Shown: in pieces, positions 1-64,000 of the stretch
Layout of the letters: every line of letters begins with the position of its first letter
How positions within the stretch are numbered: the stretch's first letter is position 1
From: Candidatus Forterrea multitransposorum CG_2015-17_Forterrea_25_41
GTDB lineage: Archaea; Iainarchaeota; Iainarchaeia; Iainarchaeales; CSSED10-239
Reading direction: 5' to 3'
DNA length: 64,000 bases
Assembly: GCA_009392915.1 (NCBI GenBank)
Contig: CP045477.1
Coordinates: forward strand, 128,001 to 192,000
Translations under genes and position numbers: made by a program
Notes under the pieces: model-generated
What the model was told of the DNA's origin: nothing
The model's database searches: none
The model's input: only the letters and a program-made list of their open reading frames with translations

Positions 1-831
1 ACAAGTCAATTTATTCCTTTTGAAGCATATTTAGATTCTACTTATTCAATATATCTTGAAAAGATTAAAACAGTTCCAAGTCTTGTAGATTATTTTAATG
101 ATAATAATTATTCTTCTTTCTTTGTAGTTTCTTCAATTGAACAACCAGATATTGCAACTCCTTTTAATTGGACTGAAATTGTAACTTTAAAAGAAGATGT
201 TTATAATAGTAATAATTATTATTGTTCTTCACTTTTTACATATGAAACTTCTTGTGAAGATCTTTCTATTTTAGATGATGTGAAAAAAAAATTAATTTCT
301 GATGAAAATATATTTTTAGTTCAAGAGTTTATTTATGGTCATAGCTACAAACATATTATAGATACTAAAAAATCAAGAACTCAATATTATAATAATTATT
401 TTAATTCATTATATGATTTTTTAGAAAAAGAATCCTTGTTAAAAGATACTTTAATAATCATTACTTCAGATCATGGTTCTAGAGCTTACAATGAAATGGT
501 TTCTCCTGAAGGATATCATATTCCTTTTTTAGTAATTTCAAACAATTTAGATTATAAAGATGATGATTCTCTTTTATCTCATTTAAATTTTAAAGATATT
601 CTTTATAAATATATCTTAGGTATAGATTATATACCAAACAATAAATCTATAATGTTTACTGGTGGAACAAACAGTGATCTTTTAGGTTTTATTACAAATA
701 AAAATGATTTTGGAATAATTAATTCTTCTAAATCATTATTAATAAATTATAATAAAGAAGATTTATCTATTAAAGAGAAATCTCAAAATCATTATAGTTA
801 TTATAATTTTTTAAAAAATAATTTTAAATAA
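1..831 (+). CDS. Sulfatase / alkaline-phosphatase-superfamily protein, C-terminal part; partial, continues upstream of the window
   Basis: Frame 1 is open from nt 1 with no stop; the track ORF begins at an internal GTG at 280. The motif IIITSDHGSRAYNE (TSDHG) is typical of sulfatase/LtaS-like enzymes. Confidence 0.4.
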   Translation, partial: TSQFIPFEAYLDSTYSIYLEKIKTVPSLVDYFNDNNYSSFFVVSSIEQPDIATPFNWTEIVTLKEDVYNSNNYYCSSLFTYETSCEDLSILDDVKKKLISDENIFLVQEFIYGHSYKHIIDTKKSRTQYYNNYFNSLYDFLEKESLLKDTLIIITSDHGSRAYNEMVSPEGYHIPFLVISNNLDYKDDDSLLSHLNFKDILYKYILGIDYIPNNKSIMFTGGTNSDLLGFITNKNDFGIINSSKSLLINYNKEDLSIKEKSQNHYSYYNFLKNNFK

Positions 832-838
832 ATTTATC

Positions 839-2143
839 ATGGCCTTTAAATTATCAAAAAGAATGTTTTTTTTTATAATCTTTCTATTTATCTTTATTTT
901 TTATTATATTTCTATTAAAGGAAGTTTTGTAGTTTTTTTAATAATGTCTTTTATTTTTTTATATTTAATAGTTTTAATAATTATTTTATATGTTCTTTAT
1001 CCAAATATTGCAAAAGAGAGGGCTTTTCCTAAAAAAGCACCAACTGTTGCAGTAGTAACTTATGCTTTTAATAATTTTCAACCTGTAAAAAGAACTATTG
1101 AAGCTTTATTAAAATTAGAGTATCCTATCCCTTTTAAGGTTTATGTAATAACTGACGGAACTTGTATTTTTTTAAAAAACTTAAAAGGTGTAAAACAAAT
1201 TGTAATTGATAAAAAATATTTTAAAAAATCAAAAAATACTAAATCTATTGTGATGAATGAAGGTTTAAAATATATTAAAGATGAAAATATTTTTTGTGTT
1301 GATGGAGATACTATAGTTGATAGTAAGGCTTTAAAAAGAATGACTGGTTTTTTAGATGAAAAACAAGTAGTTGCTGTAAATGGAATTTTAGTTCCTGAAA
1401 ATAGAAGTAGTTTTTGGGAAAAAGTTCAAGTTATAGAATATAGTCTTAATTGGGGTATTTATCAAAGAATTTTATCTGCAATGGATTCTATTAATATTCC
1501 TATTGGTGCAATGTTTCTAATGAAAAAGAAAGTATTTGATCAATTAGGAGGCTATTCTACAAACAATTTTGTTGAAGATAAAGAATTAGGTTATAGAATT
1601 ATTAAAGCTGGTTATAAGATAAGATGTTGTGAAGTTGCATATGGTTTTACAGAAACTCCTAAAACATTAAATGGCTGGTATAAACAAAGGAAAAGATGGT
1701 CTAGAGGAGAGCTTGCAACTATATATGAGCATAGAGATGTTTTATTTAATTTTAAATATAGTGTATTTGGAATGTTTGTTTTACCTTTTACTTTTTTTGT
1801 TCAAACTGTAGGTGTTGCTTTTATTTTTACATATATTTTTATTTATTTAAGAAGATTTATTATTTTTATTTATTTTTTAATTTCTGAATTTTTAAAAAAC
1901 TCTATTTTATTATATCCTAATTTTAGTAGTATTGTGCTTCCATCTACAATTTATGTTATTTTCTTATCTTTAATAATTTTCTTGATATATGCTTTATTTG
2001 CATTTAAAATAACAAAATTTAACTTAAATTACAAATATATTCTTCCTTTTGCATTTTTTATATTTATATATACCTATTTATTAATTTCTGTATATTTAAT
2101 ATCTATAATACAAGAGTTTTTAGGTTTTGAAAACAAATGGTAG
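839..2143 (+). CDS. Family 2 glycosyltransferase, polytopic membrane protein
   Basis: DxD-like CVDGDT and a QRKRWSRGE (QxxRW) motif characteristic of processive GT2 enzymes; several C-terminal hydrophobic segments. Confidence 0.6.
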   Translation: MAFKLSKRMFFFIIFLFIFIFYYISIKGSFVVFLIMSFIFLYLIVLIIILYVLYPNIAKERAFPKKAPTVAVVTYAFNNFQPVKRTIEALLKLEYPIPFKVYVITDGTCIFLKNLKGVKQIVIDKKYFKKSKNTKSIVMNEGLKYIKDENIFCVDGDTIVDSKALKRMTGFLDEKQVVAVNGILVPENRSSFWEKVQVIEYSLNWGIYQRILSAMDSINIPIGAMFLMKKKVFDQLGGYSTNNFVEDKELGYRIIKAGYKIRCCEVAYGFTETPKTLNGWYKQRKRWSRGELATIYEHRDVLFNFKYSVFGMFVLPFTFFVQTVGVAFIFTYIFIYLRRFIIFIYFLISEFLKNSILLYPNFSSIVLPSTIYVIFLSLIIFLIYALFAFKITKFNLNYKYILPFAFFIFIYTYLLISVYLISIIQEFLGFENKW

Positions 2144-2153
2144 TTGAAATGAT

Positions 2154-2852
2154 ATGAATAAAAAAGATAAAAAATTTATTAAAAATAAAACTTTTAACAA
2201 TAATGTATTATTATTTGCATTCTTAATAATTGTGGTGTTATTTATTATTGTCTTTTCTGCAATTAATTTTTATGATAGTCATAAAAGAAAAGTAATTGAA
2301 GACGATTATAATATTTTACAACAACAGATTATTTTAAATGATCTTTATAAAAAATATTTAGATGAAACTAATTCTGAAAAATGTACTGTTTTAAAAAATC
2401 AATTAGATTCTTATCTTAATATTAATAGTGAACTTTACTTAAGACTTAAAAAAATAAATAGAAATGCAATTGTTGAATCAGATGATAGAACTAAACTTTT
2501 ATTTGTTTTAACAAATATTAATCTTTGGCTTCATTATAACTCTATTGAAAAAGAGTGTGGATATAATAAAGAAAGAGCAATTTTATATTTTTATCCTGAG
2601 TTTCAAGATTTTAGTGTCGAAAAAGCAGAATCTGATGCTAGAACTTTATTTTTTGCAGAAAAATTAGAAAGATTAACTAAAGAGTGTAATTTAAATTCAA
2701 TTGCTCTTCCTTATGTTGATTATATTCCTATTTTAAATCAAATAATTTCTGATTATAATATTAATTCATCTCCATCAGTATATATTAATGGAAAAGTATA
2801 TTATGATGTAAATTTAGATGAATCTTTCTTAAAAGAGATTGGATGTAGATAA
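2154..2852 (+). CDS. Hypothetical membrane-anchored protein
   Basis: Single N-terminal TM helix (LLFAFLIIVVLFIIVFSAINF) followed by a soluble domain; no motif I recognise. Confidence 0.3.
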   Translation: MNKKDKKFIKNKTFNNNVLLFAFLIIVVLFIIVFSAINFYDSHKRKVIEDDYNILQQQIILNDLYKKYLDETNSEKCTVLKNQLDSYLNINSELYLRLKKINRNAIVESDDRTKLLFVLTNINLWLHYNSIEKECGYNKERAILYFYPEFQDFSVEKAESDARTLFFAEKLERLTKECNLNSIALPYVDYIPILNQIISDYNINSSPSVYINGKVYYDVNLDESFLKEIGCR

Positions 2853-2864
2853 AAGGGATAACTT

Positions 2865-3605
2865 TTGGCTTTACAGCAAACACATGTTATTTTTTTAAAA
2901 GAAATTATAGAGCTACATCCTAATCTTTTAAAAAACTATAATAAAAAATCGCTTTATTATGGAGCTGTTTATCCAGATATTTTTTATATTAGGCTACTTA
3001 AAACTAGACCTAATTTTTCACTTTATCTTCATGAAAATAAAAATATTATAAAAATAGGTGAAGAACTTTATAATAATTCATCTAATATTTCTGAAAGATC
3101 TTTTTCAATTGGTTTTTTATCTCATTTTTTTCTAGATAAAAGAATACATGGTTATTTAGAGAAAATTGGATTTATAGATGGCCCTGAACATTTATCTCTT
3201 GAGTTTTATTTATATATGTTTTTAGATAAAAAAACAAAAGTTAGTGTTTCTAAAAATCCAAACAAATTATTAAAAAAAATATTTAAATTTTATTTTAATA
3301 AACAAAATTATTTTTTTATTCCAAACATATTAATTAAAAGATTATTTTTGTTTGTTTGTAATTATATAATTAAAGAGACTATTGATATTAAGTATAAAAA
3401 AATAAAAAAAGGTAATTTTTTTAAAAATAATTTACTTAAAATCTCTTATTATTTTGCTTTTAATTCTTATGGTTACAGTGTATCTAAATTATTTAATCCA
3501 GATTTTAAATTTTTAGAAAAACATTTGCCTTTTCTTTTAAAAGAATATAATCTGGCAAAAAAAGATTTTATTGATTTTTTAAATAATGGTAATTTTTATG
3601 GTTAA
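2865..3605 (+). CDS. Zinc-dependent phospholipase C-like family protein (tentative)
   Basis: N-terminus THVIFLKEI...GAVYPDIFYI resembles the conserved start of Zn-dependent PLC-like proteins (H...G..PD). Confidence 0.3.
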   Translation: MALQQTHVIFLKEIIELHPNLLKNYNKKSLYYGAVYPDIFYIRLLKTRPNFSLYLHENKNIIKIGEELYNNSSNISERSFSIGFLSHFFLDKRIHGYLEKIGFIDGPEHLSLEFYLYMFLDKKTKVSVSKNPNKLLKKIFKFYFNKQNYFFIPNILIKRLFLFVCNYIIKETIDIKYKKIKKGNFFKNNLLKISYYFAFNSYGYSVSKLFNPDFKFLEKHLPFLLKEYNLAKKDFIDFLNNGNFYG

Positions 3606-4077
3606 AATATTATTTGTTTGTAGTGGGAATGTTTTTAGAAGTATGTGTGCTAAATATTGTTTAGAATATTTTTTAGCTAAAAATAATATTAAAAATATTT
3701 CTGTAGATTCTGCAGGTATTTCTGTAACTTCTAAAAAACCACAAAATATTGCTTTAGAAGTTAAAGAGTTACTTTTTAAAAAAGGAATAGATGTTTCAAA
3801 GCATTTATCTAAGAATGTTTCAAAAGTTGATTTAAAATCTTTTGATTTAGTAATCTCTATGGGTTATAATCATAAAAAATATTTAAAAGAAAAATATGGT
3901 ATTTCTTCTGTTTTATTTAATAAAGTGTGTTACGGTGTTAATTATCCTGTTTATGATAATAATGAAATTTTAAAAGAATATAAAGGTTTTAGAGGTAAGA
4001 TTTATAATATAGAAGTTGTTAAAAAAATTTATTCAGATATTAAATTTTTTCACAAAAATTATAAAAAATTCATTTAA
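3586..4077 (+). CDS. Low-molecular-weight protein tyrosine phosphatase / arsenate-reductase-like
   Basis: ILFVCSGNVFRS is the CX5R P-loop of LMW-PTPs; size is about 160 aa. Confidence 0.6.
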   Translation: MVIFMVKILFVCSGNVFRSMCAKYCLEYFLAKNNIKNISVDSAGISVTSKKPQNIALEVKELLFKKGIDVSKHLSKNVSKVDLKSFDLVISMGYNHKKYLKEKYGISSVLFNKVCYGVNYPVYDNNEILKEYKGFRGKIYNIEVVKKIYSDIKFFHKNYKKFI

Positions 4078-4705
4078 TTTTTTTTAAACAAATTTTGTTT
4101 ATTGGGCATTTTTCACAATTAGGATTTCTTGGAAAACAAATGTTTTGTCCTAAGATAACAAATAAATAGTTTGTATCTATCCAAAATTTTTTAGGAAGTT
4201 TATTTCTTAAAACCATTTCTGTTTCTAAAGGGTTTTTTGTTTCAATATAGCCTATTCTATTAAATATTCTGTGTACATGTGTATCTACACAAATAGCTGG
4301 TATTTTATATGATACTGCAATTACTAGATTTGCAGTTTTTCTTCCTACACCTGGAAGAGTAATTAATTCTTCTATGGTTCTTGGTACTTTATTATTAAAA
4401 TCTTCTTTTAATTTTTTTGCAAGTAACTTTAAGTTTTTAGCTTTAGTTTTATAAAATCCAACAGGATATAATAATTGTTCTAATTTTTCAATTTTAATTT
4501 TTATTAAGTCATCTGTATTCTTTATTTCTTTAAATAAATTATCACAAACTTTTGCAGTAATTTGATCTTTTGTTCTTGCTGAAAGCATTGTTCCAATTAA
4601 TACATAAAAAGAATTTTTACTTTTAATATCTATTTGTTCTGCAAGAGGAATTGTGTACTCTTTTAACTCTTTTTCAAGAATTTTATATATTTTTTCAATA
4701 TCCAT
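4070..4705 (-). CDS. nth: Endonuclease III (DNA glycosylase/AP lyase)
   Basis: HhH-GPD motifs LIGTMLSARTKDQ and LPGVGRKTANLV; C-terminal 4Fe-4S cluster C-x6-C-x2-C-x5-C. Confidence 0.8.
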   Translation of the reverse strand: MDIEKIYKILEKELKEYTIPLAEQIDIKSKNSFYVLIGTMLSARTKDQITAKVCDNLFKEIKNTDDLIKIKIEKLEQLLYPVGFYKTKAKNLKLLAKKLKEDFNNKVPRTIEELITLPGVGRKTANLVIAVSYKIPAICVDTHVHRIFNRIGYIETKNPLETEMVLRNKLPKKFWIDTNYLFVILGQNICFPRNPNCEKCPINKICLKKIK

Positions 4706-4791
4706 ATTAATTATTTTTGTTAAGAAAACATTTAAAAAGACATCTATAATATATATTAATATTTTAAATATATTTTAAAGAGATTATTAAT

Positions 4792-6186
4792 ATGAACAAA
4801 AATTTAACAAAATTATTTTTCTGGATATTTGGTATAATATTCAGTGGAATTTTTTATTTTTTCTCAAAAACATCTACTTCTTTATCATATATTAATGAAA
4901 TTAAGTTTCTTCCATACGTAATAATGTTAATAATTATTTTGTTATTTTTCTTAATTGGTATTTTATTTTCGAAAATACCTTTTTTTTGGTATTCAAAATT
5001 TAGAAAATCCAATCTTAATGAAGTTTTATCTGAAGTTGATGTAAAAAAAACTGAAGAAAATATTGATCAATTAATTGATAAATTAAAAGATGCTATAAAA
5101 AATATTAGTAAAAGTAATTATTCTCAAATATCTATAAATTATTTAATAAAGAATGTAGGTATTTCAAAAGAAAGTGCAGATGGAATTATTAAAAATATAA
5201 AGAGATTAAAAAGATTAAAAACTTTATCAATAGCTTTAGGAATTATAATTTCTTTAGGTTTATATTTTTTTGTAAGTAGTTTACCAGTATTTAATATTAT
5301 TCCAAATTATGTGTTTATAATATCTGCAGTAATTATTTTTCTTTTATTTGTTTTAGAAGGTTATTTAATTACAAGAATGCCTGATTCATTTTATTTAAAT
5401 TTAATTAATATAAATAAAGAAAAAATATTAGAAGTTAAAAGAGAATCTTTAGAAAAAGAAGAAAAGTTAAATAATTATAATCAAAAACAAAAAGGTTTGT
5501 TAGATAATATTCAAAAAGCAACTAAATTTCTTTTATCTCAAGATGTAAGTAAAGAAGCAATTTCTAATTTCTTTAGTAAATATGATGTTGATCAGTCTAC
5601 AATTTCAAAATTTATTGAACTTTCAGAAAAAGAATTAAATATTGAAAAGAATAATTCTGGAAAAGTTTTATTTAATGCAAAATCAGATTCTGCAATAAGA
5701 TTAACTCTTTCTAAAATACACGATAGTTTTGAACAAATTAATCAAATATATAATGAAGTTTCAAAACTTCAAAAAGAAGTAAGTGATATTTCTCAAAGAC
5801 AAGAAAAACTTGAAAAAATGTCAACTATTAGTGTTTCAAAAGAAGTTAAAAAACTTAAAAAAGAACCAATAATGTCAAACAAGTATAAGGATTTAAAAAA
5901 AGCAGATCCTAAAGAAATTAAAGAATTGTTAGATAAAAGAAATGAAGAATATGATAAACTTATAAGTTATTTATATCACTTGTTCTTACCATCTGTTGAA
6001 ACTTCTTCTCAAAATGATGTTTTTTCTACATTAGTTTATTATGGTTATCCTTATGAGATTGTAGAAGATGTTTTACAAAAGTTTAAAGATAAAAAAATTA
6101 ATTTCGGGAAAGATAAAAAAGTATCTTTCTCTGAAAAATTAGTAAATAAAATTAATGGTTTTTATGAATTATTTGCCTCTAAATAA
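4792..6186 (+). CDS. Membrane-anchored coiled-coil protein, paralog of 17583-18956
   Basis: Two hydrophobic segments then a long K/E-rich predicted coiled coil. Shares its N-terminus (LFFWI...), the motif PDSFYLNLININKEKI and the C-terminal KINGFYELF with the second copy. Confidence 0.4.
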   Translation: MNKNLTKLFFWIFGIIFSGIFYFFSKTSTSLSYINEIKFLPYVIMLIIILLFFLIGILFSKIPFFWYSKFRKSNLNEVLSEVDVKKTEENIDQLIDKLKDAIKNISKSNYSQISINYLIKNVGISKESADGIIKNIKRLKRLKTLSIALGIIISLGLYFFVSSLPVFNIIPNYVFIISAVIIFLLFVLEGYLITRMPDSFYLNLININKEKILEVKRESLEKEEKLNNYNQKQKGLLDNIQKATKFLLSQDVSKEAISNFFSKYDVDQSTISKFIELSEKELNIEKNNSGKVLFNAKSDSAIRLTLSKIHDSFEQINQIYNEVSKLQKEVSDISQRQEKLEKMSTISVSKEVKKLKKEPIMSNKYKDLKKADPKEIKELLDKRNEEYDKLISYLYHLFLPSVETSSQNDVFSTLVYYGYPYEIVEDVLQKFKDKKINFGKDKKVSFSEKLVNKINGFYELFASK

Positions 6187-6189
6187 AAA

Positions 6190-7479
6190 CTATATTAATT
6201 TTACTTTTTGTATTTTTGAAAAACTATAAAGTGAGCTTCCAAAGAACTTTTGTTCTTTTGAAAATTCTATTTCTTTAAATAGTTCTTTTAAATTACCTGT
6301 TAAATTTAAGTTTGTAATAGTTTCCTTAAAATTACCATCTTTAATAACCTTTCCAGAAGATATTGTTAATGAAAAGTCACCAGTTGTTATTTTGTTTGTG
6401 TGAAACCCTAAAATCTCATAAACTAAGATTCCTTTTTTAGTTTTTGATATCATATCTTCTATTTTTTTAGTACCTGCTTCTTGTATTAAGTTTGTATATT
6501 CTGGATTAAATCCATTTTCAAGGAATGCATTTCCAGTTGGTTTTTTATTATATTTTATACTTTCATAAAGATTATAGATTGGTTTTCTAAAAATACCTTT
6601 ATTAATTATATTTTTCTTAGAAGTCTTAAATCCTTCATCATCTATTCTTGAAGAATTTAAAAAATAATCAATAGTTGGATCTTCTTTTAGATTTATGTTT
6701 TCAGAAAATATTTTTTTTCCTAAAGAATCGTGTAAAAAACTATTTTTCTTTTCAATAGCTTCTCCTTTTGTTCCTGAAAGAATAAATTCAAAAAATTCTC
6801 TTGTAATTTCTGGAGTAAATATTAAAGTGTATTCTCCTTTTTCACCATTTACAGGATCCATTAAAGTATATGCATTATGTTTTGCTTGCATAAATGTTTG
6901 ATTAATGTCAATATCTTCTTTTTTTGTAAATATTGAAGAAAAATCACCAGATGATTTTTTTTTATTTTTTGTAATTACTAGAGATGATAGTGAAATAAAA
7001 TCAATTTTATTTTCTTTACTAAGATAAGGATTTATAAAAAAACTTTCTATATGGTTTTTTGAAACACCTCCAAGATATCCTTGAATATATTTATCTTTAG
7101 TTAAGTTTTCTTTAATTTTTTCTAAAGTTTTTGAAAAATCTATTTTTTCTATTTCTGAATCATATTTTATTTTCTTATTATTAATATCTTTTCCAAAATT
7201 TTCAAACTTAACTTCTGATTTTTTATTTCTGGCAATATCTTTTGCTTTCTTAACACCTTTTTCAATTTTTTCTTTTGTAATTCCTTGTATGCTGTAGGAA
7301 CCTATTTTTCCTTTATCTATAACTCTTATAAATAATCTATCTATGTTATTCATTCTATAATTTTCAATTGAGAAATTTCTAAATTCTCCTTTTTCACTTT
7401 CATTTTTTATATATTTAAAAGTAACTTCTTCTTTTTTACTTATTTTTTCACAATAATTAAATATTTCTTCTTTATTCAT
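6190..7479 (-). CDS. pmbA: PmbA/TldE-family metallopeptidase partner (peptidase U62)
   Basis: Length and domain order match the PmbA/TldD family; overlaps the tldD-like gene upstream by 8 nt, the typical pair arrangement. Confidence 0.55.
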   Translation of the reverse strand: MNKEEIFNYCEKISKKEEVTFKYIKNESEKGEFRNFSIENYRMNNIDRLFIRVIDKGKIGSYSIQGITKEKIEKGVKKAKDIARNKKSEVKFENFGKDINNKKIKYDSEIEKIDFSKTLEKIKENLTKDKYIQGYLGGVSKNHIESFFINPYLSKENKIDFISLSSLVITKNKKKSSGDFSSIFTKKEDIDINQTFMQAKHNAYTLMDPVNGEKGEYTLIFTPEITREFFEFILSGTKGEAIEKKNSFLHDSLGKKIFSENINLKEDPTIDYFLNSSRIDDEGFKTSKKNIINKGIFRKPIYNLYESIKYNKKPTGNAFLENGFNPEYTNLIQEAGTKKIEDMISKTKKGILVYEILGFHTNKITTGDFSLTISSGKVIKDGNFKETITNLNLTGNLKELFKEIEFSKEQKFFGSSLYSFSKIQKVKLI

Positions 7480-8860
7480 GTTTTGTACCCCCTACAATAA
7501 CATTTTCTATTTTAATTAAGGGGCTACTTCCACTTACAAAAGCTGTTTGCCCATTTTTTCCACAATACCCAAATTCAAAATTTCCAACCTTGTTTGAAAT
7601 TTCTGTTATTTTATTTAAATATTTTAAAATATCTCCAGATATTGATGCTTGTTTATATTTATTTATAATTTCTCCATGTTTATATTCATAAGCTTGTCTA
7701 ATTCCAAACATAAATGTTCCAATATTTGTATCTACTTCTCCACCTGAAAATCCTTTAAGTAAAAATCCAGTGTAATCTGATAACATATCTTTTACTTTAG
7801 TTGTTCCTTCTTTAAAATATGTGTTGCTCATTCTAACTATAGGAAGATAATTATAGTTTTCACTTCTTGCAGAACCATTTGAAACTTCATTTAATTTTGT
7901 TGCAGTTGTAATATCTGTCATAAACTCATTTACAACTCCATTTTTAATAAGATCTACTTTTTTTGATTTAATTCCTTCATCATCATATTTAAAATATCCA
8001 AAATCTTTTTTCTCTGGATTATCTATAATATTTACTTCTTTGTTATTTGAAACTTTTAATCCTTTTTTAAGAACTGTTGTTTTATCTATTAAAAAATCTC
8101 CTTCACAAGCATGACCTATTGCTTCATGTGCTAAAAGTTCACCAACATCTGGACTTAAAATAATATCTGTTGTAATTGCAGGACATGGTTTTGATTCTAA
8201 TAATTCTTGAAGTGTTCTTCTATTTTCAAGAACCGTTTTCATTTTATCTTCTTTGTTAAATATTTCAAGACCACCTAGATTTCCAAGTCTATCTACATTA
8301 GTTTCTATTTGGTTATTTCTTTTTCCTGTTATTTTTGAATAAAACACAGTATATGGTCTTTTTTGATGTATTTCTGAATCGTTTGTTAAAAAGTATTTTT
8401 CAATTTCTGTTTCTTTATAAATTATTTCTGAATTTAGTATGTTTATATCTCTATTACTTGTTTTTAATATTTCTTTATTAATTTCATTAAATTCTTTTAT
8501 TTTTTGAGAATTTGAAATACTTTCAAAATCTTTATATTTTAAAATATCTTTTCCTTTATTTGTGGAATAATTCTTAAATTCTGTTTTTTTATTTATTTTT
8601 TTTGTATTTTCAATAACTCTATCTATTTTTTCTTTATATTTTGAAAATTCATTTAATGCTAAGAAACCTACTTTTTTATCTACAATTATTCTAATTCCAA
8701 TTCCTTCAGTTTCTTTTTCAATAAGTTCTTTTGTAGAAGTATTTTCAACATCTATTATTCTATTTTTATGTTTTTCAAACCTTACTTCAAAATAATCAAG
8801 GTTTTTTGTATTTAGATATTTTTTAATATCATAAAGCATAGGTATTATTTTTTTATCCAT
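7472..8860 (-). CDS. tldD: TldD-family metallopeptidase
   Basis: HEAIGHACEGD is an HExxxH-like zinc site typical of TldD; C-terminal GxC-rich TldD tail (FEFGYCGKNGQ). Confidence 0.65.
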   Translation of the reverse strand: MDKKIIPMLYDIKKYLNTKNLDYFEVRFEKHKNRIIDVENTSTKELIEKETEGIGIRIIVDKKVGFLALNEFSKYKEKIDRVIENTKKINKKTEFKNYSTNKGKDILKYKDFESISNSQKIKEFNEINKEILKTSNRDINILNSEIIYKETEIEKYFLTNDSEIHQKRPYTVFYSKITGKRNNQIETNVDRLGNLGGLEIFNKEDKMKTVLENRRTLQELLESKPCPAITTDIILSPDVGELLAHEAIGHACEGDFLIDKTTVLKKGLKVSNNKEVNIIDNPEKKDFGYFKYDDEGIKSKKVDLIKNGVVNEFMTDITTATKLNEVSNGSARSENYNYLPIVRMSNTYFKEGTTKVKDMLSDYTGFLLKGFSGGEVDTNIGTFMFGIRQAYEYKHGEIINKYKQASISGDILKYLNKITEISNKVGNFEFGYCGKNGQTAFVSGSSPLIKIENVIVGGTKHE

Positions 8861-8934
8861 GTAATATTAGTGTATAGTTACTTTTTTAAAACAATATTTA
8901 GTATAATTATTTATATACAGTAATTTAAATTATA

Positions 8935-9489
8935 GTGTTATATGATACAAACATGAAACAAACAAAGCTATCTGACTTTAAGCTTAAAAAACCTAGTTTT
9001 TTTAATAGTTTAATAGTTTATAAGAAAACTTCTTTTATCTATAAAATCTATTATTGGTTAATGGACTTTAAGTTGTTCTATAAAAATAAAAAAACTCTTA
9101 AATATCTAGTCATAGGTCTTTCAGGAGAAATTATTGATTTTTCATTTTTACTTTTATTTACAGAAGTTTTTAATATTTTTTATCTATTATCAGCTGTTAT
9201 TGCATATTTTTTTGCTATAATAAATAATTTCTTTTTAAATGTGATATTTACTTTTAAATATAAACCTTTAAATAAATCTGAATTAATTGGTGCTTTATTT
9301 AATTATTTTCTAGTCTCTTTATTTGGTTTTATATTAAGTGTTTTATTGATATTTGTTTTTGTTGAAGTCTTAAATATTTATTATTTAATTGGTAAAGTCT
9401 TTTCTTCAATAATTGTTTTTATTATGATATATACTGGTCATAATTTTGTGTTTTCAAGAAAAAAATTATCAATTTGTAAATTCAATTAA
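8935..9489 (+). CDS. GtrA-family membrane protein (polysaccharide synthesis/translocation accessory)
   Basis: Four TM segments with a GtrA-like pattern (YLVIGLSGEIIDFSFLLLF...AYFFAIINNFFLN). Confidence 0.5.
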   Translation: MLYDTNMKQTKLSDFKLKKPSFFNSLIVYKKTSFIYKIYYWLMDFKLFYKNKKTLKYLVIGLSGEIIDFSFLLLFTEVFNIFYLLSAVIAYFFAIINNFFLNVIFTFKYKPLNKSELIGALFNYFLVSLFGFILSVLLIFVFVEVLNIYYLIGKVFSSIIVFIMIYTGHNFVFSRKKLSICKFN

Positions 9490-9538
9490 AAAGAACAATT
9501 ATATTTGTTTTGTTATAATATAATATATGTGATATATA

Positions 9539-10879
9539 ATGAAAAACTTAACAACTGACGATATTGGTAAAATCATAGAAATCAAAAGAAAAGTAAATAA
9601 TCAAGAGATAACTCATAAAGGTTATTTAGTTGAAATCTTAAATGATTCTTTAAAAGTTAAGCTTTTAGATAATGGTTATAATATAAGTATTTTTTCAAAA
9701 GAAATTTCTTCTTTTTCTTTAGATGAGTCTAAAGTTTCTTTAGGAAAAGTTAATTCTAAAGACTTTAAAGAAAATTCTTCTCTTCCAAATATTGTATATA
9801 TTGGAACAGGTGGAACTATTGGAACACATGTTGATTATGTTACTGGTGGAGTTACAATGTCAAGAACTCCTCAAGAAATAATTTCTACAACACCTGAACT
9901 TGAAAATATAATTAATATTAAAAAAATAGAATCTCCTTTTAGAAAAGCATCAGAAGACATTTATTATAAAGATTGGCTTGTTTTATCTGAAGTTGTTTTT
10001 AAATATTTAAATGATCCTTCAATTGACGGAATAATTATAACTCATGGAACAGATACTTTATCTTTTACAGGGAGTGCACTTTCTTTTTTAATTGAAAACA
10101 TAAATAAACCTGTTCTTTTAGTTGGTGCTCAAAGATCTCCTGATAGAGCAAGTTTTGATGGATCTTTAAATCTTATTTGTGCAGCTCGTTTTGTAAAGGA
10201 AAAAATACCTGGTGTTTTTACTGTTATGCATGGTTCTATTAATGATGATTTTTGTTCAGTTATTAAAGCTGTTAAATCTAGAAAAATGCATACTTCTAGA
10301 AGAGATGCTTTTATTCCAGTAAATGATATTGTTTATGCAAAAGTTTTTTCTGATGGTAAAATAGATTTTTTAAAAAAAGAAATTTTTTCAAAAGATAAAA
10401 TTCCTTTATTAAATAAAGAATATGAAGAAAAAGTAGCACTTATAAAAATACATCCAAATATTGATCCTTCAATAATTGATTGGTATATTGAAAAAGGTTA
10501 TAAAGGAATTATTTTTGAAGGAACTGGTTTAGGTCATGTTCCAACTGCAGAAAATAATGATTCTATTCTTCCTTTAAAATATCAGTTTATACCTTATATT
10601 AAAAAAGCAATTGAATCTAAATTAATTGTAGTTATGTCTTCCCAATGTCTTTTTGGAAGAGTAAATAATAAAGTTTATTCTAACCTTAGATATCTTTCTC
10701 AAGCAGGTGTTGAATATTTAGATTCTCATGACATTTTACCAGAAGTTTTACAAATAAAACTTTCAGTTGCTTTAAAAAAATTTAAACCAAAAGAAGAAAT
10801 AATTAAATATCTTAAGACCAATATTTCTGGCGAAATAACTTCTAAAGAAGTTCCTTCTTTTTATGATGAAGTTTTATAA
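9539..10879 (+). CDS. gatD: Glu-tRNA(Gln) amidotransferase subunit D (asparaginase-like)
   Basis: About 90-aa N-terminal extension then asparaginase motifs VYIGTGGTIG and ITHGTDTLSFTGSAL; immediately followed by gatE. Confidence 0.8.
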   Translation: MKNLTTDDIGKIIEIKRKVNNQEITHKGYLVEILNDSLKVKLLDNGYNISIFSKEISSFSLDESKVSLGKVNSKDFKENSSLPNIVYIGTGGTIGTHVDYVTGGVTMSRTPQEIISTTPELENIINIKKIESPFRKASEDIYYKDWLVLSEVVFKYLNDPSIDGIIITHGTDTLSFTGSALSFLIENINKPVLLVGAQRSPDRASFDGSLNLICAARFVKEKIPGVFTVMHGSINDDFCSVIKAVKSRKMHTSRRDAFIPVNDIVYAKVFSDGKIDFLKKEIFSKDKIPLLNKEYEEKVALIKIHPNIDPSIIDWYIEKGYKGIIFEGTGLGHVPTAENNDSILPLKYQFIPYIKKAIESKLIVVMSSQCLFGRVNNKVYSNLRYLSQAGVEYLDSHDILPEVLQIKLSVALKKFKPKEEIIKYLKTNISGEITSKEVPSFYDEVL

Positions 10880-10900
10880 TGTTTATTAATATGATTTATT

Positions 10901-12823
10901 ATGATTAAAATTGATATAAATAATTTAGATTATGAAAAACTAGGCCTTATGTGTGGTCTTGAATTACATCAACAGTTAAACACAAATAAACTTTTTTGTA
11001 ATTGTCCTTCAAAATTAATTAATGATGATTTAAAGCCAGATAAAGTAATCCATAGACAATTAAGAGCAGTTTCTTCAGAGACTGGAGATTTAGATGTTAC
11101 TGCAAAAGAAGAACAAGATAAAAATAAAATTTTTAAATATCTTTTTTATAATTCTTGTAATTGTTTAGTTGAAACAGATTCACAACCTCCTTTAAATATT
11201 AATAAAGATGCTTTAAATATTGCTTTAGTTGTTTCTTTTTTAACAAATTCAGTTGTTGTAAATACTTCTCATGTTATGAGAAAACAAGTAATTAATGGTT
11301 CTAATGTTTCTGGTTTTCAGAGAACTACAATGATTTCAACTGATGGTTATCTTGATTTTAGTTTTGGAAAAGTAAGAATTGATAAAATTCTTTTAGAAGA
11401 AGATGCTGCTAGAACAATTGAAAAAACTGATTCTATTGTAACTTATTCTTTAGATAGGCTTGGTATTCCTTTAATAGAATTAGTTGCATGGCATGATATG
11501 CACACTCCTGAACAAGTTAAAGAAGTTGCATTATATCTTGGACAAATGTTTCGAAGTACTGGTAAAACTAAAAGAGGTTTAGGTTCAATCAGACAAGACA
11601 TTAATATTTCTATTAAAGATGGTTCTAGAGTAGAGATTAAAGGTTGTCAAGATCTTGATTTAATTCCAGAGATTGTTAATAGAGAGATTGTTCGTCAATT
11701 AAATTTAATAGATATTAAAAAAGAAGTTATTGAAAAAAATCTTACTTCATTTTCTTTAAAACCTATTATGATTAATGATTATTTTAAGCAAACTGATTCT
11801 AAAGTTGTTTTAAAATCTTTTTCAGAAAATAAAAATGCTTATTTATTTTTACTTCCTGGATTTAAGGGTTTTTTAGGTAGAGAAATTCAACCAAACAGAA
11901 GACTTGGAACTGAAATTGCAAGTGTTTTAAAAATGAGAACTACTCTAAAAGGTCTTTTCCATTTAGATGAACTTCCAAATTATGGTATTACAGAAAAAGA
12001 AGTTAATTTAATTAAAAAAGATTTTTCTGTTAAAGAAAATGATTCCTTTATAATTATTTTTTCTTCTGAAAATGAAATTTCTTCAGTTAAAAATGTAATT
12101 GAAGATAGACTTAATAAACTTAAAGACGGGGTTTTAAAAGAAACTAGAGCTTCAACTGTTGAAGGAAATACAGAATATCAAAGACCTCTTTCAACTTCTT
12201 CAAGAATGTATCCTGAAACTGATCTTTCACCAATTGTTTTTAATGAAGAATTATTAGCTTTAGCTAAAAAAGAAGTTCCTTTATCTTTAGAAGATAGAAA
12301 AAAATTATATGTTGATACTTTTAAACTAAGTTCACAACTTGCAGATAAAATGAAACTTAATAATTTTGCACCAATTTTTGAAAAAATAGTTTCTGAATAT
12401 AAAATTAATCCTACAACTCTTTCAGTATTTTTACTTGAAGATTTAATTAAAGCTTCAAGAGAAGGAGTTTTAGATCTTGATGATGTTAATGATTCTTTAT
12501 TAATTAATTTTTTTAAAACAAAAGATTTGTTTAACAGAATTAATAAAAATAAACTTTTAGATGTCTTTATTGAATTTTTAAAAAATCCTCTTGATTTAGA
12601 AAGAATTATTCAAGAAAATAAAAAAGAGGATTTATCTTTTGATGTATTAACTAATATTATTGATCAAGTAATAGATGAAAATAAAGATTTTATTTTAAAA
12701 CAAAAAGAAAGATCTTTAGGTTTATTGATGGGAAGAGTAATGTCTAAAACTGAAAATAAATATGATGGGAAAATTATTTCTCAAACAATTAAAGAAAGAT
12801 TAAATCTTTTTTTAAAAAATTAA
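10901..12823 (+). CDS. gatE: Glu-tRNA(Gln) amidotransferase subunit E
   Basis: N-terminal GLELHQQLNT..KLFCNC signature of GatE/GatB; 640 aa; operon with gatD. Confidence 0.8.
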   Translation: MIKIDINNLDYEKLGLMCGLELHQQLNTNKLFCNCPSKLINDDLKPDKVIHRQLRAVSSETGDLDVTAKEEQDKNKIFKYLFYNSCNCLVETDSQPPLNINKDALNIALVVSFLTNSVVVNTSHVMRKQVINGSNVSGFQRTTMISTDGYLDFSFGKVRIDKILLEEDAARTIEKTDSIVTYSLDRLGIPLIELVAWHDMHTPEQVKEVALYLGQMFRSTGKTKRGLGSIRQDINISIKDGSRVEIKGCQDLDLIPEIVNREIVRQLNLIDIKKEVIEKNLTSFSLKPIMINDYFKQTDSKVVLKSFSENKNAYLFLLPGFKGFLGREIQPNRRLGTEIASVLKMRTTLKGLFHLDELPNYGITEKEVNLIKKDFSVKENDSFIIIFSSENEISSVKNVIEDRLNKLKDGVLKETRASTVEGNTEYQRPLSTSSRMYPETDLSPIVFNEELLALAKKEVPLSLEDRKKLYVDTFKLSSQLADKMKLNNFAPIFEKIVSEYKINPTTLSVFLLEDLIKASREGVLDLDDVNDSLLINFFKTKDLFNRINKNKLLDVFIEFLKNPLDLERIIQENKKEDLSFDVLTNIIDQVIDENKDFILKQKERSLGLLMGRVMSKTENKYDGKIISQTIKERLNLFLKN

Positions 12824-12838
12824 AAATGTGAATTATTT

Positions 12839-13348
12839 ATGGCTAAACATGATATTCTTTATGCTCCTTGGAGAAAAAAATATGTAACTTCAAATACTAA
12901 AAAAGAAAGTAAAAATCCTAAAACTTGTATTTTTTGTAAAGCTCCAAAAGAAGAGGTAATATTTTCAAGTAAAAAAATATTTCTTCAAGCAAATAAATAT
13001 CCTTATGGGGAAGGTCATCTTTTAGTAATTCCAAAAAGACATGTAAATCAAGTTATAGATCTAACTTCTAAAGAAAGAGAAGAATTATTTAATATGATTG
13101 ATCTTTCAGTTTATGCTTTAAATATTTTTATGAAACCTGAAGGTTATAATATTGGTTGTAGTATAGGTGATGTTGCTGGAGAAAGTATTAAACATTTGCA
13201 TTTTCATATCTTACCAAGATATAAAGGAGATGTTGCATGGTCAAGACTTTGTGATTTTGAAGTTGTTTCATTATCTCCAAATGAATTAGCTATTAGTCTT
13301 AAAGAAATTATTGAAAAAAATAAACTTGCAAAAAAATTTAATCTTTAA
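12839..13348 (+). CDS. HIT-family nucleotide hydrolase/transferase
   Basis: Histidine-triad motif HLHFHILPR. Confidence 0.6.
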   Translation: MAKHDILYAPWRKKYVTSNTKKESKNPKTCIFCKAPKEEVIFSSKKIFLQANKYPYGEGHLLVIPKRHVNQVIDLTSKEREELFNMIDLSVYALNIFMKPEGYNIGCSIGDVAGESIKHLHFHILPRYKGDVAWSRLCDFEVVSLSPNELAISLKEIIEKNKLAKKFNL

Positions 13349-13475
13349 GTAAAATAGTTTGTTTTTTTATCTTTTTTTAAGTTTTTCTAAGGTTTATATG
13401 TAACCATTAGTTTTTAAATATATTTATACATTATATATATAAATTTTATATTTATGCTTTTTTGGTGATTAAGAT

Positions 13476-13961
13476 ATGTTTAAACTATTTAAGAAGACAA
13501 GAGTTACAGAAGTTGTTGAAATTGATGAGTCTACTATTTCTGAAATTAAAAGACCTAAAGTTGTTCAAGTAGAACAAAAGAACTATAGAGTTAAATCTAT
13601 TGATTGGTTAGAACAACATTATATAGTTGTTTCAGAAGTTGCATCTGGTAAAAAAACTGGTGCAAGACAACAAGGAAAATTTACTTTTGAAGGAAGACAG
13701 ATCTATAAGGATGATGTTACAAGAAAACTTTATAGTGATCTTTTAGATAATTATAGTTATTATGCTATGACTGTTAAAAGATATATTGTTGTTAGAAAAG
13801 AACTTGAGATTATTGATAAACAAAAAGATGAAGAATACTTAATTGCAGGTAGAGCGAAAGAATTTAATTTAGAAGCTTCAAGACTTGAGAATGCATTAAA
13901 TGTTTATCTAACAAATATTAATGTTATTAAAAATAAGATTAAGGATTATTTATATTCTTAA
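13476..13961 (+). CDS. Hypothetical protein
   Basis: Clean ORF with ATG and an upstream AT-rich promoter-like region; no recognisable motif. Confidence 0.3.
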   Translation: MFKLFKKTRVTEVVEIDESTISEIKRPKVVQVEQKNYRVKSIDWLEQHYIVVSEVASGKKTGARQQGKFTFEGRQIYKDDVTRKLYSDLLDNYSYYAMTVKRYIVVRKELEIIDKQKDEEYLIAGRAKEFNLEASRLENALNVYLTNINVIKNKIKDYLYS

Positions 13962-14008
13962 ATCTTTTTTCTATTTTCTTATAAAATTAGTTTTTTTTAA
14001 AAAATATT

Positions 14009-14203
14009 TTAAATCATTCCTTTTGCCATACCTTTGGTTGATCTTAAACATTTTTTATGCCAATACTGTCCACCCCATTTTTTATCACAACCTTTTTGGT
14101 TGCAAAGGGCGCATGTTTCATCAGGATATTTAGATTTTGAGAAATCTATTCTTTTTTCATTATCTTCTTTATTTTCTTTTTTTTTAAATAATCCAAATAC
14201 CAT
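14009..14203 (-). CDS. Small Cys-rich zinc-ribbon-like protein (hypothetical)
   Basis: C-x2-C ... C ... H-x2-C arrangement (CALCNQKGCDKKWGGQYWHKKC). Competes with two overlapping plus-strand ORFs of similar length. Confidence 0.25.
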   Translation of the reverse strand: MVFGLFKKKENKEDNEKRIDFSKSKYPDETCALCNQKGCDKKWGGQYWHKKCLRSTKGMAKGMI

Positions 14204-14237
14204 TTTTTTTCACAATTAGTTTTTTTTTAAAAAATTA

Positions 14238-14310
14238 TAGTCCGGAGGAGATTCGAACTCCTGTCGCCAGGTTCAAAGCCTGACATGCTTGGCCACTACA
14301 CTACCGGACT
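14238..14310 (-). tRNA. tRNA-Gln (anticodon UUG)
   Basis: Reverse complement folds as a cloverleaf: acceptor AGTCCGG/CCGGACT, anticodon stem TCAGG/CCTGG, loop CUUUGAA, T-loop TTCGAAT, discriminator A. Confidence 0.8.
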
Positions 14311-14443
14311 ATTTTATTTAGCAAAGAAATATTTTCTTTTCTATTAATATCTAAAAAAGGAAGGGTTTTTATTTCTTTATTAAGTTAAATATTTAATAAT
14401 AGAAATATTTTTATATACTATTCTTTATAAATTAATATATAAA

Positions 14444-14518
14444 GGGAGTGTAGCTTAGTCTGGTTGGAGCACTCGACTGATAATCGAGAGGCCGCAGGTT
14501 CGAATCCTGCCATTCCCA
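14444..14518 (+). tRNA. tRNA-Ile (anticodon GAU)
   Basis: Acceptor GGGAGTG/CATTCCC, anticodon stem CTCGA/TCGAG, loop CUGAUAA, T-arm GCAGG-TTCGAAT-CCTGC. Confidence 0.8.
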
Positions 14519-14559
14519 CTTTCTATTTTTATATAGATTTTAAAAAAAGAGGATAATTT

Positions 14560-14733
14560 ATGAGAAATATACAAGATGTATTAAAATCAGATTCCGATTA
14601 TGATTTTTCTGAATTTGATTATGATGAAGATCCTAAAAAGAAAAAACAAGACCAATTAGATTCACAAGAAGAAGAAATTCGTGTTGATGATGAATGGGAT
14701 GATGAGTCAGATGATAGTGATTCTGACTATTAA
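14560..14733 (+). CDS. Small, extremely acidic protein (58 aa, hypothetical)
   Basis: ATG at 14560 preceded by AAGAGGA; translation MRNIQDVLKSDSDYDFSEFDYDEDPKKKKQDQLDSQEEEIRVDDEWDDESDDSDSDY. Below the ORF-track length cut-off. Confidence 0.3.
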   Translation: MRNIQDVLKSDSDYDFSEFDYDEDPKKKKQDQLDSQEEEIRVDDEWDDESDDSDSDY

Positions 14734-14853
14734 TTTTTTTTATTTTTTTACTTAATTTTAGTGCTATTTTTTAGTTAATAATAATCTATTTAAATACTTT
14801 GTACCATATATTATTATAGTGTTTTTAATAATTAATGAAAGGGGTATTTAAAT

Positions 14854-15267
14854 ATGAGTGAAGTTGAAAAACAAATAAATGATCAAGAAGTTTTAGAAAA
14901 AAAAGAAGAAGCTTTAGTTGATGATGAAGATGAAGCTTTAGAAGAAGATGATGAAAAACTTCCTTTCCCTAATGCTAGAGTTGTAAGACTTATGAGAGAA
15001 AGTTTAGATCAAAATAAACAAATCAAATCTGTTGTTAAAAAAGAAATGAATATTTTCTTAGGAAGAATAGTTGAAACTATTTGTAAGAAAATGAACGAAT
15101 TTGATTATAGTTATGTTGATTATGGTATGTTTAAGCAAGCAATAGAAACTTTTGAAAATATTCAAACAATTGAACTTGAAAAAATAAGAATCATAAAAGC
15201 TTTAGAAAAAATAAAAGCAGATTGTGATGTCTTAGTAAATGATGTTGAAAGAAAATTCCATGAATAG
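14854..15267 (+). CDS. Histone-fold protein (archaeal histone / NF-YB-like) with an acidic N-terminal tail
   Basis: Core LPFPNARVVRLMRESL...IKSVVKKEMNIFLGRIVETICKK...VDYGMFKQAIE fits a helix-strand-helix histone fold; about 35 aa of E/D-rich N-tail; GGGG RBS upstream. Confidence 0.45.
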   Translation: MSEVEKQINDQEVLEKKEEALVDDEDEALEEDDEKLPFPNARVVRLMRESLDQNKQIKSVVKKEMNIFLGRIVETICKKMNEFDYSYVDYGMFKQAIETFENIQTIELEKIRIIKALEKIKADCDVLVNDVERKFHE

Positions 15268-15357
15268 ATGGAATTTTTTATTTTTATTTTTTTTAAAATA
15301 TTTTTTTTTTAACTTTAAAAAAAAACAAAAAACCTATTTAAAAAGAAGGTGATTTTT

Positions 15358-16980
15358 ATGACTGATTCTCAAACACAAAATAACGCCATGTTTGGTGAAG
15401 GAACTAGACGTGAGAGGGGCAAAGATGCTCAAAAAATAAACATACTTGTTGCAAAAGCAGTTGCTAATGCGGTAAAGTCTACTTTAGGTCCAAGAGGGAT
15501 GGACAAGATGCTTGTTGATGAACTTGGAGATGTAACTATTAGTAATGATGGTGCTACAATTTTAAAAGAAATGTCAATAGAACACCCTATAGGTAAGATG
15601 TTTGTTGAACTTGCAAAAACACAAGATGATGAAGTTGGAGATGGTACTACTTCAAGTGTTATTATTGCAGGTGAGTTAGTTTCTAAAGCTGAAAACTTAC
15701 TTGATGAAAATATACATTCTTCAATAATTATTAGAGGATATAAAATGGCTTCTGAGAAAGCAATTTCTTTTTATCAAGAAATTTCAGAAGATATTTCTTT
15801 AAGTGATAAAGATCTTTTATTAAATATTGCAAAAACTTCAATGACAGGAAAAGCTTCAGACTATAGTGATTATCTTTCAAAAGCTGTTGTTGATTCTATA
15901 TTGATGATTTTAAATGAAACAAATTATAAAGAAATTGATAGAGATAAAATAAGACTTGAAAAAAAGATTGGATCTTCAATTTCTGAAACAAAAATAATTG
16001 ATGGTATTGTTCTTGATAAAGAGATTGTGCATCCTGAAATGCCAAAATCTTTAGAAAATTGTAAAGTTGCAATTTTAAATACTGCTCTTGAGATTAGAGA
16101 ACCTGAAAATGATACTAAAATACAAATCAATTCTCCTGAACAACTTCAAATGTTTATTGAACAAGAAGAAAGTCAATTAAGAAAAATGGTTGATAAATTA
16201 ATTGAAACTAAAACAAATATTGTTTTTTGTCAAAAAGGAATTGATGATCTTGCAGAACATTATCTTTCAAAAGCTGGTATTTCTGCAATTAAAAGAGTTA
16301 AACAATCAGATATTGAAATTTTAGCAAAATCTTCAGGCGCAAAGATTATTACAAGAATAAATGATATGTCACAAGAAGATTTAGGTTTCTTTGGAAAAGT
16401 TTATGAAAAGAGAATTTCTGGAGAAAATATGTTGTTTATTGAAAATCCTAAACAAAAAGGAATTGTTACAATTCTTTTAAGAGGTTCTTCAGAACAAGTT
16501 TTATCTGAAACAGAAAGAACAATTACAGATGCTATTGGTGCTGTACTTTCTTCACTTAGATCAGGAAAATATGTTTCTGGTGGGGGTTCTTGTGAAATTG
16601 AAGTTTCTTTAAGACTTAAAAACTATGCTAAAACAATTGGAGGAAGAGAACAACTTGCAATTGAAGCATTTGCAGATGTTTTAGAATCTATTCCTAAAAT
16701 TTTAGCTGAAAGTTCTGGACTTGATGCAATTGATACTTTAGTTTCTTTAAGAAGTATACATCAAGATATAAATAATAAAAGTTATGGGGTAGATGTAATT
16801 AATAGTAAAATAGAAGATATGAAAAAATTACATGTTATTGAACCATTAAACCTTAAAACCCAAATTATTAATTCTTCTTTTGAAGTAGTTGAAATGATTC
16901 TTAGAATAGATGATATTATTGCAGCTTCTTCAAAGAATAAAGGGCAAGGTTTTCAAGGAATGCCAAATAATTTAATGTAG
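15358..16980 (+). CDS. ths: Thermosome (group II chaperonin) subunit
   Basis: [12 protein letters not shown]-binding GDGTTS, and the TCP-1/thermosome family pattern throughout. True ATG at 15358 with GAAGGTGA upstream; the track start at 15349 is a GTG. Confidence 0.9.
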
Positions 16981-17076
16981 ATTTTAAAAAAGAAAAATAT
17001 ATAAACTCTTACCTTCTATAAATATTTATAACTTGTAAATTTTAACAAGTTATTATTTTATAAATTTGATAAATAT

Positions 17077-17415
17077 ATGAAAGTAAAAGATATAAAACCT
17101 TTCCAAAAAAAAATAAGTCTTTTATGTAAAGTAATTTCAAAGACTGAAATAAGAAAAGTAGTTTCAAGATTAGATGAAATTGAACATAAAGTTTGTGAAG
17201 CTTTAATTGGTGATGATACTGGTGTTGTTTATCTTACTTTATGGGATTTATCTATAGAAAATTTACAAGAAGGTAAGGTTTATTCTTTTGAAAATCTTTA
17301 TTCTTCAGAGTTTAAAAAATCTTTAAGACTTAATCTTGGAAGATTTGGAGAATTTAAAGAAGTTTCTCAAGAAATTGAAGTAAACAAAGAAAATAATCTT
17401 TCAAAAGAAGTTTAA
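17077..17415 (+). CDS. Single OB-fold ssDNA-binding protein (SSB/RPA-like, tentative)
   Basis: Pattern ..IGDDTGVVYLTLWD..ENLQEGKVY.FENLY..EFKKSLRLNLG matches the archaeal short-RPA OB fold. Confidence 0.4.
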   Translation: MKVKDIKPFQKKISLLCKVISKTEIRKVVSRLDEIEHKVCEALIGDDTGVVYLTLWDLSIENLQEGKVYSFENLYSSEFKKSLRLNLGRFGEFKEVSQEIEVNKENNLSKEV

Positions 17416-17450
17416 TTTTTTTCTTTTTAAAAAAGTATTATTATTATTTT

Positions 17451-17525
17451 GGAAGTGTAGCTTAGTCTGGTTAGAGCATTGGTCTTATACACCAAAGGTC
17501 GCAGGTTCGAATCCTGCCATTTCCA
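17451..17525 (+). tRNA. tRNA-Ile (genomically encoded anticodon UAU)
   Basis: Body nearly identical to tRNA-Ile(GAU) at 14444. Acceptor GGAAGTG/CATTTCC with a compensatory change, anticodon stem TTGGT/ACCAA, loop CUUAUAC. Confidence 0.75.
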
Positions 17526-17582
17526 CTTTTTTTTAAAAATAAAGCTTTATAAATCTAATTAACTACTATATATTAGATAATT

Positions 17583-18956
17583 ATGGGTTATTCTTTTAAA
17601 AAAGAAAGTAGATTATTTTTTTGGATATTAAGTATTTTACTTTCTTCATTAATATTTTCTATATTATATTTCTTCCAAGTGTTTGGAAGTTCTCAAAATA
17701 ATTCTCTTTCATTTATCTTTTCATTAATTATTTTAATTGTTTTATTTATTGTTGGTATGTTTAATTATAAACTTACAACAAAGCTATATGGTTTTATTTC
17801 TTCACAAAGAGATTTATCTAAACTTATAAGTAGAATTAATCTAGATGATTCTGAAGAAAATATTCAAAAAATGATTAGTAGATTTAAAGAAGTTTTTTAT
17901 AATCTTGATCTTTCAGATAAAGAAGGTTCAATTTTAATTATTAGAAAAACTGTTGGCTTAGATTCTGATGCTGCTTTCAAAGTATATAAGATTCTAAAAA
18001 ATATTAGTTTTACAAAAAATGTTTTAACTATTTCTGGTTTTTTAATATCTGTAATTGTTTATTTTATAATTACAAAAATTAATTTTTTTAATATTATTAC
18101 TGAAACTAAGTTTTTCCCACTTGCAATTTCTTTATTATTATTTTTTATATTTTTATTTGAAAGTAGATTGTCTTCTAAAATACCTTCTAGTTTTTATATT
18201 AACCTTGTAATTATTAATAAAAAAGCATTAACAAATAGTAAAAAGGATGTAATTGATAGTGAAAATCAATTAAATAATATTTTTAAAAAAAGAGATGAAA
18301 TTAGAGAAAAAATAAAAGATATTGTTTTTAATTTAACAAAACAAGGTTTTAAAAAAAAAGATGTTGTTGAAATAATTAATTCTAGAAAAAAAGATTCTTA
18401 TGGTCTAAAAGATTTAATTATGCAATCAAATGAAGATTTTAATTCAGAAGCAAAAAAAGCTTCTTTTAAAGATGTTTCTTTAGATATTGAGAATATTTTA
18501 AAATTTTATGAAGATGTTAAAAATAAAGAAAAAGAAGTGCTTTCTTTAAAAGAGAAAATAAACCAAATTAGAGAAATTCAAGAAACTGTTGAAAAAATAA
18601 ATTCTAATGATTGGGATTATTATAAAAATATTAAATTTAATTTAAATAAATCTAAAGAATTTGAAAGAAACATAACTGATGAAATTTCAAGTAAATTACA
18701 TCATAGATCTGAACTTAAGGAAGATAAAGAAGTTATAATTAAAAATTTATATAATTTATTCATAAATTATAAAGACTCAATTACAAAAGATCAAGTTTAT
18801 TCTTTTTTAATTTCTAAAGGTTATTGTTATGAAACTATTATGGATCTTTTTGATGAATTTAAGAAAAATAATATTGATTTAACTAAAAATAAAAAAACTT
18901 TTCAAGACAAAATTATTTCAAAGATTAATAATGTTTATGAAAGTTTTAAAGATTAG
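17583..18956 (+). CDS. Membrane-anchored coiled-coil protein, paralog of 4792-6186
   Basis: Same architecture and shared motifs (PSSFYINLVIINKKAL; C-terminal KINNVYESF). Confidence 0.4.
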   Translation: MGYSFKKESRLFFWILSILLSSLIFSILYFFQVFGSSQNNSLSFIFSLIILIVLFIVGMFNYKLTTKLYGFISSQRDLSKLISRINLDDSEENIQKMISRFKEVFYNLDLSDKEGSILIIRKTVGLDSDAAFKVYKILKNISFTKNVLTISGFLISVIVYFIITKINFFNIITETKFFPLAISLLLFFIFLFESRLSSKIPSSFYINLVIINKKALTNSKKDVIDSENQLNNIFKKRDEIREKIKDIVFNLTKQGFKKKDVVEIINSRKKDSYGLKDLIMQSNEDFNSEAKKASFKDVSLDIENILKFYEDVKNKEKEVLSLKEKINQIREIQETVEKINSNDWDYYKNIKFNLNKSKEFERNITDEISSKLHHRSELKEDKEVIIKNLYNLFINYKDSITKDQVYSFLISKGYCYETIMDLFDEFKKNNIDLTKNKKTFQDKIISKINNVYESFKD

Positions 18957-19061
18957 TTTTTAGATAAATTTAAAAATCTGTTTATAAATATAATAAATAA
19001 AAGAGATATATTTAAATTTAAAAGAGATAATAAAAATAGATAATAAAAGAGATAATAAAAC

Positions 19062-20408
19062 ATGATTGAACCAAACACATTTTTTTTAATATTTTCAGCA
19101 ATTTTTTTAATTGCTTTTTTTGGAAATCTTTTTTTTAAAAAGACAAGATTTTCAGATATTTCTATTCTTTTAATCATCGGTTTTTTAATTGGTTCTGTGT
19201 TTAACATTATTACCAATTCTCAACTTGAAATTTTAAAAAGTATGTCTTCTTTATTTGGTTCTTTAGCTTTAATTATTATTCTTTTTGAAGGTGGACTTCA
19301 TCTTAATTTTTATAAAGTTTTAAGAGAGATTGGAAAAGCTACAATGTTTACAATTGCAGTTTTCTTTTTTACAGTTCTTTTCTCTGGAGTTTTACTTCAT
19401 TATATTTTTTCAATACCTGCAATTTATGCACTTTTAATTGGTTCTGCAATTGGAGGTGTAAGTTCTGCTGTGGTAATTCCTTTAGTTATGAACTCTAAAT
19501 CTAAAGAAGAAACTAAAACTTTAATTACTTTAGAGTCTGCAATTACTGATGTTTTGTGTATTATTGTCTTTATAACTCTTTTTGAAATAATTGTGACTCA
19601 AAAATCAAGTATTCAGTTTGTTACTCAAAATATAATTTCTGCATTTGCAATTGCAACTGTTATAGGTGCAGTTTCAGGAATTGTTTGGACAAAGGTTTTA
19701 AGAGATTTTAATGTTATTAGAAAATTTAATTATCTTTTAACTCTTTCTTTTTTATTTTTAATTTATGTTTTAATTGAATATGCAAAAGGAAATGGAGCTT
19801 TTGGAGTTTTAATCTTTGGTTTAGTTTTAGGTAATTCTAATGAAATTTTAAAAATATTTAAAATGAAAACTTTAAGTCTTGATAATGTTGTTAGTTTAAA
19901 TGAAGTTTATAAGTTTCAAGCAGAAATTAGTTTATTTATTAAAGCATTTTTCTTTATTTATTTAGGACTTATAATTGATCTTTCTTCTGTAACTTTAAAT
20001 ATTATTTTAATTTCTGCAGTTTTAATTTTTGTATCAATTGCTTCTAGGTATTTATCCATTTATATATTTTCTGGAGATAAGACAATTAAGCAAGATACAA
20101 GATATATTTTATCTCTTCATGCAAGAGGACTTGCTGCTGCTGTTTTAGGTACTTATCCAATTGCTATGGGTCTTGTAAACAATTATACTTTAATCCTTTT
20201 ACCAATAACTTTCCTTGTAATCTTTTTAACAAATATTACAACTACTTTTATGTTTTTCTTTACAGAAAGAAATAAACTTAAGGAAGAGTCTTTAAATGAA
20301 GAATCTTCAGAAAAAGATTCTTCTCAGGAAGAAGAAACTAATCCTTATAGTTTAATTAAAAAATCTAATAAAAATAAAGATTCTAAAGAAAAAATAGATG
20401 ATAATTAA
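19062..20408 (+). CDS. Na+/H+ antiporter, CPA1/NhaP family
   Basis: About 11-12 TM helices and a general Na_H_exchanger pattern; acidic C-terminal tail. Confidence 0.55.
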   Translation: MIEPNTFFLIFSAIFLIAFFGNLFFKKTRFSDISILLIIGFLIGSVFNIITNSQLEILKSMSSLFGSLALIIILFEGGLHLNFYKVLREIGKATMFTIAVFFFTVLFSGVLLHYIFSIPAIYALLIGSAIGGVSSAVVIPLVMNSKSKEETKTLITLESAITDVLCIIVFITLFEIIVTQKSSIQFVTQNIISAFAIATVIGAVSGIVWTKVLRDFNVIRKFNYLLTLSFLFLIYVLIEYAKGNGAFGVLIFGLVLGNSNEILKIFKMKTLSLDNVVSLNEVYKFQAEISLFIKAFFFIYLGLIIDLSSVTLNIILISAVLIFVSIASRYLSIYIFSGDKTIKQDTRYILSLHARGLAAAVLGTYPIAMGLVNNYTLILLPITFLVIFLTNITTTFMFFFTERNKLKEESLNEESSEKDSSQEEETNPYSLIKKSNKNKDSKEKIDDN

Positions 20409-20602
20409 AAATCTATTCCTTTATAAATATTTTGTATCTATAAAATATTTATGACTTACAATAATACTTTAAGTTTTTATAAAGATAACTTAATTTCTAT
20501 AATTATAAGTATTATTATATATTGATAGGCAAAGATTAACCTTCATTCTAATTTTAATCTTTTGCCAAAATTTTAAGCTTTAAAGGTAGGTGGGCAAAAA
20601 TT

Positions 20603-23443
20603 ATGTTTTCAAATCAAAATGAAAAAGAAATAAAAGAGTTTTGGGAAAAAAATAATATTCCTAAAAAAGTAAGAGAAAAAGAGTCTGATAAACATTATTA
20701 TTTTATAGACGGACCTCCATATGCAACAGGTTCTATTCATTTAGGAACTGCAATGAACAGGATCTTAAAAGATATTCTTTATAGGTTTAAAAGACAAGAA
20801 GGTTTTAAGGTTTTAGACATTCCTGGTTTTGATACTCATGGTGTGCCAATAGAACGTAAGGTGCAAAAAAAATATGATTTAAAATCAAAAGAAGATATTG
20901 AAGCTTTTGGTATTGAAAAATTTTCAAAAGAATGTCATGCATTTGCAACTAAACACATCTCTGAAATGTCAAAAGATATTTATGATTTAGGACAATGGAT
21001 GGATTGGGAAAATCCATATAGAACTTTAGATCAAACCTATATGCAATCTGCTTGGTGGACTTTTAAAAAAGCTTTTGATAAAGGTCTTTTATTTCATGAC
21101 AAATATCCTATCCATGTCTGTCCTGATTGTGAAACTTCAGTTTCTTTTAATGAAATTGAATATCAAGATTTAACTGATCTTTCAATTTTTGTTTCCTTAC
21201 AATCAAAAGAAGATTCTTCTCTTTTCTTTGTTATTTGGACAACAACTCCATGGACTCTACCTGCAAACATGGCAATCATGGTTCACCCTAAATATACATA
21301 TGTTGAGCTTATCTCAAACAATAAAAAATATATTGTTGCAAAAGATTTATCTGAAAAATTAATAAAAGAATTTAATTTTGAAAACTATACTTTAGGTAAA
21401 GAATATTTAGGAGAAGAACTTGTAGGTAAAGAATATCTTCCTGTTCTAGGAGAATGGTTAAATCTTCCTGAAGATTATACAAAAAATGCATATAAAATAA
21501 TCTCTTCAGCAAGACATGTAAACCTAGAAGACGGTTCTGGTTTAGTTCATTGTGCTCCAGGACATGGTAAAGAAGATTATCAAGTTGGAAGAGAATTTAA
21601 TATTCCTATATTTTCTCCGGTTACAATGTCAGGTGAGTATGATGATTCTGTTTCTTTTGGAAAAGGAAAAAAAGTTAAAGAACTTGATTTAGATATAATG
21701 AAATATTTACATGAAAAAGAATGTATCTTAGCTAAAAGAAAAGTAAAACATAGTTACCCTACATGTTGGAGATGTCATAATCCTTTAATAATGGTATCTT
21801 TACCTCAGTGGTTTTTAAGAATTGAAGATTTAAAACCAAGACTTGTAGAACTTAATGAAAGTGAAGTTTCTTGGCATCCTTCTTGGGGAAAAGATAGATT
21901 TTCAAACTGGCTTAAAAATTTATCTGATTGGCCAATTTCAAGAGCAAGATATTGGGGAACTCCTGTTCCTATTTGGAAATGTGATAACTGTGAAAAAATA
22001 CATGTCTTTGAGTCTTTAGAAGATTTAAAGAAAAAAGCTCCTGAAGTAGATTTAAATATGGATATTCATAAACCATTTATTGACAAAATAGAAATTACTT
22101 GTGATTGTGGAACAAAGGTGAAAAGAATTCCAGAAGTATTTGATGTTTGGTTTGATTCTGGTGTTGCATCATGGGCATCTTTAGGTTATCCTTTCAAAAA
22201 AGAATTATTTGATAAATATTGGCCAGCAGATGCTAATTTAGAAGGTCCTGATCAAATAAGAGGTTGGTGGAATTCTCAAATAATTGCTTCTGTAATTGCT
22301 TTTGATAAAGTTCCATTTAAACAAATTTCTATGCATGGTATGGTTCTTGCTGGAGATAAAAGAAAGCTTTCTAAATCTGAAGGAAATGATATTCCTTTAA
22401 TTGAAAGATTTTCACAAACTTCAATTGATTACTATAGATATTATTTTGCAAAAGAATTTTCAGGAGAAGACATTGTTTTAGATTCTAAAAAATTTGATGA
22501 AGTTAGAAGAACTTTAAATCTTTTAGAAAATCTTTATAATTTCATTTCTCTTTATGATGAAAAACAAACATTTGTAACTTCTTTAGATGTTTCAAAAGAA
22601 ACTTTACTTGTTGAAGATAAATGGATTCTTTCAAGATTTAATAATCTTTTAAAAAATAGTTATGCAAACTTTTCAACAACTAACTATTCAAAAGTTATAA
22701 ATGATTTTGAAAAATTTTTGCTTGAAGATTTTAGTAGAATATATGTTAAACTTTTAAGAAAAAGAAAAGATGAAAATCATGTTCTTTCATATGTCTTTTC
22801 CTCAAGTTTAATATTGATCTCACCAATAGTTCCTCATTTTACAGAATTCATGTATCAAAAGTTTTCTGTAAAAGAAAAAGAATCTGTGCATTTCTACCAT
22901 AATCCTTTAATCAATGAAAGTTTAATTGATTTAGATCTTGAAAAGAACTTTGACCTTTCTCAAGAAGTTGTAAAAACAGCTCTTTCTTTAAGAGAGGACT
23001 TAAAGAAAAGATTAAGATGGATCTTACCTGAAATGCATGTTGTTTTAAAAGACTTTGAAAAAATATCTATCTTTAAGGAAATTATAGAAGATATGGCAAA
23101 TATTGAAAATGTAAGTTTTTCAAATAATGCTCCTGATAACATGCCTTCAAAAGAAGTTTTAAAAGATGTTTTTGTATACATTAATGAAAACATTGATTCT
23201 TCTTATAAAGAAGTTTGGGAAGTATCAGAGCTTACAAGGCTTATACAGTCTGAGAGAAAGAAACAAAAGTTAAATCCAAATGATAAAGTTTCTTTGAAGA
23301 TATCTTGTAGTGAAAAAGATTTCCTTGTAAAAAATAAACCTAAAATTGAAGATGCAACAAACACTATTCTTGATATCTTGGACGATTTAAGTGAAGACAA
23401 TAAACAAAAGTTAATAGAGAGAGAAGTTTCTTTCTCTTTTTAA
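20603..23443 (+). CDS. ileS: Isoleucyl-tRNA synthetase (class Ia)
   Basis: GPPYATGSIHLGTAMN (HIGH region), WPISRARYWGTPVPIW (IleRS-type), and KLSKS in place of KMSKS; 946 aa. Confidence 0.7.
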   Translation: MFSNQNEKEIKEFWEKNNIPKKVREKESDKHYYFIDGPPYATGSIHLGTAMNRILKDILYRFKRQEGFKVLDIPGFDTHGVPIERKVQKKYDLKSKEDIEAFGIEKFSKECHAFATKHISEMSKDIYDLGQWMDWENPYRTLDQTYMQSAWWTFKKAFDKGLLFHDKYPIHVCPDCETSVSFNEIEYQDLTDLSIFVSLQSKEDSSLFFVIWTTTPWTLPANMAIMVHPKYTYVELISNNKKYIVAKDLSEKLIKEFNFENYTLGKEYLGEELVGKEYLPVLGEWLNLPEDYTKNAYKIISSARHVNLEDGSGLVHCAPGHGKEDYQVGREFNIPIFSPVTMSGEYDDSVSFGKGKKVKELDLDIMKYLHEKECILAKRKVKHSYPTCWRCHNPLIMVSLPQWFLRIEDLKPRLVELNESEVSWHPSWGKDRFSNWLKNLSDWPISRARYWGTPVPIWKCDNCEKIHVFESLEDLKKKAPEVDLNMDIHKPFIDKIEITCDCGTKVKRIPEVFDVWFDSGVASWASLGYPFKKELFDKYWPADANLEGPDQIRGWWNSQIIASVIAFDKVPFKQISMHGMVLAGDKRKLSKSEGNDIPLIERFSQTSIDYYRYYFAKEFSGEDIVLDSKKFDEVRRTLNLLENLYNFISLYDEKQTFVTSLDVSKETLLVEDKWILSRFNNLLKNSYANFSTTNYSKVINDFEKFLLEDFSRIYVKLLRKRKDENHVLSYVFSSSLILISPIVPHFTEFMYQKFSVKEKESVHFYHNPLINESLIDLDLEKNFDLSQEVVKTALSLREDLKKRLRWILPEMHVVLKDFEKISIFKEIIEDMANIENVSFSNNAPDNMPSKEVLKDVFVYINENIDSSYKEVWEVSELTRLIQSERKKQKLNPNDKVSLKISCSEKDFLVKNKPKIEDATNTILDILDDLSEDNKQKLIEREVSFSF

Positions 23444-23461
23444 TTTTTTAAGTGATATTTT

Positions 23462-23647
23462 ATGAAATTAATTATAGATTCTAAATTAGATATATCTTTA
23501 AAAGAATGGTCTGAAGGAAAAAAATCTTTAGGAGATGTTTCTAAAGAAAATAATTTATCTATATGTCAAACAATGGAAGAAGCTAAAAAAAGAGGTCTTT
23601 CTTCAAGCATATCTTTAGAAGATATAAAAGATGATTTCAACTTATAA
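23462..23647 (+). CDS. Small hypothetical protein (61 aa)
   Basis: ATG-initiated ORF immediately after ileS; no motif. Confidence 0.2.
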   Translation: MKLIIDSKLDISLKEWSEGKKSLGDVSKENNLSICQTMEEAKKRGLSSSISLEDIKDDFNL

Positions 23648-23982
23648 AGGTTATTTATAGTTTTTTCTTATATTTTATTTTTAATAATCTTTTTTTAAAT
23701 TAATTTTTATAATTAATAAATATCTTTAAAAGGTTATTTTCAATTCCTTTATAAATATTTTGCTTCTTATTAATATTTATGTATTTCAAAATACTTTTAT
23801 CAAAAACAAGATTTTTACAAATCTACTTATTTTCTGTAGTTAACTTTAATCTCCTTTAGAGGGAGAGAATTTAATATTTATCGGTTTATATAATATTTAT
23901 AGTACTTTATTAAAATAAAGTCTAAACATATTTATAGTAATTTTTAAAAAAAATATATTTATAAAAAAGGAGTTAATAATTT

Positions 23983-25287
23983 ATGGAAAAAAAATATTTA
24001 TCAATAAAAGAAGTTTTAGAAAAGAAAGAAGGAGAGGTATCTTTAAGAGGATGGGTACACAGGTTTAGAGACCAAAAGACAACAATCTTTATAACCTTAA
24101 GAGATGTTACAGGGGTAATACAACTTGTGTGTGATCAAGATAAAGTATCTCCAGAGCTTTTTGAAAAAATAAAACAAACAACTATAGAATCATCAATAGT
24201 TGTTTCTGGAACTGTAAGAAAAGAAGAAAGATCTCCTCAAGGTTATGAAATTGATATAAAAGATTATGAGATTGCAGGTCTTGCAGAAACTTATCCAATA
24301 TCAAAAGATTTTTCTGAAGAATTTCTTTTAGATGTAAGACACTTATGGTTAAGATCAAGAAAAATGCAAGCAATCTTAAAAATAAGATCAACTGTCTTTA
24401 GAGCTATTCATGATTATTTTAGAAGTCAAGATTATTATGAATATCAATCTCCAGTTCTTCAGTCAGTTCAATGTGAAGGAGGATCAAGTTTATTTAAGGT
24501 TGATTACTTTGAAAAGAAAGGTGTCTTTTTAGCACAGACATGGCAATTGTATGCAGAGCCAGCTATCTTTTCTTTAGAAAGAATATATACAATCTCTCCA
24601 TCTTTTAGAGCGGAAAAGTCAAAGACAACAAGACATTTAGCTGAATATTGGCATGCAGAGATGGAAGGAGCTTGGGTTTCTTTTGAAGAGTTACAAGAGC
24701 ATGCAGAAGGTTTAATAAAAAAAGTAATCTCTGATGTTTTAAAACACCATAGAGATGATCTTGAAACTTTAAAGAGAGATGTTAAAGTTTTAGAAACTGC
24801 AATTTCAAAACCTTTTGTAAAAATGACATACACCGAAGCTTTAGAGATTTTAAAAAAAGAGCATGACATGCATGTTGAATGGGGAAAAGACCTAAGAACT
24901 GTTGAAGAGGATCTTTTATCTAAAATGTATGATACTTTTATTATTATTACAAGATATCCAAAAGAAGTAAAAGCTTTTTATATGAAAGAAGATCCACAAG
25001 ACCCTAGAGTAGTTTTAGGTTTTGATTGTATCGGTCCTGAAGGTTATGGTGAGATTATAGGTGCAAGTGAAAGAGAGGATGATATTAAAAAAATAGTTGA
25101 AAGACTTGAAAAAGACGGAGAAGATGTCTCACAATATGATTTCTATCTTGACACTAGAAAATATGGTTCTGTCCCTCATTCTGGTTTTGGAATGGGTGTT
25201 GAAAGAATAATCTCTTATATCATAAAAGCTGATACAATAAAGGATGCTATTGCTTTCCCTAGAACAATGGTAAGGTATAGACCTTAA
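23983..25287 (+). CDS. Aspartyl/asparaginyl-tRNA synthetase (class IIb; Asp vs Asn not resolvable by eye)
   Basis: N-terminal OB anticodon-binding domain, motif 2 FRAEKSKTTRHLAEYWHAE, motif 3 GFGMGVERII; GGAG RBS upstream. Confidence 0.75.
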   Translation: MEKKYLSIKEVLEKKEGEVSLRGWVHRFRDQKTTIFITLRDVTGVIQLVCDQDKVSPELFEKIKQTTIESSIVVSGTVRKEERSPQGYEIDIKDYEIAGLAETYPISKDFSEEFLLDVRHLWLRSRKMQAILKIRSTVFRAIHDYFRSQDYYEYQSPVLQSVQCEGGSSLFKVDYFEKKGVFLAQTWQLYAEPAIFSLERIYTISPSFRAEKSKTTRHLAEYWHAEMEGAWVSFEELQEHAEGLIKKVISDVLKHHRDDLETLKRDVKVLETAISKPFVKMTYTEALEILKKEHDMHVEWGKDLRTVEEDLLSKMYDTFIIITRYPKEVKAFYMKEDPQDPRVVLGFDCIGPEGYGEIIGASEREDDIKKIVERLEKDGEDVSQYDFYLDTRKYGSVPHSGFGMGVERIISYIIKADTIKDAIAFPRTMVRYRP

Positions 25288-25595
25288 TTTTTTAAAAGAT
25301 AAAAGTATTATACTTTTTATAATACTTTTTCTTATATTATTTTAGATAATTTTATTTTGGGAATATATGATTAAAAATAAATCTAAGATTGTTTTAGAAG
25401 TAATTAAAGAAGTTGAAAAATTAAAAAAACAAAAGATTAAACCAATGTCAAAGAATGATTTAAATGATTTCTTTGAAAATGCTAAAAATTAATTTTTTAT
25501 ATTTAAATATTTTTTATATTCAATTTATTTGTCTAATTTTGTTTTTGTAATACAAATAGATTGTTTTTTAAACTTTTTGTATTACATAAATATAT

Positions 25596-26099
25596 ATGTT
25601 AAATAATAAAGTTAATGCTGTAATTGACTCTTCATTTTGGATAAACTTGAGTAGAGTTGATCTTACAAAATATTTATTAGATTATTTTACTATTTATTCT
25701 ACCATAAAAGTAAAAGAAGAACTTTTTGATTTTTACGAAAGAAGAGGTTATTTTTCAAAAGATTCTTATCTTTTTAAGTTATATTTAGAAGCAGATTTTA
25801 TTATTTTAAAAGACCTTAAAGAAATTACTTTAAAAATAAAGCAAGAATTGTCAAAAGATTCTGGAGAGTTATATTCTGCTGCTCTTTTAAAGGAAATTGG
25901 AGGTGTTTTTTTAACAGATGATAAGGGGGCACTTAATTTTTGCAAAAATAATAATCTTTTTGCAATTACTTCTGTTTATTTAATAGTTAGACTTTATAAG
26001 GATAATTTAATATCAAAAGAAAAAGCTAAATTTTCAATTATGCGATTAAAAGGAAAAATAAGTAATATACATATACAATCTGCTTTAAAGGATTTATAG
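25596..26099 (+). CDS. DUF3368-type PIN-like nuclease domain protein
   Basis: N-terminus AVIDSSFWINL and ..GELYSAALLKEIGGVFLTDDKGALNFCKNNNLFAITSVYLIV match the DUF3368/PIN pattern. Confidence 0.5.
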   Translation: MLNNKVNAVIDSSFWINLSRVDLTKYLLDYFTIYSTIKVKEELFDFYERRGYFSKDSYLFKLYLEADFIILKDLKEITLKIKQELSKDSGELYSAALLKEIGGVFLTDDKGALNFCKNNNLFAITSVYLIVRLYKDNLISKEKAKFSIMRLKGKISNIHIQSALKDL

Positions 26100-26119
26100 T
26101 ATAAAAGGAGGTTTTTAAC

Positions 26120-26476
26120 ATGGTTAAAAAAGATTATAAATTGAAATCTTATAGATTATCTGATAGTTCCTTAAAATTAATATATAATGTTTCTAAAGAA
26201 AAAGATTTGAGTGAATCTGAAGCTTTAAGAATGTTAGTTGACAAAGGGCTTTATGAATATAAGTTAGAGTCAGCAATAAAAACATATTATGATAAAAATT
26301 TAGATTTAACTGCTGGAGCAAAACTTGCTGGTATTTCCAAAAGAGAGTTTATGGAAGAACTTTCAAGAAAAGGGGAAGGTATTAATCTTTCAAAAGAAGA
26401 TTATGATTATTCTAAAAAATCTTTTGAAAAATTATTTGGAAAAACAAAAAAGAAAACTACTCAAAAGCCCAAGTAG
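26120..26476 (+). CDS. UPF0175-family protein (predicted HTH antitoxin-like partner of DUF3368)
   Basis: SESEALRMLVDKGLYEYKLESAI..GAKLAGISKREFMEELSRKGEG fits UPF0175; AGGAGG RBS; adjacent to the PIN-like gene. Confidence 0.5.
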   Translation: MVKKDYKLKSYRLSDSSLKLIYNVSKEKDLSESEALRMLVDKGLYEYKLESAIKTYYDKNLDLTAGAKLAGISKREFMEELSRKGEGINLSKEDYDYSKKSFEKLFGKTKKKTTQKPK

Positions 26477-27905
26477 TTTTTTCTTTAGAATCAAAAAGAA
26501 TAACTCCTTTTTTCTTAAGGTTTATTCTTATGATGTCTGCTTCTTCCCATTTCTTAGAATCTCTTAATTCTTGTCTTTTTAAAATTAATTTTTCAATTTC
26601 TTCAACAGGCATTTTATTTTTTGCTTTATTTTCACTATTACTTTCAAAATTTAAAACTTTAAAAACAAGATTTACTTTTTTCAAAAATTCTAAAATCTGT
26701 GATGCTTCTTCTCTGGTTAATTTTTCTTGATCCATTAGTTTGTTTGTTTCTTTTACAAGGAAAAAGATTTGCGCCCATGCATTTGGTGTGTTAAGATCAT
26801 CATCCATGGCTTTTTCAAAATTAAAGATTGATGTTTCAATAATTTCTTTTGCATAAAACATTTCTTTTTCTTGTTTAACTTCTTGAAGTCTTCTTATATA
26901 GTTGTTTAGGTTTTGTAAAGTTTTTTTAGCATCTAAAATAGATTGTTCTGTATAGTTTTGTGGTTTTCTATAATGTCCTGTTGAGAAAACATATCTAAGT
27001 TCTTCAGCTGTATTTTTCTTTAAAAAGTCTTCAATGGTTATAAAGTTTCCTAAGGATTTTCCCATTTTCTTTCCATCAATTGAAAGCATTGCTGTATGTA
27101 CCCAGTAGTTTACCATCTTATGATTTAAACAACCAAAGTTTTGTGCAATTTCATTTTCATGATGAGGGAAAACATGTTCTATTCCTCCGCCATGAATATC
27201 AAAATTATCTCCAAGATATTTATTACCCATAACTGAACATTCCATGTGCCAACCAGGATAGCCAAGACCCCATGGAGAATTCCATTTCAAGATATGCTCT
27301 GATTTTGCTTTTATCCAAACTGCAAAGTCTGCTGGGTTTTTCTTTTCTTCATCATTTTTAAATCTTGTATCTTTTAAAAGATCTTCAATCTTTCTGTTTG
27401 AAAAAGAACCATATTCTGAATATTTTGAAACATCAAAATAAATTCCATTTTTAGTTTCATATGCAAAACCATTTTCAAGAAGTTTTTTAACCCATTCTAT
27501 TATTTCTGGAACATGTGCTGAGGCTTGTGGTTCTATGTTTGGTCTTGATATTTTTAAATCATCAAAAGCTTTCCACATTCTATGTGAATATTTATAAGCA
27601 AGTTCCATTGGGTGTACTTTTCTTTCTTTTGCTCTTTTTGTCATTTTGTCTTCTCCAGAATCTCCTAAGCCATCATCTGTTAGATGACCAACATCTGTAA
27701 TGTTTCTAACATAGAAAATCTGGTAGTTATGAAAAATTTTAAAATAATTGATTAAAAGATCATAGTAGATATATGACATTGCATGCCCTAAATGAACATC
27801 ATCATAAACAGTTACTCCACACACATATATTTTAAGTAAACCTTTTTCAACAGGTTTAAAGGCTTCTTTTTTTCTTGTAAGTGTGTTGTAGAGTTTTATT
27901 GTCAT
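26457..27905 (-). CDS. cysS: Cysteinyl-tRNA synthetase
   Basis: YVCGVTVYDDVHLGHAMSY (HIGH region) and KMGKSLGN (KMSKS); 482 aa. Confidence 0.85.
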   Translation of the reverse strand: MTIKLYNTLTRKKEAFKPVEKGLLKIYVCGVTVYDDVHLGHAMSYIYYDLLINYFKIFHNYQIFYVRNITDVGHLTDDGLGDSGEDKMTKRAKERKVHPMELAYKYSHRMWKAFDDLKISRPNIEPQASAHVPEIIEWVKKLLENGFAYETKNGIYFDVSKYSEYGSFSNRKIEDLLKDTRFKNDEEKKNPADFAVWIKAKSEHILKWNSPWGLGYPGWHMECSVMGNKYLGDNFDIHGGGIEHVFPHHENEIAQNFGCLNHKMVNYWVHTAMLSIDGKKMGKSLGNFITIEDFLKKNTAEELRYVFSTGHYRKPQNYTEQSILDAKKTLQNLNNYIRRLQEVKQEKEMFYAKEIIETSIFNFEKAMDDDLNTPNAWAQIFFLVKETNKLMDQEKLTREEASQILEFLKKVNLVFKVLNFESNSENKAKNKMPVEEIEKLILKRQELRDSKKWEEADIIRINLKKKGVILFDSKEKTTWAFE

Positions 27906-28141
27906 ATATTTTTCACCTTTTTATAATATATTTATAATTAATATTATAGTATAAAAAGTTTATAAAATGCTTCTTTTGTTTTATTTTTGTAATTTTTAAT
28001 ATTTTAAGAATATATATAAATATATTGTTTCTTATATAATATATAGTTTAGATAGTTATTGTTAACTTAAAAACTATATTTAATTAATTTAAATTTATGA
28101 AATAATAATTATGGAACATTTATAAAAGAGGTTTTATTAAT

Positions 28142-30544
28142 ATGCAAAAGAGATTAGGTATTTTAGGTATTTTTTTAATAGTTTTAATGTTTGTTTTTTC
28201 ATCAGGCTTTGTTTTTGCTGAAAATTCATTTGTAAGTTATAGTTCTACTTCAAAAGTAGGTTGGGAAATAACTTCTGCTGAAATTACAAATGATAATATT
28301 GAAATTAATTACATGAATAATCTTGAAGCAAGAGATTCTTGTAAAACAAATGAAAGAACTTTTATGTGGGTTCCTTTTGCAACAGAATATAGAGGTTTGT
28401 TTTTAGTAACTCTTTTTGTTCCTAATAATTTTAATAATGAATCTGGATTTGATTCATTTTTGTATGATAATTTGTCTGACAGAGGAAAAAGTGAAAATGA
28501 AACAGAAGATACTCTTAAAAAATATGAACGATATTTAAAAAGTAATGATCCTACTTTTATGAATTATTTAAATAGTTATGTTAGTGAAGATAAATATTTT
28601 TATATAGTTAAAATTGAAGATGATTTTAAACAAAATAAAAATTATACTCATAATATTGATTTAAGTATGATTAATGAATTAGATAAATTTGGAAAAGTTT
28701 ATATTTATTTATATGATCATTGTGGAAGTTTATCTTCATTTTATCATAATGACTATAAAATTTCTAAAAATCTTGCGAAAGCAGTTTATAATTTTAGTGA
28801 TGGTCAAGAAGAAACTTCTAAAAAAGAAAATGCTACTTCAATAAAATTATCTTCTTCTATTGAAGATAATAAAATAAAATTAGATTCAAATGTTACTGAT
28901 AATGTTAATATTTATTATACATTAGATGATTTTAATTTAGAAAACCATTTTAAATCAAAATTTGTTGAATTTAATTATAATAAAGAAAAAATAAATACTT
29001 ATCTTAAAAGTAATTCTTGGAATATTAATCAATTTGGGGTAAATTTTAAAGTGACTAAATATACTGCACCTGTATCTTTATCTTCTGGACAAAAACTAAA
29101 TGCAATTGCAGTTAATTATGATAATTTTACTTTAAGTAATTATCTTGAAGGAATTACTCTTTCATCTTCTGAAAATTATTCTTCATCTTCTCAAAGCAAT
29201 AATTTTTCAATTAACTTTAAAGAAGATAAAAAAACAGATAATGTGATTTGTGAAAAGGAAACAAAAATTTGTTATGTTAAATTTAATCAAAACATTGATT
29301 TAGATTTAATTGCAAATAAAGTAAATGATGGAAATGTTTATTTTTATATTAATGATATAGAAGGAGATATTGAAAATATTGTAAAAAGCTTATCTTCTCC
29401 TCTTTTAAATATTACACCACCTGCTAAATTAAATGATAATAAACTAAGTTTAGGAAGTAATTTATTCAAATATTCAGATTTAGAAAATTATACTCTAAAT
29501 CTTAATCAAAATGAATCAAAGTTTTTTACTATTAGTGCTTTCCAATTAAATACAAATGTTGATAAGTTATATTTTGTATTTTTACCTGACGAAAACTTTG
29601 AAGATTTAGTAAAATATAAAACTTTACAAAAAATAATAAATTCTGTATATTGTGATGGTTGTAAAATTCCAGATTGGATGCCAAATGGATTAATAATTGA
29701 TAATCAAAATTTATCTACTAGTGATCCTGATCCTTCTACTAGTGATCCTGATCCTTCTACTAGTGATCCAAATTGTAAATATACTGGTGATTTTGAAATT
29801 TTATGTGATTTTCATATCTTTAATTTAGATAAAGATATTGGAAGTAGTTCTATTGATAGTTCAGCAGGAACATTTAGCCCTAAAGAAACATATTATTTAG
29901 AAATTGAATATTTTTATAATGATAAAAAAAATAATTTTAATAAAAATTTAGAAGCTTATAAATTATTTGAATCTGAAAAAAATAATTTTAATCTTACTGA
30001 AAATGAAATTACAATATTTTTTTCAATAATTGGAGGAGAATCCTCTTTTTTAAATGATCAAGCTGGTGATCAAGGAGAATCTATAGGTTTAACTCAAATA
30101 AATAAACCTATATGGAGAACAGAAAGTGGTTTTAATGATCTAAAAGTATATCTTCCAAGTGAAGTTAATACAGTTGAAAAATATTATAAATATTTTGATG
30201 ATTCTAAAAATGATTTAAATAAATCTTTATATTTAGGTCTTGCAGTTTTTAAATATAATTTAAATTATGCTAAAAATAATATTTCTAACTTTAATTCAAA
30301 GTATTCAGATATTGATAGAGCATTTATAATGTTTTACGCACACCAGTTTAATATAAGAGATACAAAAACATTCTTTAATACTGTAAATATTCCTACAGAT
30401 AAAGAAAATGTAATTATTAATTGTGCAGGAACTGGTAATGATTTATTCCAAAATTCTTCTTTAAAGAAACTTGGTTGTGTTGCGACTGTAGGTTCTGTAA
30501 GAAAAATTGGATGGTATCTTAATTACATAAATAATTTAAATTAA
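28142..30544 (+). CDS. Large secreted protein with a C-terminal lytic-transglycosylase (SLT)-like domain
   Basis: Signal peptide MQKRLGILGIFLIVLMFVFSSGFVFA. C-terminal GGESSFLNDQAGDQGESIGLTQI aligns with the SLT catalytic signature E-S-x(13)-G-L-M-Q. Also an (STSDPDP)x2.5 linker. Confidence 0.45.
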   Translation: MQKRLGILGIFLIVLMFVFSSGFVFAENSFVSYSSTSKVGWEITSAEITNDNIEINYMNNLEARDSCKTNERTFMWVPFATEYRGLFLVTLFVPNNFNNESGFDSFLYDNLSDRGKSENETEDTLKKYERYLKSNDPTFMNYLNSYVSEDKYFYIVKIEDDFKQNKNYTHNIDLSMINELDKFGKVYIYLYDHCGSLSSFYHNDYKISKNLAKAVYNFSDGQEETSKKENATSIKLSSSIEDNKIKLDSNVTDNVNIYYTLDDFNLENHFKSKFVEFNYNKEKINTYLKSNSWNINQFGVNFKVTKYTAPVSLSSGQKLNAIAVNYDNFTLSNYLEGITLSSSENYSSSSQSNNFSINFKEDKKTDNVICEKETKICYVKFNQNIDLDLIANKVNDGNVYFYINDIEGDIENIVKSLSSPLLNITPPAKLNDNKLSLGSNLFKYSDLENYTLNLNQNESKFFTISAFQLNTNVDKLYFVFLPDENFEDLVKYKTLQKIINSVYCDGCKIPDWMPNGLIIDNQNLSTSDPDPSTSDPDPSTSDPNCKYTGDFEILCDFHIFNLDKDIGSSSIDSSAGTFSPKETYYLEIEYFYNDKKNNFNKNLEAYKLFESEKNNFNLTENEITIFFSIIGGESSFLNDQAGDQGESIGLTQINKPIWRTESGFNDLKVYLPSEVNTVEKYYKYFDDSKNDLNKSLYLGLAVFKYNLNYAKNNISNFNSKYSDIDRAFIMFYAHQFNIRDTKTFFNTVNIPTDKENVIINCAGTGNDLFQNSSLKKLGCVATVGSVRKIGWYLNYINNLN

Positions 30545-30610
30545 ATATTTTTACTTTAATTAAAAGAGAAACAATTCTCTTTTTATTTCTTTATTTACTA
30601 TATATTATAT

Positions 30611-33600
30611 ATGAGTAAAAGATATTTTACAATAATTTTCTTTATATTTCTAATAATAGGTTTATCTGTTCCTATTTTTTCTGCAGAAATAAACCTAAAT
30701 CCTTCTAAAACTTATTACTACAACCAAGAAATTAATCTAGGAACAACTTCTCTTCCAGAAGAAACTTTCTATGTAAACCTAAAAATAACTTCTGAAAACA
30801 GAACTTTATTTGAAAGAGATTTTTTAAAAGAAGAAGCTTTTAACATCCCTTTTATCTTTCAAGACTTCTACCCTTCTTCTTTAACTTTAACTTATAATTA
30901 TTTTTCAGTTTCTAAAGATTTACTTGAAACAAAAGAAGCTAATTTACTTTTAACAAAACTAAACCAAGAGATTGAATATTTTTTCTGTAATGAAATTGAA
31001 TGTGAAAAAGAACTTTTTGATGTTATTGAAGAAAATAAAGATTTCTATCTTTCCTCTTCTCTAAAAAACATGTCTTTTACAGTAAAGATAACTTCACAAG
31101 ATTATTTAAAAGACTACAAAGAAGTATCTTTACCTTTAAAACTTAATTTAAAAGAAGGAGTTTATTCTTTAGAGATTTCAACACTTCTTGATGATTCAAT
31201 ATTTTCAAAGACTTTAGATATTATTGTAGTCTCACAAGATCAGATTTCTTCTCCTGAAAACAATCCTTCAGGTCTTGAAGGTTTAGGTTCTGGTGTTCAA
31301 GGTGTTCCTTCTCAAAATATTTTTCAAAAAATAAAAAGTAACAGCTTACAAGATAATTTAAGAAGCTATTGGTATATTCTTTTAATAATTATTATTTTAT
31401 TATTTTTAATATTTAAAAAAAGAAAAAAAGAACCTATGCAAGAAAATATTAAAAAAGAAAGTTCTCTTTCAAGAAGAGAAGCAAGAAAAATACATTTATT
31501 TATATTATTAATAATTATTTCTTTATTTTCACAAATTACTTTTGCAAACTTTGTTGATAAAGAATACGAGTTTAGTTACTTTACAGATGATTATAAACTT
31601 TTAGAAAAAAACTTTCCTCAAGAAAACGAAATTTCTTTATATCTTACAAATTTAAAGCAAACTAATTCTTATTTTTTACCTTTAATAAACCATACAAACC
31701 AATCTTTAGTTTATTCTCAGAAAAAAGAACTTTATCAAGGAACACTAGAATACATTCCAATATATTCTTTATTTGCAATTGATATAAATAAATCACAAGG
31801 AAATTATGCTCCTTTCTTGCCAAATGAACAATATTCTCAATATTGTAAACCAGTTTTAGATTATTTTAAAAATCATCCTGTTAGTACAAAAGTAGATTTA
31901 ATAAACAGAAATAAATTTTATTTAACAAATTATATTGGTTTTTCAAAAGAATGTATAGATGAGCTTATCTCTAAAAGATGGCTTCAAGAAAAATATGTTT
32001 TAGCAGAAATTAAATATTCTCCTAAAGATTTTGATAATCAATCAAAAATTATTCAAGAAGAATTATTTTTTGAAAGTGATTTATTTTCAGATTCATTAAC
32101 TCTTCCAATAAACATTATTAAAACAGATTCTGCAATTGTCTACACTTATCCAGATCCAAAAAACTATAATAGCATAAGACTTGAAGTTGAGGAAAATGGT
32201 TGGATCTTAAGTAATAGAGTAAATTATCCTTATAGTTTTACAGAAATGGAAGAAGTTTTTACTTTTAATTTAACTGAAGGTGCTTTTGGGTCCTTTAGAT
32301 ATACTCTTAATAATTATAATGAAAATTTTGCAGATGTTACTGTTAATTATTTAGATAAAGAAGAATCTTTATCTTTTAGTAATTTTTTACCATCAAGTTA
32401 TTTTTCTATAAATGATGGTAATTTTAATACAGATGTTATAAGTAAATTAAATAGAAATAATGGTCATTTAATATTTAACAATTATCAATTATATAATGTT
32501 GTGGAAAACAGAAGAAAAAGAAGATTATCAATAAATGATAATTATCAAGATTCTTTAAATGTTTTATCAAGAAAAGAATATTCTTTAGTATATACTCCTT
32601 CTTTTTATAATGAAAATAATTTTTATCTTCATTTAAATTCAGGAAAATACTTAAACCCAATAATTAAAGGTAACATGCATTTATTTTATGATGTTGATCC
32701 TTTACTTTTCAAAACCATTGATTTGTTTATGATAAATAATGATAATGGTAAATTTTATTTTTCAGAAAACATGGCAAACTATAATTATAGTACAACAAGT
32801 TTTCTTCTAGAAAACGATACTCTTAAAATCAATGAAATATATTCTTCAAAAGACTATACTTCTTTCCATATTCTTTTTAAAGATGAAAATGTTCCTATAG
32901 TAATTTCAACAGATAGAAAAAATATTCTTTCAACAAACGATCCTTATTTTTATATTTATAAAGATTATTTTATAATGACTTTAAATGGTACTTTAAGAGT
33001 TTATAAAAATAAAAATATAAATATTACAGAAAAAGTAAACACTTATAGTAATTATGATGATAAATTTTTAACATTAACAGGCAGAAATCCTAATTTTGAT
33101 AAAAATCAAAACATTTATTTTACAAATAATCTAAAATTATTTAATGACTATATATATGATGTCTCAACAGCACAAGACCTATCTTTAATTGAACAAAAAG
33201 TATTTTGGGCAAATTCTTTTAAAAAAGCAGACTTAGAAGTTGATGATTGGTTCTCTGAAAATAGTTTTTGTGATTCTAATCTTTTAATGGAAGATTTTAA
33301 TAAAGTTTCAGAAAATCTAAAAAGACTAAATTTTACAATTCTTAAGTACCCTAATCTTAATTTAACTCCTTTTAGTAATGTTTTAGAAAATACTAAAAAC
33401 TATATTATTCCAAGAAACACTTTTACAAAAGAAAATTATGATTTTTTATGTAATTATACAAAAGAAGATTCTTTTAGAAACTATTCTAATATTATTTTAA
33501 ATTCTTCAGAATATTTAAATGATCAAAATAGTTTTATTGAACAACTTTCTTTTTTCCAAACTCCAATCTCTCAAATCTATCCTGGTCCTGATAATTATAA

Positions 33601-34480
33601 AGCTAAATATTTATCTGATTATTTTACTTCTTATAAAGAAGGTATTATTTTTATAGATGAAAATAATATTATTAAGGGTGCTTCTTCTCTTAATTTTAAG
33701 GATGATTATTCTTCAGTAATTGATTTCTTTTCAAATTATTTAGTGTTTGACAGATTATCTATCTTTTATCCTGATAATTTAGTTTTTAGTTTTGAAACTT
33801 CTGAAAATTTAGCAACTAGAAATTATATTAGAAATAATTTTTTAAAAGATAAAGAAAAATTATCTCTAAAATTTAAACTTCCAAAAAGAAGTGATGAGTT
33901 AGATGAAGATTATATTTATGAAAGATTTATTTTTCAAGATAGAGTAAATAATTATGTTGGTAATTGTACAAGGTTAAGTTTAGATGTTGCAAGAAAATAT
34001 ATCTATAACAATGTACGTAATTTTTCAGAAGATAACTCTTGGTGGGGTTCAGATTATAGAAGAGAAGATGCTTGGTTTCTTGCAAAAGAAAATCAAGTTA
34101 TTTGGAATCATGAAAATGATCTTCCTTTAAATCAAGAAAATGTTTTTGAAGGTGTTGTTTTAGGGGTCTATATTGGTTCAACAGAATACACTTATAGTCC
34201 TGATTCAACAGTTCTTATTAGAGCTGGAAAAACTTTTAAAGATCTAGAATACACACATACTATGCCATATCTTGATAATTATAAAAATAAAACAGGAATT
34301 ACTCTTAATGCAGGTTCAAGAAGTGTTAGTGTTGAAAACGCTTTTGAGTATACTTCTTCTTATGGAAGAGAATTAAGAGAGATAATTGTTCCTAGAAATT
34401 TTTATGATAATAAAATAAAAGATAAGTATGGTAAAACAGAACTTGATTATGTTAAAGAATATTTAACTTCTTTTGACTAA
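30611..34480 (+). CDS. Giant secreted/membrane-associated protein (1289 aa), hypothetical
   Basis: N-terminal signal peptide and two internal hydrophobic segments (about aa 250-270 and 300-320); N-glycosylation sequon-rich; no catalytic motif recognised. Confidence 0.4.
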   Translation: MSKRYFTIIFFIFLIIGLSVPIFSAEINLNPSKTYYYNQEINLGTTSLPEETFYVNLKITSENRTLFERDFLKEEAFNIPFIFQDFYPSSLTLTYNYFSVSKDLLETKEANLLLTKLNQEIEYFFCNEIECEKELFDVIEENKDFYLSSSLKNMSFTVKITSQDYLKDYKEVSLPLKLNLKEGVYSLEISTLLDDSIFSKTLDIIVVSQDQISSPENNPSGLEGLGSGVQGVPSQNIFQKIKSNSLQDNLRSYWYILLIIIILLFLIFKKRKKEPMQENIKKESSLSRREARKIHLFILLIIISLFSQITFANFVDKEYEFSYFTDDYKLLEKNFPQENEISLYLTNLKQTNSYFLPLINHTNQSLVYSQKKELYQGTLEYIPIYSLFAIDINKSQGNYAPFLPNEQYSQYCKPVLDYFKNHPVSTKVDLINRNKFYLTNYIGFSKECIDELISKRWLQEKYVLAEIKYSPKDFDNQSKIIQEELFFESDLFSDSLTLPINIIKTDSAIVYTYPDPKNYNSIRLEVEENGWILSNRVNYPYSFTEMEEVFTFNLTEGAFGSFRYTLNNYNENFADVTVNYLDKEESLSFSNFLPSSYFSINDGNFNTDVISKLNRNNGHLIFNNYQLYNVVENRRKRRLSINDNYQDSLNVLSRKEYSLVYTPSFYNENNFYLHLNSGKYLNPIIKGNMHLFYDVDPLLFKTIDLFMINNDNGKFYFSENMANYNYSTTSFLLENDTLKINEIYSSKDYTSFHILFKDENVPIVISTDRKNILSTNDPYFYIYKDYFIMTLNGTLRVYKNKNINITEKVNTYSNYDDKFLTLTGRNPNFDKNQNIYFTNNLKLFNDYIYDVSTAQDLSLIEQKVFWANSFKKADLEVDDWFSENSFCDSNLLMEDFNKVSENLKRLNFTILKYPNLNLTPFSNVLENTKNYIIPRNTFTKENYDFLCNYTKEDSFRNYSNIILNSSEYLNDQNSFIEQLSFFQTPISQIYPGPDNYKAKYLSDYFTSYKEGIIFIDENNIIKGASSLNFKDDYSSVIDFFSNYLVFDRLSIFYPDNLVFSFETSENLATRNYIRNNFLKDKEKLSLKFKLPKRSDELDEDYIYERFIFQDRVNNYVGNCTRLSLDVARKYIYNNVRNFSEDNSWWGSDYRREDAWFLAKENQVIWNHENDLPLNQENVFEGVVLGVYIGSTEYTYSPDSTVLIRAGKTFKDLEYTHTMPYLDNYKNKTGITLNAGSRSVSVENAFEYTSSYGRELREIIVPRNFYDNKIKDKYGKTELDYVKEYLTSFD

Positions 34481-34494
34481 ATATGTGATTTATA

Positions 34495-35484
34495 ATGAAA
34501 AAAATAATATCTTTAGGAATTGAATCAACTGCACATACTTTTGGTGTAGGGATTATTGATAATTCAGGAAAGATTTATGCAAATGTTAAAAAACAGTATA
34601 CTGCTGAGACAAAAGGAGAAGGTATTAGACCTTATGATGCATCTGTTTTTCACTTTCAAAACGCAATAGATGTTCTAAAACAAGCCTTAAGTGAATCAAA
34701 TTTAACTATTGATGATATTAATGTAATTTCTTTTGCAAGAAGTCCAGGTCTAGGACCTTGTTTGTCTGTAGGAGCAACTTTTGCAAGAAGTTTATCCTTA
34801 AAATACAATAAACCAATAGTTGGTGTAAACCACTGTGTTGCTCATTTAGAGATTGGAAAAACTTTAATGAAAGCAAAAGATCCTCTTTTCATATACACTT
34901 CTGGTGCAAACACACAAATAATTGCAAAAGACAATAAAAGATATAAGATATTAGGTGAAACTTTAGATATTGGTCTTGGAAATCTTTTTGATTCTTTTGC
35001 AAGAGATTTAGGTTTTGGTTTTCCAGGAGGACCTATTTTAGATAAAATGTATTTTCAGTCAAATAATTATATTCTTCTTCCATATTCTGTTAAAGGCATG
35101 GATATTGTTTTTTCTGGTCTTTTAACTTCTTCAAGAAAATTAATTGGAAAAGTAAAAACTGAAGATTTAGTTTATTCATTTATGCATACTGCTTATGCTA
35201 TGGTTTTAGAAGTTTGTGAAAGAGCATTATCTTATACAAATAAAAAAGAGATTATGGTTATTGGTGGTGTTGCAGCTTCAAAGGCTTTAAAAGAAATGCT
35301 TGAAAGTTTTTCAAAACAAAGAAATATTAAATTATTTATTCCTCCTGTTTCAGTTTGTCTTGATAATGGTGCTATGATTGCAGACTTAGGTTTAAAGCAT
35401 TTTATTTATGATAAAAAACAAAAAATGAAAGATACAGTTATTAATCCAGAAGAAAGAACTGATCAAATAATTATTAATTGGTGA
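34495..35484 (+). CDS. kae1: tRNA N6-adenosine threonylcarbamoyltransferase Kae1
   Basis: LGIESTAHTFGVGIID and the HCVAHLE metal site typical of Kae1/TsaD; stand-alone with no Bud32 fusion. Confidence 0.8.
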   Translation: MKKIISLGIESTAHTFGVGIIDNSGKIYANVKKQYTAETKGEGIRPYDASVFHFQNAIDVLKQALSESNLTIDDINVISFARSPGLGPCLSVGATFARSLSLKYNKPIVGVNHCVAHLEIGKTLMKAKDPLFIYTSGANTQIIAKDNKRYKILGETLDIGLGNLFDSFARDLGFGFPGGPILDKMYFQSNNYILLPYSVKGMDIVFSGLLTSSRKLIGKVKTEDLVYSFMHTAYAMVLEVCERALSYTNKKEIMVIGGVAASKALKEMLESFSKQRNIKLFIPPVSVCLDNGAMIADLGLKHFIYDKKQKMKDTVINPEERTDQIIINW

Positions 35485-35637
35485 ATATTAAATATGTTTA
35501 AAAGAATTAAATTTAAAACAAAAGATTTTTTTAATAACACTTCTTTAGGAGTTTCTTTAAGAGAGAGAAAACTTAAAAAAATTAGAGAAGAAAGATTAAA
35601 GGAAGAAAAATTAAAAAGAGATTTAAAGAAATAATAT

Positions 35638-36396
35638 TTATTTTTTTTTACTTTTAAAAATAATTGTAGGTCCAATTAATCTTACTAATTTTAATGGATA
35701 TACTTTTTTCCAGAAGTTTTTTGTCCATCCTTTTTCTATTTTTTCATCAAATGGTTCAATTATTTCTTCAACAATAAAGTTATTATCTACAAGGCATTTA
35801 TAAGTCTCACTAATTTTATGTGTGTACGCTATAAATTCTATTTTACTTCCATCTGGTCTAATTGTTTCTTGACTACATATTTTTAGTTTGTTGTAGTTTA
35901 AAACTAGTTTAGATGTTTTAGGATCTAAGCTTGAATAGAAAGGATGATCAAAACTAAAAACAAATAATCCATTTTTTTTTAAAACTCTGTTAACTTCTTT
36001 AAAACATTTTTTTAAATTAGGTATATACTGAAGTGCAAAAGCAGAAAAAACTATATCGTAACTATTTGATTTTATACCTTCAAGGTTTTGGATATTTTTT
36101 GTTGAAAAATCAACATTTACTTTTTCTTTTTTTGCAAGTTCTTTTGCATATTTTATTTGTTCTACACAAATATCTAATCCTTTACAAACTGCACCTCTTT
36201 TTGCAAAAGCAATTGAACATTGTCCTCCTCCACACCCAATTTCTAGAATCTTTTTGTTTTTTATATTTCCTAGTAATTTAAGTTTATCTTCGTGAGGCGC
36301 ATATGGTCCATAATGAGCATAGCTTGTACTTATTGTTGATTTTTCTTGATATTTTTTAGAAGATGCTTCCCAATATTTTTTAATTTTTTTAATCAT
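35638..36396 (-). CDS. Class I SAM-dependent methyltransferase
   Basis: Motif I ILEIGCGGGQCSIAFAKRGA and a downstream acidic motif LDICVEQ. Confidence 0.6.
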   Translation of the reverse strand: MIKKIKKYWEASSKKYQEKSTISTSYAHYGPYAPHEDKLKLLGNIKNKKILEIGCGGGQCSIAFAKRGAVCKGLDICVEQIKYAKELAKKEKVNVDFSTKNIQNLEGIKSNSYDIVFSAFALQYIPNLKKCFKEVNRVLKKNGLFVFSFDHPFYSSLDPKTSKLVLNYNKLKICSQETIRPDGSKIEFIAYTHKISETYKCLVDNNFIVEEIIEPFDEKIEKGWTKNFWKKVYPLKLVRLIGPTIIFKSKKK

Positions 36397-36403
36397 ATTA
36401 ATT

Positions 36404-36970
36404 CTATTCTTTATAAGTCTCTTTATATCTTTTTAATGCTCTTAAAATTTCTTTTTGAGCCTCTTTTCTACCTTTTATTCCCATAATTGTGGATTTTTTT
36501 CCTTGAAGTTCTTTATATGTTTCAAAGAAATGTCTAATCTCTAAAATAACATGATCACTAAAGTCTTTAATATCCATTCTCTTATCCATTCTAGGGTCTG
36601 TTGAATGAACTGCAATTATTTTTTCATCTTTTTCATTATTGTCAACCATAAACATTACACCTATAGGTTTTGCTTTAACAATAACTCCTGGTGCTACAGG
36701 ATAATTTGAGATAATAATAATATCAAGTGGATCATTATCTTCAGATAAAGTTTGTGGAATAAAACCATAGTCTCCAGGATAATGTACTGCAGAATAAAGT
36801 ACTCTATCAAGTTTTATATGTCCTGAATCTTTATCAAGTTCGTATTTTAAGATACTACTTTTTGGAACTTCAATAAAAGCTGTTACTTCTTCAGGTATAT
36901 TTTCTCCAGGGCTAAGTTCATGCCATGGGTGTTGTACATGTTTTATTTTCTTATTCATTTTTTCTCGCAT
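36404..36970 (-). CDS. ppa: Inorganic pyrophosphatase
   Basis: DNDPLDII and the YPGDYGFIP family signature. Confidence 0.85.
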   Translation of the reverse strand: MREKMNKKIKHVQHPWHELSPGENIPEEVTAFIEVPKSSILKYELDKDSGHIKLDRVLYSAVHYPGDYGFIPQTLSEDNDPLDIIIISNYPVAPGVIVKAKPIGVMFMVDNNEKDEKIIAVHSTDPRMDKRMDIKDFSDHVILEIRHFFETYKELQGKKSTIMGIKGRKEAQKEILRALKRYKETYKE

Positions 36971-37119
36971 TTTTTATTTATTTTAGTAATATATAATATA
37001 TATCTATAATTTTATAAACAAATAGTTTTTTTAAAGAAAAAATCTGTTTTTAAACTTATTTGTCTTTACATATTATATTTAAGAATATTTATTTTAATTA
37101 TAAAAGGGAGAGATATAAT

Positions 37120-37455
37120 ATGGAATATGTCTTTAAGATTGAAAAAAAAGTAACACATATGGAAAGTCCTTCTAGAAATACTTTAGAAGAAAACACAATA
37201 GCTGTAGAAATTAATGATTCTTTTGAAGAAGATGGTAATGATGGTCATGTTTTTAAATTATTGTCTGCAAATGGAAAAGATGCATGCTTAGAGTATGATA
37301 GACATTATTTAGTTAAAAATGAACATAAAGGTTATGAGTTTAATACAGACTTAATAATTAACCAACCAAAACAAATAACTTCAATGTGGGGTCCTAAACA
37401 AATAACTTATACTTTAACTTATTTAGGAATCTACGGTGAACATTTTAAAGAATAA
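37120..37455 (+). CDS. Hypothetical protein (111 aa)
   Basis: ATG at 37120 preceded by AAGGGAGAG; the track start at 37060 lacks an RBS. Confidence 0.3.
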   Translation: MEYVFKIEKKVTHMESPSRNTLEENTIAVEINDSFEEDGNDGHVFKLLSANGKDACLEYDRHYLVKNEHKGYEFNTDLIINQPKQITSMWGPKQITYTLTYLGIYGEHFKE

Positions 37456-37457
37456 AT

Positions 37458-37805
37458 ATGTATAAACAAATAATTCTTGTAAGAAATGATTTAAAGCTTG
37501 GAAAAGGCAAGATTGCTGCCCAAGCTTCTCATGCATCTTTAGAAAGTTATCTTTTAACTTCAAGAAAAACTCCTTCTATTGCAGAAAATTGGCTTTCTGA
37601 AGGTCAAAAGAAAGTTGTTTTAAAAGTTGAAAGTAGAGAAGAACTTTTAAAAGTCTTTCAAGAAGTAAAATCTTATTTTCCTGCAGTCTTAATTAAAGAT
37701 GCAGCTCATACACAATTAAAGGAACCTGATTTTACTTGTGTTGGTGTTGGTCCTATTAAGGAATTTGAAATTGATAAGTTTACAAAAAGATATAAGTTAT
37801 TATGA
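37458..37805 (+). CDS. pth: Peptidyl-tRNA hydrolase, archaeal PTH2 type
   Basis: KQIILVRNDLKLGKGKIAAQASHAS is the PTH2 signature. Confidence 0.8.
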   Translation: MYKQIILVRNDLKLGKGKIAAQASHASLESYLLTSRKTPSIAENWLSEGQKKVVLKVESREELLKVFQEVKSYFPAVLIKDAAHTQLKEPDFTCVGVGPIKEFEIDKFTKRYKLL

Positions 37806-38320
37806 ATGAAATAAAATATAAACTAATAGATTATAATAATTTTTCAGAACTTACAAAAGAAACTTTAATACAAGTACATGATATTTTAAAAAAAGAAGCT
37901 TCCTGGAACGATACTTTTTCTGAATTTAAAAAAAGATATACAAAAAGTAATTTTAAGAATACTAAGTTATTTTTAGTTTTTGAAAGTACAAAACTTGCAG
38001 GCTTTATTGAAGGTTATTCTATAGGGGATAAAGAGTTTTATGCAAGATCTTTTTATGTTTCTTCAGAGTTTAGAAATAAAAATATTGGAACAAAGTTAAA
38101 GGGTAGAGTTTTAGCTCATTTAAAAAAATTAGGTTATAAAAAATATTCAGATGGTTTAGTTGTAAATCCTTTAGTTTCAAAAATAAGTGATAATCTTATT
38201 AAAAGAAGAAAAAAAGATTCTTTAAAAAAACAACCTAAATTAACTTTTCCTTATGGTTTTAAAGATAAGGGAAGTATTTTGTTTAAAAATATTAAAAAAA
38301 GAAAGCCTGGTAAAAAATAA
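37802..38320 (+). CDS. GNAT-family N-acetyltransferase (tentative) with a basic C-terminal tail
   Basis: ..FYVSSEFRNKNIGTKLKGRVLAHLKKLGY resembles the GNAT motif A (Q/R-x-x-G-x-G/A). Confidence 0.35.
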   Translation: MNEIKYKLIDYNNFSELTKETLIQVHDILKKEASWNDTFSEFKKRYTKSNFKNTKLFLVFESTKLAGFIEGYSIGDKEFYARSFYVSSEFRNKNIGTKLKGRVLAHLKKLGYKKYSDGLVVNPLVSKISDNLIKRRKKDSLKKQPKLTFPYGFKDKGSILFKNIKKRKPGKK

Positions 38321-38464
38321 AATTTATATTGCATCTTTTCTATTTTTAAGTTCTGATAAGGCTTTTATTGCATTTTCATAAAGAATTCTATTTTTTAATC
38401 CTTTTTCTTTTAACATATCTCTTTTAAGGCTTGCAATTACTTCTTCAAGTTCTAAAAACATAGT

Positions 38465-38869
38465 TTATCTATCCTCTTTTTTTTGTTTAATAAAATCATT
38501 AAAAATTAATCCTTTTTGAATAATTTCTTCTTTTTTTATAGAAAATGCTTTTTTTGTTTTATTTAGTTTACTAAAATGGACAAAATACCATTTTTTACCA
38601 GTTAGTCTCCAAGCAATATATGCTTTATGTCCTGATATTTTTTCCCAAGTCTCAAGCTCTTTTATCTGTTCTTCTCTAATATTTAGATATTCCCCTGATT
38701 TTGTCTTACATTCAATTGCAAAACCTATATTGTCTTTAATAACAATAATATCAGGTGTAGGAAGAGTAGAAGATCCTGAGCCTGCAACTCTTGCAGCCAT
38801 AAAACCAATGTCAAAGAACATAAAAAGAAGCTCTCTTTCTGCGTTTGACCCTTTTTTCTTATGCTGCAT
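38465..38869 (-). CDS. hjc: Holliday junction resolvase Hjc
   Basis: GSNAERELLFMFFDIGFMAARVAGSGSS...PDIIVIK..AIECK corresponds to Hjc catalytic motifs E..D..EVK. Confidence 0.7.
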   Translation of the reverse strand: MQHKKKGSNAERELLFMFFDIGFMAARVAGSGSSTLPTPDIIVIKDNIGFAIECKTKSGEYLNIREEQIKELETWEKISGHKAYIAWRLTGKKWYFVHFSKLNKTKKAFSIKKEEIIQKGLIFNDFIKQKKEDR

Positions 38870-39128
38870 GTATGTTTTTCACATTTAATCTATTATATAA
38901 ATATAATATAGAACAATAATGTTTATATATAGTTTGATACTATATATTTTATAGTAGAGAATATATTTGTTTTTAGATATAAGATGTTCTACAGTTTATT
39001 ATTAAATTATAAATTAAACATAAATTATTAAAAAGAAGAAAAGTACTTTTAAAAAAATAAAAGAACTTTTTTATAAAAAAACTTAAACAATTAAATTAAT
39101 CTTTTAAAAGTTATTTAAAATAAATAGT

Positions 39129-39362
39129 ATGACTAAAAATTTACAGTTAAAAGCAGGCGAAATTATTGAAGTTACTGTGGTATGTAATTCAAAGTTTCAA
39201 GAGATTCAGAAGTTATCAGAAATTTACAAAATAAGGCTTAAATCACAAGCTATTAAAGGAAAAGCCAATAAAGAGTTAAAGGAATATTTTAAGTCTTTAG
39301 GGTATTTAGTAGAAATAGTTAAAGGAGAAAGGTCAAACCATAAGTATATTAAAATTTTATAG
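39129..39362 (+). CDS. DUF167/UPF0235 (YggU-like) protein
   Basis: ..LKSQAIKGKANKELKEYFKSLGYLVEIVKGERSNHKYIKI matches the DUF167 consensus (GkAN...l...v.iv.G..sr.K.i.i). Confidence 0.5.
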   Translation: MTKNLQLKAGEIIEVTVVCNSKFQEIQKLSEIYKIRLKSQAIKGKANKELKEYFKSLGYLVEIVKGERSNHKYIKIL

Positions 39363-39515
39363 TTTGGTTTTTTATTTAAGTATTTCATAGTTTTTTTATA
39401 AAAAAATATTTGTTTTTTTAAAATCATTTGTTTTCTTTAAAAGATTTTTATTTCTTTTAACAAAAATCTTCTTTTTTTTAGTTTATAGAGAAAATACATT
39501 ACAGGTGATTTTAAA

Positions 39516-41327
39516 ATGGGTAAAACTTATTTAGAAACAATTAAATATTTAATTGTTGCAGATTTTCAAGTAGATGGTTTAGTTGAAAAACCAGATGTTA
39601 TTGGTGCTATTTTTGGACAATCTGAAGGTCTTTTAGGTTCACAACTTGATATTAAAGAACTTCAACAGAATGGAAAAATAGGAAGAATAGAAATTACAAC
39701 TAGTCATAATAACAATAAAACTTTTGGAACTTTAAAACTTCCATGTTCTCTTTCAATGGTTGAAACTGTAATCATAGGTGCATCTATTGAATCTATTGAT
39801 AAAGTTGGTCCATGTGACACTAGATTTACTATTAAGAAAGTAGAAGATACAAGAGGACTTAAAAGAAAACAAATTAAAGATAGAGCAATTGATCTTTTAG
39901 GAAAATTAATGCAAGAAGAAATTCCTGACACAAAAGAGCTTATGGAAGAAATTGTTGATACTTTTAAAACAAAAGAAATTGTTTTTTATGGTCCAGATAA
40001 ACTTCCAGCAGGCCCAACAATTGATGCAAATAAAGAAATTATTATTGTTGAAGGAAGAGCAGATGTAATAACTATGTTAAAATATGGATTTACAAATGTT
40101 ATTTCAACTGGTGGTGCTAGAGTTCCAGCTTCTCTTGCAAATATTTGTAAAGATAAAATGGTAACTTTATTTTTAGATGGAGATAGAGGTGCTGATATTC
40201 AACAAAATCAACTTGTAAGAGCAATTAAAGTTGATTATATTGCAAGAGCTCCAGATGGAAAAGAAGTTGAAGAATTAACACAAAAAGAAATTAATCAAGC
40301 ACTTAGAAGAAGAATTAAATCAACTTTTGTTTTAGATTTAAAAGATAAAAGTAAAGATGATAGAAATTCTAAAAGTTTTTCAACTCAACCAAATATTGTT
40401 AAAAATACTAAATTTTCAACAACAAATGATCATAAAGTAATTTCTTCAAGACCAAGCTTTGATTCAAGACCTAAGTTTGATGGAAATAGAAGAGATGATA
40501 GAAGAGATGATAGAAGAGATGATAGGTTTAAAGAAAAACCTGTAAATGATTTTTCAAGTATGCTTTCAAATATTCCTGATGTTGAAAGAATTGATGTTTC
40601 TAATGAAAGATCTAACTTTAGAGATAATAATAGAAATAAACATAATTCATTTCAAAAAGAAAGACCAAACTATGATAGAAACTCTAAATTTGATTCTTCT
40701 AAAAAGACTTTTGATTCTAAAAAGACTTTTGATTCAAGAAAACCTTTTGACTCAAAAAATAATTTAGAGGCTGATAAAGCATTAAATAAACCTTCTCAAA
40801 CTAAAATAACTTTAAAAGATAGACTTGAGAGTGCTTTAAAAGAATTTGATAGTAAATCACAAGGAGATAAGTCTTTAAAAGAAAGTGTTTCTGAATCTAT
40901 TGATAAAAAAATAAATACTTCTCTAAAAACTGAAGCTTCTTATCCTGTAAAAGCAGCTGAAGCTTTAAATAAACCAAAAGAAGAAGTTAAAGTAGAGGTT
41001 AAAAAGAAAAAACCTCTTGCAAAGATTACAGAAAAAAGTAAAAAGAATTTTTTAAAGATTCTAGAAGAAGTTGATGGTAAAGGACAATCTAGAATTTTAA
41101 ATGAAAAATTAAGAAGGATAGGAAGTTCAAAGAGTAGTGAACTTTTATCTAAAATAAAATCTTTTAAAACTGGTAAGATTTTTGCAGTTGTAACTGATCT
41201 TGAAGTTGATGTTGAGATTTTAAAACTTTTAAAAGAAAAAGATGCTTCTTTTATTGTTTCTCCAAAATCTAAAATTAAAGAAGATCAAGAGATAAACATT
41301 GTAACTTACAATGAATTAAAGAAATAG
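39516..41327 (+). CDS. dnaG: Archaeal DNA primase DnaG (Toprim) with a long low-complexity C-terminal extension
   Basis: N-terminal KYLIVADFQVDGLVEKPDVIGAIFGQSEGLLG and the Toprim IIVEGRADV..DGDRGAD. The C-terminal about 280 aa is R/D/K/S-rich with (RRDD)x3 and (KKTFDS)x3 repeats. Confidence 0.75.
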   Translation: MGKTYLETIKYLIVADFQVDGLVEKPDVIGAIFGQSEGLLGSQLDIKELQQNGKIGRIEITTSHNNNKTFGTLKLPCSLSMVETVIIGASIESIDKVGPCDTRFTIKKVEDTRGLKRKQIKDRAIDLLGKLMQEEIPDTKELMEEIVDTFKTKEIVFYGPDKLPAGPTIDANKEIIIVEGRADVITMLKYGFTNVISTGGARVPASLANICKDKMVTLFLDGDRGADIQQNQLVRAIKVDYIARAPDGKEVEELTQKEINQALRRRIKSTFVLDLKDKSKDDRNSKSFSTQPNIVKNTKFSTTNDHKVISSRPSFDSRPKFDGNRRDDRRDDRRDDRFKEKPVNDFSSMLSNIPDVERIDVSNERSNFRDNNRNKHNSFQKERPNYDRNSKFDSSKKTFDSKKTFDSRKPFDSKNNLEADKALNKPSQTKITLKDRLESALKEFDSKSQGDKSLKESVSESIDKKINTSLKTEASYPVKAAEALNKPKEEVKVEVKKKKPLAKITEKSKKNFLKILEEVDGKGQSRILNEKLRRIGSSKSSELLSKIKSFKTGKIFAVVTDLEVDVEILKLLKEKDASFIVSPKSKIKEDQEINIVTYNELKK

Positions 41328-41360
41328 TTTTTTTTAAAAAAATAAAAAAAAAGAAAGAAA

Positions 41361-41789
41361 TTATTTCTTTTTCTTTCTTACTACTTTTTTCTTTTTAGTA
41401 GTTGGTTTTACAATTGCTTTAACTTTTGTTTCTTTTACTTTTTTTGTTTCTGTTTTATTTCTTTTACTTGAGATATATAAAAAGTCTCCAAGTATTATTA
41501 AAAGAACAGCAAGTAAAACATTAATTATTTGTCTTATATAGATTTTAAGGTATTGTCCTGTTGTAAACTCTACTTGGTTTGTTCTAATTGCAATTCCAAG
41601 TCCTTCAGATACATTTTCTTTACAGATATCTAATACTTCTGGTTGATATTTTGAAACTTCAATACAGTTACTATATTGGTCCATAAAGTCTATATCGTTA
41701 AAAATATTAGTAATTGATAAAAGTAAGAAAAATATACCAAAAACAAATATAAAAGCTCCAATTACTTTTAAAATATTATTTTTTTCCAT
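41361..41789 (-). CDS. Small membrane protein with a lysine-rich C-terminal tail (hypothetical)
   Basis: Two TM segments; the tail is TKKKKVVRKKKK. Confidence 0.3.
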   Translation of the reverse strand: MEKNNILKVIGAFIFVFGIFFLLLSITNIFNDIDFMDQYSNCIEVSKYQPEVLDICKENVSEGLGIAIRTNQVEFTTGQYLKIYIRQIINVLLAVLLIILGDFLYISSKRNKTETKKVKETKVKAIVKPTTKKKKVVRKKKK

Positions 41790-41968
41790 TTTTAAATCAC
41801 CTTTTTATTATAAACTATAATAATACATAAGATTATAGTTTATTTAAATCTTTTGTTTTTGTATAGATCTTTTGTGTATAATAAAAAGAAATACCTTTTT
41901 ATATCTTTTCTATATTAAATATATTACTTAAAATCTTTTTTTAAAAAGCAAAAGATTAAATCAAAAAA

Positions 41969-42041
41969 GGTTCTGTGGTCTAGTGGTTATGATATCGCCC
42001 TTACAAGGCGAGGATCGGCGGTTCGAATCCGCCCAGAACCA
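41969..42041 (+). tRNA. tRNA-Val (anticodon UAC)
   Basis: Acceptor GGTTCTG/CAGAACC, anticodon stem TCGCC/GGCGA, loop CUUACAA, T-arm GGCGG-TTCGAAT-CCGCC. Confidence 0.8.
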
Positions 42042-42115
42042 CTTTTTAAAATCTCTTTTTATTAAAAATATAATATTAATTTATTTTATAAATATTATGG
42101 TATACTATTTTTCTT

Positions 42116-43897
42116 ATGAAATTTAAAATTATTTTACTTATATTTTTATTATTAATTACTCCTTTAGGATATCTTGAAGAAACAGATAGTCAATCTTTAG
42201 ATTTTGATGTAATAAAAACAAAATTTATGGATGTTAATGTTTCAATTGAAATTCCAATATATCTTGATCAATATTCTCAAGAATCTTCTTTTGTCTTAAC
42301 TACTCCTGTTTTTGTAACAACTAATTCTCAATCAGTAGACTTAGAGGCTTATTATTTAGAAAATGGACAAAAAGTTTATGCAGATTACAGTGAAGATGAA
42401 TATGGTAATAAATTTGCAATTTTTGATATTAAAAAAATAACTAAAGCTCAATATTCTTTTTTTGTAGATGCAAGAATAGTTTCTGAAAATAAAATTATTT
42501 TTGCAGAAGATGTTTTTTCTCTTGAAAATGAAATTACTGATTTTAAGGAATATAAAGCTTCAACAAGATATATTAATTCAGATAGTAGTGAAATTATTTC
42601 AATGGCAAATTATTTAAAAAAATCAGATAATGCTTTAAAAGAACTTACAAATATTATTGATTGGACTTATAATTTTGTCGAATATGATTTAAGTTATTCA
42701 GATAAAACTGTTGAAGCAGTAAATGTTTTATCAGAAAGAAAAGGAGTTTGTTCAGAGTTTGCAATTCTTGCAGCTGCTATCTTAAGAGAAAGAGGTTTTC
42801 CTACAAGATATGTGACAGGTTATGCAAATAGTACTCTTGATTGGCAAGCCCATGCATGGCTTGAAGTATACATCCCTGGACAAGGTTGGGTTCTTGCAGA
42901 TCCTACTTTTGGAGAAGTTGGTCTTGTTGATGCAAGTCATCTTTTAATTTCAAGATCTTTTGATCCTTCAGAAATTAAAGATAGAATAACTTCTTTTGGA
43001 AATGTATCTTTAAGATTTGGAGAAAAAAAAGCAAGCTTTAAGATTAATGATCATAAAAGTTTTTCAGATCTTGGATATTCAAATGCAATTTCTGTAAATT
43101 TTGATTTTCCTGAAAAAATAAAAGAAAATTCTGCTTTTTTTATAAAAGCAAATATTACAAATACAACCTCAAGAGCAATGTCTGTTTTTTTTATGTTAAA
43201 TACACATCAGGATTTTGAATTAATCTATCCTGAAAATACAGATAAAATAATATATCTTGAACCATTTAAAGAAGAAGTTTTAACTTTTTATTTAAAATCA
43301 AATGTTGATGTTCCAAATAATTATTATAAAACTTATAGTTTTAATCTTAAGTCACAAGTAACAGACTATAGTGGTTCTTTAAATATTTATAATGATGAAG
43401 GTTATTTTCAAGAAGCTTTTTTTGTAACAGCGCCTTTATTGTATGTTGATAAAGATGTTTTAAAATATAGTTTAGAAATTATTAATTTTACTGATGAAAA
43501 AAAAGTTTTAAATTTTGATTTTAATAACAATAATGTTTTAAGTTCTGAAATTATAGAGGTTCCAATTAATTCTACGTATGTTTTTGAAAAAGAATTTGGT
43601 GTTTTAAAAGATACTTCTTTTAGTTATTTAATTTCACAAGATTATGATCTTTCAAATAATTTTTTTATTTTTGATGATTCTATTGAAGAAAAAGAAGTTG
43701 TTGTAATTGATGGTAATGTTCAAGATCAAGTTAAGCCTTCTGAAAAAGATAATAATTTAGTTGTTTGGGAAGATGAAAAATTTCCTAAAGAAGAAACTTC
43801 TTCAAATAACTTAATTGGTATAATTATTGTGATTGTTTTTATTATTTTTACAATAGTTATTTTTGTTTCAAATAAGAAAAATAAAGAAGGTTTATAG
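42116..43897 (+). CDS. Transglutaminase-like cysteine-protease-domain protein, secreted with a C-terminal membrane anchor
   Basis: GVCSEFAILAAAILRERGFPTRYVTGY ... HAWLEVYIPGQGWVLADPT is the Cys-His-Asp transglutaminase core; N-terminal signal peptide and C-terminal TM helix GIIIVIVFIIFTIVIFV. Confidence 0.6.
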   Translation: MKFKIILLIFLLLITPLGYLEETDSQSLDFDVIKTKFMDVNVSIEIPIYLDQYSQESSFVLTTPVFVTTNSQSVDLEAYYLENGQKVYADYSEDEYGNKFAIFDIKKITKAQYSFFVDARIVSENKIIFAEDVFSLENEITDFKEYKASTRYINSDSSEIISMANYLKKSDNALKELTNIIDWTYNFVEYDLSYSDKTVEAVNVLSERKGVCSEFAILAAAILRERGFPTRYVTGYANSTLDWQAHAWLEVYIPGQGWVLADPTFGEVGLVDASHLLISRSFDPSEIKDRITSFGNVSLRFGEKKASFKINDHKSFSDLGYSNAISVNFDFPEKIKENSAFFIKANITNTTSRAMSVFFMLNTHQDFELIYPENTDKIIYLEPFKEEVLTFYLKSNVDVPNNYYKTYSFNLKSQVTDYSGSLNIYNDEGYFQEAFFVTAPLLYVDKDVLKYSLEIINFTDEKKVLNFDFNNNNVLSSEIIEVPINSTYVFEKEFGVLKDTSFSYLISQDYDLSNNFFIFDDSIEEKEVVVIDGNVQDQVKPSEKDNNLVVWEDEKFPKEETSSNNLIGIIIVIVFIIFTIVIFVSNKKNKEGL

Positions 43898-43965
43898 ATT
43901 ATTATATTTATAAAAATAGATATCAAATCTATTTATAAATATTTATCTTCTTAATTATAGTATAG

Positions 43966-44037
43966 GCACTCGTAGTATAGTGGTTAGTATGGGAGCTTGC
44001 CAAGCTTTCGGCCCGGGTTCGACCCCCGGCGAGTGCA
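43966..44037 (+). tRNA. tRNA-Gly (anticodon GCC)
   Basis: Acceptor GCACTCG/CGAGTGC, anticodon stem GGAGC/GCUUU (two G-U pairs), loop UUGCCAA, T-arm CCGGG-TTCGACC-CCCGG. Confidence 0.6.
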
Positions 44038-44128
44038 TCAACTGGTTATGCTCAGTTGACACGCAAAAATATCCAAGCTTGCAGGCGTTGTTGTCATGCA
44101 AAACTTGCTAAGCTTTAAGGCGTTTTTT
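44038..44128 (+). other. GC-rich structured trailer after tRNA-Gly; possible small RNA or integration scar
   Basis: Perfect 7-bp hairpin TCAACTG-N8-CAGTTGA. A second segment (CTTGCTAAGCTTTAAGGC) resembles the tRNA-Gly anticodon arm (CTTGCCAAGCTTTCGGC). The element ends in a T6 run. Confidence 0.25.
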
Positions 44129-44132
44129 ATAT

Positions 44133-44438
44133 ATGGTTAAAGATAAAAAAAAAGTTATTGAAAAAATAAATTTTTTAATCGATTTTGCAATTTCTCAAAA
44201 ACAAGAAAGTAATCCTTATATTTATGATTATATTAATATTTCTTTTAATTTAGCAAAAAAAATAAACTACAGGATGCCAAAAGAGATACATAGAAAAGTT
44301 TGCAAAAATTGTTTTTCTATAAGATCTTTAGAAAACACAAAGATTAGAACTTTAAGAGATAAGAAAAATGGTGTTATTGTAAAATCTATAAAGCTTCACT
44401 GTCTTTCCTGCAACCATATTAAAAAAATAAGAGTTTAA
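44133..44438 (+). CDS. rnp4: RNase P protein component Rpp21 (Rnp4)
   Basis: ..KINYRMPKEIHRKVCKNCFSIRSL...VIVKSIKLHCLSCNHIKKI is the Rpp21 zinc ribbon C-x2-C ... C-x2-C with the conserved basic stretch. Confidence 0.6.
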   Translation: MVKDKKKVIEKINFLIDFAISQKQESNPYIYDYINISFNLAKKINYRMPKEIHRKVCKNCFSIRSLENTKIRTLRDKKNGVIVKSIKLHCLSCNHIKKIRV

Positions 44439-44481
44439 TCTTCTTTATATGTTTAACACTCTTATATTTATTTTAAAATCT

Positions 44482-44590
44482 ATTTTTTTACAAAATCCTT
44501 ATATTTATAAATATTATGCCTAACATATAAGTATAATATATTTTAATAAATGATAGCTGATGTTTATAGATAGAATAAAAATTCAAAGAA
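44482..44590 (+). repeat. About 110-bp promoter/leader repeat, copy 1; identical copy at 47411-47519
   Basis: An identical string (AAAATCCTTATATTTATAAATATTATGCCTAACATATAAGTATAATATATTTTAATAAATGATAGCTGATGTTTATAGATAGAATAAAAATTCAAAGAAA) includes a TTTATAAA TATA box and the first 10 codons of the downstream gene. Confidence 0.85.
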
Positions 44591-46044
44591 AGGTACAACC
44601 TTTTTTTGAAAAAAATGTTAACGAAAAAAGAAAAGCTATTAGTCCACTTATAGCAACCATTCTTTTAGTGGTTGTTGCCATAGCTATAATCGGTATTGTT
44701 CTTTCCTGGGGTAAAGGTTTTACAAACACAACTCTTTCTTCTGCAGATAATATTAATACCAAAAATTCTTTCACAGGTCTTGTTTGGTCTTTTGAAACTT
44801 TTGGAAATAATGTCTTGGTTGAAAATAAATCAAAACAAGATTTAAACATTACTGGTTATACTATTAACTCTCTTGATCATAATGGTTTTTGGATAAACTC
44901 ATATCATCCTTTAGAAACTACTTTATCAATTTCTCCTGGAACTTCAAACAATGTTCCTTTGATCTGTATGCCTGAGGGAAAATTTATTTTAACTCTAAAG
45001 ACATCCTCAAATGAAAATATACCTCTTAACATCTCTCCTTCGAAAACACTTTTAGGAGGAACTTGTGAAGAATATAATGTTTCTCTTTGGGAATTTGCAG
45101 CAGAAACTGGAAGTTATGAGATTAATGAGATTGCTTTAGAGCAGGGTAATAATTATAGTAATTATAATTTTTTATTTAGTTGGACTGAAGTAAGTGCTAC
45201 TATAAATGATTCTAATACATTTAGTTCAACAAGTGTTGGTGGAATCACTAAGCAAACTACATGGATGGAGGTAGGTAAGAGATATAAATTAAAAATTTCA
45301 GGGACAACAACCGCTTCAGGAATAGTTATATTTTCTGGAAACAACGGAACATATATAGGTTCTTTAACTACTGGCAATTTTAGTCAAACATTTAAAAAAA
45401 CAATACTTGCTGTAAATCCTGGTTTAGACTTATATATAAGGAATTCATCAGCAGGAGTTACAACAATTACTGAATTGTCAGTAATAGAAATTCCTCCCCT
45501 TCCTGATTTTAACACAGGCACAAAATATTTACAAAATACTACTTCAGGAACAACTGCTATTGAAAGTAAACAAGCTTATGGTGAATGGGAGTTTGATGTT
45601 TATAAAGGTAGTACATTAACCAATTCATTTGTAAAAATAATCTCAGATGCCATAATAGGCAGCGTAGGTGGAAATTCTTATACTATTCAATTTAATGTAG
45701 ATGAAGCATTAAAGTTATGGAGAGGTGGCACTGCCATTATGAGTACAGCAAATTCCTACATCTCCAAAAACACTTGGTACAGAATAAAAGTAGCAAGACT
45801 TCAAAGTTCTGGAACATTTGCAATTATAGTTCCTTCGATGACCACAACCTATCCAAAAGACACATTTGCAGTTTTCATAAAAGGTGGGGAGTTTGGAGAT
45901 GATTGGACTTTAGTAGATACAACAGGTGGAAGTGGAACAAACCCTGTCACAGACTCTACATACACTACAAGCAATTATTTTGTTGCAGACCTTGATGTTG
46001 GAGATAGAATAGCAAATATTAAAATGAAGGAGAGTGTTGACTAA
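44560..46044 (+). CDS. Class-III-signal-peptide (archaeal type-IV-pilin-like) surface protein, paralog 1
   Basis: Leader ...EKRKA|ISPLIATILLVVVAIAIIGIVL is the prepilin-peptidase substrate motif (K/R-A/G then a hydrophobic helix); about 460-aa extracellular domain rich in Thr/Ser/Asn. Confidence 0.6.
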   Translation: MFIDRIKIQRKVQPFFEKNVNEKRKAISPLIATILLVVVAIAIIGIVLSWGKGFTNTTLSSADNINTKNSFTGLVWSFETFGNNVLVENKSKQDLNITGYTINSLDHNGFWINSYHPLETTLSISPGTSNNVPLICMPEGKFILTLKTSSNENIPLNISPSKTLLGGTCEEYNVSLWEFAAETGSYEINEIALEQGNNYSNYNFLFSWTEVSATINDSNTFSSTSVGGITKQTTWMEVGKRYKLKISGTTTASGIVIFSGNNGTYIGSLTTGNFSQTFKKTILAVNPGLDLYIRNSSAGVTTITELSVIEIPPLPDFNTGTKYLQNTTSGTTAIESKQAYGEWEFDVYKGSTLTNSFVKIISDAIIGSVGGNSYTIQFNVDEALKLWRGGTAIMSTANSYISKNTWYRIKVARLQSSGTFAIIVPSMTTTYPKDTFAVFIKGGEFGDDWTLVDTTGGSGTNPVTDSTYTTSNYFVADLDVGDRIANIKMKESVD

Positions 46045-46045
46045 A

Positions 46046-47383
46046 ATGTTTTCAAAAGTAAATAAAAAAGCTATTAGTCCACTTATAGCAACCATCCTTT
46101 TAGTGGTTGTTGCCGTAGCTATCATCGGTATTGTTCTTTCTTGGGGAAAAGGCTTTACAAACACAACTCTTTCAAAAGCTTCAAGTATTGAAGTTTATTC
46201 AGAATCAGAAATTGGTTTTTATTTAAATCTTCAAAACTCAATAAACGGAAGAACCACAGTTTCTTATAACCCTCCACAAAATACTACTTATAATAATCTA
46301 ACAATAGTTGGTTATGGCCTTTTAGGATATACAACAAACATAGTTCCTTTAGAACCTCCAATAACTATTTCAAAATCACAAACTGCAAATATTGATCATG
46401 GTATAATTTTACCTGAATTTGATTTAGTTTTATATTTAGATAACAATACTATGATAACTAAATTTAATTTAAAACAAGAAATTAAACAACCTTCTTCTTG
46501 TCCTGAAGGTTTTATTCCAGTTCCTGGAAATCATTTATATGGAACCATGAATGAAAGAGGTGGTTTTTGTGTAATGAAATATCATGCAAAAAATGACACT
46601 GGCTCAAAAATAAATTCAACTTGTATAACAGGTCTAGAAGGTTCTGATAGTAATCTAACAGTTAAATCAGTTCCAGAAATTGCTCCTTCAGTAAATATAA
46701 ATTATTGTGCTGCAAAAAAATCTTGTGAAAATTCAGGATATATTTTAATGAATAATTCTCATTGGATGACTATTGCAAGAAATATTGAACTAAATGAATT
46801 AAATTATGTTTCTGGAAATCTAGGTGAAGGCTTTATTTTTAGAGGGCATTATAATAATAATCCATCTTTAATTATTGAAGCAAATTCAGATGATTCAAAT
46901 AATTTTTATTTAATAAACAGTCCAAACTCAGATCAAAGAAGAACTTTATATTTATCTAATGGAGAAATAATTTGGGATTTTACTGGAAATGCATGGAATA
47001 TATTAGAAGATTTAGTTTTAATAAAGGATCATGCAGATGGTTTTTATACTTCTGATGATACTGAGTTTAATTCTGGTAATGATAATTTATTTCTAACGGA
47101 TTATTATAAAGGTAGTAATAATTATTATTTAAAATTTAATCAATTAGGTAATACTATTTTTAATTATAAAGATATTTATTTATTAAATTCAAAATACAAT
47201 GCTGTAAATAATGGTATTGGTATTTACCATGGAAATAGTAATAGAGGAAGTGTTTCTGAAACTATTACTTTTATGATGAGAGGTGGAGATAAACAAAATG
47301 GTCAATATTCTGGTTTAATGGAATTAACATTCCCTAATTTAAGTTCTAATGGAAATACAGTTGGATTTAGATGTGTGAAATAA
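46046..47383 (+). CDS. Class-III-signal-peptide surface protein, paralog 2 (short leader)
   Basis: MFSKVNKKA|ISPLIATILLVVVAVAIIGIVLSWGKGFTNTTLS is identical to the pilin module of paralogs 1 and 3. The remainder is unrelated and Cys-rich. ATG lies 2 nt after the paralog 1 stop; the track start at 46034 is a GTG. Confidence 0.55.
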   Translation: MFSKVNKKAISPLIATILLVVVAVAIIGIVLSWGKGFTNTTLSKASSIEVYSESEIGFYLNLQNSINGRTTVSYNPPQNTTYNNLTIVGYGLLGYTTNIVPLEPPITISKSQTANIDHGIILPEFDLVLYLDNNTMITKFNLKQEIKQPSSCPEGFIPVPGNHLYGTMNERGGFCVMKYHAKNDTGSKINSTCITGLEGSDSNLTVKSVPEIAPSVNINYCAAKKSCENSGYILMNNSHWMTIARNIELNELNYVSGNLGEGFIFRGHYNNNPSLIIEANSDDSNNFYLINSPNSDQRRTLYLSNGEIIWDFTGNAWNILEDLVLIKDHADGFYTSDDTEFNSGNDNLFLTDYYKGSNNYYLKFNQLGNTIFNYKDIYLLNSKYNAVNNGIGIYHGNSNRGSVSETITFMMRGGDKQNGQYSGLMELTFPNLSSNGNTVGFRCVK

Positions 47384-47410
47384 ATATATCTCTTTTTTTA
47401 AAAAATTATT

Positions 47411-47519
47411 AAAAATCCTTATATTTATAAATATTATGCCTAACATATAAGTATAATATATTTTAATAAATGATAGCTGATGTTTATAGATAGAATAAAA
47501 ATTCAAAGAAAAGAAAAAA
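47411..47519 (+). repeat. About 110-bp promoter/leader repeat, copy 2
   Basis: Identical to 44482-44590. Confidence 0.85.
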
Positions 47520-49333
47520 CTTTTTTTGAAAAAAATGTTGACAAAAAAAGAAAAGCTATTAGTCCACTTATAGCAACCATCCTTCTTGTAGTTGTTGCTG
47601 TTGCCATCATCGGTATTGTTCTTTCTTGGGGAAAAGGTTTTACAAACACAACTCTTTCTTCTGCAGATAATGTTAATACCAAAAATTCTTTCACAGGTCT
47701 TATTTGGTCTTTTGAAACTTTTGGAAATAATGTTTTAGTTGAGAATAAATCAAAACAAGATTTAAATATTACTGGTTATACTATTAATTCTCTTGATCAT
47801 AATGGTTTTTGGATAAACTCTTATCATCCTTTAGAAACCACTCTTTCAATATCTCCTGGAACTTCAGATAATGTGTCTTTGATTTGTATGCCAGAGGGTA
47901 AATTTATTTTAACTTTAAAAACCTCAACAAATGAAAACATACCTCTTAACATCTCTCCTTCAAAAACAAGTAGAGGTTCTACTTGTGAGGAGTATAATGT
48001 TTCTCTTTGGGAGTTTGTAGCAGAAACTGGAAGTTATTCTATTAATACTTTTACAATGCAGGAAGGAGAACTTGTAACTAACGGTGGGTTTGAGACTGAT
48101 TTATCTGGTTGGTTAAGAACAAGTCATATTATTCAAAATAATGATGTTGCAGATGTTAATCTTATTGGCTCTGATTATATTTTAGAACAACAAAATGTTG
48201 TAGAAATGGGTAAAAGTTACTTAGTTACTTTTGAAATTAAAAACTATTATTCAGGTGCAGTTTATTTTTATAATGTTAATTTGCCAGGGGTAGGTAGTGG
48301 TTATACTGCAACTTCAAATGGGGTTTATGCACTAACATTTACATCTAGTGGAAATAACATCTTATTTCGAACTGTAACTAATTTTGTAGGATCTATTGAT
48401 AATATCTCAATAGTAGAAATCCCTCCTCTTGAAACAATAACCACAGGCACAAAATACTTAGAGAACACAACAGCAGGAACAACTGCTATTGAAAATAAAC
48501 AAGCTTATGGTACTTGGGAATTTGATGTTTATAAAGAAAATGCAAATTATCATTATACATATTTTATAAATTCTACCACAAATACAATGGATAATAGTTA
48601 TAGAATTACTTTAAAAAATTTTAATGCTTTAGATTTAAGAAAACAAGGTGATTCAACTTTAACATTATTATTAACTTCTGATAATTATATTCAAGATAAT
48701 ACTTGGTATAGAATAAAAGTTGCAAGACTTCAAAGCGAAGGTGTGTTTAACGACATACCTACTTTGCAGACTAGTGATATGGTGAATAGTGCAACACAAC
48801 CTTACCAATCATTTACAAGTAAGGGGAGATATGGATTCAGTGCTATTGCAAATGGAACTACAATTACTCATGCTAATACAGCAGATGAAATAGACCTTGT
48901 AAATACAGGAAAATACCTTGTAGAATTTGATTTAAAATTAAACAGCGGGATAGCCCCAGATGTAGCATTAGCAGCAAGTGTAACAAGTGGGTTGTATTCT
49001 AATTCAGTTCAATCTATTGTAGGGAGAAATAGTTTTATACTTACTGCAAGTAATTCAATTACAGGGATATTAAGGTTTTATAACAGTTCTACTGAGTCTG
49101 CAGACTACGAAGTTTCAAACTTAACAATCAGAAGAATCTACCCAAAAGACACATTTGCAGTATTTATTAAAGGTGGAGAGTTTGGAGATGATTGGACTTT
49201 AGTAGATACAACAGGTGGAAGTGGAACAAACCCTGTCACAGACTCTACATATACAACAAGCAATTACTTTGTAGCTGACCTTGATGCTGGAGATAGAATA
49301 GCTAATGTTAAAATAAAACCAAATATTGAATAA
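47480..49333 (+). CDS. Class-III-signal-peptide surface protein, paralog 3, with a central CBM4/9-like carbohydrate-binding-type module
   Basis: First about 190 aa and last about 65 aa are nearly identical to paralog 1. The central region begins NGGFETDLSGWL, reminiscent of CBM_4_9 N-termini. Confidence 0.6.
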   Translation: MFIDRIKIQRKEKTFFEKNVDKKRKAISPLIATILLVVVAVAIIGIVLSWGKGFTNTTLSSADNVNTKNSFTGLIWSFETFGNNVLVENKSKQDLNITGYTINSLDHNGFWINSYHPLETTLSISPGTSDNVSLICMPEGKFILTLKTSTNENIPLNISPSKTSRGSTCEEYNVSLWEFVAETGSYSINTFTMQEGELVTNGGFETDLSGWLRTSHIIQNNDVADVNLIGSDYILEQQNVVEMGKSYLVTFEIKNYYSGAVYFYNVNLPGVGSGYTATSNGVYALTFTSSGNNILFRTVTNFVGSIDNISIVEIPPLETITTGTKYLENTTAGTTAIENKQAYGTWEFDVYKENANYHYTYFINSTTNTMDNSYRITLKNFNALDLRKQGDSTLTLLLTSDNYIQDNTWYRIKVARLQSEGVFNDIPTLQTSDMVNSATQPYQSFTSKGRYGFSAIANGTTITHANTADEIDLVNTGKYLVEFDLKLNSGIAPDVALAASVTSGLYSNSVQSIVGRNSFILTASNSITGILRFYNSSTESADYEVSNLTIRRIYPKDTFAVFIKGGEFGDDWTLVDTTGGSGTNPVTDSTYTTSNYFVADLDAGDRIANVKIKPNIE

Positions 49334-49543
49334 AAACCAAATATTTAGTAACTTTTAATTTTTTTAAACTATTTTTAACCATAAAGAAACATATTTAAAT
49401 AGAACTCTACCTATATTATATATTATTAGACTTTTTTATATTAGTTGTTTAAACAATAACTTTTTAAAAAAAAAGAATCTATAAAGATGAGAATATATTC
49501 TTATATAAAAGATATATTTGATATAAACATGAGGTGAGAACTC

Positions 49544-50047
49544 TTGACAAGTGTTAAAGATGTAAATCCACACGCCCTTATCAATATGGTCGCAAAGGAC
49601 CTTAAAGAAACAAAGGGTGTCAAGATGCCAGAGTTTGCCGCATTTGTAAAAACCGGCTCTCATAGAGAAAGAACCCCAGATAATCCAGACTGGTGGTTTG
49701 TAAGAATGGCATCTATTTTAAGAAAAGTATACATTTCTGGAAGCGTTGACGTAAATTCTTTAAGGAATTATTATGGTGGACGTAAGAATAGAGGTGTTAG
49801 ACCAGAGATTTTTAGAAAAGCTGGTGGAAAAATAATTAGAGTTTGTCTACAAGATTTAGAAAAATTAGGTTTTGTTAAAATTTCAGATAATAAGACTGGA
49901 AGAATTTTAACATCTAAAGGACAAAAATATCTTGATTTAATGGCAAGTAATTTATCTAAAGTTTCTCCTAAAGAAATCAAAAAAGAACCTCTTGAAAAGA
50001 AAATTAAACAAGAAAAGCCAAAAGTAGAGGTTGAAGAAAAACAATAA
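49544..50047 (+). CDS. rps19e: Ribosomal protein S19e
   Basis: VKDVNPHALINMVAKDLKE..PDWWFVRMASILRKVY is the S19e signature; TTG start with GAGGTGA upstream. Confidence 0.85.
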   Translation: MTSVKDVNPHALINMVAKDLKETKGVKMPEFAAFVKTGSHRERTPDNPDWWFVRMASILRKVYISGSVDVNSLRNYYGGRKNRGVRPEIFRKAGGKIIRVCLQDLEKLGFVKISDNKTGRILTSKGQKYLDLMASNLSKVSPKEIKKEPLEKKIKQEKPKVEVEEKQ

Positions 50048-50071
50048 AATGTTTTTAGGAGTTGAATATTT

Positions 50072-50392
50072 ATGGCAAGAAATAAAGATAAAGAATTTAA
50101 AGAGTTTTTAATAGCTCAAAGGAAAAAAGTTGGTCCAGGTTATATGAATACTCCTGTTTGGATTATTCAAAAAGCAGGAAAAAGAATCTGGAATAGAAGA
50201 CAAAAAAGAAATTGGAAAGAAACCGAATTTGGTGCCCAATATAAACAATTAAAAGAAGATCAAGAAAAAGCTAAAGCAAAAACTTATTTTAAGAGTGGAA
50301 AAAGAGTAAAATCTTCTAAGTCTTCTACAAGAAAGGTAAGAAATAGGAATACTACTATTGTACCTAAAAAAATAAAAGGTAAAAAAAGGTGA
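50072..50392 (+). CDS. rpl39e: Ribosomal protein L39e with a basic C-terminal extension
   Basis: MARNK..FKEFLIAQRKK..P.WII.KAGKRIWNRRQKRNWKET parallels eukaryotic/archaeal L39e (..[36 protein letters not shown]), plus about 50 extra K-rich residues. Confidence 0.55.
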   Translation: MARNKDKEFKEFLIAQRKKVGPGYMNTPVWIIQKAGKRIWNRRQKRNWKETEFGAQYKQLKEDQEKAKAKTYFKSGKRVKSSKSSTRKVRNRNTTIVPKKIKGKKR

Positions 50393-50399
50393 ATAGATT

Positions 50400-50897
50400 A
50401 TGCCTGCAGAAAGTTATATAGTACCATTACAAAGAGCTTATGATAAGCCTAGAACTAGAAGATCAAATGTTGCTGTTAAAGAAGTTTTTGATTTTTTATT
50501 TAAACATACAAGAAAGAAAAAAGAAAACATTATTATTTCAAAGGAAGTTAATGAATATATCTGGAGTAGAGGTATTCAAAAACCACCTAGAAAAGTTGCA
50601 ATTTCTATTAAAGAAAAAGACAACAATGTTTATGTTTTTTTAAAAGATTCAAAAGAAATTGAAAAATTCTTAAACAAAGATAAAGAAGTTAAAGAAAAAA
50701 AATCAATTAAACAAACAGTAACTGAAATTAAGGAAAACATACAAAATCCTACAGCAACAAAAAAGACTTCTGTTAAAAAAGAAGAAAAAGCTCCTGTTAA
50801 AAAAGAAGTTGCTTCTTCTCCAAAAACAGAAGAAAAATCTTCAGTTAAAAAAGAAGAAAAAACTAAAGATGATTCTTTAGATAAAAAGGAAGAATAG
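50400..50897 (+). CDS. rpl31e: Ribosomal protein L31e with a K/E-rich C-terminal extension
   Basis: YIVPLQRAYDKPRTRRSNVAVKEV.DF..KH......IIISKEVNEYIWSRGIQKPPRKV matches L31e. Confidence 0.7.
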   Translation: MPAESYIVPLQRAYDKPRTRRSNVAVKEVFDFLFKHTRKKKENIIISKEVNEYIWSRGIQKPPRKVAISIKEKDNNVYVFLKDSKEIEKFLNKDKEVKEKKSIKQTVTEIKENIQNPTATKKTSVKKEEKAPVKKEVASSPKTEEKSSVKKEEKTKDDSLDKKEE

Positions 50898-50901
50898 TTT
50901 T

Positions 50902-51579
50902 ATGAGACTTTCAAGAACAAAAATAAATAATACACCTTATTTAGGTGTATATTCTGTGTGTACAGATGATTTTTGTATTGTTCCAAACAATATCTTAAAA
51001 AAAGAAGAAGCTGTTTTAGAAAAGTTTCTTCAAACAAAAATCATTAAGACATCTATAAATGATTCTCCATTGATAGGTGTTTATCTTTTAGCACATAGAA
51101 ATAAAGTTGTTGCTTGTAAAAATTCTATTAAAAAATATGAAATTGATTTACTTGAAAAGAATGGTATTGAAGTTAAATTAATTAAAGAAGAACATAATGC
51201 TTTAGGAAATTTAGTTTCATTTAATTCAAATTATGGTTTTGCAAGTCCAATTCTTTCAGATAAAACAGTTTCAGAGATTTCTTCTTTTTTTGATATAAAA
51301 ATTGAAAAAAAAGAATTATTATCTTTAGATATTCTAGGAAGTATTCTTTATGCTAATGATTATCTTTTTATTATAAATCCAACTATTGATGAAAAAGATT
51401 TTTTAGCAATTAAGAAAAAACTAAAAGTTGAAGGTATTGCAACAACTCTTAATTATGGTGGTTTATTTGTTGGTAATGATATTATTGCAAATAAAAATGC
51501 TGTTTTAGTTGGAGCTAATACAAGTAACATTGAAATAATGAAAGTTGATGATGTTGTTTTAATGCATGATAAATTATAA
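50902..51579 (+). CDS. eif6: Translation initiation factor 6 (aIF6)
   Basis: Pentameric-repeat pattern ..NNTPYLGVYSVCTDDFCIVP.. typical of eIF6; conserved position after L31e. Confidence 0.8.
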   Translation: MRLSRTKINNTPYLGVYSVCTDDFCIVPNNILKKEEAVLEKFLQTKIIKTSINDSPLIGVYLLAHRNKVVACKNSIKKYEIDLLEKNGIEVKLIKEEHNALGNLVSFNSNYGFASPILSDKTVSEISSFFDIKIEKKELLSLDILGSILYANDYLFIINPTIDEKDFLAIKKKLKVEGIATTLNYGGLFVGNDIIANKNAVLVGANTSNIEIMKVDDVVLMHDKL

Positions 51580-51593
51580 AGGAGTGAAATAAA

Positions 51594-52055
51594 ATGCCAG
51601 GAAATGAAAAAAAGACTATTAAACTTAATAAAGATCAAACAATTTCACTTTATAAAGCTAAAGAAAATGAAATTAATGGTATTTCTAAAAGACTTCAAGA
51701 AATTAATAATCTTTTTACAGAAATATCAAAAGCAGAAAATACATTAAATGAAATAAAAAATGTAAAATCTTCTGAAAGTATTTTAATGAATATTGGTGCT
51801 GGAGTATTAGTTGAATGTAAAGTTAATAATACAAAAGAAGTTAAAATTTCTCTTCCAGGAACAATAATTGTTTCAAAAGATATTGATTCTGTTATTAAAG
51901 ATATTGAAAACAGAAAACAAGAGTTATTAGATATTAGAAAAAAATTATCTGATGCTTATAATAATAATGTTAAGACATTACAACAAATTTCAAAAGCAAT
52001 TCAAGTAATGCAAAAACAAAACAATAAAGAAGCTGACTCAAATAACGTGAGTTAG
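51594..52055 (+). CDS. pfdA: Prefoldin alpha subunit (tentative)
   Basis: Coiled coil, beta-hairpin region (NIGAGVLVECKV..KISLPGTIIVSK), coiled coil; position between aIF6 and ftsY as in other archaea. Confidence 0.5.
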   Translation: MPGNEKKTIKLNKDQTISLYKAKENEINGISKRLQEINNLFTEISKAENTLNEIKNVKSSESILMNIGAGVLVECKVNNTKEVKISLPGTIIVSKDIDSVIKDIENRKQELLDIRKKLSDAYNNNVKTLQQISKAIQVMQKQNNKEADSNNVS

Positions 52056-52098
52056 ATTTTCTTTTATCTTTTTTTAATTAATAGAGGTTTTTTAAAAT

Positions 52099-53391
52099 AT
52101 GTTTGGTCTTTTAAAAAAGAAATTCAAAGATTTGTCAGATAAAATATTAGGTAAATCTAAAGAAAAAATTGATTCTGAAGATCAAAGTCAAGAAGAAACT
52201 TCTTCTGATACTTCTAAGACTTTAGATGTTCCTGAAGAAAAATCTCCTGTTTCTAAAGAGCCAATATCTAATTCTGAAGAACTTTCTGTTCCTAAAGTTG
52301 AAGATGCTAAAGAAGAAATCCCTGTTCCTAAGGTTGAAGATGTTAAAGAAGAAAAATCTACTCCTAAGGTTGAAGATGTTAAAGAAGAAATCCCTATTCC
52401 TAAAGTTGAAGAAATTAAAGAAGAAAAACCTATTTTAAAAGAAGAAATAAAAGAAGATAAACAACCTTCAAAAGCATATACAGATTTAGAATCTAAAAAA
52501 GTTGAAGACGTAAAAAAAACAACTTTTACAAAAATAAAAAGTTTATTTTCATCAAAAATAAAATTATCTGAAAAAGAAATATCTGAATTTTTAGATGATT
52601 TTGAAATTTCTTTACTTGAAGCAGATGTTTCTATTGATTCTTCAACAGCAATTATTGAAGATTTAAAAAAAAGATTAGTTAATGCTTCTTTTTCAAAAAC
52701 AAATATCTTAGAAGATATTAAAAAAAATATTAAAGAAACTTTAAAAGAACAATTAAATATTGATTGTGATATTAATAATTATATTTCTCAAAAACAAAAT
52801 GAACCTTTAATAATTTTAATAATTGGACCTAATGGTGCTGGAAAAACAACAACTATTTCTAAATTTGCAAATCTTTATAAAAATCAAGGTAAATCTGTGG
52901 TTCTAGCTTCTTCAGATACTTTCAGAGCAGGAAGTATTGATCAATTAGAAGTGCATGCAAAGAGATTAGGTGTAAAAGTTGTAAAACAAAATTATGGTTC
53001 AGATCCTGCTGCAGTTGCTTTTGATGCAGTTGCTTCTGCTAAAGCAAATAAAAACGATGTTGTTTTAATTGATACTGCTGGTAGACAAGATACAAATATT
53101 AATCTAATGCAAGAACTCTCAAAAATAAAAAGAGTAGTAAAACCAGATCTTACAATTTATATTGGAGAATCTCAATCTGGACAAACAATTGTTGAACAAA
53201 TACAAAAGTTTGATAAAGAAATAGGTGTTACTGGAGTAATTTTAACAAAGATTGATACTGACCCAAAAGGTGGAGTTGCAATTTCTATTCTTAATGAAAT
53301 TAAAAAACCTATTTTCTATATTGGTACAGGTCAAGAGTATAATGATATAGAAAAATTTTCTCCAGAATATATTATTGAAAGAATTGTTTAG
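52099..53391 (+). CDS. ftsY: Signal recognition particle receptor FtsY with an acidic repeat N-domain
   Basis: NG domain LIIGPNGAGKTTTISKFA, DTAGR, TKIDTD; N-terminal (PKVEDVKEE)n repeats. Confidence 0.85.
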   Translation: MFGLLKKKFKDLSDKILGKSKEKIDSEDQSQEETSSDTSKTLDVPEEKSPVSKEPISNSEELSVPKVEDAKEEIPVPKVEDVKEEKSTPKVEDVKEEIPIPKVEEIKEEKPILKEEIKEDKQPSKAYTDLESKKVEDVKKTTFTKIKSLFSSKIKLSEKEISEFLDDFEISLLEADVSIDSSTAIIEDLKKRLVNASFSKTNILEDIKKNIKETLKEQLNIDCDINNYISQKQNEPLIILIIGPNGAGKTTTISKFANLYKNQGKSVVLASSDTFRAGSIDQLEVHAKRLGVKVVKQNYGSDPAAVAFDAVASAKANKNDVVLIDTAGRQDTNINLMQELSKIKRVVKPDLTIYIGESQSGQTIVEQIQKFDKEIGVTGVILTKIDTDPKGGVAISILNEIKKPIFYIGTGQEYNDIEKFSPEYIIERIV

Positions 53392-53394
53392 ATT

Positions 53395-53685
53395 TTATTT
53401 TCTAAAAGCTTTTTTAACATTTTCTTTAAATCTTTTAATTTCTGGTGTTTCTGGTGTTTTACTATTACTTAATTTTTCTTGAATAGTTTTTATATTTTTT
53501 CTAAGTATTTTTAAAGCAAGTTCTTTTTGAGCTGGTGTTGCAGTTTTATTTTCTTTAATAATTTCCATTTTTTTTCTAATGGTATTTATAGCTTCTCTTG
53601 GATTTTCTATTTTACTTTTTTCTTTAATTACAAATTTAGCATTTCCTGTTCTTAGTTTATGTGCTCTTGGATTTGGTTTTGGCAT
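53395..53685 (-). CDS. Small lysine-rich protein (hypothetical)
   Basis: 96-aa basic ORF with an ATG start; no motif. Confidence 0.3.
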   Translation of the reverse strand: MPKPNPRAHKLRTGNAKFVIKEKSKIENPREAINTIRKKMEIIKENKTATPAQKELALKILRKNIKTIQEKLSNSKTPETPEIKRFKENVKKAFRK

Positions 53686-53701
53686 TTTTAATCAACCTCT
53701 T

Positions 53702-54088
53702 TTATTTTTTCATTTCTTTAAGATAAGTTTTTTTAACACTTTCAAGTTGTTTTTCTAAAATATTTAAAAAAAGCTCTTTTTGTTTCTGGTCTATTGTTTT
53801 ATCAAGTCTTATTTTTCTAATATTTTCTTTAATTTTTGAATATCTTTCTTTACTAATTTCTAAAACATTTTTTTTAACATTTAATGATTTCTTTGCAGCA
53901 ATTCTATTTATATTATTTTCAAGAGATTTTTTTCCTGTTCCTGTTTTTGAAGAAATTAATTTTAAGGCTTTATTTCTCTTTTCAGCATTTTCTTTTTCAG
54001 CAAGAAATCTATTCTTAGTAGGACTAGATGTTTTTGTAATTTCTCTATTTCTTTTATTTTTAATTATAGGCATATTTTCTAACTCCAC
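53702..54088 (-). CDS. Small lysine-rich protein (hypothetical)
   Basis: 128-aa basic ORF, same strand and style as 53395-53685. Confidence 0.3.
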   Translation of the reverse strand: MELENMPIIKNKRNREITKTSSPTKNRFLAEKENAEKRNKALKLISSKTGTGKKSLENNINRIAAKKSLNVKKNVLEISKERYSKIKENIRKIRLDKTIDQKQKELFLNILEKQLESVKKTYLKEMKK

Positions 54089-54208
54089 AAATAATTAACT
54101 AATTAACTATTGTTTATAAATATATTACTTTTAAATCAATTTATATTTATATCTTTTGATATATTATATATAATATACACTTAAAAAACCACACAAATGT
54201 TTTAAAAT

Positions 54209-55612
54209 ATGGGCTTTGGAGAAAAATTAAAAAGTGCAATTGATAAAATTAAAAATTCAATGCATGTTGATAAAGATTTAATTAAAGAAGTTATTAAAGA
54301 TATTCAAAGAGCATTGATCTCTTCAGATGTAAATGTACAACTAGTTTTAAAAATTTCAAAAGAAATAGAAACTGAAGCTTTTGAAAAAATCCCTGAAGGT
54401 CTTTCAAGAAAAGAACATTTAGTTAAAACTTGTTATGATGTTATTTTAAAATATATTGGTGGAAGAGAACAAAAAAAGCTTCCTGAAAATCCAGAAACAA
54501 TTCTTCTTTGTGGTCTTTTTGGTTCTGGTAAAACAACAACTACTGCAAAACTTGCAAAATTCTATAAAAAAAGAGGTTTTAAAGTTGGAGTTATTGCTGC
54601 AGATGTTTACAGGCCAGCAGCTTATGAACAACTTGAACAATTATCAAAGCAAGTAGATTGTATTTTTTATGGTGAAAAAGAAAATAAAGTTGCAGGAGAA
54701 GTTGTTAAAAATGGTCTTTCTATTTTAAAGAAAAAAGGAGCTAATCTTATAATTGTTGATTCTGCTGGTAGATCTGCTTTAGACCAAGAGCTTACCAAAG
54801 AGCTTAAAGAAATACACTTACAATTAAATCCTAAATTTTCATTTTTAGTTCTTTCTGCAGATATTGGACAGGCTGCAAAAGATCAAGCTGAAAACTTTAA
54901 TCAAGCAGTTGGAGTTAATGGTGTAATAATAACTAAGCTTGATGGTTCTGCAAAAGGTGGTGGAGCTTTAACTGCTTGTTATATTACAAATTCTCCAATA
55001 TATTTTATTGGAACTGGAGAAAAAGTTGATGATTTAGAAATTTTTGATGCAAATAGATATCTTTCAAGAATCTTAGGTTTTGGGGATTTAGAAGGTCTTT
55101 TAGAAAAAGTTAAAGAACTTCAAGAAACTGAAGATTTACAAGATGTTAATCCTGATGATATTTTAAAAGGAGATTTTTCATTTTATCTTTTTAAAAAACA
55201 AATTTCAGCTGCTAAAAAATTAGGTCCTTTTAATAAGATTATAGGTATGCTTGGTATTGGTGGTAACATTTCAAAAGATCAAATGAATTTAGGTCAAGAA
55301 AAAATGAAAAAATATAAAGTTATGCTTGATTCTTTTACAAAAAAAGAACTTTATTTTGAACCTCAAGAAATAAATAAAAGCAGAATTAAAAGAATTTCAA
55401 ATGGTTCTGGAACAAAAGAAGAAGAAGTAAAAGAACTTGTTTCTCATGTTAAAAAAATGAAAAAAATGTTTAAACAATTTTCATCAAAAGGTGGAGGTTC
55501 TGCTGGAATGATGAAAAAGATGTTTGGTGGAAAAATGCCTGACATGTCAAAATTTAATGACATGGATCCTAAACAAATGGAAGATATGGCAAAGCAGTTT
55601 AAACTAAAATAA
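54209..55612 (+). CDS. srp54: Signal recognition particle protein SRP54
   Basis: N domain, G domain LCGLFGSGKTTTTAKLA, DSAGR, TKLDGSAKGG, and a Met-rich M domain (MMKKMFGGKMPDM). Confidence 0.9.
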   Translation: MGFGEKLKSAIDKIKNSMHVDKDLIKEVIKDIQRALISSDVNVQLVLKISKEIETEAFEKIPEGLSRKEHLVKTCYDVILKYIGGREQKKLPENPETILLCGLFGSGKTTTTAKLAKFYKKRGFKVGVIAADVYRPAAYEQLEQLSKQVDCIFYGEKENKVAGEVVKNGLSILKKKGANLIIVDSAGRSALDQELTKELKEIHLQLNPKFSFLVLSADIGQAAKDQAENFNQAVGVNGVIITKLDGSAKGGGALTACYITNSPIYFIGTGEKVDDLEIFDANRYLSRILGFGDLEGLLEKVKELQETEDLQDVNPDDILKGDFSFYLFKKQISAAKKLGPFNKIIGMLGIGGNISKDQMNLGQEKMKKYKVMLDSFTKKELYFEPQEINKSRIKRISNGSGTKEEEVKELVSHVKKMKKMFKQFSSKGGGSAGMMKKMFGGKMPDMSKFNDMDPKQMEDMAKQFKLK

Positions 55613-55619
55613 AAAGGAT

Positions 55620-56483
55620 TTGTGTATTTTAATGATTGAAATAATTTTATTTATTAAACTTTTTATAATATTAATTGCCACAAGTATAGGTGCTTGGACA
55701 GACTATAAAACAGGGTATATCTATAACTGGATAACTTTTCCTTTAATTATCTTAGGTTTATTATTATTAATTTTAGAATCTTTTGTTTTATTTAATCTTG
55801 GTTGGTTTTATTTTTTAAAAGTGTTTATAATTGGTTTATTAATATATGGTATTGGTTATTTATTTTATTATTTTGGAAAATTAGGAGGAGGAGATGTAAA
55901 ATTATTTTTAGGAATTCATCTTTTAGTTCCTTATGTAAATGGTCAACTTTTAATTTTATGGGTTTTAATTTTATCTTCTCTATTATCTGTCTTAATTGTT
56001 TCAATTAAATATTTATTTATTCTTTTTAGAAAAATTACATTTACTGAATTTAAAAAAATTATAAAAACAAGAACCTCTAAAATGATTATTTATTTATTAA
56101 TGTTTATTTTTTTTGTTTTTCTCTTATATTCTGCAATCTATAATGTTGGTTTTTCAAAATATTATTACTTATTATTAATTCCTATATTTATAGGTCTTTT
56201 AACAGTTTTATTTGAAGAAGAAATTAAGAAATATATTTATCTTAAAAGAAAAGTTTTAAGGAAAATAGAAGAAGGAGATGTTTTAGCAATTGAGTTTTTA
56301 TCAAAAGAACTTCTTAATAAACTAAATATGGGAAATAGACAAGTTATTGAAGAAAAAGATTTATTGATTATTAAAAATTTAGATGTTAAATCTTTACCTA
56401 TATATGATAATCTTCCAAGATTTGGACCTTATATACTTTTAGGTTTTATTTTTTCTTTTTTATATTTATTTTTCTTATTTTAA
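55620..56483 (+). CDS. Archaeal prepilin/preflagellin peptidase (A24 family, PibD/FlaK-like)
   Basis: Polytopic; first catalytic Asp in IGAWTDYKTGYI, second in GGGDVKLFLG (GxGDxK). Confidence 0.6.
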   Translation: MCILMIEIILFIKLFIILIATSIGAWTDYKTGYIYNWITFPLIILGLLLLILESFVLFNLGWFYFLKVFIIGLLIYGIGYLFYYFGKLGGGDVKLFLGIHLLVPYVNGQLLILWVLILSSLLSVLIVSIKYLFILFRKITFTEFKKIIKTRTSKMIIYLLMFIFFVFLLYSAIYNVGFSKYYYLLLIPIFIGLLTVLFEEEIKKYIYLKRKVLRKIEEGDVLAIEFLSKELLNKLNMGNRQVIEEKDLLIIKNLDVKSLPIYDNLPRFGPYILLGFIFSFLYLFFLF

Positions 56484-56505
56484 GGAATAATTAAAAAAAG
56501 GTTAC

Positions 56506-57702
56506 TTGAAAAATATGTATTTTAATCTTCATTCTGGAAAAAAGATTTTTATTCAAGATAAATCTTTTCAATTTATTTTTGTAGTTTTTTTAATTAGTTT
56601 AGGAATTGGTATATTTGATGCTATTTTTTCAATTTATTTAGAAAATATTTTAAAAGATCCTTCTCTTGTTGGTTTTGTAAGTGCAATCATTACAATGATT
56701 ATGTTTTTTACATATCTTTTTTTAACACAAATGTATTCTAAATATCCAGTAACTCATGTTTGGCTTGTAAGTACTTTGCTTATGGGTTTTTGTTTATTTT
56801 TACTTTATTTTTTTTCACAAATAGTTATCTTTGCAATACTTATTGGTTTAGTTGTAATTTCTATGACTCTTCATTTTAATACTACAGCAATTATTTTAAG
56901 GCATTCCAGTACTCTAGAAAATATTGGTAAAATTCAAGGTTATTATTATACTTTTAGAAATATTGGTTGGGTTATAGGTCCATTAATCTCAAGTTTTATT
57001 TTATATAAGTTTGGACTTTTAAATAATTTTCTTGCAATTGGTTTATTTATATTTTCTGGTTGGCTTTTATTCTTATATTATCAAATTAAGGCTTATGAAG
57101 AAAATAAACCTCAAACAATTAGTTTAAAGTCAATAAGACAAAATATTGTTGATTATTTTAGAAATAAAGAATTATTTAAATTATATTTTCTAAGAGGTGC
57201 ACTTTCTCTATATTGGTCTGTATTTTATATATTTACTCCATTATATATTTTGTATAATGGACTTTCAATAAGTTTTATTGGAATTTTTTTAGGAGTTGCA
57301 ACAATTCCTGTTGTTGTTATTGAATATTTTATTGCAAAGAAAATTGATGTTATTTTAAAAAAAGAATTATTTATTACAGGAAGCTTTTTAATTTCTTTAT
57401 TTTTAATTTTAGCTTTTGTTTTTAGTGGATATATTTATTTAAGTTTAATTTTTATATTACTTTCAATAATTGGTGCTGGTTTTTTAGAACCAACTTGTGA
57501 AACTTATTTCTTTAATAATGTAAATCAGTTTATTGCAGATAGATATTATGGTGTTTATAGAACTTCAGATTCTTTATTTAGTTTAACTTCTAGACTTTTC
57601 TTTGGTTTTATTTTATTATTTTTAAAGATTAAGTTTATATATTTATTTACAGGTATATTCTTTATACTTATATATTTTATTTCAAAAAACATAAAAAATT
57701 AG
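56506..57702 (+). CDS. MFS-type transporter
   Basis: About 12 TM helices in two six-helix halves. Confidence 0.5.
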   Translation: MKNMYFNLHSGKKIFIQDKSFQFIFVVFLISLGIGIFDAIFSIYLENILKDPSLVGFVSAIITMIMFFTYLFLTQMYSKYPVTHVWLVSTLLMGFCLFLLYFFSQIVIFAILIGLVVISMTLHFNTTAIILRHSSTLENIGKIQGYYYTFRNIGWVIGPLISSFILYKFGLLNNFLAIGLFIFSGWLLFLYYQIKAYEENKPQTISLKSIRQNIVDYFRNKELFKLYFLRGALSLYWSVFYIFTPLYILYNGLSISFIGIFLGVATIPVVVIEYFIAKKIDVILKKELFITGSFLISLFLILAFVFSGYIYLSLIFILLSIIGAGFLEPTCETYFFNNVNQFIADRYYGVYRTSDSLFSLTSRLFFGFILLFLKIKFIYLFTGIFFILIYFISKNIKN

Positions 57703-57711
57703 GTTTTATTT

Positions 57712-58821
57712 ATGAGTTTTACAATTACAAAAAAAGATAAAAAAACAAATGCAAGAATTGGTATTTTTAAAACTAATCATGGAACCATAAAGACTCCTTT
57801 TTTTATGCCAGTTGTAACTAAAGGAATTGCAAAGTTTATAACTTTAGATATTTTAGATGATATTAAAACACAATGTTTTATTTCAAATTGTTATTTATTA
57901 TACTTAAAACCAGGAAAAGAACTTTTAGAAAAAACAAAAGGTTATCATAATTTTATAAATTGGAAAAAACCTATTTTTACAGATTCTGGTGGGTTTCAAC
58001 TTAAAAATCCAAGTTTTTTTATATCAATGAATGATAAAGGAGTTTGGTTTAAATCTCCTTTTGATGGATCTAAACATTTTATGTCTCCTGAAAAAGTAAT
58101 TGAGATGCAGAATGTTATTGGTTCTGATATTGCAATGATATTAGATGATATGCAAGATGCTAATCTTTCAAGAGAAGCTTATGAAATTGCAACTGATAGA
58201 ACTATAGCTTGGGCAAAAAGAGCTATCCTTGCACATAAAAATAAGAAGCAAATGCTTTTTGGAATAGTTCAAGGTGGTGTATATAAGGATTTAAGAGAAA
58301 AATGTGCAAAAGAAATAAATAAACTTCCATTTGATGGTCTTGCAATTGGTGGACTTGCTTTAGGTGAGCCTAAAGAATCCATGCATAAAGCAATTGATTA
58401 TTCTTTAAAACATTTAGATGAAGAGAAAATAAAATATTTAATGGGTTTAGGATCTCCAGAAGACATTATTGTTTCAATTGGTAAAGGAGTTGATTGTTTT
58501 GATTCTATATATCCTACAAAAATGGCAAGACATGGTTTTATTTTTACAAGAAAAGGTCCTATTTTTTTAAAGAAAGCAAAATATAAAGATGTTTTTGAGC
58601 CTATTGAAAAAGATTGTGATTGCCCTACTTGTAAAAGGCATACACTTGCATACCTTCATCATCTTTTAAGACTTGATGAGCCAGGTGTTAAGATTCTTTT
58701 ATCTATTCATAATATTAGATTTTTACATAGGCTTTTAGAAGATTCTAGAAAAGAAATAGAAAAAGGAACTTTTGAGAGTTTTCAAAAGAAATTTTTAAAA
58801 GAATTTAAAAAAAGAGATTAA
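57712..58821 (+). CDS. tgt: tRNA-guanine transglycosylase family protein (catalytic domain only)
   Basis: FTDSGGFQL, LGLGSPED, and zinc site CDCPTC..H; 369 aa with no PUA-type C-terminal domain. Confidence 0.7.
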   Translation: MSFTITKKDKKTNARIGIFKTNHGTIKTPFFMPVVTKGIAKFITLDILDDIKTQCFISNCYLLYLKPGKELLEKTKGYHNFINWKKPIFTDSGGFQLKNPSFFISMNDKGVWFKSPFDGSKHFMSPEKVIEMQNVIGSDIAMILDDMQDANLSREAYEIATDRTIAWAKRAILAHKNKKQMLFGIVQGGVYKDLREKCAKEINKLPFDGLAIGGLALGEPKESMHKAIDYSLKHLDEEKIKYLMGLGSPEDIIVSIGKGVDCFDSIYPTKMARHGFIFTRKGPIFLKKAKYKDVFEPIEKDCDCPTCKRHTLAYLHHLLRLDEPGVKILLSIHNIRFLHRLLEDSRKEIEKGTFESFQKKFLKEFKKRD

Positions 58822-58846
58822 AGAATAGTTTTTAAAAAAATAAAAA

Positions 58847-59299
58847 CTATCTTAAAAATAATTTAGCAATCTTATATTTAATAGATCTAAAAAAACCTTT
58901 AGTCTTAATCTCAAGTTCTTTTGTTTTAAAAGCTTGATTAATTTCTGTCATTGGATCTTCTGCTTCTAAGATTCTATTTATTACTTCTTCTTTTCCTGTA
59001 ATCCAAACATTTACGTTTTCAATATTTTCTTTTGTAACTTTATATTCTTTATTTTCAAGTCTTTCAATAAAAATTTCTAAAGGTTCTTCAGTTGTTTGAA
59101 TCTCAATTTTCATTTTATCATTTTTAATTGCATTTTGTGCAATTTTTGGTAATTGTTCAATGTTGTTTACAAAGTCTATTTTTACTTCGTCTATATTTTC
59201 ATAATAATATCTAATATCTTTTGATTCTGCAAAAACCATTGTGCTATTAAATATTAATAATGCTAAAGTTATTCCAAATAATATATTTTTATAGTTCAT
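58847..59299 (-). CDS. Small secreted protein (hypothetical)
   Basis: Signal peptide MNYKNILFGITLALLIFNSTMVFA. Confidence 0.3.
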   Translation of the reverse strand: MNYKNILFGITLALLIFNSTMVFAESKDIRYYYENIDEVKIDFVNNIEQLPKIAQNAIKNDKMKIEIQTTEEPLEIFIERLENKEYKVTKENIENVNVWITGKEEVINRILEAEDPMTEINQAFKTKELEIKTKGFFRSIKYKIAKLFLR

Positions 59300-59325
59300 A
59301 AAGTATTTAAAGCTTCAAAATATTT

Positions 59326-59994
59326 TTAAATAAGATTGTTTTCTTTAAATGAGAAATATTTTTGATTTGTAATTATTAAATGATCTAAAAAAGTTATCTC
59401 TAAAAGCTTGCAAGCTTCTTTTATTTTTGTCGTAGCTATTTTATCTTCTCTTGAAGGATAACATTCTCCTGAAGGGTGATTGTGTGCTATGATTATTGCT
59501 TGAGCATTTTCTTTTAAAGCTTCTTTTAATATTTCTTTTTCAGAAACTAAGGTTTGGTTATCTGTTCCAATAGTTATTATTTTTTTTGAAATAACTTCGT
59601 TTCCTTTTAGAAATAGTGTGATTAAATGTTCTTGTTCTTTATTTTCAATATCATGTCTTAATATTTCATATGCTGTTTTTGGAGAATAAATTTTTTCTGA
59701 AGTTTTTATATTTTTTATAGATATCCTTTTGTAAAGTTCTATGATTGCTTTTATTTGAGAGGCTTTTACAATACCAATACCTTTTATCTTAAGAAGTTGA
59801 TTAATTGATATATTTTCAAGATCTTGAAAGGTATATCTTGAAAGAATCTGGTTTGATATATCTAGAACATTATATTCTTTTGTTCCTGTCTTTAGAATGA
59901 TTGCTAGAAGTTCGCTATTTGATAGACTTTTTTCTCCATCTCTTGAAAGTCTTTCAAGAGGTCTGTTTTCTGGTGCTATATCTTTTAGTCTCAT
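59326..59994 (-). CDS. radC: RadC-like JAB/MPN-domain protein
   Basis: HhH-like N-terminus and the JAMM motif IIIAHNHPSGECYPSREDKIATTKI. Confidence 0.7.
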   Translation of the reverse strand: MRLKDIAPENRPLERLSRDGEKSLSNSELLAIILKTGTKEYNVLDISNQILSRYTFQDLENISINQLLKIKGIGIVKASQIKAIIELYKRISIKNIKTSEKIYSPKTAYEILRHDIENKEQEHLITLFLKGNEVISKKIITIGTDNQTLVSEKEILKEALKENAQAIIIAHNHPSGECYPSREDKIATTKIKEACKLLEITFLDHLIITNQKYFSFKENNLI

Positions 59995-60140
59995 TTTATT
60001 TAAAAAAGAAAATAAATATTTCTCTCCACTAATAAATATACTTAATCCTTTATTTAAGGGAGGGGAAAAAAAGGTCTTTCCATAAAAGAAAGTACCTTTC
60101 TAATAGATGCATATTTCTAAATAATATATATCCTTTAACA

Positions 60141-60190
60141 AATATATCTCTTTTCAAGCAGGGGGTAGCTGGCCGAGTAAATTAATTTAG
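60141..60190. repeat. GC-rich island repeat, copy R1
   Basis: AATATATCTCTTTTCAAGCAGGGGGTAGCTGGCCGAGTAAATTAATTTAG; also present at 60856-60905 and, slightly diverged, at 61942-61986. Confidence 0.9.
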
Positions 60191-60513
60191 TATTTAAATC
60201 TCTTTTCATAACTTTTATGATTAAACCATTCTATAATAATAGATATAATTTTAATTTGATCACTTTTAATTGTGTATACTAATCTCCATCCATTAAATAG
60301 ATTATATTTCCAAAGGTTTGTAATTTTATATTTTTTAATATATTCTTTTGGCCATAATTTTTTTGAAATTTTAATTCCAGAAGTAGGATCTTTTTTAAGA
60401 GTTTCAATTGCTTTTAGAATATTTTTATACAAATCATGATTTTCTTTAAGGTTTTCAAAATTAATTTCTAATTCTCTTGAAACAAATACAACATAATTTT
60501 CTTTATCAATCAT
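60187..60513 (-). CDS. RelE/ParE-superfamily toxin-like protein
   Basis: ..NILKAIETLKKDPTSG...LWKYNLFNGWRLVYTIKSDQIKIISIIIEWFNHKSY fits the RelE/ParE fold; 4-nt overlap with the upstream small gene. Confidence 0.5.
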   Translation of the reverse strand: MIDKENYVVFVSRELEINFENLKENHDLYKNILKAIETLKKDPTSGIKISKKLWPKEYIKKYKITNLWKYNLFNGWRLVYTIKSDQIKIISIIIEWFNHKSYEKRFKY

Positions 60514-60779
60514 CTTAATTTAACACCTAAAGATAATATTTTTGAAATATTTTTTTTATCATATATCCAAATTACAATATTATCTTTATCAATAATAATC
60601 TTACTAGATTCTTCTAGATATTCAAGAATTATTTTGTATGTCTGATACATCATTTTTTTAGGTATTTTTTTCCATAATTGATAGATAGTATACTGAGAAC
60701 TATATTTTTTAATAGTATTTTCAACCATTAAGATACTCTCAAGCTTTGGACTATGATATTTTATTTTTTCTTTAGGCAT
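60510..60779 (-). CDS. Putative antitoxin/partner of the RelE-like gene (89 aa)
   Basis: Translationally coupled upstream ORF. I place the start at the internal ATG (MPKEKIKY...) because the track start is a TTG lying inside repeat R2. Confidence 0.35.
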   Translation of the reverse strand: MPKEKIKYHSPKLESILMVENTIKKYSSQYTIYQLWKKIPKKMMYQTYKIILEYLEESSKIIIDKDNIVIWIYDKKNISKILSLGVKLR

Positions 60780-60855
60780 ATTATATAACTTTATATAAGT
60801 TAAATTTTTAAATATTTTTATTTGCCTAAAGTATATATTAATATGTGTTTTAAAA

Positions 60856-60905
60856 AATATATCTCTTTTCAAGCAGGGGGTAGCTGGCCGAGTAAATTAA
60901 TTTAG
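60856..60905. repeat. GC-rich island repeat, copy R2
   Basis: Identical to R1 over about 50 nt. Confidence 0.9.
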
Positions 60906-61904
60906 AACTTTTTTTAATTCTTTTTCATTTGGTAAAAATGTACTTAATTTTTTAGGAATTTTAGATAATTTGTATTCTGCTATTCCTAATGGATATTTAT
61001 TATTTAATAAAGAATATTCTACTATTGTCTTATTCTTAGATTTACATATTAATAATCCAATAGTTTCTTTATCTTCTTTTCTTTTCATATCTTTATTTAT
61101 TACATTAATATAAAACCCTATTTGGCCAAGATATTCTGGTTTGAATTCAGTAATTTTTAATTCAATTACTATAAATCTTTTTAAAATATAATTATAAAAT
61201 AATAAATCTATATAAAAATCTTTATTTCCAACATTAATTTTAAATTGTTTTCCAATAAATGCAAATCCTTTTCCTAATTCTATTAAAAATTTAGATATAT
61301 TTGAAACAATAGATTCTTCTAATTCTTTTTCATTAAATTCTTCTTTTAAATGTAAAAAATCTAATATATAATTTTCTTTAAAATAATTTAAAATAAATTT
61401 TGAATCTTTTTTTGGAAGTGTGTTTAAAAAATTAATGTTTATGTTTTTTTTTCTTGCATATAAATTTAATTCTATTTGATGTTCTAATAATACTTTAGAC
61501 CATAAATTATTAATTGATTCTTGAATATAGAAAAGTGCTTCTTCTTTATTTTTAATTTTATCTAGAATTAATCTTATTTGATTCCAAGGTAATTGTGCCA
61601 CAACTTGTGGCACATTTTCTGTTTTAAAAAATAAATAGAATTTTCTCATATAAAATAAATTTCTTCTCGAAAAACCTTTTACATTAGGGAATTCTTTTCT
61701 TAAATCTTTTTCTATTTGCCCAATTAAATTTATTCCCCAATTACTTTCTTTTTGTTTAAAATAAATTTCTTTTCCAAGAGTGTAATAAAGATTAATTAAT
61801 TCTGAATTTACTTTTAATATTGCATTTTGTCTTGATTTAATAATGTTTTCTTTAATTTTAGAAATAAATTCTATATATTCTTTATTAAATATATTTTTTT
61901 CCAT
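60897..61904 (-). CDS. DUF1016/YhcG-family PD-(D/E)XK nuclease
   Basis: ..VAQLPWNQIRLIL ... GKGFAFIGKQ ... FYIDLLFYNYILKRFIVIELKITEF.PEYLGQIGFYIN has the YhcG-family layout (D...ELK core). Confidence 0.55.
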   Translation of the reverse strand: MEKNIFNKEYIEFISKIKENIIKSRQNAILKVNSELINLYYTLGKEIYFKQKESNWGINLIGQIEKDLRKEFPNVKGFSRRNLFYMRKFYLFFKTENVPQVVAQLPWNQIRLILDKIKNKEEALFYIQESINNLWSKVLLEHQIELNLYARKKNININFLNTLPKKDSKFILNYFKENYILDFLHLKEEFNEKELEESIVSNISKFLIELGKGFAFIGKQFKINVGNKDFYIDLLFYNYILKRFIVIELKITEFKPEYLGQIGFYINVINKDMKRKEDKETIGLLICKSKNKTIVEYSLLNNKYPLGIAEYKLSKIPKKLSTFLPNEKELKKVLN

Positions 61905-61941
61905 ATCTTATCTATTCTAGATATATTTTATATTTTTACAA

Positions 61942-61986
61942 AAATATATCTCTTTTCAAGCAGGGGGTAGCTAGCTGAGTAAAAAA
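61942..61986. repeat. GC-rich island repeat, copy R3 (3' part diverged)
   Basis: AAATATATCTCTTTTCAAGCAGGGGGTAGCTAGCTGAGTAAAAAAG, in the divergent intergenic region between 60897-61904 (-) and 62084-63298 (+). Confidence 0.85.
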
Positions 61987-62083
61987 GATTAAATTTTAAT
62001 TTCTATAGCCAATAACCTACATTAACATTATAAACTCTTTCTCTCTTAAATATATTATTAAATATAAAAAATAAGATTATATT

Positions 62084-63298
62084 ATGAGATATTCACATTC
62101 TTCCATGGAGACTTTTAGAAATTGTCCTCTTCAATTTAAATATAAGTATATTGAAAAAGTAGATATACCTATTAAAAATAATATAGAAGCATTCATGGGT
62201 TCAATGGTCCATAATACTTTAGAAAAATTATATACAGATCTAAAATATAATAAATTATTATCTTTAGATGAAGTATTAGATTATTACAATAAATCTTGGA
62301 CAGATAATTTTTCATTTGATAAAGTAGAAATTATAAGAGAAGGTTATACTGAAGAAAACTACAAGTCTTTAGGTCAAGATTACCTAAAAAATTATTATAA
62401 TACTTATAAACCTTTCAATCAAGGAAAAACTATTGGCCTTGAAATGCAAGTAAATATTTCTTTATATGATAAAGAAAGACAAAAAACTTATGATCTTATA
62501 GGTTATATTGATAGACTTTCTTTAGTTTCAGATAATCATATAGAAATTATAGATTATAAAACAAATAATTCTGCAAAAACTCAACAAGAGGTAGATGTTG
62601 ATAAACAACTTGCTCTTTATTCTATAGCAATTAAAGAAAAATTTCCTTTTGTTGAAAAAATAGATCTTTGTTGGTTTTTTTTGTCAGCTGGTATAAAACA
62701 AGTTTCAACAAGAACTGTAGATGATTTAGAAAAATTAAAACAAGAAACAATAGAAATTATAAGGGAGATCGAAGATTCTAAGCAAAAAAATAATTTTCCA
62801 GGTAAACCTTCTGCTCTTTGTGATTGGTGTGCTTTTAGGTCAATTTGTCCTTTTAAAGCACACGATGTTATTACTAAAAATCTTTCAGAAAATGAATATT
62901 TAAAAGAAGAGGGTGTTTTCTTAGTTGATAAGTATCAAGAATTTACTGAAAAAAAGAAAGCTTTACTTGATGAAATTGATCCAGAGATTGAAAAGGTAAA
63001 AGAAGCAATAATTAATTATTCTAAAAAGAATAATTTAGAAAAGCTTTTTGGAAAAGAAAAATCTTTAATTGTAAAAGAATATTCTTCTTTTAAAATACCT
63101 GAAAAAAAATCAAAAGAAAGAGAAGAACTTGAAGCTCTTTTAAAGGAAAATAATTTTTGGCCTTTTGTTTCTGATCTTTCATATATAGAAATTTCAAATC
63201 TTATAAAAAATGGTTTTTTTGAAAGTTCTTTTAAAGAAAAACTTTTAAAATATTTAAAAGAAGAAAAAATAAATAGACTTTATTTAAATAAAAAATAA
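62084..63298 (+). CDS. PD-(D/E)XK nuclease-family protein (PDDEXK_1 / Cas4-RecB-like) with a C-terminal Cys cluster
   Basis: N-terminal YSHSSMETFRNCPLQFKYKYI; IDYKT (D-x-K) core; C-x2-C-x5-C (CDWCAFRSICP). Confidence 0.55.
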   Translation: MRYSHSSMETFRNCPLQFKYKYIEKVDIPIKNNIEAFMGSMVHNTLEKLYTDLKYNKLLSLDEVLDYYNKSWTDNFSFDKVEIIREGYTEENYKSLGQDYLKNYYNTYKPFNQGKTIGLEMQVNISLYDKERQKTYDLIGYIDRLSLVSDNHIEIIDYKTNNSAKTQQEVDVDKQLALYSIAIKEKFPFVEKIDLCWFFLSAGIKQVSTRTVDDLEKLKQETIEIIREIEDSKQKNNFPGKPSALCDWCAFRSICPFKAHDVITKNLSENEYLKEEGVFLVDKYQEFTEKKKALLDEIDPEIEKVKEAIINYSKKNNLEKLFGKEKSLIVKEYSSFKIPEKKSKEREELEALLKENNFWPFVSDLSYIEISNLIKNGFFESSFKEKLLKYLKEEKINRLYLNKK

Positions 63299-63300
63299 TT

Positions 63301-63564
63301 TTATTTATTTCTCATAAAAAACTCTAAAACTTCTTGTTTAGTTTTACCTGTTTTTTCTGCAACTTCTTTAATAATAATTTCTACAAATTTAGAAGATACT
63401 ACTTTATTTCCTTTTTTTAAAATTATTTCTCTACCATGACTATCTCTAAAAACAATATGTCTATGGTTTCCTTTTTCCTTTTCAAAACCAAGTTTATTGT
63501 ATATTCTTTCAAGTTGTTCTGGTCTTAATGTTGAAGGTTTTTTTCCATTAAAAGGTTTTGCCAT
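63301..63564 (-). CDS. HicA-like toxin (YcfA family), tentative
   Basis: ..LERIYNKLGFEKEKGNHRHIVFRDSHGREIILKKG..VSSKFVEIIIKEVAEKTG follows the HicA pattern (GSH...h.....p.h...k.i..g.l..il). Confidence 0.4.
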   Translation of the reverse strand: MAKPFNGKKPSTLRPEQLERIYNKLGFEKEKGNHRHIVFRDSHGREIILKKGNKVVSSKFVEIIIKEVAEKTGKTKQEVLEFFMRNK

Positions 63565-63578
63565 TTTTAATCTTTCCT

Positions 63579-64000
63579 TTATTTAAAATCCATATTTATT
63601 TTAATTTCTTCTAAAACAGCAGTAATAAATTCATTTAAGGGTATATTTAGTTTAGTTTCACATAATCTTATTTCTTCTCTTGAAACAGCTGCTGCAAATG
63701 TTTTGTCTTTAAATTTTTTAATAATAGATTTTGTTTCTGCATTTTTAATTTCTTTATCTGGTCTCATTAAAACATATGCTCTAATAATTCCAGTTAAGCC
63801 ATCTACAGAAAAGAGAGCATTTTCTACAGTTTCTTTTCTTTCTATTTTCAAAGCATCGTTATGTGATTTAATAATATCTATTATCTCTTGAGAGATTCCT
63901 TCTTCTTGTAATATTTTTTCTCCAACTAAACAATGCACATTAATATCTCCATTATATTTTTCAATATCAATGTCATGGAGTGCACCAATCAAAAACCATT
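63579..64000 (-). CDS. HD-domain phosphohydrolase, C-terminal part; partial, continues beyond the window end
   Basis: ..WFLIGALHDIDIEKY...H..GEKILQEEG.SQEIIDIIKSHND is the HD/HDIG signature. The track 'M' is a TTG and the frame stays open to nt 64000. Confidence 0.5.
   Translation of the reverse strand, partial: WFLIGALHDIDIEKYNGDINVHCLVGEKILQEEGISQEIIDIIKSHNDALKIERKETVENALFSVDGLTGIIRAYVLMRPDKEIKNAETKSIIKKFKDKTFAAAVSREEIRLCETKLNIPLNEFITAVLEEIKINMDFK

What the first reader, a model, noticed from the sequence alone, without database searches (positions are those of the whole stretch)
60141..61986. Three copies of a ~45-50-bp GC-rich repeat unique to the nuclease/toxin island
AATATATCTCTTTTCAAGCAGGGGGTAGCTGGCCGAGTAAATTAATTTAG occurs at 60141-60190 and 60856-60905 (identical) and at 61942-61986 (3' end diverged to CTAGCTGAGTAAAAAAG). 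It is found nowhere else in 64 kb. The G5 run and GGCCGAG stand out against the AT-rich background. In the sense of the minus-strand genes, each copy lies about 40-150 nt upstream of a start (RadC, the RelE operon, the YhcG nuclease). Each copy is also immediately downstream of the preceding unit, and two ORFs terminate inside its 3' end. R3 sits in the divergent promoter region shared with the PDDEXK_1 nuclease. Candidate roles are a shared operator for a common regulator, a cassette-boundary or recombination site, or a MITE-like insertion. The unit has no obvious dyad symmetry.
Basis: seen in the sequence. Interest (0 to 1): 0.65.

Follow-up and report, generated by a model that had tools for sequence, protein, structure and literature searches.

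The report
Duplicated promoter-region element bounding inserted gene cassettes
The three repeats are copies of a conserved control-region element of a tiny DPANN archaeon, normally found once beside a repair-nuclease gene and once beside the replication-initiator gene orc1, and it was duplicated each time an accessory gene (a nuclease, a toxin pair) was inserted next to it, so it now marks the borders of gene cassettes that strains gain or lose.

Summary
There are two identical 50-mers and one diverged copy, with none expected by chance.

The element is not confined to the island. The same genome carries a fourth copy about 85 nt upstream of orc1/cdc6, outside the window.

In six related 'Ca. 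ainarchaeum' lineages, one copy of the element (TATATA, T-tract, G-run, GGTAnCTGKCCGAGAAA) appears ancestral at two divergent intergenic regions:
- RadC <> RecB-like PD-(D/E)XK nuclease
- a 56-aa ORF <> orc1

In this species, two cassettes have split the RadC/nuclease region: a YhcG nuclease and a weakly RelE/ParE-like pair. Each is bounded by a copy of the element. Some strains lack the toxin cassette exactly at the repeat.

Similar insertions occurred independently elsewhere:
- KilA-N at the orc1 copy, flanked by ~95-nt repeats.
- KTSC at the RadC copy, with the second copy decayed.

I found no hairpin, dyad, terminal inverted repeats, tRNA or Rfam similarity. The attC-like, MITE and tRNA-att readings are therefore rejected.

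Best reading: this is a conserved promoter/operator module that also serves as a recurrent insertion and recombination site bounding cassettes. Two things remain unresolved: which protein binds it, and whether insertion is site-specific or homology-driven.

The parts
60141..60190 (+). Repeat copy 1, on the RadC side. Sub-parts: TATA-like 60142-60147, T-tract 60148-60157, G-run 60161-60165, core GGTAGCTGGCCGAG 60164-60177, and a stop-codon-rich tail 60178-60190.
   Evidence: Exact 50-mer. Its left flank is homologous to the RadC-side intergenic sequence of species A and D. It keeps CCGAG in every strain seen.
60856..60905 (+). Repeat copy 2, between the toxin cassette and the YhcG cassette.
   Evidence: Identical to copy 1 in the window. 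Some strains have GGTCGAG here. It is absent as a separate copy in strains L002 and L004.
61942..61986 (+). Repeat copy 3, at the ancestral position upstream of the PD-(D/E)XK nuclease gene. Its core is decaying (AGCTGAG or GGCTGAG, with G-run changes in some strains).
   Evidence: Its right flank aligns with the nuclease-proximal intergenic sequence of species A, B and D.
60191..60855 (-). Cassette 1. It holds an 89-aa ORF (60510-60779) and a 108-aa toxin-like ORF (60187-60513), and is present or absent between strains.
   Evidence: ORFs. Pfam gives only weak YoeB/ParE hits, E 1.7e-4 and 3.3e-3, below the curated cut-off. Missing in L002 and L004. This exact protein was seen only in this context.
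60906..61941 (-). Cassette 2. It holds the YhcG/DUF1016 PD-(D/E)XK nuclease gene (ORF 60897-61904; the last two codons and the stop lie in copy 2).
   Evidence: Pfam YhcG_C 4.6e-55 and DUF1016_N 1.6e-39. Absent from the syntenic site in species A, B and D. Frameshifted in strain L001.
59326..59994 (-). RadC gene, the resident leftward neighbour of the ancestral intergenic region.
   Evidence: Pfam RadC 1.2e-39. The tgt / 150-aa ORF / RadC synteny holds in species A, B and D.
59995..60140 (-). Ancestral left part of the intergenic region (the RadC leader). It holds a hairpin at 60070-60099 followed, in the RadC sense, by T7 and CCCCTCCC.
   Evidence: Aligns with species A and D. A hairpin is predicted in all three with different stem sequences.
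61987..62083 (+). Ancestral right part of the intergenic region, the proximal upstream region of the nuclease gene.
   Evidence: Aligns with species A, B and D (ATTATAAACTCTTT block).
62084..63298 (+). PD-(D/E)XK (RecB-family/Cas4-like) nuclease gene, the resident rightward neighbour.
   Evidence: Pfam PDDEXK_1 4.2e-34. Orthologues are widespread in DPANN and other archaea.

Best explanation
The repeat is a conserved intergenic control element, called M here. This archaeal lineage normally carries it once between RadC and a RecB-like PD-(D/E)XK nuclease gene, and once between a 56-aa ORF and orc1/cdc6.

Composition of M (shown by sequence):
- a TATA box
- a T-tract, which reads as a purine-rich BRE on the strand of the leftward genes
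- a variable G-run
- an invariant core, GGTAnCTGKCCGAG, 23-25 nt from the TATA box

Inferred function: M acts as a promoter plus a binding site for an unidentified factor, in a divergent promoter region.

What happened in this species (shown):
- Two accessory cassettes were inserted into the RadC/nuclease intergenic region just to the right of M.
- They are the YhcG nuclease and a toxin-like pair. The YhcG insertion is inferred to be the older.
- Both point the same way as RadC.
- Each is bounded by a copy of M, giving M1-toxin cassette-M2-YhcG cassette-M3.
- The inserted ORFs run into the duplicated sequence and use its stop codons.

Inferred consequences: the direct repeats are substrates for recombination, which would explain why the toxin cassette is precisely absent in some strains. 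The most likely route is loop-out and re-entry of cassette circles carrying one M. This could run on general homologous recombination or on an unidentified site-specific enzyme.

Copies 2 and 3 appear to be drifting, whereas copy 1 and the orc1 copy are conserved.
For: The repeat is real and non-random.

Fourth copy:
- It lies about 85 nt upstream of orc1 and in the same orientation as the gene.
- The gene is confirmed as Cdc6/Orc1 by Pfam.

Conservation at orc1: an orthologous element sits at the same place in strain L011 and in four further lineages whose Orc1 is 63-83 % identical.

Ancestral state at the RadC/nuclease locus:
- Species A has RadC <- 260 nt -> nuclease, one M and no cassette.
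- Its whole intergenic region aligns as (left flank of copy 1) + M + (right flank of copy 3).

Strain polymorphism: the toxin cassette is missing exactly at the repeat in some strains.

Independent insertions in relatives:
- KilA-N at the orc1 M in species C, flanked by ~95-nt direct repeats.
- KTSC to the right of the RadC-side M in species D, with a decayed second copy.
- A HATPase_c_4 gene in species B.
- All inserted genes point leftward.

A profile of M finds only these sites in about 300 kb of sequence from these genomes.

Spacing: the TATA-to-CCGAG distance is 23-25 nt in 10 of 11 sites.

Exchange between loci: in this species the orc1 and RadC-side copies match at 35 of 36 core positions, against 68 % in species A.

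Drift of the duplicates: CCGAG is intact in copy 1 and the orc1 copy in all strains, but mutated in copy 3 in all strains and in copy 2 in some.
Against: - There is no transcription-start or binding data, so promoter direction and factor binding are inferred from sequence alone.
- The cassettes seem to have their own TATA-like sequences nearer their start codons, so M need not drive them.
- In species D the nuclease-side copy has decayed, so M is not indispensable for the nuclease gene.
- In species B the extra gene has no flanking duplication.
- Only M-containing loci were examined in depth, so 'hot spot' is partly an ascertainment effect. As partial controls, another inserted gene (Fic in L023) has no flanking long repeat, and the window has no other intergenic repeat family that brackets genes.
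- The step that first created a 50-95-nt duplication is unexplained.
Confidence: 0.6

Rival explanations
1. M is the attachment site of a dedicated site-specific recombination system. A recombinase encoded elsewhere in the genome captures circular, integrase-less gene cassettes at M and excises them again. This would be functionally like an integron or a Xer/dif module system, but with a non-hairpin site.
For: - Three or four independent insertions lie at or next to M, at two different loci, in three species. All have the same orientation, and most carry an M duplication.
- The cassettes are 0.7-1.1 kb, carry no recombinase, and their ORF 3' ends abut the site.
- The cargo (a toxin-like pair, nucleases, KilA-N) is of the kind common in integron cassettes (PMC9668308).
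- The copies flanking the polymorphic cassette are identical.
- The two native loci have been homogenised in this species.
Against: - No recombinase gene appears in the window ORF list or in any fetched locus, but most ORFs were judged by eye only. Pfam was run on about 20 ORFs from the island, the orc1 locus and related loci.
- M has no dyad or paired binding arms of the kind tyrosine recombinase core sites have.
- The duplicated stretch is species-specific local sequence of variable length (40-95 nt). That fits homology-driven exchange or target duplication better than a fixed core.
- Identical cassette proteins were found only in this one context.
- M was not found on viral contigs.
Confidence: 0.22
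2. M is an Orc1/Cdc6-binding element, a lineage-specific origin recognition box. The orc1-proximal copy would mark the origin or autoregulate orc1. The island copies would be extra initiator-binding sites, either a second or captured origin or a titration cluster.
For: - One copy lies directly upstream of orc1 in all six lineages examined, in a divergent intergenic region from which genes point away on both sides.
- It has a G-run like the 'G-string' of ORBs.
- ORB clusters away from the origin, and capture of extrachromosomal elements at origins, are both described (PMC4010727; PMC1868953).
- The Orc1 of this clade gave no Pfam match to the Cdc6 C-terminal winged-helix domain, so its site could be atypical.
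Against: - M does not match the ORB consensus GTTCCAGTGGAAAC-AAA----GGGGG. The G-run is on the wrong side of the conserved block and is itself variable (GAGGG, CACGG).
- There is only one copy per orc1 intergenic region, with no inverted pair around an unwinding element.
- The island copies are direct repeats, 0.7-1.1 kb apart, with genes between them.
- Gene orientation and GC skew converge on the island, which looks more like a terminus than an origin.
Confidence: 0.13
3. The repeat is a mobile non-autonomous element (MITE-like), or the leftover of integrations into a tRNA or other RNA gene (partial gene duplication at an att site).
For: - GCAGGGGG...TGGCCGAG superficially resembles the 5' end of a type II tRNA (my own reading).
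- The copies are near-identical.
Against: - No terminal inverted repeats or fold.
- No tRNA gene or fragment by ARAGORN, or by Rfam at E<=10.
- Only four copies matched the one 20-nt core pattern in a 332-kb contig.
- The element is orthologously conserved at fixed positions across species, which a MITE would not be.
Confidence: 0.03

Closest known systems
Integron cassette arrays (attI/attC), including those reported in Archaea (Ghaly et al. 2022, PMC9668308)
   Same: - Short, mostly single-gene cassettes without their own recombinase, all in one orientation.
- Each is bounded by a repeated site that abuts the ORF's 3' end.
- Toxin-antitoxin and nuclease cargo.
[quoted passage not shown]
   Different: - attC sites work as folded single strands with paired R''/L''-L'/R' boxes, whereas M has no fold.
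- No IntI was seen.
- M is also a conserved resident element of two housekeeping loci.
- The array has only two cassettes.
Xer/dif-dependent elements: IMEX elements and pdif modules of Acinetobacter plasmids (own knowledge); archaeal XerA/dif (PMC2958812)
   Same: - Modules without a recombinase, bounded by copies of a host recombination site.
- Toxin-antitoxin modules are typical cargo.
- The island sits where gene orientation and GC skew converge.
   Different: - dif is an 11-6-11 bp imperfect palindrome, present once per chromosome.
- M has no palindrome and has a second conserved copy next to orc1.
Archaeal origin recognition boxes next to orc1/cdc6, and capture of extrachromosomal elements at origins
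   Same: - A conserved repeat with a G-run directly upstream of orc1.
- Additional copies elsewhere on the chromosome.
- Foreign genes accumulate beside it.
   Different: - No match to the mini-ORB dyad.
- A single copy per orc1 region.
- No inverted arrangement.
Integrative elements that duplicate part of their target (tRNA-gene att sites of archaeal and bacterial integrases) (own knowledge)
   Same: - Direct repeats of 40-100 bp flank the inserted DNA.
- Tandem insertions at one site.
- Precise loss between the repeats.
   Different: - The target is not an RNA gene.
- The inserts are 0.7-1.1 kb with no integrase.
Duplicated or 'mobile' promoters upstream of unrelated genes (described for bacteria; own knowledge)
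   Same: A near-identical upstream segment containing a TATA/BRE-like promoter lies in front of four unrelated genes.
   Different: Here the copies are tied to insertion events at the ancestral copy, and they include a conserved non-promoter core.

Membership tests
Integron attC site | The single strand folds into an imperfect hairpin (R''-L'' paired with L'-R'). | tested here: not met
   DNA folds of all three 70-nt copies, on both strands: MFE -0.9 to -6 kcal/mol, z from +1.5 to -1.6 against shuffles.
Integron attC site | An integron integrase (IntI) and attI lie next to the array. | tested here: inconclusive
   No recombinase among the island ORFs scanned with Pfam, nor by eye among window ORFs. 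The rest of the genome was not searched.
Integron attC site | Cassettes share one orientation, with the site at the 3' end of each ORF. | tested here: met
   YhcG and the toxin pair are both on the minus strand, and their stop codons lie inside the repeat. KilA-N in species C is arranged the same way.
Archaeal origin recognition box (ORB) | Match to the mini-ORB dyad plus a 3' G-string (GTTCCAGTGGAAAC-AAA----GGGGG). | tested here: not met
   Consensus taken from PMC1868953. M has no TCCA..TGGA dyad. A regex for it finds nothing at the orc1 loci. The G-run lies 5' of the conserved block and varies.
Archaeal origin recognition box (ORB) | Located in the intergenic region adjacent to orc1/cdc6. 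| tested here: met
   The fourth copy and its orthologues in six lineages.
Archaeal origin recognition box (ORB) | Two or more copies, typically inverted, flank an AT-rich unwinding element. | tested here: not met
   One copy per orc1 region, and no further G-run or profile hit within several kb.
Archaeal origin recognition box (ORB) | Bound by Orc1/Cdc6. | not testable with these tools
   Needs EMSA or ChIP.
dif site (Xer recombination) | Two ~11-bp inverted arms around a 6-bp spacer. | tested here: not met
   Definition from PMC2958812. M has no dyad.
dif site (Xer recombination) | A single site per chromosome, in the terminus region. | tested here: not met
   Two conserved native loci, one of them beside orc1. 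The position of the island relative to orc1 could not be measured.
MITE / non-autonomous transposon | Terminal inverted repeats, a short target-site duplication, and many dispersed copies. | tested here: not met
   No inverted termini. Only four copies matched the one 20-nt core pattern in a 332-kb contig. The element sits at orthologous positions across species.
Archaeal BRE/TATA promoter with adjacent factor site | A conserved TATA box with a purine-rich BRE on its upstream side. | tested here: met
   TATATA is present in 10 of 11 sites. The adjacent T-tract reads GAAAAGAG / AAAAAAG / GAAAATC on the leftward strand. This is sequence-level evidence only.
Archaeal BRE/TATA promoter with adjacent factor site | A gene lies downstream of every copy. 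| tested here: met
   Leftward genes and their distances from the copy: RadC (147 nt), 89-aa ORF (77 nt), YhcG (38 nt), 56-aa ORF (about 75 nt).
Archaeal BRE/TATA promoter with adjacent factor site | Transcription starts about 25 nt from the TATA box, and a regulator binds the core. | not testable with these tools
   Needs TSS mapping and binding assays.
tRNA-gene att duplication | The repeat is part of a tRNA or other RNA gene. | tested here: not met
   ARAGORN and Rfam (E<=10) find nothing at or near any copy.

The most novel reading that the evidence does not exclude
M is the recombination site of an undescribed cassette-capture platform in DPANN archaea. Small circular gene cassettes would be inserted, always in one orientation, at a non-hairpin site that doubles as the control element of orc1 and of a RecB-like nuclease gene. 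The target would be duplicated at each insertion, by an enzyme (or an initiator-linked process) that is neither an integron integrase nor Xer.
Probability: 0.2. Interest if true: 0.8.

Novelty: new variant of a known kind. Interest (0 to 1): 0.55.

Why it matters
DPANN archaea have tiny genomes, and little is known about how they regulate replication genes or acquire accessory and defence genes.

This element gives two concrete, testable handles:
- It is a conserved cis-element shared by orc1/cdc6 and a RecB-family nuclease gene across six related lineages. It is a candidate binding site for the initiator or for a cell-cycle or repair regulator.
- It is a site where unrelated accessory genes (toxin pair, YhcG nuclease, KilA-N, KTSC) were inserted repeatedly with duplication of the site, and where strains still differ.

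If a dedicated mechanism underlies this, it would be an integron-like gene-capture system of a new type. If not, it is a clean natural example of repeat-mediated gain and loss of defence or toxin cassettes in an uncultured archaeon.

Tried and rejected
- attC-like or other secondary structure: both strands of all copies were folded as DNA, and none folded better than shuffles.
- tRNA or other RNA-gene fragment: the sequence looks tRNA-like by eye, but ARAGORN on the window and seven loci, and Rfam at gathering and at E<=10, gave no hit.
- Canonical ORB: the published consensus does not fit, and no TTCCA..GGAA dyads occur at the orc1 loci.
- dif-type palindrome: absent.
- aCcr1-box of Sulfolobales RHH regulators: the motif is unrelated.
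- The 56-aa ORF divergent from orc1 looked ribbon-helix-helix-like by eye, but it has no Pfam support.
- A conserved hairpin pairing the M core with a downstream inverted partner: perfect in species B (GGGGTAGTTTGCC / GGCAAACTACC), weak in this species, and absent at orc1 and in species A. It is therefore not a general feature.
- Viral contigs: three pattern scans found nothing except one GC-rich chance hit. L003 from the metagenome scan is also a GC-rich chance hit.
- Alternative genomic contexts for the exact YhcG and toxin proteins: none among the 24 longest contigs read for each.
- Distance between the island and orc1 on one chromosome: not obtained.
- Micro-ORF in the RadC leader (MHLL...): not conserved in species A, so it was dropped.
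Full report
**Observation.** None is expected in shuffled sequence. A third, diverged copy lies at 61942-61986. The repeat finder joins the three into one direct family of 70 nt with 100/91/79 % identity. No further copy exists in the 64-kb window. This was checked with up to 7 mismatches in the 23-nt GC-rich core and with an nhmmer profile built from ten diverse copies. The toxin-like ORF and the YhcG ORF both end inside the repeat, using different TAA triplets of the tail CTAAATTAATTTA.

**Organism.** The window has 24 % G+C. It carries tRNA genes that lack an encoded CCA end, including tRNA-Ile(UAU). The same locus, almost base-for-base, is in a MAG labelled Candidatus ainarchaeum sp. (JAQVRT010000033.1), a DPANN archaeon.

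**Readings excluded.**
- None of the copies folds on either strand. MFE is -0.9 to -6 kcal/mol and z runs from +1.5 to -1.6. Archaeal and bacterial attC sites are defined by a single-strand fold (PMC9668308), so this is not an attC and not a palindromic recombinase core such as dif (11-6-11; PMC2958812).
- Rfam finds nothing at E<=10 and ARAGORN finds no tRNA at any copy. The superficial likeness of GCAGGGGG..TGGCCGAG to a tRNA 5' end is therefore not supported.

**A fourth copy beside orc1.** One metagenome scan with the 20-nt core returned eight loci.
- The 332-kb contig Ga0334898_1000022 holds the island (L006, L008) and one more copy (L005).
- That copy reads ...GAATATATCTGTTTTCAAGCAGGGGGTAGCTGGCCGAGAAAAC... 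It lies about 85 nt upstream of a gene, in the same orientation.
- Pfam identifies the gene as Cdc6/Orc1 (Cdc6_lid 7e-15 plus AAA domains).
- The element is divergent to a 56-aa ORF that other annotations also call.
- So the element is not unique to the island.

**Strain polymorphism.** In contigs NPID01000025.1 and NPIE01024198.1 (L004, L002) the 715-bp toxin cassette is absent. One repeat remains, joined to the left flank of copy 1 and the right flank of copy 2.

**Ancestral arrangement at the RadC/nuclease locus.** I fetched the tgt-RadC neighbourhood of relatives through homologues of Tgt and of the nuclease.
- Species A (Tgt 89 % identical; L013-L015) has RadC and the PD-(D/E)XK nuclease as direct divergent neighbours, 260 nt apart.
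  - It has one copy of the element, GATATATCTCTTTTCAAAGAGGGTTCCTGTCCGAGAA.
  - Its intergenic region aligns as (left flank of window copy 1) + element + (right flank of window copy 3).
- Species B (Tgt 80 %) has one copy, plus a HATPase_c_4 gene between RadC and the element.
- Species D (nuclease 84 %; L030) has a full copy on the RadC side, then a 70-aa KTSC gene, then a decayed copy before the nuclease gene.
- Conclusion: copies 1 and 3 of the window sit at the two ancestral ends of one intergenic region. The YhcG and toxin cassettes are insertions, and each is bounded by a copy of the element.

**Conservation at orc1.** Orc1 homologues at 96, 83, 79, 73 and 63 % identity were looked up.
- Every locus has the element between the 55/56-aa ORF and orc1.
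- In species C (63 %) a KilA-N gene (Pfam 3.7e-22) lies between the small ORF and orc1. It is flanked by direct repeats of about 95 nt that include the element. Its last codons and stop lie inside the repeat, and its start codon sits where the small ORF's start sits in the other copy.
- This is an independent event of the same kind at the other native locus.
- A different inserted gene in the same locus (Fic) has no such flanking repeat.

**Anatomy of the element (M).** Eleven sites were aligned. They share four features, from left to right:
- a TATATA box
- a T-tract directly to its right
- a variable G-run (GGGGG, GAGGG, GGGGGGGG, or CACGG)
- the block GGTAnCTG(G/T)CCGAG(A/T)AA, in which CCGAG is invariant at all native sites

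The TATA box and CCGAG are 23-25 nt apart in 10 of 11 sites. On the strand of the leftward genes the T-tract reads GAAAAGAG, AAAAAAG or GAAAATC immediately upstream of the TATA box. That is where an archaeal BRE lies (established promoter architecture; inference). The simplest reading is a leftward BRE/TATA promoter with a conserved factor-binding block just upstream of it, inside a divergent promoter region. A rightward start at CCGAG cannot be excluded. [quoted passage not shown]

**Signs of constraint and of exchange.**
- CCGAG is intact in copy 1 and in the orc1 copy in every strain seen.
- Copy 3 is CTGAG in all strains, with G-run changes in L009 and L004. Copy 2 is TCGAG in L001, L006 and L009.
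- I infer that the duplicates are under weaker constraint than the copies at the RadC and orc1 positions.
- In this species the orc1 copy and the RadC-side copy match at 35 of 36 core positions. In species A the two loci are only 68 % alike.
- The left half of our orc1 copy is of the RadC/nuclease type seen in species A and D. Other lineages have a different left half at orc1. This points to sequence exchange between the two loci in this lineage.

**How it most likely works.**
- Shown: one ancestral element at each of two loci; insertions next to it, most flanked by a duplicate; precise absence of one cassette in some strains; no fold.
- Inferred: M is a promoter/operator module. The direct repeats mediate loss of the cassettes, and probably re-entry, as circles carrying one M.
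- Not resolved:
  - Whether this uses general homologous recombination or a dedicated enzyme.
  - How the first 40-95-nt duplication arose at each insertion. Staggered cleavage on both sides of M followed by fill-in, as happens to a CRISPR repeat during spacer integration, is one formal possibility, from my own knowledge.
- Inferred order of events:
  - The identical copies 1 and 2 include 13 nt (TAAATTAATTTAG) that encode the last two codons and the stop of YhcG.
  - This suggests the YhcG cassette came first and the toxin cassette second.
  - That order fits the toxin cassette being the polymorphic one.

**Rivals.**
- A dedicated att-type system is the main rival, and the more novel one. Recurrence, constant orientation and cargo type speak for it. 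The lack of any recombinase in view, the lack of dyad symmetry, and the variable, species-specific extent of the duplication speak against it.
- An Orc1-binding (ORB-like) role is compatible with the position beside orc1. However, it fails the sequence and arrangement criteria for ORBs, and the island lies where gene orientation and GC skew converge rather than diverge.
- The MITE and tRNA-att readings fail their defining tests.

**Limits.**
- All functional statements rest on sequence comparison.
- Only M-bearing loci were studied in depth.
- The distance of the island from orc1 on the chromosome was not obtained.

Noticed in passing
window 60056-60099 (RadC leader); L013 10285-10345; L030 4632-4672: Between the repeat and RadC lies a hairpin (AAAGGTCTTTC / GAAAGTACCTTT). 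In the RadC sense it is followed by T7 and CCCCTCCC. Species A and D have a hairpin at the same place with different stem sequences (RNA MFE -12 to -15 kcal/mol). It could be a terminator or attenuator, or a short RNA made from the element's leftward promoter.
   Followed up: partly
window 20412-20461 and 23740-23789: An 80 %-identical 50-nt intergenic segment (..TTCCTTTATAAATATTTTG..) lies about 140-190 nt upstream of two long ORFs (starts at 20603 and 23983) that look like aminoacyl-tRNA synthetases. It may be a shared promoter or leader.
   Followed up: no
window 44492-49335: Three tandem paralogous genes (494, 445 and 617 aa) share 89-94 % identical 120-300-nt stretches that cover their upstream regions and their N-termini. 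The N-termini look like class III (pilin-type) signal peptides.
   Followed up: no
window 52276-52455: Four to five 36-nt in-frame tandem repeats (EE.PVPKVEDVK) lie in the N-terminal part of the FtsY-like gene (52099-53391).
   Followed up: no
window 58800-62100: Gene orientation and GC skew change sign here. Almost all genes from 9 to 58.8 kb are on the + strand with positive skew. Genes beyond the island (seen in L009 and L010) point back towards it. This is a terminus-like convergence.
   Followed up: partly
L001 6299-6763: In the MAG JAQVRT010000033.1 the YhcG gene is interrupted. Only a 154-aa ORF remains, with a 1-nt difference in a T-run. This suggests decay of that cassette in some strains, or an assembly error.
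   Followed up: no
L016 11708-11763 (species B): The element's core GGGGTAGTTTGCC has a perfect inverted partner, GGCAAACTACC, 27 nt downstream, upstream of the nuclease gene. A weaker partner (AGCCAATAACCT) exists at window ~62007-62018. None was seen at orc1 or in species A.
   Followed up: partly
L005 6152-6200; L011, L012, L020 and L021 just upstream of orc1: The 45 nt before the orc1 start codon (GAATAATCTTTTTAAACTAAACCCTACATTATACTTTT-ATG) are almost invariant across lineages whose Orc1 proteins are only 73-83 % identical. This looks like a proximal promoter for a near-leaderless mRNA. The CCTACATTA word recurs upstream of the window's nuclease gene (62016-62024).
   Followed up: partly
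L016 13186-13365; L023 3747-3798: Species B has about ten tandem copies of a 15-nt unit (AATTAAAATTAAAAC) downstream of the nuclease gene. Species C has two tandem 26-nt units (TATTTAAACATCTTGTGCACCCTAAC) upstream of an inserted Fic gene.
   Followed up: no
window 25596-26476 and 63301-63992: Two further small gene pairs look like toxin-antitoxin modules. One is a PIN-like 167-aa ORF with a 118-aa ORF (by eye). The other is a HicA-like 87-aa ORF (Pfam E 0.045, weak) with an HD-domain protein. The second pair is conserved in species B.
   Followed up: partly
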